Source of the DNA: Ostrea edulis
Taxonomy: Eukaryota
Assembly: GCF_947568905.1 (NCBI RefSeq)
Contig: NC_079169.1
Span: 58,652,001 to 58,716,000, forward strand
DNA length: 64,000 bases
Reading direction: 5' to 3'
Below, piece after piece: positions 1 through 64,000 of this stretch. The position numbers and the translations under genes were made by a program. The notes beneath the pieces are model-generated. The model was not told the origin of the DNA. It ran no database searches and worked only from the letters and a program-made list of their open reading frames with translations. Numbering within the stretch: position 1 is the stretch's first letter; each line of letters starts with the position of its first letter.

Positions 1-94
1 GTACCATGATTACAACACGTTTATACACATCTACTGATTATCAAAAACACCTCAGATCTAGTGTAGTTAGACTTTTATCATCAAAATTAGTTAC

Positions 95-3000
95 CATTTT
101 CACACAATGGTCCGGTCCACCCCTGTGTGCATGAACAACTAAAAGAGCCGTGCGTGTTTGTACAATTTCCACCATTACCACACGAGTTAGTGGAGGCACT
201 GCATTCATTCACATCTGTAAACAATCATTGCTGAAAAGTCTTTGTTTGCCTGATTTTTGAGAATAGAATATATAATTATATTAAAATTGCTACATTTCTG
301 AAAAAAATAATGTAAGAGTCTATGGATTAAAAAGTCTTGCACCTTGATCACAGCGATCCGCAGACCATCCCACCGGACAATTGCAACGGAAGGAACCAAT
401 CAAATTAGTGCATGAACCACCATTGTAACACGCTGGCGAGTATACCGTGCATTCATTCGTATCTAAAGATAAAAAATAATACATCATTCAAGAACCTTGT
501 ATACGATAGGGTTATTCTTATAATAAAGAAATCCTATTGGTCAATATATGGAAATATTGGCCTCTCATTTTAAAATATAATACGAAAAGGGTACAAATAA
601 TGTAGTTGTGGTTAGATTTTTTTTTACACAATACACAGACCATGTAATAGTCTAGCAATAGGACATTTTGCTAACATATGACATATTGTATACGTCTATG
701 GCTGCAGCCTTATTTTCGCTGCAGCATAATTTTCGCTATTTTCAACAAAGACCAAAACCTTGAAATTTATAACTACAGAGAGCTTAACATAACTTTTCTA
801 TACAATTTGACGTAAAAACAATGAATTTAAAAATGTGTGAAAACGGATTTAGACAGAAAAGCGTCTACGTAACAAGCAACTTTGTATATTAAGATTTAAC
901 GTTTACTAATCAAATACGAAACACTATGATATACATGATATTCTATTTATACCCATCAATCCAATGGAACCTACCTGTTTCACAATGATTAGCTGTGTAT
1001 CCCTGCTGACAGTTACAGTGGTATGATCCAGCTGTGTTGATACAGCGGCCATGGACACAAGGAGAGGATTGACATTCGTCTATATCTAGATCGAGTTTAA
1101 ATCATCTAAGTTGGTTTCTGCTATGATTGACATGAACATTTTAGGACATAAATAGATTCAGTTGAAGGGTCATGCAAATTTATGTAAAACAAGAGAGCAT
1201 TGTGATCATTGTTGTACTTAAATAATTTCATTCCTAATAAGAACTGAGTCAGCCAATATTGCATAGTCTTATATCTTAGGATTTTCGTCTCAGTGCATGA
1301 AAGCTGCAAAAAGCTGTCATCACTTACCAACCCCTTCACTCACCCATCTCTTCACTTACCCATTTCTTTCCTTACCCGTCTCTTCAATTACCAACCTCTT
1401 CACTTACCCATCTCATCAGTCATCACTTACCCATTTCGTCACTTAACCATCTTTTCACTTACCCATCTCCTCACTTACCCATCTTTTCACTTATCCATCT
1501 CTTTACTTACCTTGATGACACCGCGAACCTGACCAGCCACTGGAACACGAGCACGTGAATGAACCTTGGGTATTTGTACATGCACCGTGATTACACAGGT
1601 GACTAGAACATTCATCGACATCTGAAATAGACCATGTGACTACCAATATAAACAATTCTGTTATGGGTCAGAACAAACCCTTAATATAGCGCAGCAGAAT
1701 TTACTAACAAAAGACAAATATAAAATTGATAATAATTATTTACAATTGATAATTGATAGAAAATGTAACAATAGCAAAATACTAACTTACGGTAGCTGAG
1801 CAATAAATCAGAACAGAATCTACACACACAAAATAGTAAGTCCAAAATCGTGGTTTCCAGTATAATAAAATTTAATATGCATAAAAAGTGTCTAACCAGA
1901 GGTTTTTCAATCATAAGAATTTCAGTGTACGAATAGGTTGTGATCCGTAAAAACAAGAATTGGCTGTACAGTAACATTCAAATAAACCACAAATTACTGC
2001 AAAGCTAATAACAAAGCAAGACACTCTTTTTCAAAGGTTGAATCATTCTGTTGACATTTCGTAAGTTTCTTTGAAAAATATGAAACAACTCTATCTACAC
2101 TGTCACCATGTTCTTGAAACAAAGCAGCAACGATTCCTACGTCAATAGCATCTACAGTAAGCTTAAATTGCTTAGAAAAATCTGGAGCTAAAAGAATTGG
2201 ACTACACATGAGAACAGACTTAATCTTACAAAATGATTCGTCGCAGTCATTTGCCCTCTTTTGCAATAAGTTGGTAAGTGAATCACCTGCTGACGAAACA
2301 TTTGGTCAAAATTTTCTGTAAAAACCTGTCATGCTCAAAAATCTTATTAACTTTTTCTTGTTTGTAGGAATCGGGAACTTTGTAAGAGCCACCACTTTTG
2401 CCATAATAGATGTATCATAACCCTGACCTAGTTTATGACCTAAATACTCTACAGTAGCATGACAAAGGTCACTCTTTGCAAGGTTTACTGTTAAGTTTGC
2501 TTTTGTCAGAATGTCGAAGAATCCACGCATGATTTGGAGATGTTCCTCCCATGTGTCGATGTAGATGATAGCATCATCAATGTAGGCTTCACATCCTTGA
2601 AAGTCACGTAGAAGGGAATGAATCATCCGCTGAAAGGTCGCTGGAGCATTTTTCATACCAAACGGCATCTCTTTGTATTGAAAGAGGCCATCGGGAGTCA
2701 CAAATGCAGAGATTTATTTGTCTCTTTCGATCAATGGCACTTGCCAGTAACCCTTCAACAGGTCAAATTTACTGACGAGTTTGGCATTTCCAATTTTGTC
2801 AATACAGTCCTCAATTCTAAGAATTGGATAAGAATCTGAACTCAAATTTACAAAAAAGGAATAGATGCCGTCAACATAAGCAACATTCTTCGACATAAAA
2901 AGTTCAGTCGTGTATTCCAAATTATTTCAAGTTCAAATACACACCCAGTATTTCTTACAAGTATACCTGTACTATTGCAACCAAGCATTTTAATCATAAA

Positions 3001-6000
3001 CAAACTTTGTAGTGCCTAGATATAGGCCATCTTATACTTAATACACCTACGTGTTCTTGTTCTTCATCTTCTTTCAACTATAGTCCAGCTGGACATGTCA
3101 TTACTGGTGATGTTGATATTGTTGAAAATGAGAACCTCAAATCACTTATTCTAAAAGGTCCTAAATACAGAGAACCTCGGTCTTTCAATTGGCGACAGAA
3201 CTTCACATCTATTATGACTTCTGTCGAAGACTATATCAGACGATGGGCTAAATATCAAATAGAAGAACTTGATACATTGTCAGAATGGATTAAAAGTATA
3301 AGAGGAATATTAAAATTCCGTATTATACATATTAAAACAAAAGTACGTACCATCTACCCTTCTGTGTTTAGTAAACCAAAAGTGATAAAAAGAATTAGAT
3401 AGGTTACACTAAGAATAAGTTTTGGTTCCAGCTGACAAAGCTTGTAAAACATTGTCTTTGTAAGGCTCATTATTACAACTGTATTTTAAACGAACTTAAT
3501 TCCACTTTTGGTAATCATTCTTATACTCCAACTGCCCTTTCAAGAGATGAAATTCTTTAAAACCATTCTTCAGTTTTAGGCACATTTGGTATCCCAGTCG
3601 GGGGGTCGAATGAAGGAGTTACCGTACCTATACTAGATTCCTAAACTACACAAAAACCCTTATAAACAAAGATACATCGCTGGATCCAGTAAGTGTTCTA
3701 CCAAGCCCCCATCTTTGCTCCTCACGAAAATATTAACAGCTGTGAAGGAAAAACTTCAAACTCACTGTGCGACTACATATGCCAGAAGTGGTGTAAATCA
3801 AATATGGATTCTAAAAATTCTAAAGAACTTTTGGTAAACTTGAAATAGCAAAACTTTTCTAAGATCAACAACATCAAAACCTATGACTTGATTATCAACA
3901 CTTTGTAATTTAAACACATTTTATTGAGAAACTCAACAGGATTGGGCAACGGGCATAACCTATGTAGGCCCTCTCCCAACACTTTACACGACCACTCCTC
4001 ACGATGAATTAAAGACTAGACTTTTTGACATCATAGACATTTGCTTCTTCAACAAAAATGGAAAACGGAAATATTCATATCTAGTGATCTGTCATCCAAA
4101 AAATTACTTTGTTAAACACCACTCTGATTCCAAGCACAAGTATTCTGAAGTTGAAATAAAAAATATGCTACAGTTCCTCATTGACAATATCCTCGTGGTC
4201 TTTGGTGATCAGGTCTTCCAACAGTCTGTTGGAATTCCCATGGGCACGAATTGTGCTCCTTTGTTAGCTGACCTGTTTTTATATTCCTATGAAGCAGAAT
4301 TTATTCAGAAACTTCTACGTGAGAAGAAAAAATCTCTTGCTGTAACCTTCAATTCCACATTTAGATGTATCGATATATCGACGACATTTTATCTATTAAC
4401 AATAATAACTTTTATTCAGATGTCGATTCGATATATCCCTGCGAGCTCGAAATGCAAGACACCACAGAGTCGTCCACTTCTGCGTCGTACTTACATAGTT
4501 TGATTTTATTTGTAACACGCAATTGATTGGCTGAGCACACAAAAAAAAAAGAAGTTTATATTGTATAATGTAACTTGCTTTGGGGACACGACAACCCCAA
4601 AACGGCACTATTTGGAAACCAAGATGGCGGTTTTCTCGGTCGACGCTATCTCAGTCTGTTGCTAAGTAATTTTTATTTTTCATTGATTGTTTACTGTTTT
4701 GTATAAATGAAGACTTGTAGAGTGTAGCTTTGTCTTTTTATATCAAATAATAAGGAATGAACCTAATTTTGACCTATGTTATACGATATAATGTAACTTG
4801 GCTTCGCGGATTATAAAGCGTAAACTGCACCAAGTTACATTATCAAGGCAGGCTAATGAAAAAACAAGTTCATGTTACAGGGGTTTCAATAGCCTCGTTT
4901 AAAGACAGCATTTCGCAAATCCTATGGTAGTTATAACGATCTAGTTTGCCAACACAACCTATCATTAGGTCTAATGCTGTCTGACGTGTTTCATACCGAT
5001 TGTTAGACCGTTCGTGGCACACTGATTTTGACTACGGATAACTCCGTTTACCTGATCAAGATATAGTGCTCACGGCAAGTATGACCGGTCGAGAGAGGAT
5101 GCTTACTCCTCCTGGGCACCTGATCCCACTTCTGGTGAGTCCAGAGGCTCTTGTTTGCTGAACTACCTACTTTGTATTGCTTATGGGATTTATGAGATTG
5201 ATCACTGTTCGTCATCTTCACCTTTCTTAGTACAATTCTGTAATGTTTGAGCATTGGCTAAAGTTGAAACTGATTTTACAGAATTTCGGTAACATCTATC
5301 AAAATACTCTTTCAACATGTTATTGTGCCAAACTCGTTTTTATTTACGCCAGCCAGGTGTCTTAACTACATAGTTCACATCACTAAGCTTGCTTTTCAAT
5401 TTCATAAGAACCATAATACCTGGCCTGCAAAGAATGACCAGGAACAGGCAAAAATACAAGAACCTTATCACCTGGTTTAAAACATCTGCTACTAGTATCT
5501 TTGTCATACCAAATTTTCATTTTGGCTTGAGAACTCTTGATATTTTCTTTATGAAGTTTCTCTTTGAAATTGGATACATAGTCTAAAAGGTTAAGATCAC
5601 TAGTATCAGTTAGCCATTTTTCTTTCTGCAATTTCAAAGGATCTCTAACTGTATGGACAAATACTAATTCAAAGGGATAGAATCCTAGAGACTCTTGAAC
5701 TGCTTCTTGTGCAGCAAATAAAACAAGGTGAACCCCTTCATCCCAGTCTCTATCATACTGAAAACAATAGGTCTTCATCATAGTTTAAGGGTTTGATGGA
5801 AACGTTCAAGTGCCCCCTGAAACTCAGGATGATAAGCAGTAGACTTATATTGTATTTTTCCTAGATTTTGACATATTAATTTGATCAATCACATGATCTA
5901 AGCATAAAAGCAATCACATGATTCTATCATTAAAACAGTTACATGATCTTATCATGAAAACAGTCACATGATCCAAGCCTTGAAACAGTCACATGATCCA

Positions 6001-9000
6001 AGCCTTAAAACAGCTACGTGTTCCAAGCATTAAATCAGTCACACGATCTTAGCATGAAACTAATCACGTGTTCCAAACATAACAACAGGGATAGAAAATT
6101 CCAGTGCTCCAAACTTGGCACATACCTTGGTCACAATTTTCCCCTCTCCATCCTTGTTGACAAACACAGTTGTATGACCCAAAGGTGTTGCGGCAGGACC
6201 CATGGACACAAGGATTATCTGTTGTGCATTCATCAATATCTACCAATGTAATGATAATTTTCATTCATATGTCGATTCGATATATCCTTGTGAACTCGAT
6301 ATAAAAGACACCACAGAGTCATCCACTTCTGCTTCATACTTAGATATTTTATTGAAAATAAATATTAACGACAAACTAACAACTCAACTTTATGATAAAC
6401 AGGATGATTTCAGCTTCCCCATCGTCAACTTCCCATATTTATGTAGCAATATTCCATTATCACCTCCATATGGTGTTTATATCTTTCAATTGATTCGATA
6501 TGCTAGAACTTCTTCTGCGTTTAAAGTCAGCATTTCGCAAATTCTGTGGTCGTTATAACAATCTAGTTTGCAAGTACAACCTATCATTGGGTGAAATGCT
6601 GTCTGATGTGTTTCATACCGATTGTTAAGCCGTTCTTGGCACACTGATTTTGACTACAGATAACTACGTTTACCTGATCAAGATATAGGGTTCACAGCGG
6701 GTGTGACCGGTCGACAGGGGATGCTTACTTCTCCTAGGCACCTGATCCCACCTCTGGTGTGTCCAGTGGTCCGTGTTTGCCGAACTCTCTATTTTGTATT
6801 GCTTAAATAGGAATTATGAGATTGATCACGGTTCGTTACCTTCACCTTTCATTGAACAGAGCGTAATGGATGTAACCACGTTACTTTATATACTACATCA
6901 CCACAATGGCTGACTTCCTTATCAACAATATTTATTTATTCCTCTTTAATTTGATTGCCAAGATGAGTAGCTCGGTCGGTTAACGTATCGAGTGCTGATT
7001 TGGAAATCGCGGGTTCGAGTCTAGCAAGGGTTTAATTTTTTCCAGATTACTTTCCACTAAAACTGCATCTTTTACTAAATAAAGCAAATTTAAAAGTTTT
7101 CAATTTCAAAATATTATTGTATATATCCTCCACTTTTCAACCATATCAATTTTCTCCGATGTACTATTCCTCCTTAACTCCACATAAAAGACACCACAGA
7201 GTACTCCACATCTGCTTCGTACTTAGATATTTTATTGAAAATAGATATCAACCGCAAACTAACAAGTCTCAGCTTTACGACAAACGCGACGATTTTAGCT
7301 TCTTCATCGTCAACTTCTCATATTTATGTAGCAATATTCCATTTTCACCTACATATGGTGTTTATATCTATCAATTGATTCGATACATAAGAGCTTGTTT
7401 TGCGTATGATCAGTTTTTAAATCGAGGCAGACTACTGCCAAACGAGTTGATATCACTGGGGTTTCAACAATCTCGTTTAAAGTCAGCATTTTGCAAATTC
7501 TATGGTCGTTATAACAATCTAGTTTGGCAATACAACCTATCATTGTGTCAAATGCTGTCTGATGTGTTTCATACCGATTGTTAGGCCATTCTTGGCATAC
7601 TGATTTTGACTACGGATTACGTTTACCTGATCAAGACATAGGGTTCACAGTGGGTGTGACCGGTCGACAGGGAATGCTTACTCCTCCTAGGCACCTGATC
7701 CCACCTCTGGTGTGTCCAGTGGTCCGTGTTTGCTCAACTCTCTATTTTGTATTGATTATAGGAGTTCTGAGATTGATCACTGTTCGTTATCTTCACCTTT
7801 CATACCCTCTAAATTCGTCTCTGATTAAGCATTGAATGGTTAAGAACATTCTGTTCGTACCGAACGGATGGAGTTTCTGACGTACTGTGACATTTGAACC
7901 TGCTTTCTACGAGGGTTAGTGTGATAGCGATATGTTGGTCTTGTAATGATACTGCGCATGTATCAGTTTTCAAACGATGGATGTGATTGGTTGGAGTATA
8001 ACACATGGGAGAAAGAAACAACATTGGAAGATTTACCCTACTAACTCGGGTACTAATCGAAGTCACCCATTGTATTTGATTACCTCGATCGCAGCTCAAA
8101 CCAAATACCACGTGATTAATGACATCAACAATCAATCATTCATTAGTTAGTTTGGTATTATAATGTAATGATGTATTCATAGTCCAATGATTGCCTTTAA
8201 AATCTTATGATTTACTAAAAGAAATTGTGCTAGAATGTAAATTTCGGAATATCAATGAGCCTTGACTTAGGAACAATAGAAAAACAAATATAAAATTGTA
8301 TGAAGCAGAGTATGAAATGGGGATAGGTGTGGGCTCTATGTGAGGTGGGGAGAGGTGTTGGCTTTATGTGAGGTGGGGAGAGGTGTGGGCTCTATGTGAG
8401 GTGCGGAGAGGTGTGAGCTCTATGTGAGGTGGGGAGAAGTGTGGGCTCTATGTGAGGTGGAGAGAGGTGTGGGCTCTATGTGAGGTGGGGAGAGGTTTGG
8501 GCACTATGTGAGGTGAGGAGAGGTGTGGGCTCTATGTGAGGTGGGGAGAGGTGTGGGCTCTATAGGAAGTGGGGTGAGGTGTGGGCTCTATGTGAGGTGA
8601 GGAGAGGTGTGGGCTCTATGTGAGGTGGAGAGAGGTGTGGGCTCTATGTGAGGTGAGGAGAGGTGTGGGCTCTATGTGAGGTGGGGAGAGGTGTGGGCTC
8701 TATGTGAGGTGGGGAGAGGTGTGGGCTATATGTGAGGTGCGGAGAGGTGTGAGCTCTATGTGAGGTGGGGAGAGGTGTGAGCTCTATGTGAGGTGAGGAG
8801 AGGTGTGGGCTCTATGTGAGGTGGGGAGAGGTGTGGCTCTATGTGAGGTGAGGAGAGGTGTGGGCTATATGTGAGGTGGGGAGAGGTGTGGCTCTATGTG
8901 AGGTGGGGAGAGGTGTGGGATCTATAGGAAGTGGGGTGAGGTGTGGGCTCTATGTGAGGTGAGGAGAGGTGTGGGCTATATGTGAGGTGGGGAGAGGTGT

Positions 9001-12000
9001 GGACTCTATATGAGGTGGGGAGAGGAGTGGGTTCTATGAGATGGGGAGAGGTGTGGGCTCTCTGAAAACCTTCCTCTATATCAATGGTATTGTTTTAATT
9101 ATAGAATACCTGTGCTGCAATTAGTACCATTGTAGCCCGCATGACACGTGCACGTGTAATCTCCATACTTAGCGGAGCAAGTCCCTCTCGACCCACAGGG
9201 GTCTGAACGACAGCCTTCGTCTAAAAAGAATTGTTATACTTAATTCATCAAGGGTGAGAGAGGGTTTCTCATGACAGGAAGATTGATTTCATTTCATAAA
9301 AACTAATAGGGAATTTCTTTTAAAGTTATTAACTGACATTCCCCATCATATACTTTTGTCTAACAATCATAGGCATGATTTAGCTACCGAATATCATGAA
9401 GATAAACTATCACAAACACAGATTGAAAAAATATATTCATAGTATCTTACATCCATTTCCGGCTATTTCGTAAAACCAAATGCCATTTTCGCCTGTAAAG
9501 GTTTTTAAAAAATCAAACATCATAATAATATTAGAAACATGTAAACTTTCACTTTTGTAGACAGACTATGCATTATGCACACACACAATCGTATCGTAAT
9601 GGTGAACAAGAAATTCTCTTTAAGATTCATATGCTATTGAAAGTACTGCTTTTATTCATACGAAATATAAAACATCGTGAGCATATTAATCATTATTTTA
9701 CCCGCATTTCCCTGGAAATTACTCAGTTTGAAAGCATCAGTGGTAAAGGAATACTGCATAGTCACGTGTTTTATATCAGAACTCCAACCAGTATACACGC
9801 TGTGGCTTTGAGAACCCACGTTGACGTTGATATAGTTAAATAGAGCATATGACGTAATGTAATCCGTCATGACGACGCACTGAATGGTTACACGCTACAA
9901 GAAAAAAAAACACTCGCAGCAAGTCTCAATCAGTAAGGATCATGGATTTAAGATATACAATTTGCTTAACATATGACCATTATTTAAGATATAAACAGTT
10001 TTGGGAATACACGAGGGCACGAACTGCTACGCTTTACGTTGGCATGCTTCATGAGGTGTGTTAACTATCGCTTCATGAAAAGTACGTTGGCGTGAAGCAT
10101 TGCTGCTGATACCCTCATTTATTTTCAAAAATAAAAAAAATATAATAACATTTACATTCACTCGGCTTTCCCCTCAATCACTGCGTATGAGTACAATTGA
10201 CCTAAAGAGCACAGCGCGGGTTTATTATTTTAAAAATGCAGTTTCAATGTAAATGTAAAAAATGGATAGAAATAAGTGTATGTCATCTCACTCATATACT
10301 TTCAAAAACTGAAAGACATTTCTTTTAAACTCGTACTCATGTGCTTGAATACATGAAATTCTTTCTCATGTATCTAGTTAGCTATCGTGTCATAACGTTC
10401 TTGAACAATAACAAGCATATACCGGGTATCATTAGTATTCCAATGAATTGATATATACAAATTCATGTTAACGTGAATCATAAAAGATGATAGCTTTATA
10501 AGATTTACGATCCTTGTTCAGATCCAGAATGTTTTAAAAGTTAGATTTATTGCAATATATGTTTCTGTCTTTGATATCTCTACAAATTGTAATTAAAGTC
10601 ATTTCTTCATGACTGCGTTGCAGTTGTGAACAATTCGCGTATGAATCTGAATAGATATAGTACGTCTATTTTAACGGTAAGGACTTTCGATAGAAACGAT
10701 TGCTTGATTTTATCTTGAAACGAAAGTAAAATGTAAATATAATGATAATAATAACAAGCATTCTGACAATATTGCAAAAAATTACTGGACCGCAACAATA
10801 TTCAAAGTTCATTATGTAGGTTATGGTAAAGGGGAAATTTGGGGAACCAGGATAGGAATGGTTGGAAATCAACTACTATTCAGATACAAAGATTAGACCA
10901 GGAAAAAAGACAAATTTATAATTAGGTTTAAATCTTTAACCAAGTCAATAAACTGTGACATGTAGGTAATCATGAATAATTTAGCTACATTGTTGTAATA
11001 CTATGCTAGAAGTTTTAATGAGTGTAGTACTCTTATCCACAGAAATAGAAACTTGGATGAATCAATCTGTCCACCAGCCGCCGCCATACTCTATGTGAGA
11101 CTGAGGCAAATGAAGTCGGTTCCGGCAATATTGCGGCCGGAGTCAGAACAATGCCACGAACAGATCTGCACGCTCTGATTCCTTGACCAATTGCGAACAG
11201 TCGGATATAATATTCTGCGGATCCCAGGAATGACAGATGCTGTTGTGAATCATTGACGAAGGTGACGCAATCAGTTGAAGTGATCCTGTGCAACTGCGTA
11301 ACGCGTGGTCTATTTGATGAAGCATGCTGTTGGTATGGTTGATATCTGTTCCTATAGGCGAGATTTAGTGTTTTGCACACCATTGAAATCCCTTGCAACT
11401 GCAAATTGTGACACACCTGCTTCCAGTACTCCAGATGGGTTGTTGCACTGAGCACCATTCAGATGCGGCATTTCCCAAAAACTGGTTCCATTTAAAGACA
11501 ACGCAATGAGATATCGAGAACCCGTGTATTTGATGCATATTGATTTAGACAAAACTTCAGTTATATCTATTTTACAAAACCCAAACTTCAAAATTTTCCA
11601 TTGATTTTTTAAAGCGTTGATGATACTTCCATCCTCATTATAGAAAATGTCAGGACAGTCTATCAGTGTTTTTTTTATCCATATGAAACTGGGATACTTC
11701 GTTTTAGGTGCATTTGCTTTTGCACGACATTGCGGAAAATTTTCCATCTCTGTTAAATTGAGTGTTGCCCGAATGATAACTCCGAGACAACTTTTCTAAA
11801 GACATTTCCAAATTGAGTTATCATTAACGGTTCTGGAATACCATCTCCAAATACATGGAAAAGTCCTAAACCTGGTAGCAGGTACTTAATGTGATTCGTT
11901 AGAATATCTATACTAATTAGGCTATAGGAATGACTGAGAAAGAAGTAGATGACTTACATCGAGACTTGTCCTGCTACTGTAAAAATTCGAATTCCACCAC

Positions 12001-13614
12001 GTGACGACCAGCATTTCCTTAGCTGTGAAATGAGGATTGTTGGAGTGCAGGAGGACCAGGTTTGTTGCCTTCTGCAGAGTATCGGTGTCGTCTGCAACAG
12101 AGCGCATATACATAGTAACATACATTGCAGAACCGTTTCGGCGTTCCTGGACCAAATCTGTCCAGTAGGGTGCCAATTCCAGGTGAGAGTAGTTCTTGGG
12201 AGTGTACGTTGTATCGGAGTAAGTAGATATAAAACCGTTTGAACACACCTGCAATTAAAATTACAATGCTCAAATCCAAAGTGAAAATAGAATATCATAT
12301 GTACATGCATTCAAAAGTAGTAGTAGAAAGTTTTATTTCAGTGGAACAAATGGAAGAGGGAGGGAACGAGATCCAGGATAATTTTATAATTGATTTTTAT
12401 AGGACTACACATCAGTATCTTTAAAACTACTTATCAAAAATACATACAGTCCGAATATGTTATAGGTGGAATAACATTTATCAACTCACATATAGACGTG
12501 AATACGTCACTGAACCAAATGGAAGCGGGTTTTGAAAACGGAAACTTTTAGTATAGTCATCTCCATCATAGCTGTTTTGATCGTTTCCCCGGGGGAATAT
12601 ATAACTCACTAAGAAGAGAAATTAGATGAACAGTTATTGACATTCTTGAGGTCAATACGATGATTAGCTATTGGAGTGCGAGGTGAATTTTGTACTTCGA
12701 GGGTAGCTGAATCATCGTATTGACCGACAAAATGTAAATGTCAATAAATGTTTTATCATATGACTGAATAATTCCAAACATCGATTGGGTTACTAGAGCC
12801 TACGAAACCGTACCATATTTGTTTATAGCTAGAATCAAGATCTTGTCGAAAGTGATTAGAAATGCAATTCGTTTGTTTATTCTATGACTGAAATTTTAAA
12901 ACATCTCACCAAACGCTACCTGGTCGGTCATCTTTGTTTACAGCTAGAGTGCAAGACTTAGTTAAACGTGATTAAGGACACACTTTTTGAAAAAAAAATT
13001 ATAACTGAATAATTTAACATATCGAAACCGACTACTAGAGATTACCAATCGATACCTAGTCGGTCATCTTTGTTTACAAATAGAGTGCAAGACCTAGTCG
13101 AAAGTGAATAGAGATGTGAGATTTCATTGGACGACCAAAATAATATAAATCGTATCAATTTGTTATATTCGTCTTGAAGGCCCTTGGAGGCTTGAAATTG
13201 TTCAATCATATCATTTTAAAACATATTTTTTGAAAGACAACCACGAGGTTTAAAACGTTTCACATACTTTTAAATCCATACATACTCACATTGAGCCCTT
13301 TGAGCATTTGTTCTTGGAAATCCACTTTGAAAATGTTTGTTTCTGCTTAATGGAACGCAGAGTATATTAATTTAAACTTTCAATATTATCAGGCCAATAA
13401 GAAAGTAAAGGTTTTTCGGAGGTTCGTTTATAAGCATCGTATCGATTAAGTAACATTGGTGCTCTACGTGGGAATTAAGAATAGTATTAACACTATCATG
13501 ATTCATGAATATGTCAATTTCGTAGTTGTGTACTTACAATGTTTCAGTCACAGTTTCAGATGCAATACTGCAGAGAAAAAAGAAGGCAAAGCTGTGTGAT
13601 TTTAAAGATGACAT
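95..13614 (-). CDS. NIDO + EGF-repeat extracellular protein (SNED1-like), paralog A; at least 12 coding exons, 3' end lies beyond the left edge of the window
   Basis: Exons in 5'->3' order: 13614-13538 ([25 protein letters not shown], signal-like), 13342-13290, 12608-12490 ([23 protein letters not shown]), 12248-11958 ([19 protein letters not shown]), 9894-9702 ([21 protein letters not shown]), 9492-9451 ([12 protein letters not shown]), then EGF exons 9220-9110, 6239-6126, 1621-1511, 1085-975, 462-343, 214-95. All introns are GT-AG and the phases (2,1,0,0,1,1,1...) join into one open frame of 487 codons so far. EGF exons read D-[IVT]-[DN]-E-C..C-x-N-x-x-G-S-[FY]-x-C. Confidence 0.88.
1322..1510 (-). 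repeat. 16-bp minisatellite (~11 degenerate units, AGAGATGGGTAAGTGA on minus) at an intron 5' end
   Basis: Plus-strand unit tcacttacccatctct is repeated from 1322 up to the donor of EGF exon 1621-1511. Confidence 0.85.
3030..5228 (+). mobile_element. Naiad-type Penelope-like retroelement (5'-truncated, degenerate; interrupted at ~4490-4850)
   Basis: CxC linker [19 protein letters not shown] at 3048-3180, [24 protein letters not shown], and the family 3' end gagattgatcactgttcg..ttcacctttc. RT is C-terminal with no downstream endonuclease. Confidence 0.8.
4490..4845. mobile_element. Small non-autonomous insertion ending in a hairpin
   Basis: Replaces part of the Naiad RT. It has a 14-bp inverted repeat ataatgtaacttgg..ccaagttacattat at ~4788-4842. 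Superfamily not determined. Confidence 0.4.
5885..6085. repeat. ~25-bp minisatellite (aaacagtcacatgatccaagccttg-like, ~8 diverged units)
   Basis: Tandem periodicity is directly visible. Confidence 0.75.
6245..6851 (+). mobile_element. Naiad-type PLE 3' fragment
   Basis: [34 protein letters not shown] plus the family 3' UTR and terminus. Confidence 0.8.
6960..7110 (+). mobile_element. tRNA-derived SINE-like head (not a functional tRNA)
   Basis: A-box-like tagctcggtcggtta and B-box-like ggttcgagtc; no complete cloverleaf. Confidence 0.45.
7175..7802 (+). mobile_element. Naiad-type PLE 3' fragment
   Basis: [41 protein letters not shown] plus the family 3' end. Confidence 0.8.
8326..9062 (+). 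repeat. 28-bp G-rich minisatellite (gagaggtgtgggctctatgtgaggtggg, ~26 copies)
   Basis: Near-regular tandem units in the intron after EGF exon 9220-9110. Confidence 0.95.
11033..11885 (-). mobile_element. Degenerate Tc1/mariner transposon (N-terminal transposase HTH region)
   Basis: Frameshifted [31 protein letters not shown] followed by [24 protein letters not shown] resembles the Tc1 paired-like/HTH region (MPRL..LEAG..VAR..SGRPRVT..DRYIRL). Confidence 0.65.
12795..13115. repeat. Three diverged ~125-135-bp direct repeats (ggtcggtcatctttgtttacagctagagtgcaagac core)
   Basis: Related blocks at ~12810, ~12920 and ~13060, in intron 2 of paralog A. Confidence 0.6.
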
Positions 13615-13811
13615 GTCTATTAGAAGGAAGCATAAATTCCGAGAAACCGACCTTTATCTTTTCGTTAAGGTTCATGTACGAAACATCACAATGCAAGATA
13701 GCCATACGACCCGAGACTTCATACTTCCTTATCAGTTTAGTGCACCATGTGGTGTAACGAATTTCAGTAAGTAACGTATATCTTGCACTTGAACATAGAA
13801 CTATCATTACC
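13615..13811. promoter_or_regulatory. Putative bidirectional promoter / shared 5' region of the two NIDO-EGF genes
   Basis: Only 197 bp separate the divergent start codons (13614 on minus, 13812 on plus). Transcription start sites cannot be seen in the sequence. Confidence 0.55.
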
Positions 13812-16529
13812 ATGCGATTAATCCCATCTCTTATGATTTTTGGAATATTGAAACACGGCATTTGTTCTTCAAACACTGACAGGTATGAAAAGTATGCATA
13901 ATCTGAATTGAAAATAAATTATTCCTTTCTAAAACGTAAATCAAATAAACAAATTAATTAAACTTTTCATAAAAATTCTTAATAGAACCCTACTGAGGAG
14001 TGGTCCCCATTATAAACACATGTAAAATCATAATATTTGTTTCTTTTCTAGACATATCGATGGTCAGTCACAGCCACTTTTTCCCAGGAATTCTCTTGTA
14101 AGAGATTTGTGTAAGGTCAATTATCTCCTTATATTCATTGAGTGAATCGTGTGTAAACTTACTGTGGTGTGGTTTTTATTCATTATACTAAAAAAGGCTA
14201 CGATAATTGTAATCGAGCTTACAAACTTGAACATGTACATGTATGACGTTCGATTTCTACTTGAGGTATCGTTCATTTGTTTTCGTAGTGCAGTACACAT
14301 ATCCACGCGGGTCTCTGCTCCAAAGCCTTGCCGCCGATGACAATTCCACCTTGATAAGAGTTAGTGATGGAGGACTCGGGATACCAATTGGATACAACCA
14401 AACATACAACGATGTTTTTGTAAGAAAATACATAATTATGGCTTTTCCCACTATTTGAGACTAAGAAAAACATTACCGTTCGATGTCGCTTTCCTGTCTC
14501 CAAAACTCTGTATCGATGAAGTTTTTTCATAAGATTTGAACAGCGTTTTGTAAACCTTGACGTTTTGAAAGATCCTCATGATCATACGCCAGTTCCGAGA
14601 TACGAGCTCTTCTGTGTAGGAGGTGCTTTTAGTGGCACTTTGAATCCTTACGTGGGACAGAGTTGACCTACAATCAGTGAGAAAGACGATAAAATGTATT
14701 AAAAACGGCTTCTCTTTAAATATGTAAATGTAGGAAATACAAAATACTATCGACAGATATCTTTTTTAAAGTGGAACATAAAAATAATGTGATACTTGCA
14801 AGTAACATTCTGGATATGATATGTACATATATGAGCAACGAAATACCGTGATATGATAAGATTTTCGTGTATTTAATTACTCCCTGAATACTTATCATAT
14901 ACTTAGTTTGTGTATCAGTCGAATTCGGGTGATGAAACTGCGTATGAGAAAATTACTGAGCAGATTCACTTGTGATGAATATTTGTCCCACTCCTGCATG
15001 TAAACAAGTTGTTTCGCGCCTTATTATGTATGAGAGTTCTCCAATGGGAAACAACTCGGATGTATCTCGAAACCGGCGTATTGAATCCTCATTGTTTACA
15101 AAACGTGTCACAATGGAGAGAATTACGCGCCCTTCGCACACTTTAAACATCACATGAAGTTTATATGTATGCAATATTTATGTGATGCGCTGTCGCAAAA
15201 ATGGCATGACTAGAAACTACGCTGAAGCTAGCAACCAGTAACCAGAAGCCATCAGCTCGTAGGAGTCAGCAGCCAATTAAGAAAACAATCAAAGTACCGA
15301 AAGTACTCGGACGGAATAGCCAAATTAGTCTTAATACTCGTTTCGTGGACACCTTTCAAAGATTTAGTTGTTATCAAATTTCATCATGATCAATGAAATG
15401 TAAAATTGGGAAATCTTAAATAAGCACAATTGCCTCATAGATCGATTCCACCCCCTTTTAGGATTTTATGGGTTCATCTACATTTTCATCTATCTCTTGA
15501 TCACTTTATTTTCATTTGATCATCCTATATAGAAGTATGAAAATTGACCCATCCTATGACACCCCCATGTGGTACCCCTACATCCTCAAACTGAGGGCGG
15601 GAAATGACTGTCCAAAACGTTCTCTACCTTGCCTCGACACTTGTTTTGTGTACTCTTTAAAGATTAAGAAACTATCAACTTCTATGTTTAATCTTTGAGA
15701 TGAATAATTGTGATGTACCAATTAAACTGTTCAGGCGAGCTAAAATGTTAAATAAATTATCAAAAATCACAATTAACATTCTGTTTATTAATTTAAAATA
15801 TTCTGTCTGATTACTCATAGAATTTTGATGGTTTTCCTTATTGGCTGTTAGCATCTACATGCTTGTAGACTGTTGATATTAGTTGTGCTAGCTTCAGCCT
15901 AGTTTAACCGAGGGACATTGCCTGATCTGCAGCTTGGTAGAACATGTCTTACCCCGCTCGGACGGACCGCCAAAATCACTTCGGCTCGTTAGAATCTGTT
16001 TTATCCAGACCCGACCGCGGAGAATTCCGTCACAGCCGGTATCCCTGCGCCGAATCGCTAATTAAAAGCAGATGATCGTAATAATGGCGACAGGTAATGT
16101 CGTAATAATACATTCTACAAGTATATAAAGAAATTTAACAATACTTTATTTTGGTGAAGGTCAACTCCAATGGTCAGATACTGTTTGGAAGAGACAACAT
16201 TCACAACAACATTCCACATCCAGTGAACAATTACACAGGACCAGATATGCTGGCGCCCTATTGGACGGATTTGTATCCGGTTGGTGGAAATAACGGATAC
16301 GTGTTCTACAACACGTACCGCGCCGACAACCCTGTCGATCACGCCATCGTTTCAAAGGCAGACTTCGGTGTTCTCCTCAACAGTGGAATATCAGATTTCT
16401 CTGCAAAGTGGGTGTTAGTTGTAACATGGTGGAACACCAAAATAACCGATTTTCCAGAGGATGATGTAATTAAAACTAAAAAGACGTCCAACGCTTAAAT
16501 ATGTGATGAAATTTATATCAATTTGTTAC

Positions 16530-16583
<54 letters not shown>

Positions 16584-19500
16584 AATTCTATTAAGGAGAT
16601 ATGCTTTATCTGAACTTATAATTATCCTTTGTTTGAAGCGAATTACGTTCCAGTGCATTCTTATGACGGATTTCATCACAACTTACGCCATCTATAACTA
16701 CATGAGTGTAAATGTCGACCCAAATCACACCCGGGAGAAGGTTGCCATTGGATACAAGACAAATGTCCAGAATTTTAGTAACTCTCATTCATTGAAAGAC
16801 GACGTCTTCCTTTTGAGCAGTTATAGAGGAAATACAGGTTTAATGAATTTTATTCTTGCATTCATATTCTTTGAGTTATGGAAACATGTTGTTGTTTTTT
16901 TTTTAAAATCTGATATAATATATTGTAACGTATTTTCTACGCAGGAGAGCATGGTGTATGGTTTTACGTCATAGCAGATGGTATGTACACAAACTGCTAT
17001 TACATCTGTATCTACTAATTGGTATTCTTGTGTGTAACGTAAAATGCTTCTCCAATTAATCAATGTGATTAATGCACGATTTTTTTTTCTATAAAAATTC
17101 AGATAACGATTGCAAGTGGAAGCCTTGTCAAAATGGAGGATCGTGTGTGGAAAAATATGGCGGATATAAGTGTCTCTGTGCAACTGGCTTTACGGGAGTA
17201 AATTGTGAAATTGGCAAGTTGAAACTGCGATTTGAACCTTTACCTCAATTCCATTGAAAATGTGAAATAATTTACTTTATGTAACAGTATTTAAGTACAT
17301 GTTCTCACTTTTTATGTTATCCAGACATCAATGAATGTTTGACGTCGCCATGTTTCAATGGAACCTGTCTCAACAATCCCGGATCTTTTACATGTGACTG
17401 TTATCCAGGTTTCAAAGCAAAATTGTGCGACCAAGGTGACAGTAGATCTATACTACATGTATTTGCGAATTTTCATTTTATGTGAAATCTGTTCTGCATT
17501 GAAATATAATTAGATGTTTTCTATAATTCTCATCGCAGATATCAATGAATGTAACTATCCCACTATGCCCTGTAAAAACGGTGCCACGTGTAACAATAAC
17601 ATTGGATCCTTTACATGCACATGTGCACCAGGGTGGTCCGGAAGTGTTTGCGATCAAGGTAGACAAAGCAATTTATTGTACATATTAGCTTACTAGTATA
17701 TACTGCAATAGTTAGATACATGTTCGAGTCTAAAACACTTTTATACGACTCTGATTCGATTAAACTTACTACTGGTATCTTATTACTTTCAGAACTGGGA
17801 ATTGTGAAAACATTACTTCTAAAGTATGCTGTTCTAATATTTTTAATTTTCAGACATCGATGAATGTACTAGCACGCCGTGTGTTTATGGAACTTGTATC
17901 AATACACAAGGATCTTACCATTGTAATTGTCCACCAGGAGTAAAGGGGCAACACTGTAATCAAGGTGAGTAAAGACGACACTGAATAGAAGCTTTGTATT
18001 TATAAAGAGACGACACTGAAAGGAAGGTTTGTATTTATAGAGAGATGACACTGAACAGAAGGTTTGTATTTATAGAGGTATGACACTGAACAGAAGGTTT
18101 GTATTTATAGAGAGAGACGATACTGAATAGAAGGTTTGTATTTATAGAGAGATGGCACTGAACAGAAGGTTTGTATTTATAGAGAGAGACGACACTGAAC
18201 AGAAGGTTTGTATTTATAGAGAGAGACGACACTGAACAGAGGGTTTATTTATAGAGAGAGACGACACTGAACAGAGGGTTTATTTATAGAGAGAGATGAC
18301 ACTGAACAGAGGGTTTATTTATAGAGAGAGACGACACTGAACAGAGGGTTTATTTATAGAGAGAGACGACACTGAACAGAGGGTTTATTTATAGAGAGAG
18401 ACGACACTGAACAGAGGGTTTATTTATAGAGAGAGACGACACTGAACAGAGGGTTTATTTATAGAGAGAGACGACACTGAACAGAGGGTTTATTTATAGA
18501 GAGACAATACTTTACAGAGGGATGATAAATGTTTTGTAAAGAGACAATACTTTAAATATGGATGATGAATGCGTTATAGAAAGACAATGTTTTACATAGG
18601 GATGATAATGTTTTATAAAGAGATAATACTTTACATAGAGATAATAGAAGTTTTGTAAAGAGACAATATTTTACATAGGGATGATATATGGATGATAAAA
18701 GGACAGTACTGTACAGAATGTTGGTAAATATAGGATAAAGATAATACAATACTAGTAATTTGTAAATGGATAATGAATAGATAATTTAAATTTGCAGACA
18801 GTTTGCATTTCTTAGTTTATTATAGTGATGAAGTTTTAACTGCATTCATTTTTATTGGGGGGAGGGATATTTTTCCTGTACTTCTATACAGTGTTAATTA
18901 TGTAAATGGGTTTCCCTGTGAAAAAGTGAAGAGAGCAAACAGTGATTAATCTCATAAATCCTATAAAGAATATAAAATTAAGAGTAGGGAAACACGAATT
19001 CCTGTACACATCAGATCATGTGGGATCAGGTTCCTACTAGGAGTAAGCATCCCCTGCTGACTGGTCACACCCATCGTGAGCCCTACATCTTGATGTTTAT
19101 GCATATATCATTATCATAAAATAAAATGATTAGGTTATTTATATTCAGTGTAGTTTTAATTTCAGGGTTAGGGTTAGATGAACTAAGATGTATAGGTAAA
19201 AACCAAAAATCACAACAAATAATTCTGTAAATACACATAAGTTGTTATAAATAATACCATTCGAACTATACAGGACGCTTATAGCCGTAGCATTGAAGGT
19301 TTGCCCACGTTTACCTTGACACGGAACCTCCAATTGTAAGGTTATATCCAATAGTCAAGTATTTCAAACTGTTCAAAAATTCTCGACATTAGCAATAACA
19401 TTCATTAGAGGAACTACTAGTATTTTAGAGAAGTATCTTAAAATGCCACAGTCTTTATCAGCCTCAACATTGGTACAAAAAGCACATACTTGCCTACCTC

Positions 19501-20590
19501 TTTAACTTGTATGCTTTGTTCGCCTGTATCACATTGGTATAAAAAGAAACAAAGGAAAAGACGTTTTCGAAAGCAAAATTGATATAAAATTTTCACCACA
19601 AACCCCCCCCCCCCACCATTTCCTTTGAAAACTTTGCGTTTCCTCAAATCTGTGACAATCCTGACAAAACTCCAAGATTTTTTTCATTGATATTCCAGAC
19701 GCAAAAACCAGAAATATTTTTACATCTAAATTTTTACATAATTTTAAATCTGACAATCCTGACAAAACTCTAAGATTTTTTCACATATTCCAGTGGCAAA
19801 ACCAGAAAAATTTACAAGGAGGGGGAGTTACGGCCCAAGTTTGTATCTATTCCTCCCAAGAAAGGGGAGTGTGTTGAAGATCCCGAAATCGCAAAAAATT
19901 ACCATTTAAAAAAGTTTACCCAAGGGGATTGTTGCAACCCCCCGCAACCCCCTCCATATCTGCTGCTTCATTCATTATTATGATTACATGTAAATATTTT
20001 ACTTAGAAGAAATATTTAGTAGGTTTCACGGTTTTCAATCTGATTGAAAGCAGACCTTTGATCCGCTCCAATATTATGATGTCGTTAATACAAATAATAC
20101 GCTTTGTATTAGCTACATCAATATAAGAGCGGATCAAAGATCTGGTTTTAATCAGCTTGCAGTTTTAAAGTATATTTACAAATTTAAGTGAAAATGGGGA
20201 CCACACGATGCCTTATCTACCTTGTTCTTTTAATCTGATGTAGATGTGAATGAATGCCATGATATACAGCCGTGTCATAATGACGGTACCTGTGTGAATA
20301 CAGTGGGGACCTTCCGCTGTACTTGTGCCGCTGGATATGCTGGCCTGACCTGCAGTTTCGGTAATTTTTAGTCAACAGAATTTTTCACCATACATTTGAA
20401 GATAAATCCTGTGGTTATATCAGCTTCTGCATTAATCTTTCTTTCTTTTTTAACTTGAATGACTGGACATTTTCCTTTCCGTATTTTGTTACATAGAGTG
20501 TGTTTGTTTTGAGGATTGAAGTTTCGTGTCTACTATCTCATTTCAGAATTCAGTAAGATACATGCTGGTCTTGATGTAGTTGGTAAATAA
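13812..20590 (+). CDS. NIDO + 5 EGF-repeat extracellular protein (SNED1-like), paralog B, ~471 aa; terminal exon uncertain
   Basis: Exons: 13812-13882 ([23 protein letters not shown], signal-like), 14052-14110, 14289-14419 (QYTYPRG..ADDNST..YNDVF), 16160-16465 ([19 protein letters not shown]), 16639-16837 ([21 protein letters not shown]), 16945-16980 ([12 protein letters not shown]), EGF exons 17103-17213 (GC donor), 17325-17435, 17539-17658, 17854-17964, 20244-20360, and a putative last exon 20547-20590 ([14 protein letters not shown]). Total 1416 nt, in frame. Intron positions and phases match paralog A. Confidence 0.87.
15214..15905. mobile_element. Non-autonomous TIR element (~690 bp)
   Basis: aaactacgctgaagctagca (15214-15233) and the reverse complement of 15886-15905 match at 19/20, with looser inverted similarity further inside. 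No clear TSD. Confidence 0.5.
16533..16578. repeat. (CT)n microsatellite
   Basis: Direct observation. Confidence 0.95.
17973..18520 (+). repeat. 33-36-bp minisatellite (gacgacactgaacagagggtttatttatagagaga, ~16 copies), decaying to ~18720
   Basis: Begins 8 bp after the donor of EGF exon 17854-17964. Confidence 0.9.
18925..19095 (-). mobile_element. Naiad-type PLE 3' UTR fragment
   Basis: Reverse complement of the family 3' end (aacagtgattaatctcataa..gtaagcatcccctg..ggtcacaccc). Confidence 0.7.
20036..20159. mobile_element. 124-bp miniature TIR element (CAATCTGATT family)
   Basis: ~33-bp imperfect TIR caatctgattgaaagcagacctttgatccgctc / gagcggatcaaagatctggttttaatcagcttg. TSD degenerate. Confidence 0.65.
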
Positions 20591-20876
20591 AATCGTTTTC
20601 CCTATGCACGCCTAAGTGAGTTGGTTTTATTTTGTACAGTGCACCATACCTTAAAAAAGATCAACTTTAACAATTTGAACATACCATAGACATGCAAGTA
20701 TATCCATACGCAATAGGCAAAAACCCTGCGTTCTTGAAAACAAATTTATACGTGTCCACGTAATGCCCTGTCATTGCAAAACAAAACAGTTATGTATCAT
20801 GCTGAAAACGTAACAAAGCATTTGACAAACTGAGAACATAGTACACATGTATTTGACAAACTGGGAACATATTATT

Positions 20877-21624
20877 AACAAGAGTACTGCAAACGGTACA
20901 TAATACGCCCGTGAAATGCTTACATAGGGTGTTTTTCTTGTGTTATAATTCGTATAACTTTGCTTCAGGTAGTATCAGCCATCATGAGGCTGTGACAAAC
21001 TTTCATATCAACAAAGGGTCTTAGCTTAAAAATTGAGATTTCCTCAAAATGGACCAAGTTCAACAACCTGCAATTTTTTCAAAAATGGAAGAAAATCAAA
21101 ATCCTTCACCAGATGCACATCTTCAGTACCTATACAAACACTCCACAAAATAAGAAGGTCCTCACTTGAAAACTGTGGGAGGAGTTGGGCAGACAAATTA
21201 TGTACCCTTCATAGAATATTAATTTCCAAATAGACTAAGTTAAACAACCTGTAATTTTCTCAAAAATTGCAGAAAATCAAAACCCATCCCACATGCATAT
21301 CTTCAATACCCATACAAACACTCCACAAAATAAGAAGCTCTCACTTGAAAACTGTGGGAGGAGTAGGGTGGACAAATTATGTACCCTCCATATAATAATT
21401 ATTTCCAAATAAAGGGGCAAAACTCCCGGAAAAAAGGTTGAAATGGATCAAAATTGCAGTATGATCCAGAGTGACCCACAAAGAAGCTACACGGCAAGTT
21501 TCAGCATGATATGTGAAAGGGAAATGAAATTATAAAGAGAAAACCCCGAACAGACGGACGGACGGACGGACGTACATACATCGCTGTACCATAATACGTC
21601 CCGTCTAAAGACGGGCGTATAAGA
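20877..21624 (+). mobile_element. Helentron-type non-autonomous element (HINE)
   Basis: 5' aacaagag, subterminal ataatacgccc, two ~180-bp internal repeats, a (gacg)n microsatellite, and a 3' hairpin cccgtc-taaa-gacggg. Confidence 0.7.
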
Positions 21625-21718
21625 AACTAAACTTTGATGAACTGAGAGCATAAAGAATTCGACACACTGAGATCACAGAATTCGACAAACTAAGAATTTG
21701 AAATGACCAACTGAGATC

Positions 21719-22650
21719 TATGGAGCGCCAAATTAACATAAACTCAAATAATTGAAGATATATTCAATTATTTGAAGATATTATCAATTCAATTATTGCT
21801 CTCTTTAATTGAATTAATGCGCGCATTAAATCAATTATTGCTCTCATCAAATGAATTAATGCGCGCTTCAATTCAATTATTGCTCTCATCAATTGAATTA
21901 ATGCCAATCTAATTAAAATCAGATCCTAGGATACGCTCACAATCGCTATGATATACTTACGCAGAGTATACGGCGCGGATCTAAGAAGTCTGATTTTAAT
22001 TAGATTGAATTAATGCGCGCATCAATTGAATTAATGAGAGCAATAATAGATTTATTTACAATGCTTTTGTATACGGAATTAATGCGCGCATCAGTTCTTT
22101 TAAAGAGAGCAACAATTCAATTGAAGAGATCATTAATTCAATTGTGGATATGTTGAATTGAAGATATCTTTAATTATATAGTTGCTCTCTAAAAGAAATA
22201 TTGCTCTCTTCATATGAATAAAGATATCATTAATTCAATTGAAGAGAGCAATAATTGAATTAATGCGCACATTAAATCAATTATTGCTCTCATCAAATGA
22301 ATTAATGCGCGCATCAATTCAATTATTGCTCTCATCAATTGATTTAATGCGCGCATTATATCAATTATTGCTTTTCAATTGAATTGTAGCGCGCATCAAT
22401 TCAATTGTTGATATCATTAATTCATTTGAAGAGATCATTAATTCAATTAAAGCGCGCATCAATTCAGGTGAAGAATTAATGCTATCATCAATTCAATTAA
22501 TGCGCGCAATAATTCAGAATTGAAGATATAATTAATTATTTGAAGACATCTTTAATTAAATTGTTGCACACATCAAATGAATTGATGATATCTTCAAATA
22601 ATTGAAGATATCTTCAATTATTTGAGTTTATGTTAATTTGGCGCTCCATA
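21719..22650. mobile_element. Foldback-like TIR element (932 bp) with 6-bp TSD and internal short tandem motifs
   Basis: TIR tatggagcgccaaattaacataaactcaaataattgaagata matches at both ends. Flanked by gagatc (21713-21718 and 22651-22656). The interior is built from aattaatgcgcgcatc / aattattgctctc motifs. Confidence 0.85.
21905..22007. mobile_element. 103-bp miniature TIR element with perfect 9-bp TSD, nested in the foldback element
   Basis: 19-bp perfect TIR caatctaattaaaatcaga; TSD aattaatgc at 21896-21904 and 22008-22016. Confidence 0.8.
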
Positions 22651-22989
22651 GAGATCATAGAGTCTAACATATGGATATCTTCATCTTTCGAGAACGGGTA
22701 GTCAGTGATGTATTGAACACGTTTACTTTCATTTTTTACGTTGTTTGCTACATTTAACTACGAAGTAACCTAAATGTGTCTGTATTTCGTTCCATCACCA
22801 ATATAAAGTGGGAGTACCATGGTTTGAAAGTCTGGAGAATATTTTGTTGCCCCGAAGATAGGGTCTCAAACTCCAAGGTTAGCTATTCAAAATTTTAGAA
22901 AACTGAGCACATTTAAAAAAAAAAAAGTACTCAATACATATTGCTAACTTCGTCATGTTATCTTATCCAAATTGGGTTTCTCTTGTTAG

Positions 22990-24225
22990 CAATGTTACGC
23001 ATACCTGTATGATACAAGAAAATTGATACGCCATATGAAAAAAAACAAACCAACTAATGTACATCAAAGAAGCATTTGGAGAACTATAGATTCAGAATCT
23101 GCTGTTGTTAAGAGACCACATTATAATATTGAGAACTCCAAGAAAAATCTATTTAGTGATAAACTTCACATTAAAATTATCAAGTACATACGCGGGGTAC
23201 ATAAGAAAGCCAGAAATATGCAGCTATGAGTGAATTAGGCAGATATCCATTATATATTGAAATTCTATCCAATACTATTAAATATTTACAACACATTTAT
23301 ACATCAAATGATAATTTGCTTGAAAATGCACTTCAAGAAAATAGGATGTTAAATTATAACAAAAAGAATTGTTGGTTGAGCAGTGTTTATTTTTTGCTAA
23401 AACAACTAGGAATATCCTGTGATAACATCTTTGCTATAGATCGACAATCAAAAGCGTTTAATGAACTGAGGAAAAGAGTTATTAATGTATGGCAAAATAA
23501 TCTGTCAGAATGTATTAGAAATGTAAAGGGCAAGTTACGAACATATGGATTATTCAAAATAAGATTTTCAAGGGGAAAATACCTTTCCAACATAGTAAAA
23601 CCCGATATTTTTAGATGTTTCACAAACTTTCGCATCAGTTCACATAAACTAGAAATTGAAATTGGCAGGTACAGAAATGTCTCTATAGCAGACCGAAAAT
23701 GCAAATTTTGTAATTCAGACTCTGTAGAAGATGAAATTCATTTTGTGTCTGAATGCCCAACCCATGAACAATATGGACACGAATTTGTAAATCGTATGAT
23801 AAAAGAAAATACCAACTTCTTGCTGTCAAATAAAGATAGATTGATATGACTTATGTCAAATGAAAATAGTATATAACTTGTTATGCTGACTACATATATA
23901 AATGTCATGGGAAAAGATGCCATGTTATCGCAGGGTATATCTGAATACTGAATAAACATAAACGTGGACAGAACTTATAATATCTACTTTTAAAAGTAGC
24001 ATACCATTTTGTGCCATCTACTATTATATTTGTACATTTATTAATGTACTTATATATGATACATGGTGCATTTAAGTTTCACCTGAGCGCTATCATTTGG
24101 ATCTCTTTCCCTGTTTATGTTACTTTATTTCATTTTTTCAATACTCATGGTATATTTGTTCTGAAATATTTGTTCTGAATACCTTTAATGGGTTCAAAAT
24201 TGGAAATAAATGAGATTCTATTCTA
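22990..24225 (+). mobile_element. 5'-truncated LINE (ORF2 C-terminus with CCHC finger; clade uncertain, RTE-X-like)
   Basis: ORF 23226-23849: MSELGRYPL..KLRTYGLFK..FRISSHKLEIEIGRY..RKCKFC..VEDEIHFVSEC. Followed by an AT-rich 3' UTR ending aaataaatgagattctattcta. Confidence 0.75.
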
Positions 24226-25462
24226 ATCATGTTACCAAACTTTTCATTCACAGGATTCATACGATGTCATTGCCAGAAAATTACTACCCGATATCTTAAA
24301 GAAAACAAACAAACAAGTAACTAGCTTATTCCAACTTAGGCAATAACCATTAACAGCATGACCTCTAGCACTTATTTCAAAAAGCAAAGATTTTAATTTT
24401 TAATCAATAAAAAGTAGATATTTGAAATCAACATTCTCTTTACATCATTGTGATAAGGTTTGTCTAAATCCTTTTTCTTATAGCAATACCGTTTGGTCGC
24501 TTAAAAAATTTGTTAAAATGAATTATCATAAAAGCAACTTCATTTTTTGTTTGAATAAATGATTTCGGGAAAACCCACTATGTGGGGAAAGCTGTTTAAC
24601 TTGTTGAATAATCAACAATCTATCATTTTATTTCTTCTCCTTATCAATCATGTTCAAGCACTTTTGATCTTAATGTGGCATGACTTCAGTCTATTTGCAG
24701 TAAATATGGGGTAAGAAAATCGAGACAATGTGTGTAATTAACGTTTGTGGTTATTCTTTTCGATTAGGATATGAAAATGTTCATTAAATTGGTAATTTCG
24801 ATGGATTGTAAAAAATAAATGGTGGCCAGTACAATCTGAATAGCTGCACTAAGGTTAGTTTATCCAATGTACAGTCTGAAAGAGATTTGGTGCCGAGCGA
24901 AGCGAGGGACCAAATCGAGTGGCGAGAGAAAAATTTAACAACATACTTAGTACATGTGTCACACGAGAACTAAGAAGTCTTTGTGGTCTCTGGTTATAAC
25001 CTTTCCGTATTTTTATCTTTTAATCAAGATCATCAGCACTTGATTGGTGCAATTTGTATTGGCTGGGTGTAATAATTAGTGCCCCCAAAGGGAGTTTACC
25101 TGTATTCAACAATAAAATATATGAAAAGAAGATAAGGGTGTACAGTGAGTAGTTTTCAATAATTTTGAGGTTTTTTTCCCGTACACATTTAAAATATCTT
25201 CACCCATGTTTCAAGAGTGTCTGTCATGTCTAAGTTTAGAACTTACTAATATTATTCTTTTGGATATTTTTGGCTATGATAGAAAAAACTTCCATGTGTT
25301 TTTTAAGTTCTAGATTTCATTTCTGTCGTTTAAATTGGTTACAAATGACTAGTAATGATGGGGTAGATTGCTGGATGTATCGCTTTGTGACAGAAGCAGG
25401 AACACAAGATGGTGAATACACATATTATACTATTTTCATAAAGTGTTAGCACTTGTTGGGAC

Positions 25463-25467
<5 letters not shown>

Positions 25468-25504
<37 letters not shown>
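25468..25504. repeat. (AG)n microsatellite
   Basis: Direct observation. Confidence 0.95.
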
Positions 25505-25507
<3 letters not shown>

Positions 25508-25765
25508 TGGTAACAAATTGATATAAATTTCATCACATATTTAAGCGTGATATTTGTGGGTTTTCTTTCATAATATTCAATTTTCCATACCAATTCTGGT
25601 ATTTGAAACACCGTATTCAGAAAGCGTAACACATTTTCTTGATTGTCACCAACCATTGATAATTATTGGTTTAGTAATTGTAATACAATGGTATGGTTAC
25701 TCATCCATAAAGCTTGGACTTGGGGTGTACCAAGTGATTTGGTATGGGGAAAAATCCTTTGTTCG

Positions 25766-26362
25766 AGGTAAGTTAATCCAATGTACAGTCTGAATAACTA
25801 TACTAAGGTAAATTAATCCAATGTACAGTCTGAATAACTGTACTAAGGTAAGTTAATCCAATGTACAGTCTGAATAACTGTACTAAGGTAAGTTAATCCA
25901 ATGTACAGTCTGAATAACTGTACTAAGATAAGTTAATCCAATGTACAGTCTGAATAACTGTACTAAGATAAGTTAATCCAATGTACAGTCTGAATAACTG
26001 TACTAAGATAAGTTAATCCAATGTACAGTCTGAATAACTGTACTAAGATAAGTTAATCCAATGTACAGTCTGAATAACTGTACTAAGGTAAGTTAATCCA
26101 ATGTACAGTCTGAATAACTGTACTAAGGTAAGTTAATCCAATGTACAGTCTGAATAACTGTACTAAGGTAAGTTAATCCAATGTACAGTCTGAATAACTG
26201 TACTAAGATAAGTTAATTCAATGTACAGTCTGAATAACTGTACTAAGATAAGTTAATCCAATGTACAGTCTGAATAACTGTACTAAGATAAGTTAATCCA
26301 ATGTACAGTCTGAATAACTGTACTAAGGTAAGTTAATCCAATGTATAGTCTGAAGAGCTGTA
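25766..26362 (+). repeat. 40-bp satellite-like array, 15 near-identical units
   Basis: Unit aagttaatccaatgtacagtctgaataactgtactaag(g/a)t with exact 40-bp period and no spacers. Confidence 0.97.
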
Positions 26363-26399
26363 CATTGGATCTTCGATATCTTCTTTTACTTTCAATTCG

Positions 26400-29172
26400 A
26401 GAATTTTACTTCTGAAGATGAAATTCTTCAAAACCATGCTTCAGTTTAAGACACATTTAATATGCCAGTTAATGGGTCGGATGAATATGAGTTACCGTAT
26501 CTATACTGGATTCCTAGACTTTACAAAAACCCTTACAAACAAAGGTGCGTTACTAGATCCAATAAATGTTCTGCCAAGCCTCTATCTTTGTTCCTCACGA
26601 AAATATTAACAGCTGTGAAGGACAAACTTTAAACGTACTGTGCCACAACATATGCCAAAAATGATGTAAATCAAATGTGGATTCTAAAAAATTCTAAAGA
26701 GCTTTTAGTAAACTTGAAGCAGCAAAACTTTTCTCAAATCAATAACATCAAAACGTATAACTTTTCAACACTTTACACGACTATTGCTCATGATAAATAG
26801 ATTTTTTGACATCATATGCATTTGCTTCTTCAACAAAAATGGAAAAAGGAAATATTCATATCTAGTGATCAGTCATCCAAAAAAATTCTTGGTTAAAACC
26901 AATCTGATTCTACGCATAAACTTAAGTACTCTGAAGTTGAAATAAAAAACATGCTGGGGTTCCTAATTGACACTATCTTCGTAGTCTTTGGTGATCAGGT
27001 CTTCCAACGGTCTGTTGGAATTTCCATGGACACGAATTGTGCTCCTTTGTCAGCGGACCTGTTTTTATATTCTCATGAAGCCGAATTAATTGAAAAACTT
27101 CTACATGAGAAGAAAAATTTCTTACTGTGGACTCGAAATTTAGATATATCGACGACGTTTATCTATTACCAATAATCATTTTCATTCATATGTCGATTCG
27201 ATATATCCCTGTGAACTCAAAATAAAAGACACCACAGTCCTCAACATCTGCTTCGTACTTGTATATTGAAAATAAATATTAACTGCAAACTAACTACATG
27301 TACTTAACTTTATGACAAACGGGATGATTTCAGCTTCTCCATCGTCAATTTCCCATATTTATGTTGCAATATTCCATTATCACCTGCATATGGTGTTTAT
27401 ATCTCTCAACTGATTCGATAAGCAAGAGCTTGTTCTGCGTATGATAAGTTTTTCAATCAAGGCATGCTACTGACAAACAAGTTGATGGTGCAGGGGTTTC
27501 AACAGTTTTGTTTAAAATCAGCATTTCGCAAATTATATGATCGTTATTATAATAATGATTTAGTTTGCCAATACAACCTATCATTGGGTCAAATGCTGTC
27601 TGACGTGTTTCATACCGATTGCTAGGCCGTCCGTGGCACACTGATTTTGACTACGGATTACTTCGTTTATCTGATAGATATAGGGCTCACAGCGGGTGTG
27701 AGTGTTCGACAGGGGATGCTTTCTCCTCCCAGGCACGTGGTCCCACCTCTTGTATATCCAGGGGTCCATGTTTGCACAACTCTATTTTGTATTCCTTATA
27801 GGAGATATGAGATTGAGGGTACCTGTAAAGTGCGAAACGAAATCGAAACGAAACACGAAATCTACCGAAACGAAATCTACCGAAACGAAACCCACCGAAA
27901 CGAAACCTACCGAAACGAAACGAAACAGATTGTATAACCGAACTCTTTTAATTTAATAATTAAAAATGGTATCTTAGGCTCCTGTGAAAGTTACCACATA
28001 TAAACGAAATTCGCTTCCCCTTTGATGTAGGCTTTCGGCTTGACTGATACAAAGTTTTAAAAGTTGGAAAGGGGGGGGGGGGTGGGGGTGGAGTAAGCAC
28101 AAAGTACATATCCGAAGTTGATTAAATACCATGTGCAATTAGTTTCGGATCCATAAATTTCAGAACGGAGGGTTACAATATCAGAGGTCAGGGGAAACAC
28201 ACTAAACGAGGGGTGGGGTCGACGCCGTTGGATCCGCCTTTGGGTATAGATATATTATTTGAAGAAGTTGGTGTCTGAGAAAGTTGAAAGTGGGAAGAAC
28301 TCTTAACCCCTTATTTTATCTCTAACTGCTGAGGCACGAGTGCTTACAATAATGGAAAAACATTAAATAGTATACCATATTATATGAATGCAATTCGGTA
28401 AGATATATATACATGTATTATTAAACAGTATTATTGATATGTAGTGAGTCTAAAGATAACTCTATACATTTATGATGTTGCTAAGACGGGGAATTGAAAA
28501 CGGGACGGAAAATGGAAATGTTTTAAGCAATAATATCAGGAGGATGTGAGCATTTTGTAAAATCAAAAGGCTTATGAACAAGGAAGCAGAAATTACAAAG
28601 AGAAAGGGAGGACATATTCAGAATGCACCGTTTGATATAATACATACAAATACACAATATCCACATGTATACATAGATTTGTCTTTAGAGCAAAAAATAC
28701 TGAAACATGTATTATGCCCAAAGGTGGATCCAACGCCGGCGACCCCACCCTTGTTTAGTGTTTTTCCCCAGACCTGTGACCTATGAGACTGTAACCCTCC
28801 GTTCTGAAATTTATGGACCAAAACTAATTACACATGGTATTTAATCAACTTCGGATATGTACTTTGTGCTTACTCACCCCCTTCCAACTTTTAAAACTTT
28901 GTATCAAAAGCCGAAAGCCTACATCAAAGGGGATGCGAATTTTATTTATATGTGGTAACTTTCATAGGGGCCTAAGATACCGTTTTTAATTATAATAATT
29001 AAAAGAGTTCAGTTATACAATCTGTTTCGTTTCGTTTCGGTAGGTTTCGTTTCGCTGGGTTTCGTTTCGGTATATTTCGTTTTGTTTCGGTAGATTTCGT
29101 TTCCTTTCGATTTCGTTTCGCACTTTACAGGTACCCATGAGATTGATCACTGTTCGTTGTCTCCACCTTTTT
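26400..29172 (+). mobile_element. Naiad-type PLE (degenerate; its 3' end is split by the 27817-29136 insertion)
   Basis: LPYLYWIP-like segment, QRSVGISMDTNCAPLSADLFLY, family 3' UTR to 27816; the terminus resumes at 29137 (atgagattgatcactgttcg). Confidence 0.8.
27817..29136. mobile_element. Mutator-like foldback MITE (1320 bp, ~420-bp TIRs, 10-bp TSD)
   Basis: Termini gggtacctgtaaagtgcgaaacg / cgtttcgcactttacaggtaccc. 27817-~28243 is the inverted copy of ~28718-29136, including gaaac-rich repeats. TSD atgagattga at 27807-27816 and 29137-29146. Confidence 0.88.
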
Positions 29173-29226
29173 AAAGTTATCAACTTTTCCTTGTTACATG
29201 CTTGAAAACATTTGCATGTAAAATAT

Positions 29227-29248
29227 TGATTGATTGTTTTACGTCCCG

Positions 29249-29281
<33 letters not shown>

Positions 29282-29566
29282 AGCTGTAGGTGAAGTACCA
29301 CAAATTTAGACCTACATGTATCCTTAGCGCTCAGGGCCGCAGCAGTGAGGGTTATTTTTCGTGCCAACGCCTGCCGCGACACGGGAACTCCATTTCAAGG
29401 TCATATCCAAAAGATTCGGGATTCTCACTTCTGAATACCGAGCGTTTGGCGAAGGAGCAATCACTACCTATTTTAACGTCTTAGGTTTGACGCAGTCATG
29501 GTACGGGCGGGTCTCGACCTCACGGTTACGAAGCGAACGTTTTACCACTGATCTACCGCGACCGGT
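29227..29566 (-). mobile_element. Full-length tRNA-derived SINE (probably Meta-domain bivalve family)
   Basis: On minus: tRNA-like head accggtcgcggtagatcagtggtaa, central ggcacg..aaccctcactgct block, tail gtgaaaaattctcga..caatcaat. Same family as 33460, 38690, 45903 and 51679. Confidence 0.75.
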
Positions 29567-30077
29567 ACATGTAAAAGAAAACAGTGAGAAGATTATTTAG
29601 AAAGTAAATATAGCTGGTACGCATAAATTATACATTGTCTTTTCGGCATCTATAAATAGCCACACACGAGTCAGGGGAATCCCTACATGATGAACTCTAA
29701 GACTGAAAGAGAGTTAAACAACGAATTGCTGTAGTAATTCGTTGTAAGAGGTATTTGATATTTTTATTTCTCTTAAACTTAAGACACAGTACTGTTGTTA
29801 TAAAATACACAGATAAGACCACCGATGATTTAAAAATCTGAACTGAACGGACATGGCCGAGTAAAGGTTGTTTGTAAACACGTGCACCGTTCAAATAATT
29901 CTGGTTAAAACAGGTGAAATAATGTATGACATGTCTTACTGCCTCATAAATACGTACGTGCGATGATCTAACAGTGTTTTTAGAGGGTGGGGGGAATTGT
30001 CGAAACACAGACCTAAATGAAATAAATTGAACCAGAAACAAACGCAGTACAAATTGACAACTATGTTTAGTACATTT

Positions 30078-30739
30078 AGGTAGCAGGGGACAGTTTCGAA
30101 CTAAAAGGGAAATGTGATTTTTCATTAGTCTGAAACATGTGGGTAGGGGTATACATCAAAGTCAGATTATGACAGACTAATGAAAAATCATATTTCCCTT
30201 TAATGCCAATATTGGTGTAGTTGATAAATTATGACCCTAAATTACATGTAATCTATACATATTGGTGCTGGTGCACAAAACATGCTCTGAGCAGGTGCCC
30301 CTTTTTTGCTTTGATTTTCTCTCATCTGGGCTAATCGGCACCACCCCCACACCACCACAGTACCAAGCGTGGGGATTTAGACACTGTGCACAATCAGGAA
30401 TCCTGTCTGGCCTTCTTAAAAATTTACCTTTCATATGGGGCCATCCACCTTCCCTTTCAGCTACAGACCTTTTGCTGGGTCATGCATGTTTTTACCGGAA
30501 TTTCTTCAGCGACTGACCACGTGTCTTGGTTTCGTATTTGCACCCATCTATATGCTAGGAATCATGGTAACACCTACATTTTGTATATCAACATTTTTAT
30601 TAAGCACTCGGCTACATCTGACATGTATCCTAAAATTATTCTATACAATTTTACACATGTAATATCACTTCAAATATGGGGCATTTCCATTTTTTTTTAA
30701 TTGACCCGGGCCTATAGTGCGAAACTGTCCCTGCTACCT
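30078..30739. mobile_element. Non-autonomous TIR element (Kolobok-like termini)
   Basis: aggtagcaggggacagtttcgaacta versus the reverse complement aggtagcagggacagtttcgcacta; T/A-rich flanks. Confidence 0.6.
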
Positions 30740-30819
30740 TATTTTATACATGCACCAGTTTGAAAAGCAATATCTGATCGGACCGCGCTTTTGCGCGGCT
30801 TGTAATGAGTATGATTCGA

Positions 30820-31375
30820 AATAAGAGACGAAGGGAATATTTCTCTTTAGCAGCACATGAAAAATATTCTGTCACTCTCGATCAGTGTTAAGACTTAAAA
30901 AGAATTTATTATCTTTCATTTCTAACTCTATCACCTGGAATGGAAACTATGATACATAATATTGATTTTCTTATGGCTCTATATATTATCTCCAGTTTCA
31001 AGCTATTATCGTTTTTATAATACGAAATAAATTCATTTCTAACATAAAACGTCAAATTAATCATAAGTTTATTACTCGGTGTAAATCAAAGCAACAAGAA
31101 GAAAGTGCATTAATATAATCTGGAATAAGAGACAAAGGGAAAAATTCTTCTAGCAACATATGAAAAAGAATTCTTGACTTTCAGATAGTGATTATTATTA
31201 TTATTTTTTTGATTTACGAATTAATTTTCTTTATTTCTAAATGCATTAGCTGGAATGGAAACAATATACATGAAATTGATTTAAAAGAAACTGAAAAGAC
31301 TCTATAAATATTGTTTCAAGCAATTATTTGGGTGTTTTTCATTTATGGAAATAAATTAATTTCTGACATAAATCC
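30820..31375 (+). repeat. Diverged ~305-bp tandem duplication
   Basis: ataagagac(g/a)aaggga..ctggaatggaaac.. occurs at ~30822 and ~31126. Confidence 0.6.
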
Positions 31376-31627
31376 CCGAAGTGTAGAATGTCATTTCATG
31401 AGAATAAGACACGTACTACAGTACATCGGGCCAACCAACATTCCAGTGCCATTGTAAACAGCAAGAAGCATTTTTATGCAAAACTTATATATTGACGCAG
31501 ACATCAAATTCGGACGCGGCTTTTTAGATACCACCAAGATTTTGCAAATGAAGCCATTTAGCGACTTTCATGTTTCATATCAAAGTTTATTTTTCCTGCA
31601 GTCAGTCCTTCACTATATGTAAAACTT

Positions 31628-31870
31628 ATACTGTACCAATTTTGATGCACCAGATGCGCATTTCGACAAATAATGTCTCTTCAGTGATGCTCAAGCCGAA
31701 ATTTTGAAAATTCGAAATAACAATAAACTTGTAAGAGCTAAAAGGAAAACTAGAGGGCCAACAACTGGAACCAAATTCGTCCAATAATAAGAGCTATGCA
31801 TGAGGGAGATAATCCTTAATTTTGGAATGGATTTCTAAATTTTATCCCAGCAATGAAATATACATACGTA
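31628..31870 (-). mobile_element. Short PLE-related / retrozyme-like element carrying a hammerhead ribozyme
   Basis: ~240-bp non-coding segment containing the HHR below. Boundaries are approximate. Confidence 0.5.
31647..31690 (-). ncRNA. Minimal type I hammerhead ribozyme
   Basis: Minus strand: GCAUCA-CUGAAGA-GACA uuauu UGUC-GAAA-UGCGCAU-C-UGGUGC. Intact core, 4-bp stem II, palindromic stem III (AUGCGCAU), AUC cleavage triplet and 6-bp stem I (one G-U). Confidence 0.8.
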
Positions 31871-32529
31871 TGGTTCATTTCGGCAGATAATATCCCATTG
31901 CATTATGATATATCTCATTGCACTAAGTAGCTTTCCAAAGAAATTATTTTCTTTTTAATTGTGCGTTGTATTAACCCTTTGTTAGTAACATACCACCTGA
32001 AATAGACAGAATATATAATTGTAATATATTGATATAAACATGTCATTAAACATGGTTATGGGAACCTGAGAGAAATTTATGTACTATACAATCTATACTT
32101 ACAAATTAACAATTTTGCCAAAAATCTCCGAAACTCTTGCTTTAAAGTTACTGCTTGCACCTTAAATATTGTTTTATGTATGGGGTGAAGTAAACTGTAA
32201 TATAATCTTTCTTTTCGATAAACTACCCTGAAGTAGCAAAACTGAGAGCGGCGAATACAGTACGCTTTGGCGGATCTAAGCCAGTTTTCTTTTTAAAATG
32301 ACAATTAAAGATAATACAATGTGAAGTAAATCCATTGTTTATCGATTTTTGGTTTTCATCTTATAGAAGAAATATCTAAAGTTTTGACAATTGGTAAATA
32401 AATAAAATATTCGTTTCTTCAATTCGTGATTTTAGTCTTGAATTAGTCTTGATCATCAAGACGCATCGACTCGTTCGTCTGATAAAAACAAGCGTCTACA
32501 TGATCGAGACTAATCTTGAATCACCCTTA

Positions 32530-33247
32530 TAGTCTGGTCCCCTTCCCACAATTCCGTTCACGCACTCTCTACATTGCAGAGAGAGCTAGCCTAGGTCACG
32601 CAAGCCGTTTGACTTCCCACTCAAACGCCTTGGAGCGTTCTATTTAAAAATATTACACCGCGAGGGGGCGCTATCGAAAAACTGAAATGGCGACACCGAA
32701 GAAAACAAAGAGCACAGCTGTTGTTCCAAATGTCAGTTTATGTGTCGCTTGTTCTAAAGAAAGCAAACGTTGTGTTTTTGCAAGTTCGAAACTTGGTCCT
32801 TCATTAGAAAAACCAGTGACGATATGACCAGAATTATGCTGACTTCACGAGAACTAGTATTACTATGCAGGTCTTCTTCAAACATTAATTGCGATAGAAT
32901 CGTATACAATAGCGATTTCCCATAGCCTGTTGGTAATACTGCCAACACGTCTCACCTATTAGCTAATTTAAGTAAACACTCTTTCTGTAAAGGTTTCAGT
33001 GAGAATTCGATTTTTAAATCTGATAAAACTTTGTTTTTCTTCTGTTCGACTGCATCCGTCATCGTTATGCATTGATCAACCAATCAGCTGCTTTATCAGA
33101 ATTCGGATAAGCCTCGTTATGGAGTGTAAATGTTTATCGTAGAATGCTCCTAGACGTTTGTCTCGTAGAACACTGCATTGGCAAACGTGTAAGTGACCTA
33201 GACTACAGAGAGAGCGTGAACGGAATTGTGGGAAGGGGACCAGATTA
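32530..33247 (-). mobile_element. AcademH-like non-autonomous DNA transposon with RecQ-type SF2 helicase remnant
   Basis: 34-bp TIR tagtctggtccccttcccacaattccgttcacgc (33/34 match). 9-bp TSD tcaccctta / tcagcctta. The minus strand reads FSLKPLQKECL..*DVLAVLPTGYGKSLLY..ILVISSLVFLMKDQV (Q motif, motif I, motif Ia). Confidence 0.8.
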
Positions 33248-33459
33248 TCAGCCTTATGGAAATTTCCAGAACGAAGAGCCCAGAACGAGGCAACATCATA
33301 AACACTTAAGTCTGCAACCAATCGCACACTCTCGGGCCTTTCTTGCAAGCCGAGAAGTTGCGATTGGTTTACAATATTATCCGCAAAAATTGTGTTGGTG
33401 TTTAGTGTTTGTTATAGTTATAAAAATTTTGACTAGGTCCATATTTATCCTTTTATGAA

Positions 33460-33594
33460 TGTCACGGGTCCTCGGAGATGCCCTTAAAAACGGATGTCCC
33501 ATGTCACAATAGGTGTGGCACGCTAAAGAACCCTCACTGCTCAATGGCCGTAAGCGCCGAGCATAGGCCTAAATTTGAAGCCCTTCACCGGTCT

Positions 33595-33629
<35 letters not shown>

Positions 33630-33664
33630 CGAGACGTTAAGCAAGATACAATCAATCAATCAAT
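33460..33664 (+). mobile_element. SINE 3' half
   Basis: taggtgtggcacgctaaagaaccctcactgctc..gtgaaaaattctcgagcgagacgttaagcaagatacaatcaatcaatc. Confidence 0.75.
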
Positions 33665-34849
33665 CTTCGAAAAGAAACGTAATAAATACAGACATGGAAG
33701 CTCAAAAGGTCGACATTCTCAGGGGGGAGGGGTATCATTTGGTGTCATTTCAAGCTTAGTACCTTGTGTTATTATTAATATACAGACGTCATAACTTATT
33801 TACATAAACAAGTGCCTGTATGCTGTATACATGTATATGAAATCCATACCCCATCCTTGCAGGAAGGATCAGACTATTTGATTTTCTTCATCAATTCTTT
33901 ATATTAACACATTACCTATGGGAGTAGCAATGTAATTAAAATGCCATCCTCAACGATATACTAGTATCGCTGGTTTGTATACATGAATTTCGCAATCATA
34001 TTTCATATACAAAAATGTACATATACGCAGTTTCTGAGGAACCCTATAGTTGTTTCCCTTTGTTGAACTCTTGCATAAGGCGAGACACAAAATATATTTT
34101 GGTTACAAATGATTATTGCGCAGTTCATCAGCTTAGAGGACAACCACCAACTGCAGGAACATATAAATTAAGTAAGTTTATGAATATTGAAGAAACAAAA
34201 CTCGAAATTCATCACCTTTTTTTTTTTGTTAAAAGTATCGATATTGTCGAAAAGGGAATGAATGATACATATTTTAAAAAATTCAACGGCTTATTCGAAT
34301 TTTTATTTATATGTCAGTTTAATGTATACCACCGGCTAAGATGAACAAAATACACACTTTCATAACTTTAATTATCCACAAAACCAGTCTCTCATCTGTA
34401 CTCACCATTCTTTAGCGATCATTAGAATACCGAATGTACCTCCATCACAGAAGAGCTGATATCTTCCTAGCCCATTTATAGAATACAGTAAGAGTTTATG
34501 CATGTTAATAAATACCAATATCCATTAATAGAAATATCCTGCAGCGATGCATCCATATTCGTATTTAGAATTAATTGGTGCATTCATGTGAGACAATCGA
34601 TCTATCGAAATGAATAAATACGCGGCCTAATAGAGAGTCAACAGAATGGGATACAGATATATGTGGATAAGGTTGCAAGCAATTTTATCATCATTGGCGA
34701 CATACGAACGATCAGAACAGACAAGTAGACAAGATTCATCTTCGGTAATTAATTAAACTTTTTTTCCAAAAATGAATTATTTAAGATTTGAAATACATAT
34801 CTCATAATTATCTTTATTTTTTAAAGGTGAAAATAGAAAAATTCCAACG

Positions 34850-35941
34850 ATGGAATATGAAAATGCCGAGAATAAACCGACAACGTCTCCAGGGAATCGC
34901 AGCGACTTTGTTAATGCTACGGATAAAGCTATGTACTTATTTGAGGATAAGGAATACAGAGGCGTCATTGAAGTTATTTGTACGTTTCTGACGGTGGTTG
35001 GTGTCTGTGGAAACATTACCACTTTCTTCACGACAATTTGCAAAAAACGGTTACATTCTGTAACGTACACTGTGGTTGCTTGTTTGACACTTCCTGACGC
35101 CATCAGCCTCGTTCTGGGATACTGCTTCATCTATCGGTTCCAGGATGAAGTCTTCCTTAATTCGTACATCCTCAGGTTAGTGATTAGAGGAGTAGGCATG
35201 GCGGCAGAACATGGAAGTGCAGCTCACATGGTTTTTCTGGCGGCAATTCGGTGTTTGTTAATTGCCAAACCCCTATGGTGTCACGCCAACCTGAGACCAA
35301 AAAACATTATCGTTGTGTCAGCCTTCCTCTGGTTTTACAGTGTTTGTTTTGCTTCGGGACTGGTAACTATAGTGTACCTCTATCAACATGGTTATTTTGA
35401 TCGACAGACAATGCTGTACATATTTTTTGGACTTTCAATCTATTTATTTTTTCTACCACCTGTATTGATATTTATCTTCCACTGCTTAAAAGTGCGGGCT
35501 GTCAAGAAGTCTATGGCCGTACAAAGATCTTCATTGAGTTCTCAAATGTCAAGAGTGTTCTTGGTGATTTTAATTGCATACATTGCAACCTGTACGGCTG
35601 ATTTGGCGTATCAAATAATAAGTTTAAGAAAAAATTTATTTAAAGCCTCTTTTGAGCTAGATAAAATAATGTTTTATTTACAGTATGGTATGTATGTTCT
35701 ATGGATGATCCATTACTCTTTGAATCCCTTCATATATTTTTTCATCTCCCCTCCAGTTAAAACCCTCCTTCAGAAATTATGTGCAGGAAGTATTTTACCA
35801 CGGGGTTCAAATACTATCAAACACAGGAGTAGTTACGTAGTGAGTGGTGAAAATATATCTGCCTCTTCCAAGAATTCTGTCACGTTTTCAACCGACTCGA
35901 ACACTGTGTTAAAGGATTATTTTCTACGAAATACACCGTAG
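34850..35941 (+). CDS. Class A (rhodopsin-like) orphan GPCR, 363 aa, single coding exon, atypical motifs
   Basis: Seven hydrophobic helices; TM1 GN, TM2 LxxxD, TM3 IRC, TM4 W, TM5 P, TM7 NPFIY. N-terminal sequons NRS and NAT. Possible 5' UTR intron at 34745-34826. Confidence 0.9.
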   Translation: MEYENAENKPTTSPGNRSDFVNATDKAMYLFEDKEYRGVIEVICTFLTVVGVCGNITTFFTTICKKRLHSVTYTVVACLTLPDAISLVLGYCFIYRFQDEVFLNSYILRLVIRGVGMAAEHGSAAHMVFLAAIRCLLIAKPLWCHANLRPKNIIVVSAFLWFYSVCFASGLVTIVYLYQHGYFDRQTMLYIFFGLSIYLFFLPPVLIFIFHCLKVRAVKKSMAVQRSSLSSQMSRVFLVILIAYIATCTADLAYQIISLRKNLFKASFELDKIMFYLQYGMYVLWMIHYSLNPFIYFFISPPVKTLLQKLCAGSILPRGSNTIKHRSSYVVSGENISASSKNSVTFSTDSNTVLKDYFLRNTP

Positions 35942-36789
35942 GTTTTACCATTGATAGCAAGTATGTAATTAAAATTACGAGATATTCTCATATACTGTAA
36001 GTATTCATTTACCAGCCAACATTTTTAAAACTTCGACAAACCGACTGGCGATCAAAGAGTAGTTTTCTTGTAAAGTCTTATAATCTGGGTGATAAAAATA
36101 CGGAACACGACTAATGACATGAAAATACTCAAATTCTCACATATACCTTAAAGCATGCTGTATGATAGTCCGAGTAATAAATTAAAAATGACAATGAATT
36201 ATTTCATTATCGGCCATCAGGAGACGGGCGATTATATGGTATGATTTTAGAAAGACGACCGTGATTTACTGCAGGCCTACATTATAAGATAATAGATTTA
36301 ATTATAAATATATAGTCATCATTGTTATTTGATTATTCTATTAAATTAAATTACAGTAGTTACATATATTTAATCACGATTTTGATAAATTTCAGTATAC
36401 GGAATCTGTTATTTTCGCGCTGAAAGAGACAATTTAAATTTATTATTTTATTTCAAGTAATCAGTAGTTCGTAGTACTTATGTTCTATATTTGTTGTGCG
36501 CTGTGGGGTTTTTTCTCTCTTCTGTATTCATACGTTACTTAAAACAATGTTCATTAGAAATTGAAATAGCTATTTTTCATACCTAAATACATTCTATATA
36601 TGAGATTTTGTTTTACTTTCTTTAGAGATAAAAGCTATTCACAGTAGCACAATGGGATTTTATCTAATGCAATGACATATCATCTAAAATGTGAACAGTA
36701 CCCTTAGAAAGAACTATAGTGAAACACTAATGCAGGGAAAAAATAAGCTTCGATATAAAAACATGAAGGCATCTAAATGGTTTGCTTTA

Positions 36790-36945
36790 CATAGTTTTAA
36801 TAGTTAACATGGGTGCTTACTCCCAAGCAACCTGATCCCATTTCCGATATTTCCAGGGGTTTCTTATGTACCGTACTCTCAATCTCATATTCTTTATGGT
36901 ATTTATGAGATTGATCACTGTTCGTAATCTTCAGTTTATCACTTT
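36790..36945 (+). mobile_element. Diverged Naiad-type PLE 3' end
   Basis: tgcttactccc..acctgatccca..atgagattgatcactgttcg. Confidence 0.6.
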
Positions 36946-38689
36946 ACCAAGTTTTAATATTTACCAAATAGTTGCGGCCGGATTTGACTCTTGCGTCAAT
37001 AAGTTTTCTTATAACTTGTTATGATCCCATTATGCCGACATATGCCTGTTGAGAGCACAGGACAGCTATATTGGTGAAATATAATAATGTACATATATTT
37101 TGTCCGTCTACAGTTTTTATTTCTTGTTTGAGGTACCATAATGTAATATGAAATTGTCTTTTATTGTCTGTCGAGAAACTGTGCATGTTTTTACCTTGCT
37201 GTTTTGTATATACCCCCTCCCCAGTAAACCCTTGATTGAGGAATAAATTATTTATCTACATGTATTTGTCTTATGTCCTGACTAAACTACGGACAACTAT
37301 AGAACTTTACATGTACAGAAAAGTGGCAACTCCCTTACCAACCTACCCCTATTTTTGAACAATGGAAACAATTTTGTTACTCCAAACTATTCCGCACGCG
37401 ACTATTTTATGAACACGCTGCTTCTTGTTTCTAGTCCATACAATTAACTTGTTTTGTGCAATTGTCTGTGAATCCTGACAACACAAATTATTGATTCTTA
37501 AATCATTTGTTCCGTGTGTACCCATGTAAATATATACAACGCTACAGAAAATAAGCTATAATTAAATCGAACTGTTCTTTAGCGAGGTCTAGTGTCATAG
37601 CCCTCATTATACATGTACATGCACACTACTACGTAATTGACATCAATGCGTCCACTTTTAAGTTTTTCTATATATAATCAACTCAAAATTATTACTTTCC
37701 TAACCTATATTAATCAAATTATACTAACGATCAAAAACTGCATCATAACTAAACAACTATAATATTCAAATTTTCATATATTTTTTTACCTTCTATATTT
37801 TTACCAATTGAAATGATAGCCATTTCCTCATGAATGTGAACAATGTGCGTTTGAATCGTGATAAATATAGTAAAACTATTTTAACGATTGAGAATATTCC
37901 AACAGAATTAAATAAAAGTAAAATGTAAATATAAAAAATATAAATTTCATTTTCGAAAATACTCGAGGATAAGAACAGCAACGCATCACGTCAGCATACT
38001 TTTCATGAAGCTCGTCAGCGGCCCTGTGTATGCCATTATGTATTCACAAATGAAAATTATTTCTTAGATATCTGTAAGGGCACCAGCTCAAGGTTTTTGT
38101 TCGACCCTTGAAAACGATTGTGAAAAACAGAGAGCTATTAATGTCTTAGTTCCCATTGTCTTATCTACATGTATGTAACTGTTAATCAAAACTTTTAAAA
38201 TCGTTATTTAGAATTATGGTCTAGTACAGCTTTGGTCTAATTTGGCTCAACCCACAAAACTTCATCCGAATATTCAATATTAACGTATCATTTCAACGTA
38301 ATATATGTACCTATACCGCCATTTGTCACGAGAGCGAATATAAGCAGTTAAAACTGAATATTTTTCTTTGCAAAATACATGCACATTTATACGTATGTAC
38401 GAGCATTATATCGTCAATTCACCCACTCTCATTGATTACCAAGCATAAAGTACGGCAGACCTCTGTTTAGTATCTAAAAAATTTAATTGTTTCTTGCTGA
38501 CAAAACTCGCGATATTTATCAATAGCGTCAATAAATCGTGCACTCCTACATAATTAATTAACACTACGCCCTTCGTATACGATATGCTATGTAATCAAAG
38601 ATTTAATAATTACCCATAAAATACTGATTTGTAAAAGCAGTGGCAGATTTAGAGGGATACGAATTCGCCATATGCTCGGGGTTTAGAAG

Positions 38690-38885
38690 CGAGAATCACG
38701 GGTCTCGTGGATATAACCTTTAAAAGCAGATCTTATATACTGCCAGGCGTTGACACGTTAAGAAACCCTCAGTGATATGGTCATAAACGCCAATCTTAAG
38801 TTCGAATATGTGGAACGTCTTTTAAAGCTGATGGCGTCTCGTTATTTATGAAAATCCTAGCTAGAAGTGGCGTAAAACAAACACT
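38690..38885 (+). mobile_element. Diverged SINE fragment
   Basis: ggcgttgacacgttaagaaaccctcagtg..ggcgtaaaacaaac resembles the SINE family central and tail regions. Confidence 0.5.
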
Positions 38886-39787
38886 AAACAAACATAGTTT
38901 ACCTCGAAATGATTGAGTGTACACAGAAATGATTGAGTGTACACAGAATTACCGTTAAAGGTGTGCAGCGTTTGTCATTTACAGGTTTCGGGAATTTGAT
39001 GCACCTATCAGTTATCCATATATAAGGACCCAACATAAGGCTTCATTTAGAAAAGAAAGAAGTGCATCTATCAGATTTAGGACACTATACATGTATTTTC
39101 ATCCACATTTTTGAGAATGCATTGGATCATTTCATTCGGTGTAAATTTACTTCACTGAATTTCCCTTAATGCGTGTCATGTACTTATTTCGTGTGTTTGT
39201 ACAAGTTGTAATGCAATTTGCATTTCTTATCATACAGTGTCATAGGGTGTGATTTGTACCGTTTAGTATTCTAGTTATTTGGTGTGAATTATAATAAAAC
39301 GCATTGCACCAATGGAGAGCTCTACTGTATTTTAGTGTGTGACGGTTTTGTATAGCAGCCTTTCCCCCATAGTAGCTTTACCCCCGGAAAAATGGCTATA
39401 TAGTAGCCTTTCCCCATAGGGGGAAAGTCTACTATATAGTAGGTCTTCCCCCATAGCAGGGTTCCCCCCTCACGTTTTTTGGTTTTGATTTTAGAAAACA
39501 GATTATGGAAAGTCAATCAGGCTTTGTACAACAAATATTGATATTGCATAGATCTGAGTATCGAAGAGTGTATGTTGCCGATAGTTTTAATGTAGATACA
39601 TGTATTTTCATAGAGATACATTTTAGAGATACACATGTAATTAACGGTGTTACTGAGAAAGTATAAAACATGCGAAATTATATATAAATTCATAAAAAAC
39701 ATTTTGTGGAAAACAAAGAGTAAGCCCACTTACAATCTTTATGTTCAATGATGTTCTGCAGTCTTAATTGTATCGATATTTTGAATT

Positions 39788-40693
39788 AACAAGAGGCTAA
39801 TAGGCCTTGACGGTCACCTGAGCCCATGCATGAAACTGTCTGAAAGGCTCTCATCACAATCTCCCAAAGCCTTTACAATTGAAATATTTGGTAGACTGCA
39901 ATATGTAACCTCTTTACAAAAGCATTCAGTGTTCAATGTCTCAATATATTTTGGCAGATTAATTGACGGAATTTCAGACACGACCACCCCCCTCCAGCAA
40001 AGTCTTTCCCCAAAAGTATTACTCGGGTAGGCAGCATCTGGATCACCTCATCTTTCATCTTTTTATTTATCTAGTTTTCATTTAACATCAGAAGAACTAG
40101 ACATAAGGTTTTAAGCATTATAAACATTAACTCTCTTGGACCATCCCCCCTCCCCCTCCTGAAACCCTGCAACCTGGTTTACAAAATAAACAATTTTGTT
40201 AGATCATGAAATTTACAATTTTGTTAGAGGTTTCCTTGCCCATCATTACTATATGCTCAGTTTGTCTCTTATTTGCTTAGTAGTAGAGAAGCTTTTTAAA
40301 GGAATTGTCACTATATAACTAATATGGTCATGCCCTAACACAGGAACCCCTGCCCGGGGGTCATGAAATTTACAATTTTGGTATAGAGACTTTCTGGCTC
40401 ATCATTACTATATATTCAGTTAGTCTGCTAAATGCCTAGGAGTAGAGAAATCTTTTAAAGAACTGCATTAATTTTACAGTTTTTACCCCAACATTAAGGC
40501 CCATTGGGATGGTGGGTCATGAAATTTACATTTTCTGGTTCCCTTCTCCTACAGATGTTACATATCAAATTGGGTAAAGATTGGTGCAGTAGTTTTTGAG
40601 AAGTTGTTAACACTGGATGGACGATGGACAAGGGACGACGACTGACGCAGACCAATAGCAATAGGTCACCAGAGTGACCCAGGTGAACTAAAA
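39788..40693 (+). mobile_element. HINE (Helentron-type non-autonomous element)
   Basis: aacaagagg..ggtcacctgag 5' end, internal ~170-bp repeats, gacg-rich tract, and 3' hairpin ggtcacc..ggtga-ctaaaa. Confidence 0.65.
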
Positions 40694-41094
40694 TGTTTAT
40701 TATAAATGGTATTTATAAGATGTTATACTGAGTTCATTTAAGACTTTAAACTGTATCGGAGAACAGTTACGTAATTTATGTTCCAAAAATGTCTCCTCAA
40801 GTATCAAGGTATTAGCATTTTACAAGGAGACAAACTAGGGAGGAAATTAGTGAATCTCTTATATTCAGCTTTAGATGAATATTTATAGGATTTCCAGTTG
40901 CATTCTACAAATGAGTTTGAAACATTCAAGAATAGTCACTTTTTCATTTTATTTGTAAAAGAATATTAACAAAATTAAATAAAATCCACAAATCAGAGAA
41001 AAACGCACGTGAATGTATGTGCAGGACTGCAATTTTAACACTTGAATAATTCTATCCGATAATTTTATAAATTGTTATATGAAACTTAAAAAGT

Positions 41095-41304
41095 AACACG
41101 AGGCCCATAAGCAACATTGCTCACCTGAGCAGCAGGTCCTAGCAATAAACAAGCTTGAGTAAAACTATTATTATCATTATCATTATACTAGTACTTTGAT
41201 TCAGAAAAAAAATTCAAAGGTAACAACACAAAATTCATTATTTGATTATTATATCCCCCTGTAGAGGCCCTATAACCCTTCATTTAAACAGATTTAATCT
41301 AAGA

Positions 41305-41342
<38 letters not shown>

Positions 41343-41453
41343 GTTTGGAGAAGAATTTGAAAAGTCGTCAATGCATTTTTACTATTTTGCTGTTATTGTG
41401 GTCCATCGTTTAAATAACTTTGAATCCCCATTACCCCAGGTAGCTTTGTATCT

Positions 41454-41492
<39 letters not shown>

Positions 41493-41566
41493 TCGAAAAT
41501 GTGGAAAGGTTACAGACAGACGACGGACAAGAGGTGATCAGAAAAGCTCAATTGAGCGAGCTAAAA
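41095..41566 (+). mobile_element. HINE (Helentron-type non-autonomous element)
   Basis: aacacgaggccc..attgctcacctgag 5' end; acagacagacgacggac tract; aagctcaattgagcgagctaaaa 3' end. Confidence 0.65.
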
Positions 41567-42744
41567 ACGTTTTAGGAATGCATACTAAAAATCAAAACTT
41601 TTCCAGATTATTCTTCGTATAGGAATAAAATATGATGACGTTGTCCATCTGTCAGATTCACAATCATCTATGGAGAAATTATGTAAACGAATATGTATAA
41701 ATCAAAGTACTGACAGTACAGCTGCGACTGAGTTGCACCGCCTGGAATAATTACGATTATATCGATAACATATTCACATCTATTAATCCACCAATGACCC
41801 GAGAACAGTTGGGGGAAAAGTTTCCTCTCAAAAACATCTAATTCGATTGAAAAATCCTACTTCCCCCTAATGAGGTGTAAAGAATCATGTCTGGCGAGAG
41901 AGCGAGTTGATTCCTTAGTAACGGGAATTTGGAATCAGGGGTAGGCAACCAACAGAATTGTACAATTTAAGTTTACTCCACTATCTGTATGAAAAGTTTT
42001 TGTGTTTATCAATTGGAGAGAGTCAATTTTGATTCCTTGAACGATAAATACTTATCCGTTTAATTAACAAATTCTGAGTTGCCTAAATAGGTGCTGTTTT
42101 AAAAGCACGAACTATTCTGATTTTACATTCTAAATACGTATATGATTGTCTTTCATAACATTCGACTGAATGAAACGATGTTTGTTGAATTAATACATAT
42201 TTCCAAAAATCCCAATCAAGGGAATTCGGAAATTAACTATCCATTTAGGATATAAAAGAAATGAATTGCCAGAAAAGGATTAATTTGAGAATGGAAAGAA
42301 TATGTATGGGAATGGTCCGCCGTAAACGTAACCGGAATGAAAGGAAGGGGGAAATTTACTATATAGTAGGTTTTCCGTAGGGGTCATCTGGCTATAAAAG
42401 GGGGGAACTCCTACTATATAGCCACATTTCCATGGGGGAAGATCTACTATATAGCCATTTTTCCGGGAGGAAAAACTACTATATAGCCATTTTTCCGGGG
42501 GAGGGAGGGGAGATGGCTAGGGGGAAAGGCTACTATACAACAACGGACGGGTCCAGCGACTGTGTCCCTTGATCAATTAGGCATAATTTTGCATACGGAG
42601 GAAAATACAAACCATAAAGTACAAAATATTGTATAACTGTTACCGAAATTAAAAACGATTTTGCTAGATTTAAAATATGAGAAATTTAAGCTAAAGTGCC
42701 AGCAATAAAGTTACATGTAATTTCTAATACTACCTATTTCTGAT

Positions 42745-43185
42745 GATTGTGAAAGGTGATGATAACGAGCAGTGATCCATCTTATAACTCCTATAAGCCA
42801 TACAAAATAGAGAGCCGGGCAAACATGGATCCCTGAATACACCAGATATGGGATCAGGTGCCTAGGAGGAGTATGCATCCCCTGTCGAGCGGTCACACTC
42901 GTCATGAGCCTTATATCTTGGATCATTGACTACGAAGTTATCCGTAGTCAAAATTAGTGTGCTAAGTACGGCCTAACAATCGGTATGAAACAAGTTAGAC
43001 AGCATTTGACCCAACGATAGGTTGTATTGGCAATATAAATTGTTATAACGACCATATAATTTGCGAAATGCTGACTTTCAACGAGACTGTTGAACCCCCT
43101 GCACCATCAACTTGTTTGTCAGCAGCCTGCCTCGATTTAAAAACCGATCATACGCAGAACAAGCTCTTGCGTATCGAATCAGTTG
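42745..43185 (-). mobile_element. Naiad-type PLE 3' fragment
   Basis: Reverse complement of the RT C-terminus and family 3' UTR. Confidence 0.75.
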
Positions 43186-43439
43186 AGAGATTAAAAAGAA
43201 AGTTAACGAAGTTACATATCAATACATAAAGATATAAATCAATGTAGAATAAAGACTCTCTAAAAGGATGAAAGTTCATTGCGGGTCTAGCTCGAAATTC
43301 AAAACAACGAATATACAAAAATAATCTCGAACATAAGAGAGCAATTATTCGTAAATTGGATTGAGGGGTACTAGGTAAGTCATACATAAACTGTGCATTA
43401 CACAATATCACTGAGTTCTTTTCTCTGTGTTCCTTATAT

Positions 43440-43833
43440 CAGGAGCGGATCCAGGAAATGTAGTTACGGGGGGCGCCACTTTATGAGGCAGTGGGTCCAG
43501 GGCGAAGCCCCCGGAGGCTCCTGGATTTTACAGATTTTATGGGGCTTGAAATATTTCTCCTATTAAGTCATTTGTACTATTTTCTATCATTTTAACAAGG
43601 TGAAATTAATAAAATGACCCAAATTTTAAGGGGTTTTTGGGAAAAATTAGGTTCCCCCAATAAAGTAATTCAAGAAATCAAAGGATTTTGTCATTTATTT
43701 TTCTGGGAGTGGAAGAAATCATTGCTTCTTTTATCGTTTAGTACATTTTCCGAAACAAGATACCGCGATTTACCTTAAATTTGAAACTTTTAGGGGGGGG
43801 GGGGCGGCTGCGCCCCCTCTAAATCCGCCACTG
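43440..43833 (+). mobile_element. MITE with CAG-GGCGGAT termini and 5-bp TSD (copy 1)
   Basis: caggagcggatcc..aaatccgccactg, flanked by tatat/tatat. Interior is shared with 59933-60317. Confidence 0.75.
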
Positions 43834-44460
43834 TATATCATAATAAGTCAAGGTAAATAAAATACTAATGCAACTGTCATTACTTAAGACTTAAAGCTTG
43901 ACGGGAGTACATTTACAAACTTGATCAACTGCAATTAAGTAATAACTGCGAAATTCAACATTTGTACAGCTTGTCATTGTTAAGTAAATATAGAAAGTAT
44001 ACTCAGTCATACATTACATAGTCCTTTAATTGAGATCATGATTCCCTGTCTCTTTGTGGACGATGTGAGTACGTCCTCAGCTGGTTCTGTATGGGTGTCC
44101 AGAGTTCCTGAATCCTCGGGTTGTGGAGGGGTTGACAGTACATGTACATCATATATTGGGAAAGGTTCAGTATCGGTAATGGTTCAGTATTATGTGTTTC
44201 TTGTGGAATAGGAGTTCCATCTGACAAAGAATAAATGGATTTATGATCATTATATTGCTCCTGTTTCTTAGCGATACCACCGTCCGTGTCGTAGTCACCG
44301 GGAAACGAGTGTTCGGTTTTGTTCTTGATGGGACGCAGTAACATTTTCCAGTCTTGACTTTGTACGAGTTAGCTCTGAGTTGATAGCCTGAGAACTTTTA
44401 TATATATTATATATAAACAAAGTGTTTAGAGTTTTTTCTGTATTTTACTTCCAAAAAAGA

Positions 44461-44464
<4 letters not shown>

Positions 44465-44516
<52 letters not shown>
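44465..44516. repeat. (TA)n microsatellite
   Basis: Direct observation. Confidence 0.95.
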
Positions 44517-44519
<3 letters not shown>

Positions 44520-45271
44520 CACAAACAAACAATTATAACACCTAACCTTACGTTTACCCCTAGGATCTAAACGATACATGTGAAAATCAATTAATTAATA
44601 TATAAAGCACTAAATAATCACAACTAGGTACTGAAAATTTTCGCCCCAGCCCGGGGTCGAACCTGTGATTATTTAGTGCTTTATATATGTAGCCTCGGAT
44701 GTATGACAGTAAGTTATATGTAGCTACGACGAACATTTGCAATGCGGTCGTCCATTTACGCTCCCGGAAAAACTTCCACTTTCAGAACGTAGTGATTAAA
44801 ATATGTTTTTTGAATTGAATTTATCGAGTTTTCGATAGAAAACTATCCTCTATTTCGAGAAAAAAAATCCCAATAATTATCAAAGAGAAATACATGTAGT
44901 TACAAACATTGAGAGTGTTATAAAAATGTTTAAAATGGACTATATTTCGCGGGAGCTGTCAGTTGATCACTGACGTAAACATGTTGTTATACGTCACTGT
45001 ATACATACTATGGCGGAAAACATCAATATATCCGAGGTTAGATGGAATCGACCGAGGTGATCCGAGTGTCATCAGCTATGGATACCACAATCTACTTGGA
45101 AGGTGTTTTGTTTAATCTCTATCTGAGAACAGGGTAGTTGTGCAGATGTCTGATCGACATATTTAGTGGGGAACTTCTTTAGAAATGAACATTTGTGGTA
45201 CAAGTAGCATACCTGATTTATCGACAGTGACAAATCCAGTGTATATACATTTCTTTTCACTAATTGAAGTA

Positions 45272-45572
45272 TCTGGTGTTTGGATGGGTGGTAGTAGCAT
45301 CTGATGTTTGAATGGGTGTTAAAAGCATCTGATGTTTGAATGGGTGTTAAAAGCATCTGATGTTTGAATGGGTGTCAAAAGCATCTGGTGTTTGGATGGG
45401 TGTTAGAAGCATCTGGTGTTTGGATGGGTGGTAGAAGCATCTGGTGTTTGGATGGGTGGTAGAAGGATCTGGTGTTTGGATGGGTGGTAGAAGCATCTGG
45501 TGTTTGGATGGGTGGTAGAAGCATCTGGTGTTTGGATGGGTGTTAGAAGCATCTGGTGTTTGGATGGGTGTT
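45272..45572. repeat. 28-bp minisatellite (agcatctggtgtttggatgggtggtaga, ~11 copies) inside the Gypsy integrase
   Basis: The unit on minus encodes HPSKHQ; integrase coding resumes on both sides. Confidence 0.9.
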
Positions 45573-45902
45573 CTTGACAAATATGGAGCACAGTAACACG
45601 GTCATCTAGGAGAGTACGTGGAACAATTATGATGAGTTCGGTAGATGGTCTGATGAATGAGCCATCAGTAATCAATCTCTTGCAATTGGTGACATATATT
45701 AAGATAGCGCTTAACGTCTTTGATGTTTGTGAACTTCTTTGAGGGCCTAGTTCATTGTTTCAAGTGAGCATGGGCTCTTATCAAATCTGGGCATTCTGTT
45801 TGGATGCTTATTCAAACGGACCTGGTCAAGAAGGGCAAGGATTGCAGAGTTACGTACGGATCGCACAATACCATGTTCTGTTTTTAATTATGAAGTTACA
45901 GA

Positions 45903-46168
45903 TCTGATTGATTGTATATTGTTTAACGTCCCGCTTGAGAATTTTTCACTAATATGGTGACGTCACCATTGCCGGTGAAGGGCTACAAAATTTAGGCATA
46001 TGCTCGGCGCTTACGGCACCTGAGCACGGAGGGATCTTTATCGTGCCACACCTGCTGTGACACGGGACCTCGGTTTTTGTGGTCTCATCCGAAGGACCGT
46101 CCTATTTAATCGCCTCTTACGACAAACAAGGGGTACTGAGGACCTATCCTAACCCGGATCCCCACGGG
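45903..46168 (-). mobile_element. tRNA-derived SINE (5'-truncated) inserted in the Gypsy element
   Basis: gattgattgattg..aacgtcccg..gagaatttttcact..cgtgccacacctg: reverse complement of the SINE family. Confidence 0.75.
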
Positions 46169-47839
46169 AGACAAAGTCTGAGGATTCAGTCAGGTGTTGT
46201 AATTCAACTTATCGACTAGCTGTAGAAAGAAATGAGGTCACTTAGGGACTAGTAGAAAACTCTTCTGTATTGTTGTACACACGGTTTCTGTCTGTTAACA
46301 CACAAGCCTTGTGGGTTGACTGGATAATGTATTGGCTTAAAAGTTTAATGGCAGCCGATATGCACAGAAACCAGCAAGGTGAATTTTGGCATAATATATA
46401 TATTGTAGCTGCAATTCCACATTTACTAACAGACCCATCTGTTTCGATCCATAGTTGATCTTCTTAACTCTATGTTAGGCTGTCTCAAATTAGCAAGACA
46501 AGTCGTCAGTCATTAGTCCATTTGGTTTTGTCCTTAGATTGTAATTCACTGATGACATTTTCAAGTGAAGAGATGGAATGTGTACTACTTAGTAGAACAT
46601 GGGATAACATCTTGTATGCACCGATAAAAGACCGCAATACAAGGACTGAATAGGGTACATTGTAGCTTGCAAGTGGACAGACCAGTGATATTGTGAGGGT
46701 TTGCAGAAATACGACATTGTGACTGTATCCATCGTAGTTTTGAGACGCATCCGACTTGTAGCTAAAATTCAGCACATGATTTCTTCATGGGAATTTTCTG
46801 ATCCAGGCATTATCATTGCGCATCTGGTATACACTCTCACGCTTTTGGATAGGGTAACGATATCACAGTATTTCATTCACTCCTTGGTTAGCGGGATTTG
46901 ATAGACGACATTGGGTAGGTCAGTCACAATAAAAAGATTACCACTGGATACTGACATGCAAAGTAGAGTTCATATCTGACACAAGGGATGACTGGGGTTT
47001 CGAGTAGCGTCCAACATTTTCTAATGCAGTTACCAGTCTGTGACCTCCGTTGGATTTCGAGACTAGGAAGGAAGGGATTAGGTATTCAACTGTAGTACTC
47101 ACGTCCTCTGGATTTCTCAATACTCCAAGGACTTTCATATCATCACATTTGTCCTGGATTGTGTGAAGTTTATTTTGGAGGACTGTGGAAACCTCAGTTC
47201 CTTTTTTGTGGTGGCTCATGTTGATTTTCATTTCAAATTATCCGAAAACTCCGTTATAGCCATGAAGCTTGATTAAAGACTGACTCTTGTTCCGTGGACT
47301 TTGCGAAACTTCTGTTGCAGCTGAGGTGTAAGGATGTGGTCAGGATCTCCCTGGACAGCATCTGAGTACTGGGTTGCATGTGACTCTCTTGGTGCTCGGT
47401 GTTGGCTCATATTGGGATTAGTGCCTGGAGTTATAGTCTGGTTGTGAGACAGTGCGCAGACAGAAATGATCTGAGTTTGTTTTGTTTTTTAGATGTCTGT
47501 GTGTTGTTAGTACGCGGATTTTCCCTTCTACTACATCCATTATATTCGGGTAGGGCCATATGTCGAGTGAATGACAGGATTCAATACGGGGTTCTATAAC
47601 CACAGTACCTTCTCATGGTAAGTGTCCTAGTAAGGATATTTCGATATAGGAGCCTGTCCACAATGTGGTGGCGGGAGCTCTTGCGACGTAAGCCTGGGTC
47701 CTTCGTATCCAGTTCTGTTGGTCGTGGCCATGGGGTGTAAAGTAGTAGATAACATGAGAATCGCCAATCATTATTTCGCGATGTTCGGAATGAATGTTAA
47801 TGCCATTTGAAGTCATAAATGGAATACCTGTCAACGAGA

Positions 47840-48860
47840 CGTGATCGGATCAAGTTATTGTAGTAATGATAAATTGATTATATATTTCCTTATGTATTTT
47901 TTAAATCCACGTTTGTAAGATAATAAATGTAATCCAAAAAACCCACAAAAAACACAGACATGCAGTGAAATTATATTTTGTGTACGCAGTCTTGTTTCTG
48001 ACGCGGCAGTATCTTAATTAAACAACAAAAATCGTTGCGTTGATGAATTGTGACGTCATCAGTTTCTTAGGATACAGAAAACCAGTGTGGTGATCCGGAA
48101 AACTGGATCACACTCTGTGAAATCAACAGTATCTAAAAACGAGAGATTGATGGGGATATAACAGAGAATATTGTTGTTCTTTATTCTTTCATTTGCACGC
48201 TTCACGTGAATTTGCTTTATCTCGATCTTGAAAGAAAGCTGTACTTCCTCTTTATTGAAATGGGATTTTGATGAAAGGAAAGATGGAATTTTCAATGTCA
48301 CTCCTGGCTGAAATTTATCGACTTTGTTAAATCCCTTATCTGAAAGAATCATATATCGCCTGGCTTCAGCATGTCCAATACACCATGGTGATTAACAATG
48401 GCAGAATTGGGGGGTGGATCCAGGATAGAGTTCAAAACTGTACAATACATTTGGTGCTACACAAGTGATAGCATTTGCTGTGTTGCGACTTTTGTAATTG
48501 CTGTAAAATAATTACCGACTAGTTATTCGTGTTTGTATATCCTGTGTTATGTCTGCGGCATCCATTGCGATTCTTGCAGATGAAAACTCTTCAAATGATT
48601 TCGACATTGACCCTTTGTACTTAATCTGGGAGGTGTGCTTTTAAATTTTAAATCTTTCTGCTAAGATCCCTTAGTGTGACTTCATAAGAGTCACTGGTAT
48701 GAACCTTGCACTGTCCATCCACAGAAGTAGTTAAATGAGTCCATTCTCTTCATAACAGCCACCAACACATTGACTACTTCAGAAGGAAATGATATATATA
48801 ACAGCTTCTGTAACAAGCATAAATGTAAAATGAATATCATAATACTGGAGTGATTCAAGA
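47840..48860 (-). mobile_element. ISL2EU/Harbinger-type (DDE_Tnp_4-like) transposase remnant
   Basis: SNYKSRNTAN..VAPN..MILSDKGF..LKIPSFL..HFNKEEV..IHVKRANERIK resembles YKHHNT..TPNG..DKGF..IPPFL..IHVERAI.RIK. Confidence 0.65.
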
Positions 48861-48944
48861 AAAAACAGGAGGTGGGTGAGTATAACCCAAGTTGATAGTA
48901 TCTTCCTTAAAGAAGGGAAGGGGTAAAAACGCCACAATTGAAGA

Positions 48945-50700
48945 AACAAAAACGAGGCCCATGGGCCACATTGCTCACCTGAATCACCTTGGCCCTTTCC
49001 TTCAGCTGTTGTGATTTTTAAGACTTTTTATCAATCTTTATTCCCATTAGACATATTGTGGGCCTATCCAAGCCCCAAAGGATCAAATCCTAAATGAAAA
49101 TGATACACATGATAAAGAGTTGCCTCAACATCAATATGACTAACAAGATCTTGCTGTTCTATATAAAACCAAGGTCATAGATCATGGTGGTATGATATGA
49201 ATGACCTTGTCATAAGAAATCTGTATACAAAACATGAAAGCTCTATCTTAAATAGTTCAGGAGATGTTGGATACGTCAGATTTTTATTAAAAGTAGATCA
49301 AACTTCCAGGTCAACGTCACAAGGTCAAACACCAAAATATAACAAGGTTTGCCAAATAGAATTCATAAACAAATTACCAAAGCCGTACCTTAAATAATTC
49401 ACGAAATTTTGAATTGGTTAGGGTATATTAAAAGTAGATCAAACTTCAAGGTCAAACGATCCAACACCATTGTGTCACAAGATAAAGAACTTATATATAT
49501 ACAAAATGTGAAACCCTACCTTAAATAGTTTCGAATATACTTAATAGGGTATAATTTCTTAAAAGTAGGTCAAACTCACATTTCAAAGACACATGGTCAA
49601 AGTACATGATATAAAATGAAAGCTCTTGTCATTGTAACGACTGCTTGTTACATATTTGATCGATGATGTGACACCAAGGAGGTATCTATCCGGTACCTAT
49701 GAGGCTCGTTGCAATAATATTGGGTTCGAAGGTACCTATCTATGATAATAAAAATAAATATTTATAACAGTTAACACAAGAATGTATTCATAATATCAGA
49801 AACACAAGAATAGTCACACTTCAATTACTCGACTAAAATCCCTTAGATATTTAACACTGATAGGAAGCCGGTGTAGATCGGTGTCCGGTGCTACTAGGTG
49901 TCCGATGTAACTAGGTGTCCGGTGCTACTAGGTGTCCGATGTAACTAGGTGTCCGATGTAACTAGGTGTCCAGTGTTAGGTGTTACAGGCGTGGTCGCTT
50001 CGACTAGTGTAGTATACTATTACTAGATTATAATGGCAAAGTCTGGATCTCCGACTCTATGATCAGGATTACATCCTGAACTACTTTAATAATACAAAAA
50101 TATTCCACTCCCAATCTATAGCATATAATGCATATAGAACATTGTTAACCTACTCGTAAGTAAGACATTTAAGTAACTTGGTACAAGGTGCGACTCTAAA
50201 ACTACTCCGTGCGTAACATACTAAAATCCACCACCCTTAATCTATAACATCGTCATAGACTATATATTCAATCAACAGGGATTCCTAAAACATATTTTTC
50301 TCTTCCGACTTACTAGTATAGTTCGTATATAACTTGTTAATAATCCAAGCATTTTATCTATAAAGTTTATATCTAAAACTATTGACGTGTCAATATGTGA
50401 TTCCTAAATCCGGATTCTGGAATTATCGTGCGAAAAATTTCTAATGACATCCAGGTAATCAACAAAAGAGAATTTCTTACACGTTTAAGTTATATCAGAC
50501 TTTAACTTTATCACAATTATCCTACTATGTAAATGTGTCTCACAAGCGCAACACCATAAGAAATTTATTTACAAGATATGCAAGATCTACAATATATGCA
50601 CATTTTTATCAAAGGTAAGATCAAACTTTCAGGTCAAGGTCACAAGGTCACATATTGCATCATATGAAAGGTGTTACCGTAAAGAATGTACATGTATAGG
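48945..50700 (+). mobile_element. HINE (3'-truncated), interrupted by a putative solo LTR
   Basis: aacgaggcccatgggccacattgctcacctga 5' end; ~170-bp internal repeats (aaagtagatcaaacttc..ggtcaa) continue after 50554. Confidence 0.6.
49633..50553. mobile_element. Putative solo LTR (~920 bp) with an internal 17-bp tandem repeat
   Basis: tgtaacg..cgcaaca termini, imperfect 4-bp TSD tcat/ccat, and host HINE sequence resumes after it. (taggtgtccgatgtaac)n at ~49880-49985. Confidence 0.5.
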
Positions 50701-51678
50701 TTCGTATTAGCCCTGTCATGTCAGTGCAACCGAGGGCAAAACAAAGCGGCATTTCCGTCTGCTGTCCGGAAGTTGTGAAAGTAAACATGACTTTCCAACC
50801 CTATTAGTGCGAGTATTCGAACGGAAGGATTTTGAAATCATTAAGCTGGTATTGTAGTTCTTGAAAGCAGTGTGCAGCACTTTAGCATCACTGTTTGCCC
50901 AAATGTCATCGTGAAGGCTATCCAGCGCCTAAGATGTTTCTAGTTTTAAGCTTGCTAACCAGACAGCATGTCTAGGCCGTAAAGTTGCTTAATAAGGGAA
51001 GGTAAGTCCTTGTGTAGCAATCGAAGCCATGCGAGAGTTGTCGTGTTTTCAAGGGATGGTAATAACTCTCCGTCAGCACCCGGAAAGTCTCCCTGGTGGT
51101 ATATGCCTCCTCCTTATTGTAATAGATTGTCCTCAATAAAACTACTTAGCCTTTGGAACAGGTCGGTCGTTCTCAGAATCCACGAAATGAGCGCCAGTTG
51201 ATTGAAATCCGAAATGCATGCATACAGCTTGTCAAATGGATTATATCGAGGTTGAAATCCTCCATGTGATATTTCTGGGAATGGTAGGACAGTTGTTGAC
51301 TATTCGTCCAAGCATAAGTTCTAAGTTGGCTACACTCTGTGCGGCTGTCAGACGTCTTCGCTCGTGAGCATTTTCATCGTCGTCAGTATAACCCTGAAAA
51401 GGGTTGGCGGATATTTTTGGTCCATACGGCATTGTCTGAGAAGAATATAAGACAAAATTTGGATCCAGAGAAAGTATGTGATGCTGTTTCCAAGCTTTGG
51501 TTAGGAGCTCGATTAGTGGCCATAATGGTTGAAGACTGTTGAAGTAAAACACCACACACACACGCGCATGCAGGCGCACACTCATTAACTCCTGTTCACG
51601 ATCAATGTTAAAGTACAAGTGTACATGTACTCGATGTATATTATAAATACTAATTCTGTCAACGTTTTACTTGTACCG

Positions 51679-52190
51679 GACCGGTCGTGGTAGCTCAGTG
51701 GTAGAGCGTTTGCTTTGTACATTATGTAACCGGTAGGTCGTGAGTTTGAACCCTGCTTGTACCAGATCTAAGACTTAAACATGGGTAGTGATTGTTCCTT
51801 CACCAATTAACGACGTGCAGATGAGAATCGGATATGACCTTTAAAACTTAGGTGCTGTGTCGCGACAGGCGTTACAGTAGCATGTTATAAAACCCTCACT
51901 GCTACGGCCCTGAGTGCTAAGTATAGGTCTAAATTTGTGGTACTTCACCTACAACTGGTGACATCTCAATATGAGTGAAAAATCCTTGACGGGGCGTAAA
52001 ACAAACAAATTTGTACCGGTCGCGGTGACTCAGTGGTTTGAACGTTCACTTTGTGATCGGAAGGTTGTGGGTTCGACCCCCGCTCTTAACTAGGCCGCCT
52101 CAAACCTAGGTAAAGACTGTTCCTACACCAAACACTCGGCATCTATAAGTGAGAGTCATGGGTCCTTAAAACCGAGGTCGTTTATCGCTA
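51679..52190 (+). mobile_element. Two tandem tRNA-derived SINE copies (full 51679-52008; truncated ~52014-52190)
   Basis: Heads accggtcgtggtagctcagtggtagagcg and accggtcgcggtgactcagtggtt..ggttcgacccc; the first copy has the complete family tail. Confidence 0.7.
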
Positions 52191-54845
52191 CGTCTAGGTC
52201 ACCGTTTCGTCATTAGAGATACCCGCGTTCATTGACGGAACAATTAATGCACGTTCATTCAAGTATACTGCCGTAGAATTACATATATGTAAAACACATT
52301 TTATGCTGGACCATAATCTAGAGGGATTTTAACAATGATTTCATTATCATTATCAATTCTCACAATTAGTTGTACGTGTATATTCATTACTTTGTATTAT
52401 CTTAAGATATTAAGATTCTAAGGATGAGAGCTGGCGCTCCTTAAATTCTAATCGCAAAGGGTCAACGAAAGTGTCAAATAAAGCAATACAAGCTGTACCT
52501 GACGGAATTTTTCAACTACCTACGTATGCACCAATTAACATCTTAATTGGTATAACTATCATAATCCCCAAGATCTGATAAAAATTCAGCAAAATAAAGA
52601 AAAAAGCACACATAGTATGAGCGTTTCGTGAAAATCGCCATAGGTTCGGACGCAATCGTCGTACACGACCATGGGAACAATGATTGTTAAACAGGTTGCT
52701 GAGACCGAGGTCACGTAGATGAAAACTGACGTGAGTGACTACAAATTTCGTTTGCTTTAAAATATTACACCGTGACGTGAAGGACTTTATGTATTGTAAG
52801 TGTTAGAAAGTAATAACTACACAAATGTGCCACTCAAATGAAATCTTGATAATTAAATGAATTTTCTATAAATTGGCATATATATTCAATTGGATAAATT
52901 GTTTAACAAATCTGACACTTGCGCAATGGTTTTTTTTTTCCCGAACTGGTGACCTCCGAGGTCAATGTACATCGGAGATTACGAACAGGAATTACTATCA
53001 GAAAGACAATAATTGATGAATCGACATTTTCTGCTGATTTGACGGGTTTATTGCTTCAGATCCACTCTGATTATTTAATCACAAGTATGTTATTCTATTT
53101 GCTCTTTTATTTTCAACATATTTTTCACCATCAGTCACAGCTTGTCTTGCTTTGAAGAAAATAACTCTAAAACAATCTTATCAGTGTGGATCTGTGTTAC
53201 TACACAAAAATATTGGAAAAAGGAATTCATCTTTTTTAGGATATAAAAAGGTGTCGTTATACTGAGAATTTACGATGTGAACAGCTAAACGAACCATTTA
53301 CAGGATATCGAAGGACTGAAATTACTTCAGATGGGTAGATGGACTTTGTCAAGAAGATATGAAAATTGTGTTTGTCGCTGATAGCATATTCATGACGCTC
53401 AATGTGATGCAAAATGAGATGTGGTGTATTTAGTCATGAGTGTTTTAATTTTTAAAGACACCTGTGAAATGTTGCAATAGTATCAACTGTAACTGTAAAT
53501 GGCGGATAATATTTATATCTTCAACAATTATTTAATTCTTACACCGATCAAAGGGGAATATTTAAAGGAAAAATGTTTGATCGTTGAAAGATAGAACAGA
53601 AAATTTTGTTTTATGGCTGATCATGAAGTAAATGACGACTGGGATTTCGTGGGGGGTGGTAATTTGTCAATATAACGGCAGGGACCGGTAATTTGGACCC
53701 AAGTCTGAACTTTTTGATGTCATCAGATCTTTCATTTACAGTTCGTATAGTTCAATAAGATTCGATCACGTGACCAACCCCATTTTACATCTCAATAAAA
53801 TTTCAAAATTACACTACATGAAACATTAAAATACATTGAATGAAATAAAAATTGCTAAAAATATAGCTTTCTGCTTAACATTTTACAGAAAATAACGTCT
53901 CAGAATATTTTCTCGGGATTTTGATGGCCGTTTAATGTTGTCAATTATATTTGGTAAAACGTCAAGTAAATTTGCATATTCATGAAACTTTACATATAAA
54001 TACCGGAAGAGGGAAGCTTTCAATTATGGCAGTTGTGTTGCTTCATCTCCCCCTGTTGGTCACCGTGAGGCGTATTTCTGCTCAATCAGCTCACATAAAG
54101 GTAAGCAACTACATGTAGCTTCAGAAGACCATTCCTTACTCAGCGAGTTTCCTGACAAGTTTATCAATATATCACAAGATTTTAAGAAAATACCATATTG
54201 TTCCGTTTCAATTAAATAGGATAAATCTAAATGTTTTTATGGAGATGTAGTAAAAGAATTATTAGACCCTAACTGAGATTAAATAAATGCTTGCATAATA
54301 TTGCGTTTTTATTCCCTCATACAGAAAGTATGGAATTCTGTAAAAATATCCTATATTACACTAGGAATATTCAAATATCAAATCTCTTCACATAGACCAA
54401 TATAAACATTCCATAGATAGATTTTATATTCTCGATTAAACTGAAGGATTGAATTAAATTTCATAATTATGTATATTTGTTTAAAGGGACATTAGCCGTC
54501 ACTTTGTCATTATTAATTTAATTCAATGAAAATTACCCCCATGTTATATAATTCAGTAATAACGCCAGTATTTAATGATTTCAAAAACTTTTTACCCTCA
54601 AAACAGGCCCATGATTATGTGATTTTGGTGATTAAATAATTATTGTCTTGGAAGACAATAATTCTTCCTTATATATTTCTTTTCACAAAGGGACCGGTCA
54701 ATATTTATTGAGGAGTTGGGACCGGTTCAAAATACGATAGGACATATATTTGTTTTGACTTACATACTGATAGGACTCCAACTTTTTTATTATTATTTTT
54801 AACTCTAATAGGACAGCAATATTTTTTAAATTGCAAATGTATCAA

Positions 54846-54900
<55 letters not shown>

Positions 54901-55448
54901 CATTTCAAACTTTTAATTCAAATGTTAGAACTTATCTATCTTACAAACAATAATCCTGAATTGAATGCATACTGTATTTCATGTCCATTGGGTTGAATAT
55001 ACATAGGGACAATTTGCAATAAAATACTGGACCTTTGATCATTTTTAACATTAAAACATGTAATTAAAAGTCATATTAAGTGAATAAAATTGCAATAATT
55101 ACATGTAAGTTTTGCAATGAGTATGGATTTCAATCTTAGAAAATAAAAATGGTGTATCATGAGCGTCATAACTTGAAGGATACAGACCAGAAGTTAAAAT
55201 CTAAACACATCTTTCATAATTTGATAGAGAATACTGAGGTGGGATAGTGAAAAGAAGATTTATATACCATCTTCAAGAAGGAGAAGAGTAAAGGTTCCAG
55301 ACAAATTTAAGGACTATATTAAATGTGATCTATAACAAAGACAATGAAGTGAAATTGTTGTTTAATCATACATATGATTATATTTATTTATTAGATAGAA
55401 CACACATGTTTTTATTATACATCTGATATAGGACAGCAATATATATAT

Positions 55449-55499
<51 letters not shown>

Positions 55500-56455
55500 T
55501 ACAAAGCACTAAAATGACCAACGACACGAACAACGAGATTGTCAAATTTTCGGGACGCCCCGTCCCTTCTTCAGGACAAACGAAAAGAATTACATAATGT
55601 GGTCAATATCAACAGAGCATAATAACAAAAACTACATATAAATACATCTAGCACTACAACTACACTAATCTACAAACGTATTTACAACGCAGGCTACATG
55701 TTTTTGGTCTTTAGGCTTGCCAATCAATGTTAAAAGTGGAGCGAATTAGGACATGCCTTATTCGTCCAAAGAGCTGATCCAAAATGTCCGAAAAGAAAAA
55801 CAATAAACTTAATTAATCTCAAGTGGAACGAGTTAACCCAATTACGTTGACAAATAGTAAAGCTAACTCATTCTATTTTAACCATGCATAATTTATAAAA
55901 GATAATAATAAGTAACAAATACAAAAAAAATAAATAAATAAAAAATAAATGAAAATAAGCTATGTAAACGAAGTAAGAAATGAACAAAGTTTGAGAGAAA
56001 GATAATGTAAACAACAAGTTTGAATAAGTTAACAAAATGGACCAACTCCAAACAAAAACAAAGAATAAGCAACCCAGGAAATTGAATCAACATCAGACAT
56101 TCCCGTGCTGATCATGTCTGGGGTAGATGTGCAAAAAACATAGAATCACGGAAACTGATCAATGGGTTTTACATGTAAGCAATCGGTTATGAAGTTCAAA
56201 GTAATTAAAAGGGATGGGCTGATTGTAAACAGAATTGAAAAGAAAAAAAATGTGTTCAAAAATGGTCATAGTACCACTGTTAGGGACATGATCAGACGAG
56301 TAGGTCTAGATGGAGCTTAAAATCTAGTAAGGGTTTAGCCCGTATTCATCCTGGTGAAGTCAGTAGGTTTGTTGATACCATGCGGTTCAAATGACTTCAA
56401 CCTGTGCATCCAGAATTTTTCCTTCTGCTTTCTTGCGGTATCTATGTATAGGTAT
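55500..56455 (-). mobile_element. Penelope-like element 3' part with C-terminal GIY-YIG remnant (Neptune-like), flanked by (TA)/(GATA)n
   Basis: RKQKEKFWMHRLKSFEPHGIN matches the PLE endonuclease end (R..RE.FWI..L....P.GLN). Microsatellites lie on both sides and an HHR is present in the terminal region. Confidence 0.65.
55539..55579 (-). ncRNA. Minimal hammerhead ribozyme variant
   Basis: Minus strand: UUGUC-CUGAAGA-A-GGGACG ggg CGUCCC-GAAA-AUU-U-GACAA. One extra A before stem II, 2-bp palindromic stem III (AAUU), and a UUU triplet. Confidence 0.6.
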
Positions 56456-56461
56456 ATATAT

Positions 56462-56500
<39 letters not shown>

Positions 56501-56832
56501 TAGATATATATATATGCAATCTTAAAAGATAGGACATTGGGTTGTTTTTTAAATGCTAATATTGAATGCACCGGTCCCAACACCCCAATTAATAATGACC
56601 GGTCCCTAAAAGTTGTTATCTAACGTAATGTTATTAGGTTTCTCTTCTTTTTGAACAAAATAGATGTTATTATTAGTCATTAAGATTTAGGCCTATTCCC
56701 ATGCCATTGAGAAATTTTGAAAGAAATTGGTTGCCATCACTTTCACAGTAAATAAATGAAGATGGTGTGAAACATGTATGTTCGTGGAAAATGCGAAGTA
56801 TTCAAATTATTTAAAATATCTTCGTTACAGAT

Positions 56833-58206
56833 ATGAATATTAGCGGCGTCATTCCCCCCTGGAATACAACTAGTGGAACAATGTCGCTTGAAAACAGTAC
56901 ACCGTCTATGACAGAATACAAACTGTATGACTCTGCAATGAATGGAACTGATGCCACGGTCGCTATGCTGGCGGTACTAATGGCAGTAGGGGTTGTTGGG
57001 AATATACACGTGTTGGCCGTTTTTGGTTTTCAATTTAAGAAGAGCTCCACGTATGTGACGTTTGTTCTCTCTTTAGCAATCATAAACTTCTTGATGTGCA
57101 GTATAGAAATTCCATTTGAAATTTTGGATCTACTTTATCCATACGGTTTTCTCAATCAGTACCTTTGCAAAATATTTAGAACTTCAAATGCTTTTCTTTG
57201 GTTGAGCTCCGTCTTCATTCTCCTCTTAATCGCATTTGACAGATACAAACGAGTTTGCCATCCATTTAAGATCCAATGGTCCATCAAAAAGGCCAGACTA
57301 CTTATTTTGATAGCTGTTAGTGGGGCAACTATTCTCACATTACCTGTTATTTTTGTTTTCGGTCCCCACACTTCAGAGATTGCCAATGGAACTTACGCCC
57401 AGAAATGTTTTTTAGATGACAATGTAAAGGAGAGTGTTTACCCTCTTTTGTACTTGGTCTTTTTACAAATTCTGACCGTCGTCTCGATGATTATTCTTGG
57501 ATTTTCATATATCTCCATCGGATTAACAATCAGAAAACATGCCAAATGGCGAAAGAGAGTCTTACAATATAAAGCAAGCCAACCAAAATACACGAGGGTC
57601 ACTTCAGAAAATTTCACAGGCAGTAAGGAAAATTTCACCAACGATAGTCTGAAGAATTCGGGATGTATCTCTGTCTATACTATTGATACTAAATGTATAA
57701 AAGAAATGTCTAGTAGCCGTGACAAAGAACAGAGTGATGTTCAAACTAACAGCGAAGCTGGGAAACCTAGAACAGAATATGAAAACCATAATGTAGGAGT
57801 ACCAGAAAGTTGGGAAAGTAAAGAAAATGACGCCAGCAATGATTCTAACACAGTGGTCTCGAAAGAATTTAAAAATCATAGAAAATTTGATAGAATGGGT
57901 ATCAATACCCAGTCGAAGAAGAACATGCGTACGAAAGCTTTATTTTTGATCACCGTTGTCTTCATTGTCATGTACACGCCTTACCTGATTCTGGGTGTAT
58001 TTCTGGCCGTGAAAAAAGACTTCCGGGATAATATGAATGACGTAGAGATCACTCTGTATCGTTTAGCAATGAGACTTGTGTATGTAAACGATGTGATAAA
58101 TTGTTTCATTTACGGTATTTTCGACCACCGATTTAAAACTCATGTCTTCCGATTCTACAGTCAATTGCTTTCATTCTTTAAACAGCACTATGTTAAAATG
58201 AAGTAA
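56833..58206 (+). CDS. Class A peptide-receptor-like GPCR (CCK/orexin-receptor-like orphan), 457 aa, single coding exon
   Basis: Seven TM helices; GN in TM1, C3.25 (YLCKIF), DRY, ECL2 Cys (QKCF), long ICL3, TM6 MYTP, TM7 NCFIY. N-terminal sequons. Splice acceptor ttcgttacag lies just upstream of the ATG; a candidate 5' UTR donor is at 54101. Confidence 0.92.
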   Translation: MNISGVIPPWNTTSGTMSLENSTPSMTEYKLYDSAMNGTDATVAMLAVLMAVGVVGNIHVLAVFGFQFKKSSTYVTFVLSLAIINFLMCSIEIPFEILDLLYPYGFLNQYLCKIFRTSNAFLWLSSVFILLLIAFDRYKRVCHPFKIQWSIKKARLLILIAVSGATILTLPVIFVFGPHTSEIANGTYAQKCFLDDNVKESVYPLLYLVFLQILTVVSMIILGFSYISIGLTIRKHAKWRKRVLQYKASQPKYTRVTSENFTGSKENFTNDSLKNSGCISVYTIDTKCIKEMSSSRDKEQSDVQTNSEAGKPRTEYENHNVGVPESWESKENDASNDSNTVVSKEFKNHRKFDRMGINTQSKKNMRTKALFLITVVFIVMYTPYLILGVFLAVKKDFRDNMNDVEITLYRLAMRLVYVNDVINCFIYGIFDHRFKTHVFRFYSQLLSFFKQHYVKMK

Positions 58207-59932
58207 ATATACATTGTAAATCAAAAACCTCAGTGTTCTTGACAAAAGCACCAAACTTCGCTAAGTACCATATCAACTTTGTATATTTTATTTCATGCTG
58301 CAACCATGTCAATTTACTATATATATATATATATCTTTTTGAATTACATTACACTGTAGATTGTCACCTTTTATGCAATTAACAGTCAAATTATATTTTT
58401 AGTGTACATGATTACATCAAACCTCAGATACAACAGATGTACAATTATTTCTTTTTTCTTGTTGCTTTCATACGACATAAAAATTTATTGCTTTTTAAAA
58501 TATAAATTGGTCTCTTTTTCGCCCCACTTCATCTCCCATAAAATTCAATTTAAACTGTGAGAAAACTAGGGTATCGGTTTCAAATTATCTTGAGAAAATA
58601 CTTATAATAAAGAAAAGCATCAAATTTGATTACTTAAAAGTTTGTGTCATTAAAATAAATTCCATGGAGGAATTCTCGTAAAATACCAGTTTTCTTTTTA
58701 GCAATTGCACACTGATGTTGTCATTTGGGTTATCAAGTAAAAGCAATAATAGTAATCATGATTTTTTGTTATTTTTTCTCTCCAACAATACAACGAGTTA
58801 TCATATGCATATGTTTGTAAAAATATCGATATGTATATTTCTGCTGTTTGGTATGAAAAGCAGATTGAAACAGAAATTTATATTAAAGACAAATACATAA
58901 TTATACATTAAATTCTAAATAATGAAGTGGTCATCTTAACATTGATTGAGTCATCCCAAATTACATTGAATGAAAGCTGTAATCAATATGTACACATTAT
59001 AAAAAATGTTTTTAAAAAAGAAGAATGAATGAGGGATAATTTTACATCATGTTAAGCTAGTATCAGAATCCCGTCGTAAACGTAGAACTGGCACCCTAGT
59101 AAGCCAGTCCGATCTCACTCGTCCTTACTTATTATCCTGCCTCTGATAAAAAATCTTAACATTTCATTACAACGATATTACACCTCTAACTAACCTTATA
59201 TTGCCAATATGCCCTTTCCACGTGGTTTACTGACCACACATGTGTACTATGACGTCATGAAAATACTTATACCATGTCACTAAAAATTAGTCGGCGCAAC
59301 AAAGGATTTATTTTTCAATTTACAGTTTGTGGAAAAAGTTGTCTCTATTCCGTTGTTGTTGGTTTACATGTTGCAGCCATTTTTTATTGTTGTACATTTG
59401 ATAAAGTATCTCAAGAATACATTTCTTGCAGTCATTTAGTTGGGGGCTTTTTTGGGGGGGAGGGGGGGGGGAGTTAAAAACATGTTTTAATGATCAAATC
59501 AAAAGGATTGGGAACAAATTAGTCCCTCTCCTAAAGTATTACAATATGTCATGCAAGGTAATAATTAACTGGTAAAATGTACAATGATTAAACGAATCTA
59601 CAAGTTTCTTCTATAAATTTATGAACAACTGAAAACTATTTATATTATTTTGCAGAGGCAAATCAACATCACCGCATAATAACAATTTTGTATCAATATT
59701 CACCAAATCAAGCATGAAAAGGCGATTAAAAAGATCATTTCTAGCTCTAGAGTATTTTTTACGAGCGAAAACGAGATGATATACATCTTCGTTAATATGT
59801 CCACAGGTACAAAACGGAGAATTTGTAATATTTCGTTTATAAAGATCATAATGAAGTATACAGTTATGTCTTAGCTTTGTATGAATAATGTTGATATATC
59901 GTTTTCCAAAAGAGTAATATGATGGTGGTCTT

Positions 59933-60317
59933 CAGGGGCGGATCCAGGAATTGCGGTTACGGGGGGCGCCACTTTATGAGGCTGGGGGGCGCCTTGAGGC
60001 CCCCAGTGGGTCCAGGAAGCCCTCGGAAGCTCCGGGATTTTACAGATTTTATAGGGCTTGAATAATGTCTCCTATTTAGTCATTTGTACTATTTTTTAAG
60101 ATTTCTAATAAGGCGAAATTAATAAAATTATGCAAATTTTAAGGGTTTCTGGAACAAAATTAAGTTCTCCCAATATAGTAATACAAGAAATCAAAAGATT
60201 TTGTCATTTATTTCTCCGGGAGTGGAAGAAATTATTGCTTCTTTTATCGTTTAGTACATTTTTCTAAACAAGATACCCCGATTTACCTAAAATTTGAAGA
60301 AAAAAAATCCGCCACTG
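59933..60317 (+). mobile_element. MITE with CAG-GGCGGAT termini and 5-bp TSD (copy 2)
   Basis: caggggcggatcc..aaatccgccactg, flanked by gtctt/gtctt. Confidence 0.75.
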
Positions 60318-60751
60318 GTCTTGTAATGTCTGTTATTATATTTTTGCGGAATGCATTGATTGAGATGGCTTCTCTGGCTTCTACATTTGATAAATTCCAC
60401 TGTTTTACAGAGTCAGGTACAAATGATTTTTTGAATAACTCTAGTTTTGTTGTACATTTAATAAAGCATCAAGAATGAATAGTGCTAATATGCCTTTAAT
60501 TAATGTATACGTAAAATCATCAACAGGATAAATTCGATATGTATGCACTTGGTGAGGTAATACGGAAATATATGGGGTCCTTGGGAAAAAAAACCCCATA
60601 CATGGGCAATTAAACCCATTATTTTATTTTTTTTGAAGGACCTGACCCCACCGTCATAAAAACGGCGGGGCATATCCTGTAAGTGTCTACATCAATTATA
60701 ATGTTACGGAAATAACCGACCAGTTACGACTGAAGCCAGAGGTAAATAAAG

Positions 60752-61360
60752 TGACGTCATAATGCAACGTTTCTTACTGTTAATGTATTGTGACGTCACG
60801 TTATTTATCCCCAGCTTGTAAAATAGCTGACATGACTTCCTATTTAATTGTGTATAATATAATTTGGTTATATAGGACATGAATTCGTTATCCAGGTCCT
60901 ATCAAGAATGTACGGGGGGGTTATCCCGAATTAATTTTTTTTTTATTGGACCAAGAAGAAATCTGCGCTTGCAAGATCGTGAAATCATTTGGCGCGCATC
61001 AGCTTTATGACGTACCGCAAATACGTTAACGTTGTAGATGCATTTGGAAAATCTGGATTTTGGTTATCAACAGTTACAAACAGGTAAGTGAATGTAAGAA
61101 TTTTTTGATAACGGGTACAAAGTAAGCGGCAGTAAAATGGCAAAAGTAACGGCTTCGGTGTTACAGGAAGCTAACATCTCGCGAGAATAAGCTGAGTCTC
61201 GAAGTTCATTACATTCTTCAAATTATAAAAATATTTAGTTTATAAAGCTTTTTTATTTCGAAAATTATTGAAAATAAATAGACCAACTTTGAAATTAAGC
61301 AATTAAAGAGCTTTAGAAGAGAAAATATTTGTAATGACGTTGTCATGGGTGACGTAAATT
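60752..61360 (+). promoter_or_regulatory. Possible promoter region of the orphan gene with CRE-like motifs
   Basis: TGACGTCA at 60752 and 60791, TGACGT half-sites at ~61008, 61335 and 61350, and a strong donor aacag|gtaagt at ~61085 (possible 5' UTR exon). The motif is also common in transposons. Confidence 0.3.
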
Positions 61361-61455
61361 GATGCGTTGCGTCGTGACAACAGTTCATAGTTACGGCGCC
61401 ATCAGTAGCAAACGGACGGGAAAAATATTCGGAGTAAAATATCTGAAAATTGACA

Positions 61456-62718
61456 ATGAAACGACGACATTCGTTAGATGACACTTGCACCGAAGGAGAA
61501 ATAGTGGTATAAATGAACTAGAAGATACTTTTACTTGAAATATAAATGGAAGAATTAAAATTTTCGAAGAAATTGGGAAAATGGTTTGGTTTGGATAACA
61601 ATCATATCGTTTATTCTTTAAAGACTAAAACTACTTCTACCCAATGTCTGAAATTACAATTTAGGCTGAAATACTAAAACTTAAAATGTAACTTCGGATC
61701 GTTAATTAATTAATATCAGTCAAAGTTTGCTGAATTTGGTTGTACGCGTAATAACCCCGTGTAATAGATCTAGTACGTTATAGCTGTTAAAAGATATCAA
61801 ATTTATAAATGACAAAACACAGTACAGAAAATAAAGATAGCTAAATGATATTGTAGGCCAAGAAAAGAAAAATCAGACGAGGAAAGAAGGCTGGCAGGAA
61901 ACATCGTCCTCGTCCATCCACAGTTCCTTTGGCTGAACTGTCTGTGCCACACTCCCCACAGTGCTCTAGTAAGATTGCTAGCAACAAATCAGCTGTTAAG
62001 ACCTGTGGTGCTGGTACTTCTGCTGTAGACTCTAACACAGAACATAATACTGCAAACACATTTCAAGGGGAAACGATATTGGACAGTACTAATGTTGCAC
62101 AAGACGTCAGTGAAAGCAACACGAATGCAGAGATACTCTCACAGGCTGATGTTCTTGGATTGTTCCAAGGATTGAACGACACTTACAATTTAGGAGATGC
62201 GCCTCCCCAGGATCAACTATTCCGTGTAGTAATGGATGGTTCGTCCATGTATCTCGTTGGTCCTTTAAACCAAGTCTACTTATCATTGAAGCCACAAGAA
62301 GGAGATGTTGCTTCACCAGATTCGCAAATGCTGTGCACACTAGAACCAAACACTGACCGTCTTAGCGACTACTCGGATATCACTGCCAACTGTTCGGTGA
62401 GTATCACTATTTCTTGCCTACATCTATATAATGGATGTTAAAATATACACACGCCAATAAAACTCCTCATCCAATACTCGTGAACAAATATTTCTAAGAG
62501 AGAATATCAGTTGAGACATATCCCCACGCACATGTGCGCACGAATCTGATACACGTATCTTGAATTTAAAACAGACCAATATTTACCAATATTTTCATAT
62601 TTTATGGATCAAGTTCATGGGAATATTTTACTATTCAAGGACAAATTCTTGCCTCCTCATAGTGCACTTCAGCAAAGGCCATATATGGTTTAAAATTTGT
62701 AATATATAACACGTTCTC

Positions 62719-62781
<63 letters not shown>

Positions 62782-63503
62782 AACAATCTTAGATCTATAT
62801 ATTTTCTCTATTTTCTTTTAGCGACAGTTCATAGTCAAGTCTTTTTCTGACAAAATAAAGGAAAGGCTTGAGAACTGGGTAAGGCACACGCAGCGGCGAT
62901 TTTAGTACTTGCAATATACAATCCTACTGCAGAAACGCTATTGCGAATTTTTTCCAGAATAGGTTGTTCACCTTCTTTCGTTGTTTCTTTTCAGTATGAA
63001 ATGACTAGACACGTTGATCACCGAGAGGCACACCTACTGAAATACCGGTTTCCATCTCACCTGGTAATTGTTTTCATTACTAGTGCGTTGTATATGTTTA
63101 AACAATATTTATTCAAATAATTTAATGGGATTGGGCAGCAGGCTTTAGCCTATATAAGCCCTCTCCCTGTGTTATATATCATTACTGTCTCGCTCAGGCA
63201 GATCTGTTGAATTTGATGGAGGGAAGGGGTTGTATATTCCTGAAATATTTAATAGGGTACATCAATTCGATGACTGAAGGGGACCAAAGTTACAGCTTTC
63301 TAGTATGATTTGGTCTCGTGTTAGACCAGGTATTCTTTGTAGAACATGCAGCATGCACAATGCGATGGTACAGTGAAACTAAATATCTTTTATCTTTTTT
63401 TTTACAGCTTGAATGGTCAGAACGTGTGAAATTTAGTCATGAGCGCAAGTGGAAAAGACTAGAGTACCATGAAGCCGAGTACAGCGCTAGTGATTTTCAC
63501 TGA
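61456..63503 (+). CDS. Uncharacterised ~270-aa protein, 5 coding exons, basic N-terminus (NLS-like)
   Basis: Exons 61456-61506, 61857-62396, 62822-62878, 62995-63063, 63408-63503. All introns are GT-AG and phase 0, and each exon is open in the joined frame: MKRRHSLDDTCTEGEIV|AKKRKIRRGKKAGRKHRPRP..TANCS|RQFIVKSFSDKIKERLENW|YEMTRHVDHREAHLLKYRFPSHL|LEWSERVKFSHERKWKRLEYHEAEYSASDFH*. The first exon is the least certain. Confidence 0.65.
62717..62780. repeat. (TCTG)n/(TC)n microsatellite
   Basis: Direct observation; lies in intron 2 of the orphan gene. Confidence 0.9.
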
Positions 63504-64000
63504 GGGACAGTGTCTTCGGAATTTTGTGATAAACAGTTATCATTCTTATAAACAGCTGTACATAGCACTGCATGCTCTAAATATTTGTACATGTACATAT
63601 TTTGCTTTGTTATAGCTGTAAATGCTTGTATATATTTTGGTTTTGTATAATACACGATACATAATTTTTGCTCTTTTTTTTTTTTTAAATTATTTGAAAT
63701 GAAGAGGGCATGTTCCTAATGTGACATGTAGGCCAGACATGTAGGCTAGACATATAGGCCCCTGCGACGAATACAAGACAACTGTTATATTTATAAACAA
63801 CTTATTCACTCCGTTACCCCTAAATTACACTTGCTACAAACACTCTTTTTTCTTCAAAATGATGAAAATTGAAGTTGTTTTATGAGTAAAATCAATACAA
63901 TTGACTGTATGGAATGTAATTTCTTCCTATGACTTCTCAATTAAGTCCAAAACAGTGGAGGAAATTTGTATATAGTGATATAGGGAGGGATACTGTATTT

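Follow-up and report, generated by a model that had tools for sequence, protein, structure and literature searches.

Conserved head-to-head arrangement of two paralogous NIDO-EGF genes in Ostrea edulis and Saccostrea

Two genes, here called P and M, lie head to head within the 64-kb stretch of Ostrea edulis DNA that was analysed (the window). P occupies positions 13812-20590 of the plus strand and was rebuilt by a scripted exon check as 12 exons encoding 471 amino acids, while M runs on the minus strand from 13614 down to 95, also with 12 exons inside the window. Five further EGF exons of M, all phase 1-1, lie 14 to 3093 bases beyond the left edge of the window (9986-9867, 9612-9493, 9069-8950, 7977-7864 and 7020-6907 of the segment L004), and when these are counted M comprises a NIDO domain and 11 EGF modules. 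The preliminary description of this DNA had held that both genes can be rebuilt exon by exon, and the splice-site and frame check bears this out: across the 24 in-window exons each acceptor is AG and both reading frames are free of stops, and the donors are GT throughout both genes with the exception of that of P exon 7, which reads GCAAGT at 17214.

In P, exon 1 (13812-13882), which matches the RefSeq protein P0030, carries the start codon and signal peptide and ends in phase 2, and is followed by a short FPR exon ending in phase 1 (14052-14110). The NIDO domain is divided over exon 3 (14289-14419, N-terminal part beginning YTYPRG, ending in phase 0), exon 4 (16160-16465, the phase 0-0 core) and exon 5 (16639-16837, the C-terminal part, ending in phase 1, as found by exon check and Pfam); the YP.G...DD.S motif of exon 3 is common to other NIDO proteins. 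A phase 1-1 linker (exon 6, 16945-16980) leads into five phase 1-1 exons matching EGF or EGF_CA, exons 7 to 11, at 17103-17213 (the exon with the GC donor), 17325-17435, 17539-17658, 17854-17964 and 20244-20360. The short last exon (20547-20590) adds a 14-residue tail and the stop codon at 20588-20590, which is overlapped by an AATAAA. An alternative P start at ATG 13747, spliced from a donor at 13766 in phase 2, was considered and rejected because it would provide no signal peptide and contradicts RefSeq.

M is built in the same way on the minus strand, with a start codon and signal peptide exon ending in phase 2 (13538-13614), a short FPR exon ending in phase 1 (13290-13342), three exons for the N-terminal part of the NIDO region (12490-12608, beginning YIFPRG and ending in phase 0), its phase 0-0 core (11958-12248) and its C-terminal part (9702-9894, ending in phase 1, exon check and Pfam), a phase 1-1 linker (9451-9492), and six phase 1-1 EGF exons inside the window (9220-9110, 6239-6126, 1621-1511, 1085-975, 462-343 and 214-95). 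Its coding sequence ends past the eleventh EGF module and about 0.7 kb short of a GPCR gene; candidates for the 3′ end are a read-through tail of about 25 residues after EGF 11 or two short exons. Neither protein has a membrane anchor.

The exon end phases of the two genes are the same throughout (2, 1, 0, 0, 1, 1, 1, 1, 1, 1, 1), in agreement with the shared intron map that had been described, but the position of intron 1 is shifted by 6 nt at equal phase. Exon 1 is longer in M (77 nt) than in P (71 nt), exon 2 is shorter (53 against 59 nt), and together they make 130 nt in both genes; M exon 1 is also 77 nt long in both Saccostrea orthologues treated below. The two 18-residue stretches that had been quoted as examples of divergence, and the linker peptides GEHGVWFY and GENGIWFY, were all found as described. 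Because the NIDO domain is also split over three exons in other O. edulis paralogues, the shared intron map is a family trait and is not peculiar to P and M. The residues themselves have diverged substantially, as had been noted, with 40% identity over 459 amino acids between the spliced models (local BLAST, E=4e-124).

Against a curated Pfam cut-off of 25 bits, the NIDO domain (PF06119) scored 72.7 bits when P was scanned at full length (residues 85-265) and 33.9 bits on P exon 4 alone, and in M it scored 36.3 bits on exon 4 alone, with exon 5 contributing 16.3 bits. Six-cysteine EGF modules, most of them of the calcium-binding type, number five in P and 11 in M; EGF_CA (PF07645) reached 118 bits on the P protein, and exons matching EGF (PF00008) were found in addition. 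The calcium-binding starts DINEC, DIDEC, DVNEC and DVDEC are all present in the P and M set, and the first EGF module of each protein is without such a D-x-D/N-E-C start. No sushi/CCP or FN3 domain was found by Pfam on the complete P protein or in the exons of M to its end near the GPCR gene, which upholds the earlier statement that the genes consist of NIDO and EGF only. The Pfam scan of P was likewise negative for the G2F beta-barrel and YWTD propeller that are hallmarks of nidogens, and an RGD motif is absent from P and M as built in the window. A PDB sequence search with the NIDO profile returned no match, and Foldseek returned no NIDO match, its near matches being Notch EGF fragments only. 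The matches from VIA-align were no better than weak (Z up to 6.3) and without exception to galactose-mutarotase-like beta supersandwich domains, which we regard as a lead and not as a result.

The earlier suggestion that automated annotation may have missed the arrangement is not supported, since annotation covers at least P: the RefSeq protein P0030 equals the P model residue for residue, and the Saccostrea assemblies have gene calls for both partners. RefSeq lists P0030 as "neurogenic locus notch homolog protein 3-like". P shares with Notch its type of calcium-binding EGF repeats; it differs in possessing a NIDO head and in lacking the LNR, NOD/heterodimerisation, transmembrane and ankyrin domains, none of which was detected by Pfam in its 471 residues. 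The Notch name of P reflects EGF likeness alone, and P and M are matrix-type NIDO-EGF proteins rather than Notch homologues. They are predicted to be secreted and to have a calcium-binding role in matrix or adhesion outside the cell. A closer likeness is to SNED1, which is also secreted and in which an N-terminal NIDO domain leads straight into consecutive EGF and calcium-binding EGF modules; SNED1 additionally has a follistatin-like module, a sushi/CCP domain, 15 EGF modules and three FN3 domains (10.1101/2020.07.27.223107), whereas P, complete at 471 residues with five EGF modules, and M, with 11, are without sushi or FN3. P and M are SNED1-like but not orthologues of SNED1. Bivalve genes of this appearance are routinely called SNED1-like and have been listed with genes for secreted mantle products and for the immune response, and names of this kind occur in bivalve expression lists; our literature search found no paper on the P/M pair itself.

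The O. edulis genome holds at least 11 NIDO loci, among which P/M is the only head-to-head pair observed. The clusters of paralogues located on C4 (25.9-26.1 Mb) and C5 have the same NIDO exon structure and the same NIDO and EGF plan, and their NIDO core exon 4 is 33-45% identical to those of P and M, but they stand in tandem or far apart, unlike the compact P/M pair. An annotated C4 product, XP_048763725.2 (1178 amino acids), chains several NIDO-EGF units with four NIDO domains and starts with a partial match to a MAM domain. In a tree of NIDO domains the C4 cluster was supported at 100/99, a P clade at 97/98 and an M clade at 100/99, the latter two each containing Ostrea and Saccostrea orthologues, and P and M were joined as sisters with moderate support (85/74) relative to C4, C5 and outgroup NIDO domains. 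Because the P and M clades each span two genera and are sisters, the pair would have arisen by an old, local, inverted duplication, as had been proposed from the O. edulis sequence, and P and M are with moderate support sister paralogues of that event. In exon 4 each Ostrea gene is about 72% (72-73%) identical to its Saccostrea orthologue, as against 38% when P is compared with M.

The arrangement itself is found in two other oysters. M on the minus strand faces P on the plus strand in Saccostrea cucullata (ATGs at 9474 and 10001, spacer 526 bp) and in S. echinata (ATGs at 9385 and 10001, spacer 615 bp); hence the head-to-head order of the preliminary description recurs in related bivalves, but the 197-bp spacing does not, spacer length differing threefold between Ostrea and Saccostrea. 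Judged from these genomes, the head-to-head state predates the separation of the two genera. Copy number is uneven, since Saccostrea has three tandem P copies and a single M, and the number of EGF modules, unequal between P and M, also varies across species. Beyond these genera, a word-index search with the P NIDO domain returned only five P-type proteins, all from Ostrea or Saccostrea, with no M entry and no Crassostrea/Magallana orthologue; a full-length P search gave matches elsewhere at the level of EGF only, and when P exon 4 was used as the profile in an exhaustive search, a single near cluster (P0001) came first, then remote proteins with several NIDO domains and short exon pieces from metagenomes. 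Subject to the limits of a window on length, sampled words and clustering at 50%, these searches suggest that P is absent from Crassostrea.

In O. edulis the start codons at 13812 (+) and 13614 (-) are separated by exactly the 197 bases first described (13615-13811), a spacer presumed to be a divergent promoter region. It has a GC content of 38% and a CpG observed/expected ratio of about 1, and a core promoter scan found no TATA, CCAAT, GC box, CRE or CpG island in it. The sole 10-mer common to the spacers of O. edulis, S. cucullata and S. echinata is the GATA-like CTTATCAGTT (13728-13737 on the plus strand, TGATAAG on the minus strand), a coincidence reached in 6 of 500 shuffles. The O. edulis spacer has a single copy of this 10-mer, its candidate GATA site (CTTATCAG), 113 bp away from the start codon of M and 76 bp away from that of P. 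Saccostrea has one copy 97-99 bp from the M ATG, giving a range of 97-113 bp in the three species, and those Saccostrea P-type ATGs that were checked, tandem copies included, are preceded at about 55-65 bp by CTTATC variants (about 55-76 bp with O. edulis). Conservation outside the motif is marginal, as whole-spacer alignment scores were equalled in 17 of 300 and 89 of 300 shuffles, and introns of the P and M genes gave no alignment above shuffles across species. This single conserved motif is only suggestive of a shared promoter element. The 197-bp compactness of the bidirectional promoter that had been envisaged is particular to O. edulis.

Head-to-head pairs of paralogues are common, and P/M is a pair of this ordinary kind, like COL4A1/COL4A2. 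As in that and other collagen IV pairs, divergent matrix paralogues share a very short common spacer that is kept across species; the bidirectional promoter and chain co-assembly of collagen IV are experimentally demonstrated, whereas both are inferred for P/M, in which copy number is moreover uneven in Saccostrea. A bidirectional pair is defined by transcription start sites less than 1 kb apart, the distances given here being between start codons. In the commonest head-to-head class, starts are 100-400 bp apart and co-regulation tends to be found (PMC1487180).

We consider it likely that P and M are paralogous secreted matrix-type NIDO-EGF genes, derived by ancient inverted duplication, that are transcribed outwards from the spacer and share proximal regulation. 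An ancestral gene within the larger oyster NIDO-EGF family would have undergone local inverted duplication to give P and M, which would have stayed head to head from before the Ostrea/Saccostrea split. Transcription of each gene most likely starts in the short spacer, with its conserved GATA-type element, and proceeds outwards, and in O. edulis, where one copy stands at the usual distance from both starts, the two probably share proximal regulation and may often be expressed together. Gene models, domain content, paralogy, orthology and the kept arrangement are observed, whereas promoter location and co-regulation are inferred and co-expression is plausible.

A possible but less favored explanation is that the arrangement is merely inherited, P and M being inverted duplicates that never separated and that have separate promoters and separate expression patterns; the shortness of the O. 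edulis spacer would then be due to neutral deletion and mean nothing for regulation. The longer Saccostrea spacer, with two separate motif copies, one by each gene, would fit this explanation, as would the tandem P copies, which have a motif of their own and no M partner. Descent alone predicts microsynteny in related oysters, and 40% identity with five versus 11 EGF modules is typical of duplicates that have become sub- or neo-functionalised. However, P and M have been adjacent along a path about four times as long as the Ostrea-Saccostrea split (tree branch lengths), the spacing of the motif to the M ATG has stayed nearly constant although neutral DNA around it is saturated, and co-regulation is usual for head-to-head pairs at such spacing (PMC1487180).

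It is unlikely that the 197 bp are not a promoter at all, with upstream non-coding exons or starts inside the partner gene producing transcripts that overlap head to head. Upstream ATGs are crowded on both strands of the spacer, and one of them, 19 nt upstream of the M start codon, begins a uORF that overlaps M in another frame, which would call for leaky scanning unless the 5′ UTR is very short. The lack of classical core promoter elements, the donor-like A|GTAAGT at 13766 and a TTT(C/T)AG that the three species all keep about 42-46 nt upstream of the P start codon are compatible with such transcripts, but this candidate acceptor is without a pyrimidine tract in every species, an in-frame stop lies 42 nt upstream of the first in-frame ATG of M, and the conserved motif is at promoter-like distances from the ATG in seven genes or gene copies.

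Outward transcription under shared proximal regulation could be extended to a co-regulated two-component matrix module, an invertebrate counterpart of the collagen IV pairs, in which a deletion in O. edulis fused two once separate proximal promoters onto one GATA-type element serving both genes and the two NIDO heads assemble together in the matrix of mantle, shell or haemocytes; we hold this speculative version to be improbable. That P and M are obligate partners, forming a NIDO-mediated heterodimer or co-polymer as collagen IV chains do, is very unlikely, for while the analogy to pairs of the COL4A1/COL4A2 type, the long-term adjacency and the dimerisation question raised for SNED1 (10.1101/2020.07.27.223107) might favor it, the three P copies to one M in Saccostrea and EGF counts that are unequal and vary by species speak against it. 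Triplication of P without M implies that tight coupling of the two is not required, and the obligate co-expression and heterodimer of the preliminary description fit poorly with it.

Correction of the database label is relevant wherever Notch-type names enter oyster gene lists related to immune response or shell. If P and M are co-regulated, the O. edulis spacer would constitute a small natural bivalve bidirectional promoter, 197 bp long and carrying a single candidate GATA site, for which the two-site version of rock oysters (526-615 bp) offers a ready comparison, and promoter fragments of such size would then be useful for reporter and transgene work in oysters.

P and M, the plus-strand NIDO-EGF gene and its minus-strand paralogue, are an evolutionarily conserved head-to-head pair. 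Both genes were reconstructed exon by exon from this DNA (eukaryotic, about 35% GC across the window, from C6:58,652,001-58,716,000 in a source genome of 895 Mb), and their splice sites and frames were then verified by script. P extends from 13812 to 20590 on the plus strand, with 12 exons that encode 471 aa. A signal peptide and a short FPR exon come first, three NIDO exons and the linker exon (GEHGVWFY) follow, and five EGF exons and a tail of 14 residues complete the gene, with an AATAAA overlapping the stop codon. M extends from 13614 down to 95 on the minus strand, with 12 exons within the window and its parts in the same order. The end phases of the exons are the same in both genes (2, 1, 0, 0, 1, 1, then 1 throughout), exactly 197 bases lie between the start codons, and all acceptors are AG and all donors GT, except that of P exon 7. 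The latter, at 17214, reads GCAAGT in O. edulis, where the RefSeq protein uses that junction, and is a GT donor in both Saccostrea orthologues. The rebuilt models confirm the head-to-head pair, ATG spacing and identical intron phases of the preliminary description, but M extends beyond the range given there, which stops at 95. Outside the window on the left, five more EGF exons, each phase 1-1, follow the donor at 95/94, making M a gene of one NIDO domain and 11 EGF repeats, approximately 700 aa. About 0.7 kb separates the end of M, whose last few codons are provisional, from an oppositely oriented single-exon gene for a rhodopsin-type GPCR. The suspicion that annotation had missed these genes was wrong for P, every residue of which is identical to the O. 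edulis RefSeq protein P0030, and is unlikely to hold for M, a gene that the annotations of both Saccostrea species include.

Three single-exon rhodopsin-family GPCR ORFs flank the pair, all on the plus strand, at 4941-6197 of the DNA left of the window (L004; 7tm_1, 114.5 bits), 34850-35941 (31.7 bits) and 56833-58206 (119 bits), and possibly constitute a local GPCR family. Three intronic minisatellites start at or just past exon donors: a 16-bp unit that includes GGTAAGTGA directly adjoins the donor of M exon 9 (1320-1511), a 28-bp unit in 26.7 copies begins 49 bp past that of M exon 7 (8318-9061), and a 35-bp unit in 15 copies begins 8 bp past that of P exon 10 (17973-18504). Fragments of retroelement reverse transcriptase and RNase H lie on the minus strand (1994-2701) in the M intron of 4.5 kb that separates exon 8 from exon 9; further unclassified repeat-like ORFs lie at 4084-4503 and 5383-5781.

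P and M are collinear and 40% identical over 459 aa (E=4e-124). At least nine further NIDO loci of this kind are present in the O. edulis genome, six clustered on C4 (25.9-26.1 Mb), one of which matches protein XP_048763725.2, and three on C5. Wherever flanking exons were traceable (the exon-3 type in five and the exon-5 type in four of nine loci), the same NIDO exon split was found, so that the shared intron map is a trait of the family. A compact head-to-head arrangement was found at none of these other loci. In one C5 paralogue (L006:7270-8250, at about 40.746 Mb), a 49-bp unit that duplicates the acceptor region and the opening 14 codons of an exon-5-type NIDO exon occurs approximately 20 times in tandem, directly upstream of the real exon.

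An exhaustive profile search found one close cluster to P exon 4, protein P0001 of Saccostrea cucullata, directly upstream of which a gene of 704 aa lies on the opposite strand. Exon-by-exon tblastn identified this neighbor as the M orthologue (72% identity in exon 4) and P0001 as the P orthologue (also about 72%). The gene order is the same in S. echinata, and both species carry one M beside three tandem P copies (plus-strand positions L016:12050, 18435 and 29502, and L015:10001 and 22565, in the two Saccostrea stretches that hold the pair). S. echinata has a second, frameshift-split M-like NIDO exon further downstream; L016:36308-36570, on the minus strand, is listed with the P copies and this exon. 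In S. cucullata, M carries at least 12 EGF exons, and a further EGF exon, in L015:700-1300, contains an in-frame stop. Maximum-likelihood analysis of the NIDO core places Ostrea and Saccostrea members together in a P clade (97/98) and again in an M clade (100/99), gives the C4 cluster a clade of its own (100/99), and joins P and M as sisters with moderate support (85/74). The path from P to M is about four times that between Ostrea and Saccostrea orthologues. The duplication is therefore old, local and inverted; the preliminary description had proposed an old inverted duplication, and the conserved Saccostrea order and the tree bear this out. Protein database searches with length windows and word sampling recovered no P orthologue from Crassostrea/Magallana, suggesting that it may be absent there.

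The Pfam NIDO domain (cut-off, 25 bits) matched whole P0030 at 72.7 bits and M exon 4, queried as a single exon, at 36.3 bits, and EGF and EGF_CA matches were found throughout. Most EGF exons start with the DxD/NEC of the calcium-binding form, but the first EGF of either gene does not. P (Pfam scan of P0030) and M up to the gene end have no sushi or FN3 exons, as originally stated, and no membrane anchor. The RefSeq name "Notch" for P reflects its EGF repeats only. We infer that the products are secreted, calcium-binding glycoproteins of matrix or adhesion type. The NIDO domain has no established function in any protein (10.1101/2020.07.27.223107). Neither sequence nor Foldseek found a solved relative of the P NIDO region. 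Its predicted model (P0030 residues 25-310; mean pLDDT 71) has weak best structural matches (Z 5-6.3), mostly galactose-mutarotase-like supersandwich domains, belonging to carbohydrate-active enzymes and YidC, which hints that NIDO may adopt a sugar-binding-type beta supersandwich fold.

The 197-bp spacer is 38% GC and contains no CpG island, TATA, CCAAT or GC box. Upstream ATGs occur on both strands, and one located 19 nt ahead of the M start opens an out-of-frame uORF, such that M translation would depend on leaky scanning or on an mRNA leader that is very short. S. cucullata and S. echinata have corresponding spacers of 526 and 615 bp, respectively, from ATG to ATG. P and M introns are unalignable between the genera, indicating that neutral DNA has reached saturation at this divergence. 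The spacers of the three species have a single 10-mer in common, CTTATCAGTT (reached in 6 of 500 shuffles). On the opposite strand it reads as a GATA-type site, TGATAAG, and its distance from the M start codon is 113 bp in O. edulis and 99 and 97 bp in the Saccostrea species. At the P-type start codons that were checked, CTTATC variants also lie about 55-76 bp ahead; among these are the third tandem copy of S. cucullata and the first and third of S. echinata. In Saccostrea, M and P thus each have a motif copy nearby; the single O. edulis copy is at the right distance from both. Whole-spacer alignment tests were marginal (17/300 and 89/300 shuffles); the best alignment of the O. edulis spacer is with the P-proximal 160 bp of that of S. 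echinata (0/300). We read CTTATCAGTT as a candidate promoter element, real but small, that has been conserved; the O. edulis spacer looks like a longer spacer with two sites that has collapsed, or else that of Saccostrea looks like an expansion.

Obligate co-expression and a P-M heterodimer, as first proposed, have no direct support and fit uneasily with what Saccostrea shows, a 3:1 ratio of P to M and EGF numbers that vary. The structural and evolutionary part of that reading stands. Promoter sharing in O. edulis is plausible. Head-to-head pairs spaced as P and M are here make up the commonest class and tend to be co-regulated (PMC1487180). The P/M arrangement is of a well-known type, and its only mildly new detail is the candidate shared GATA-type element.
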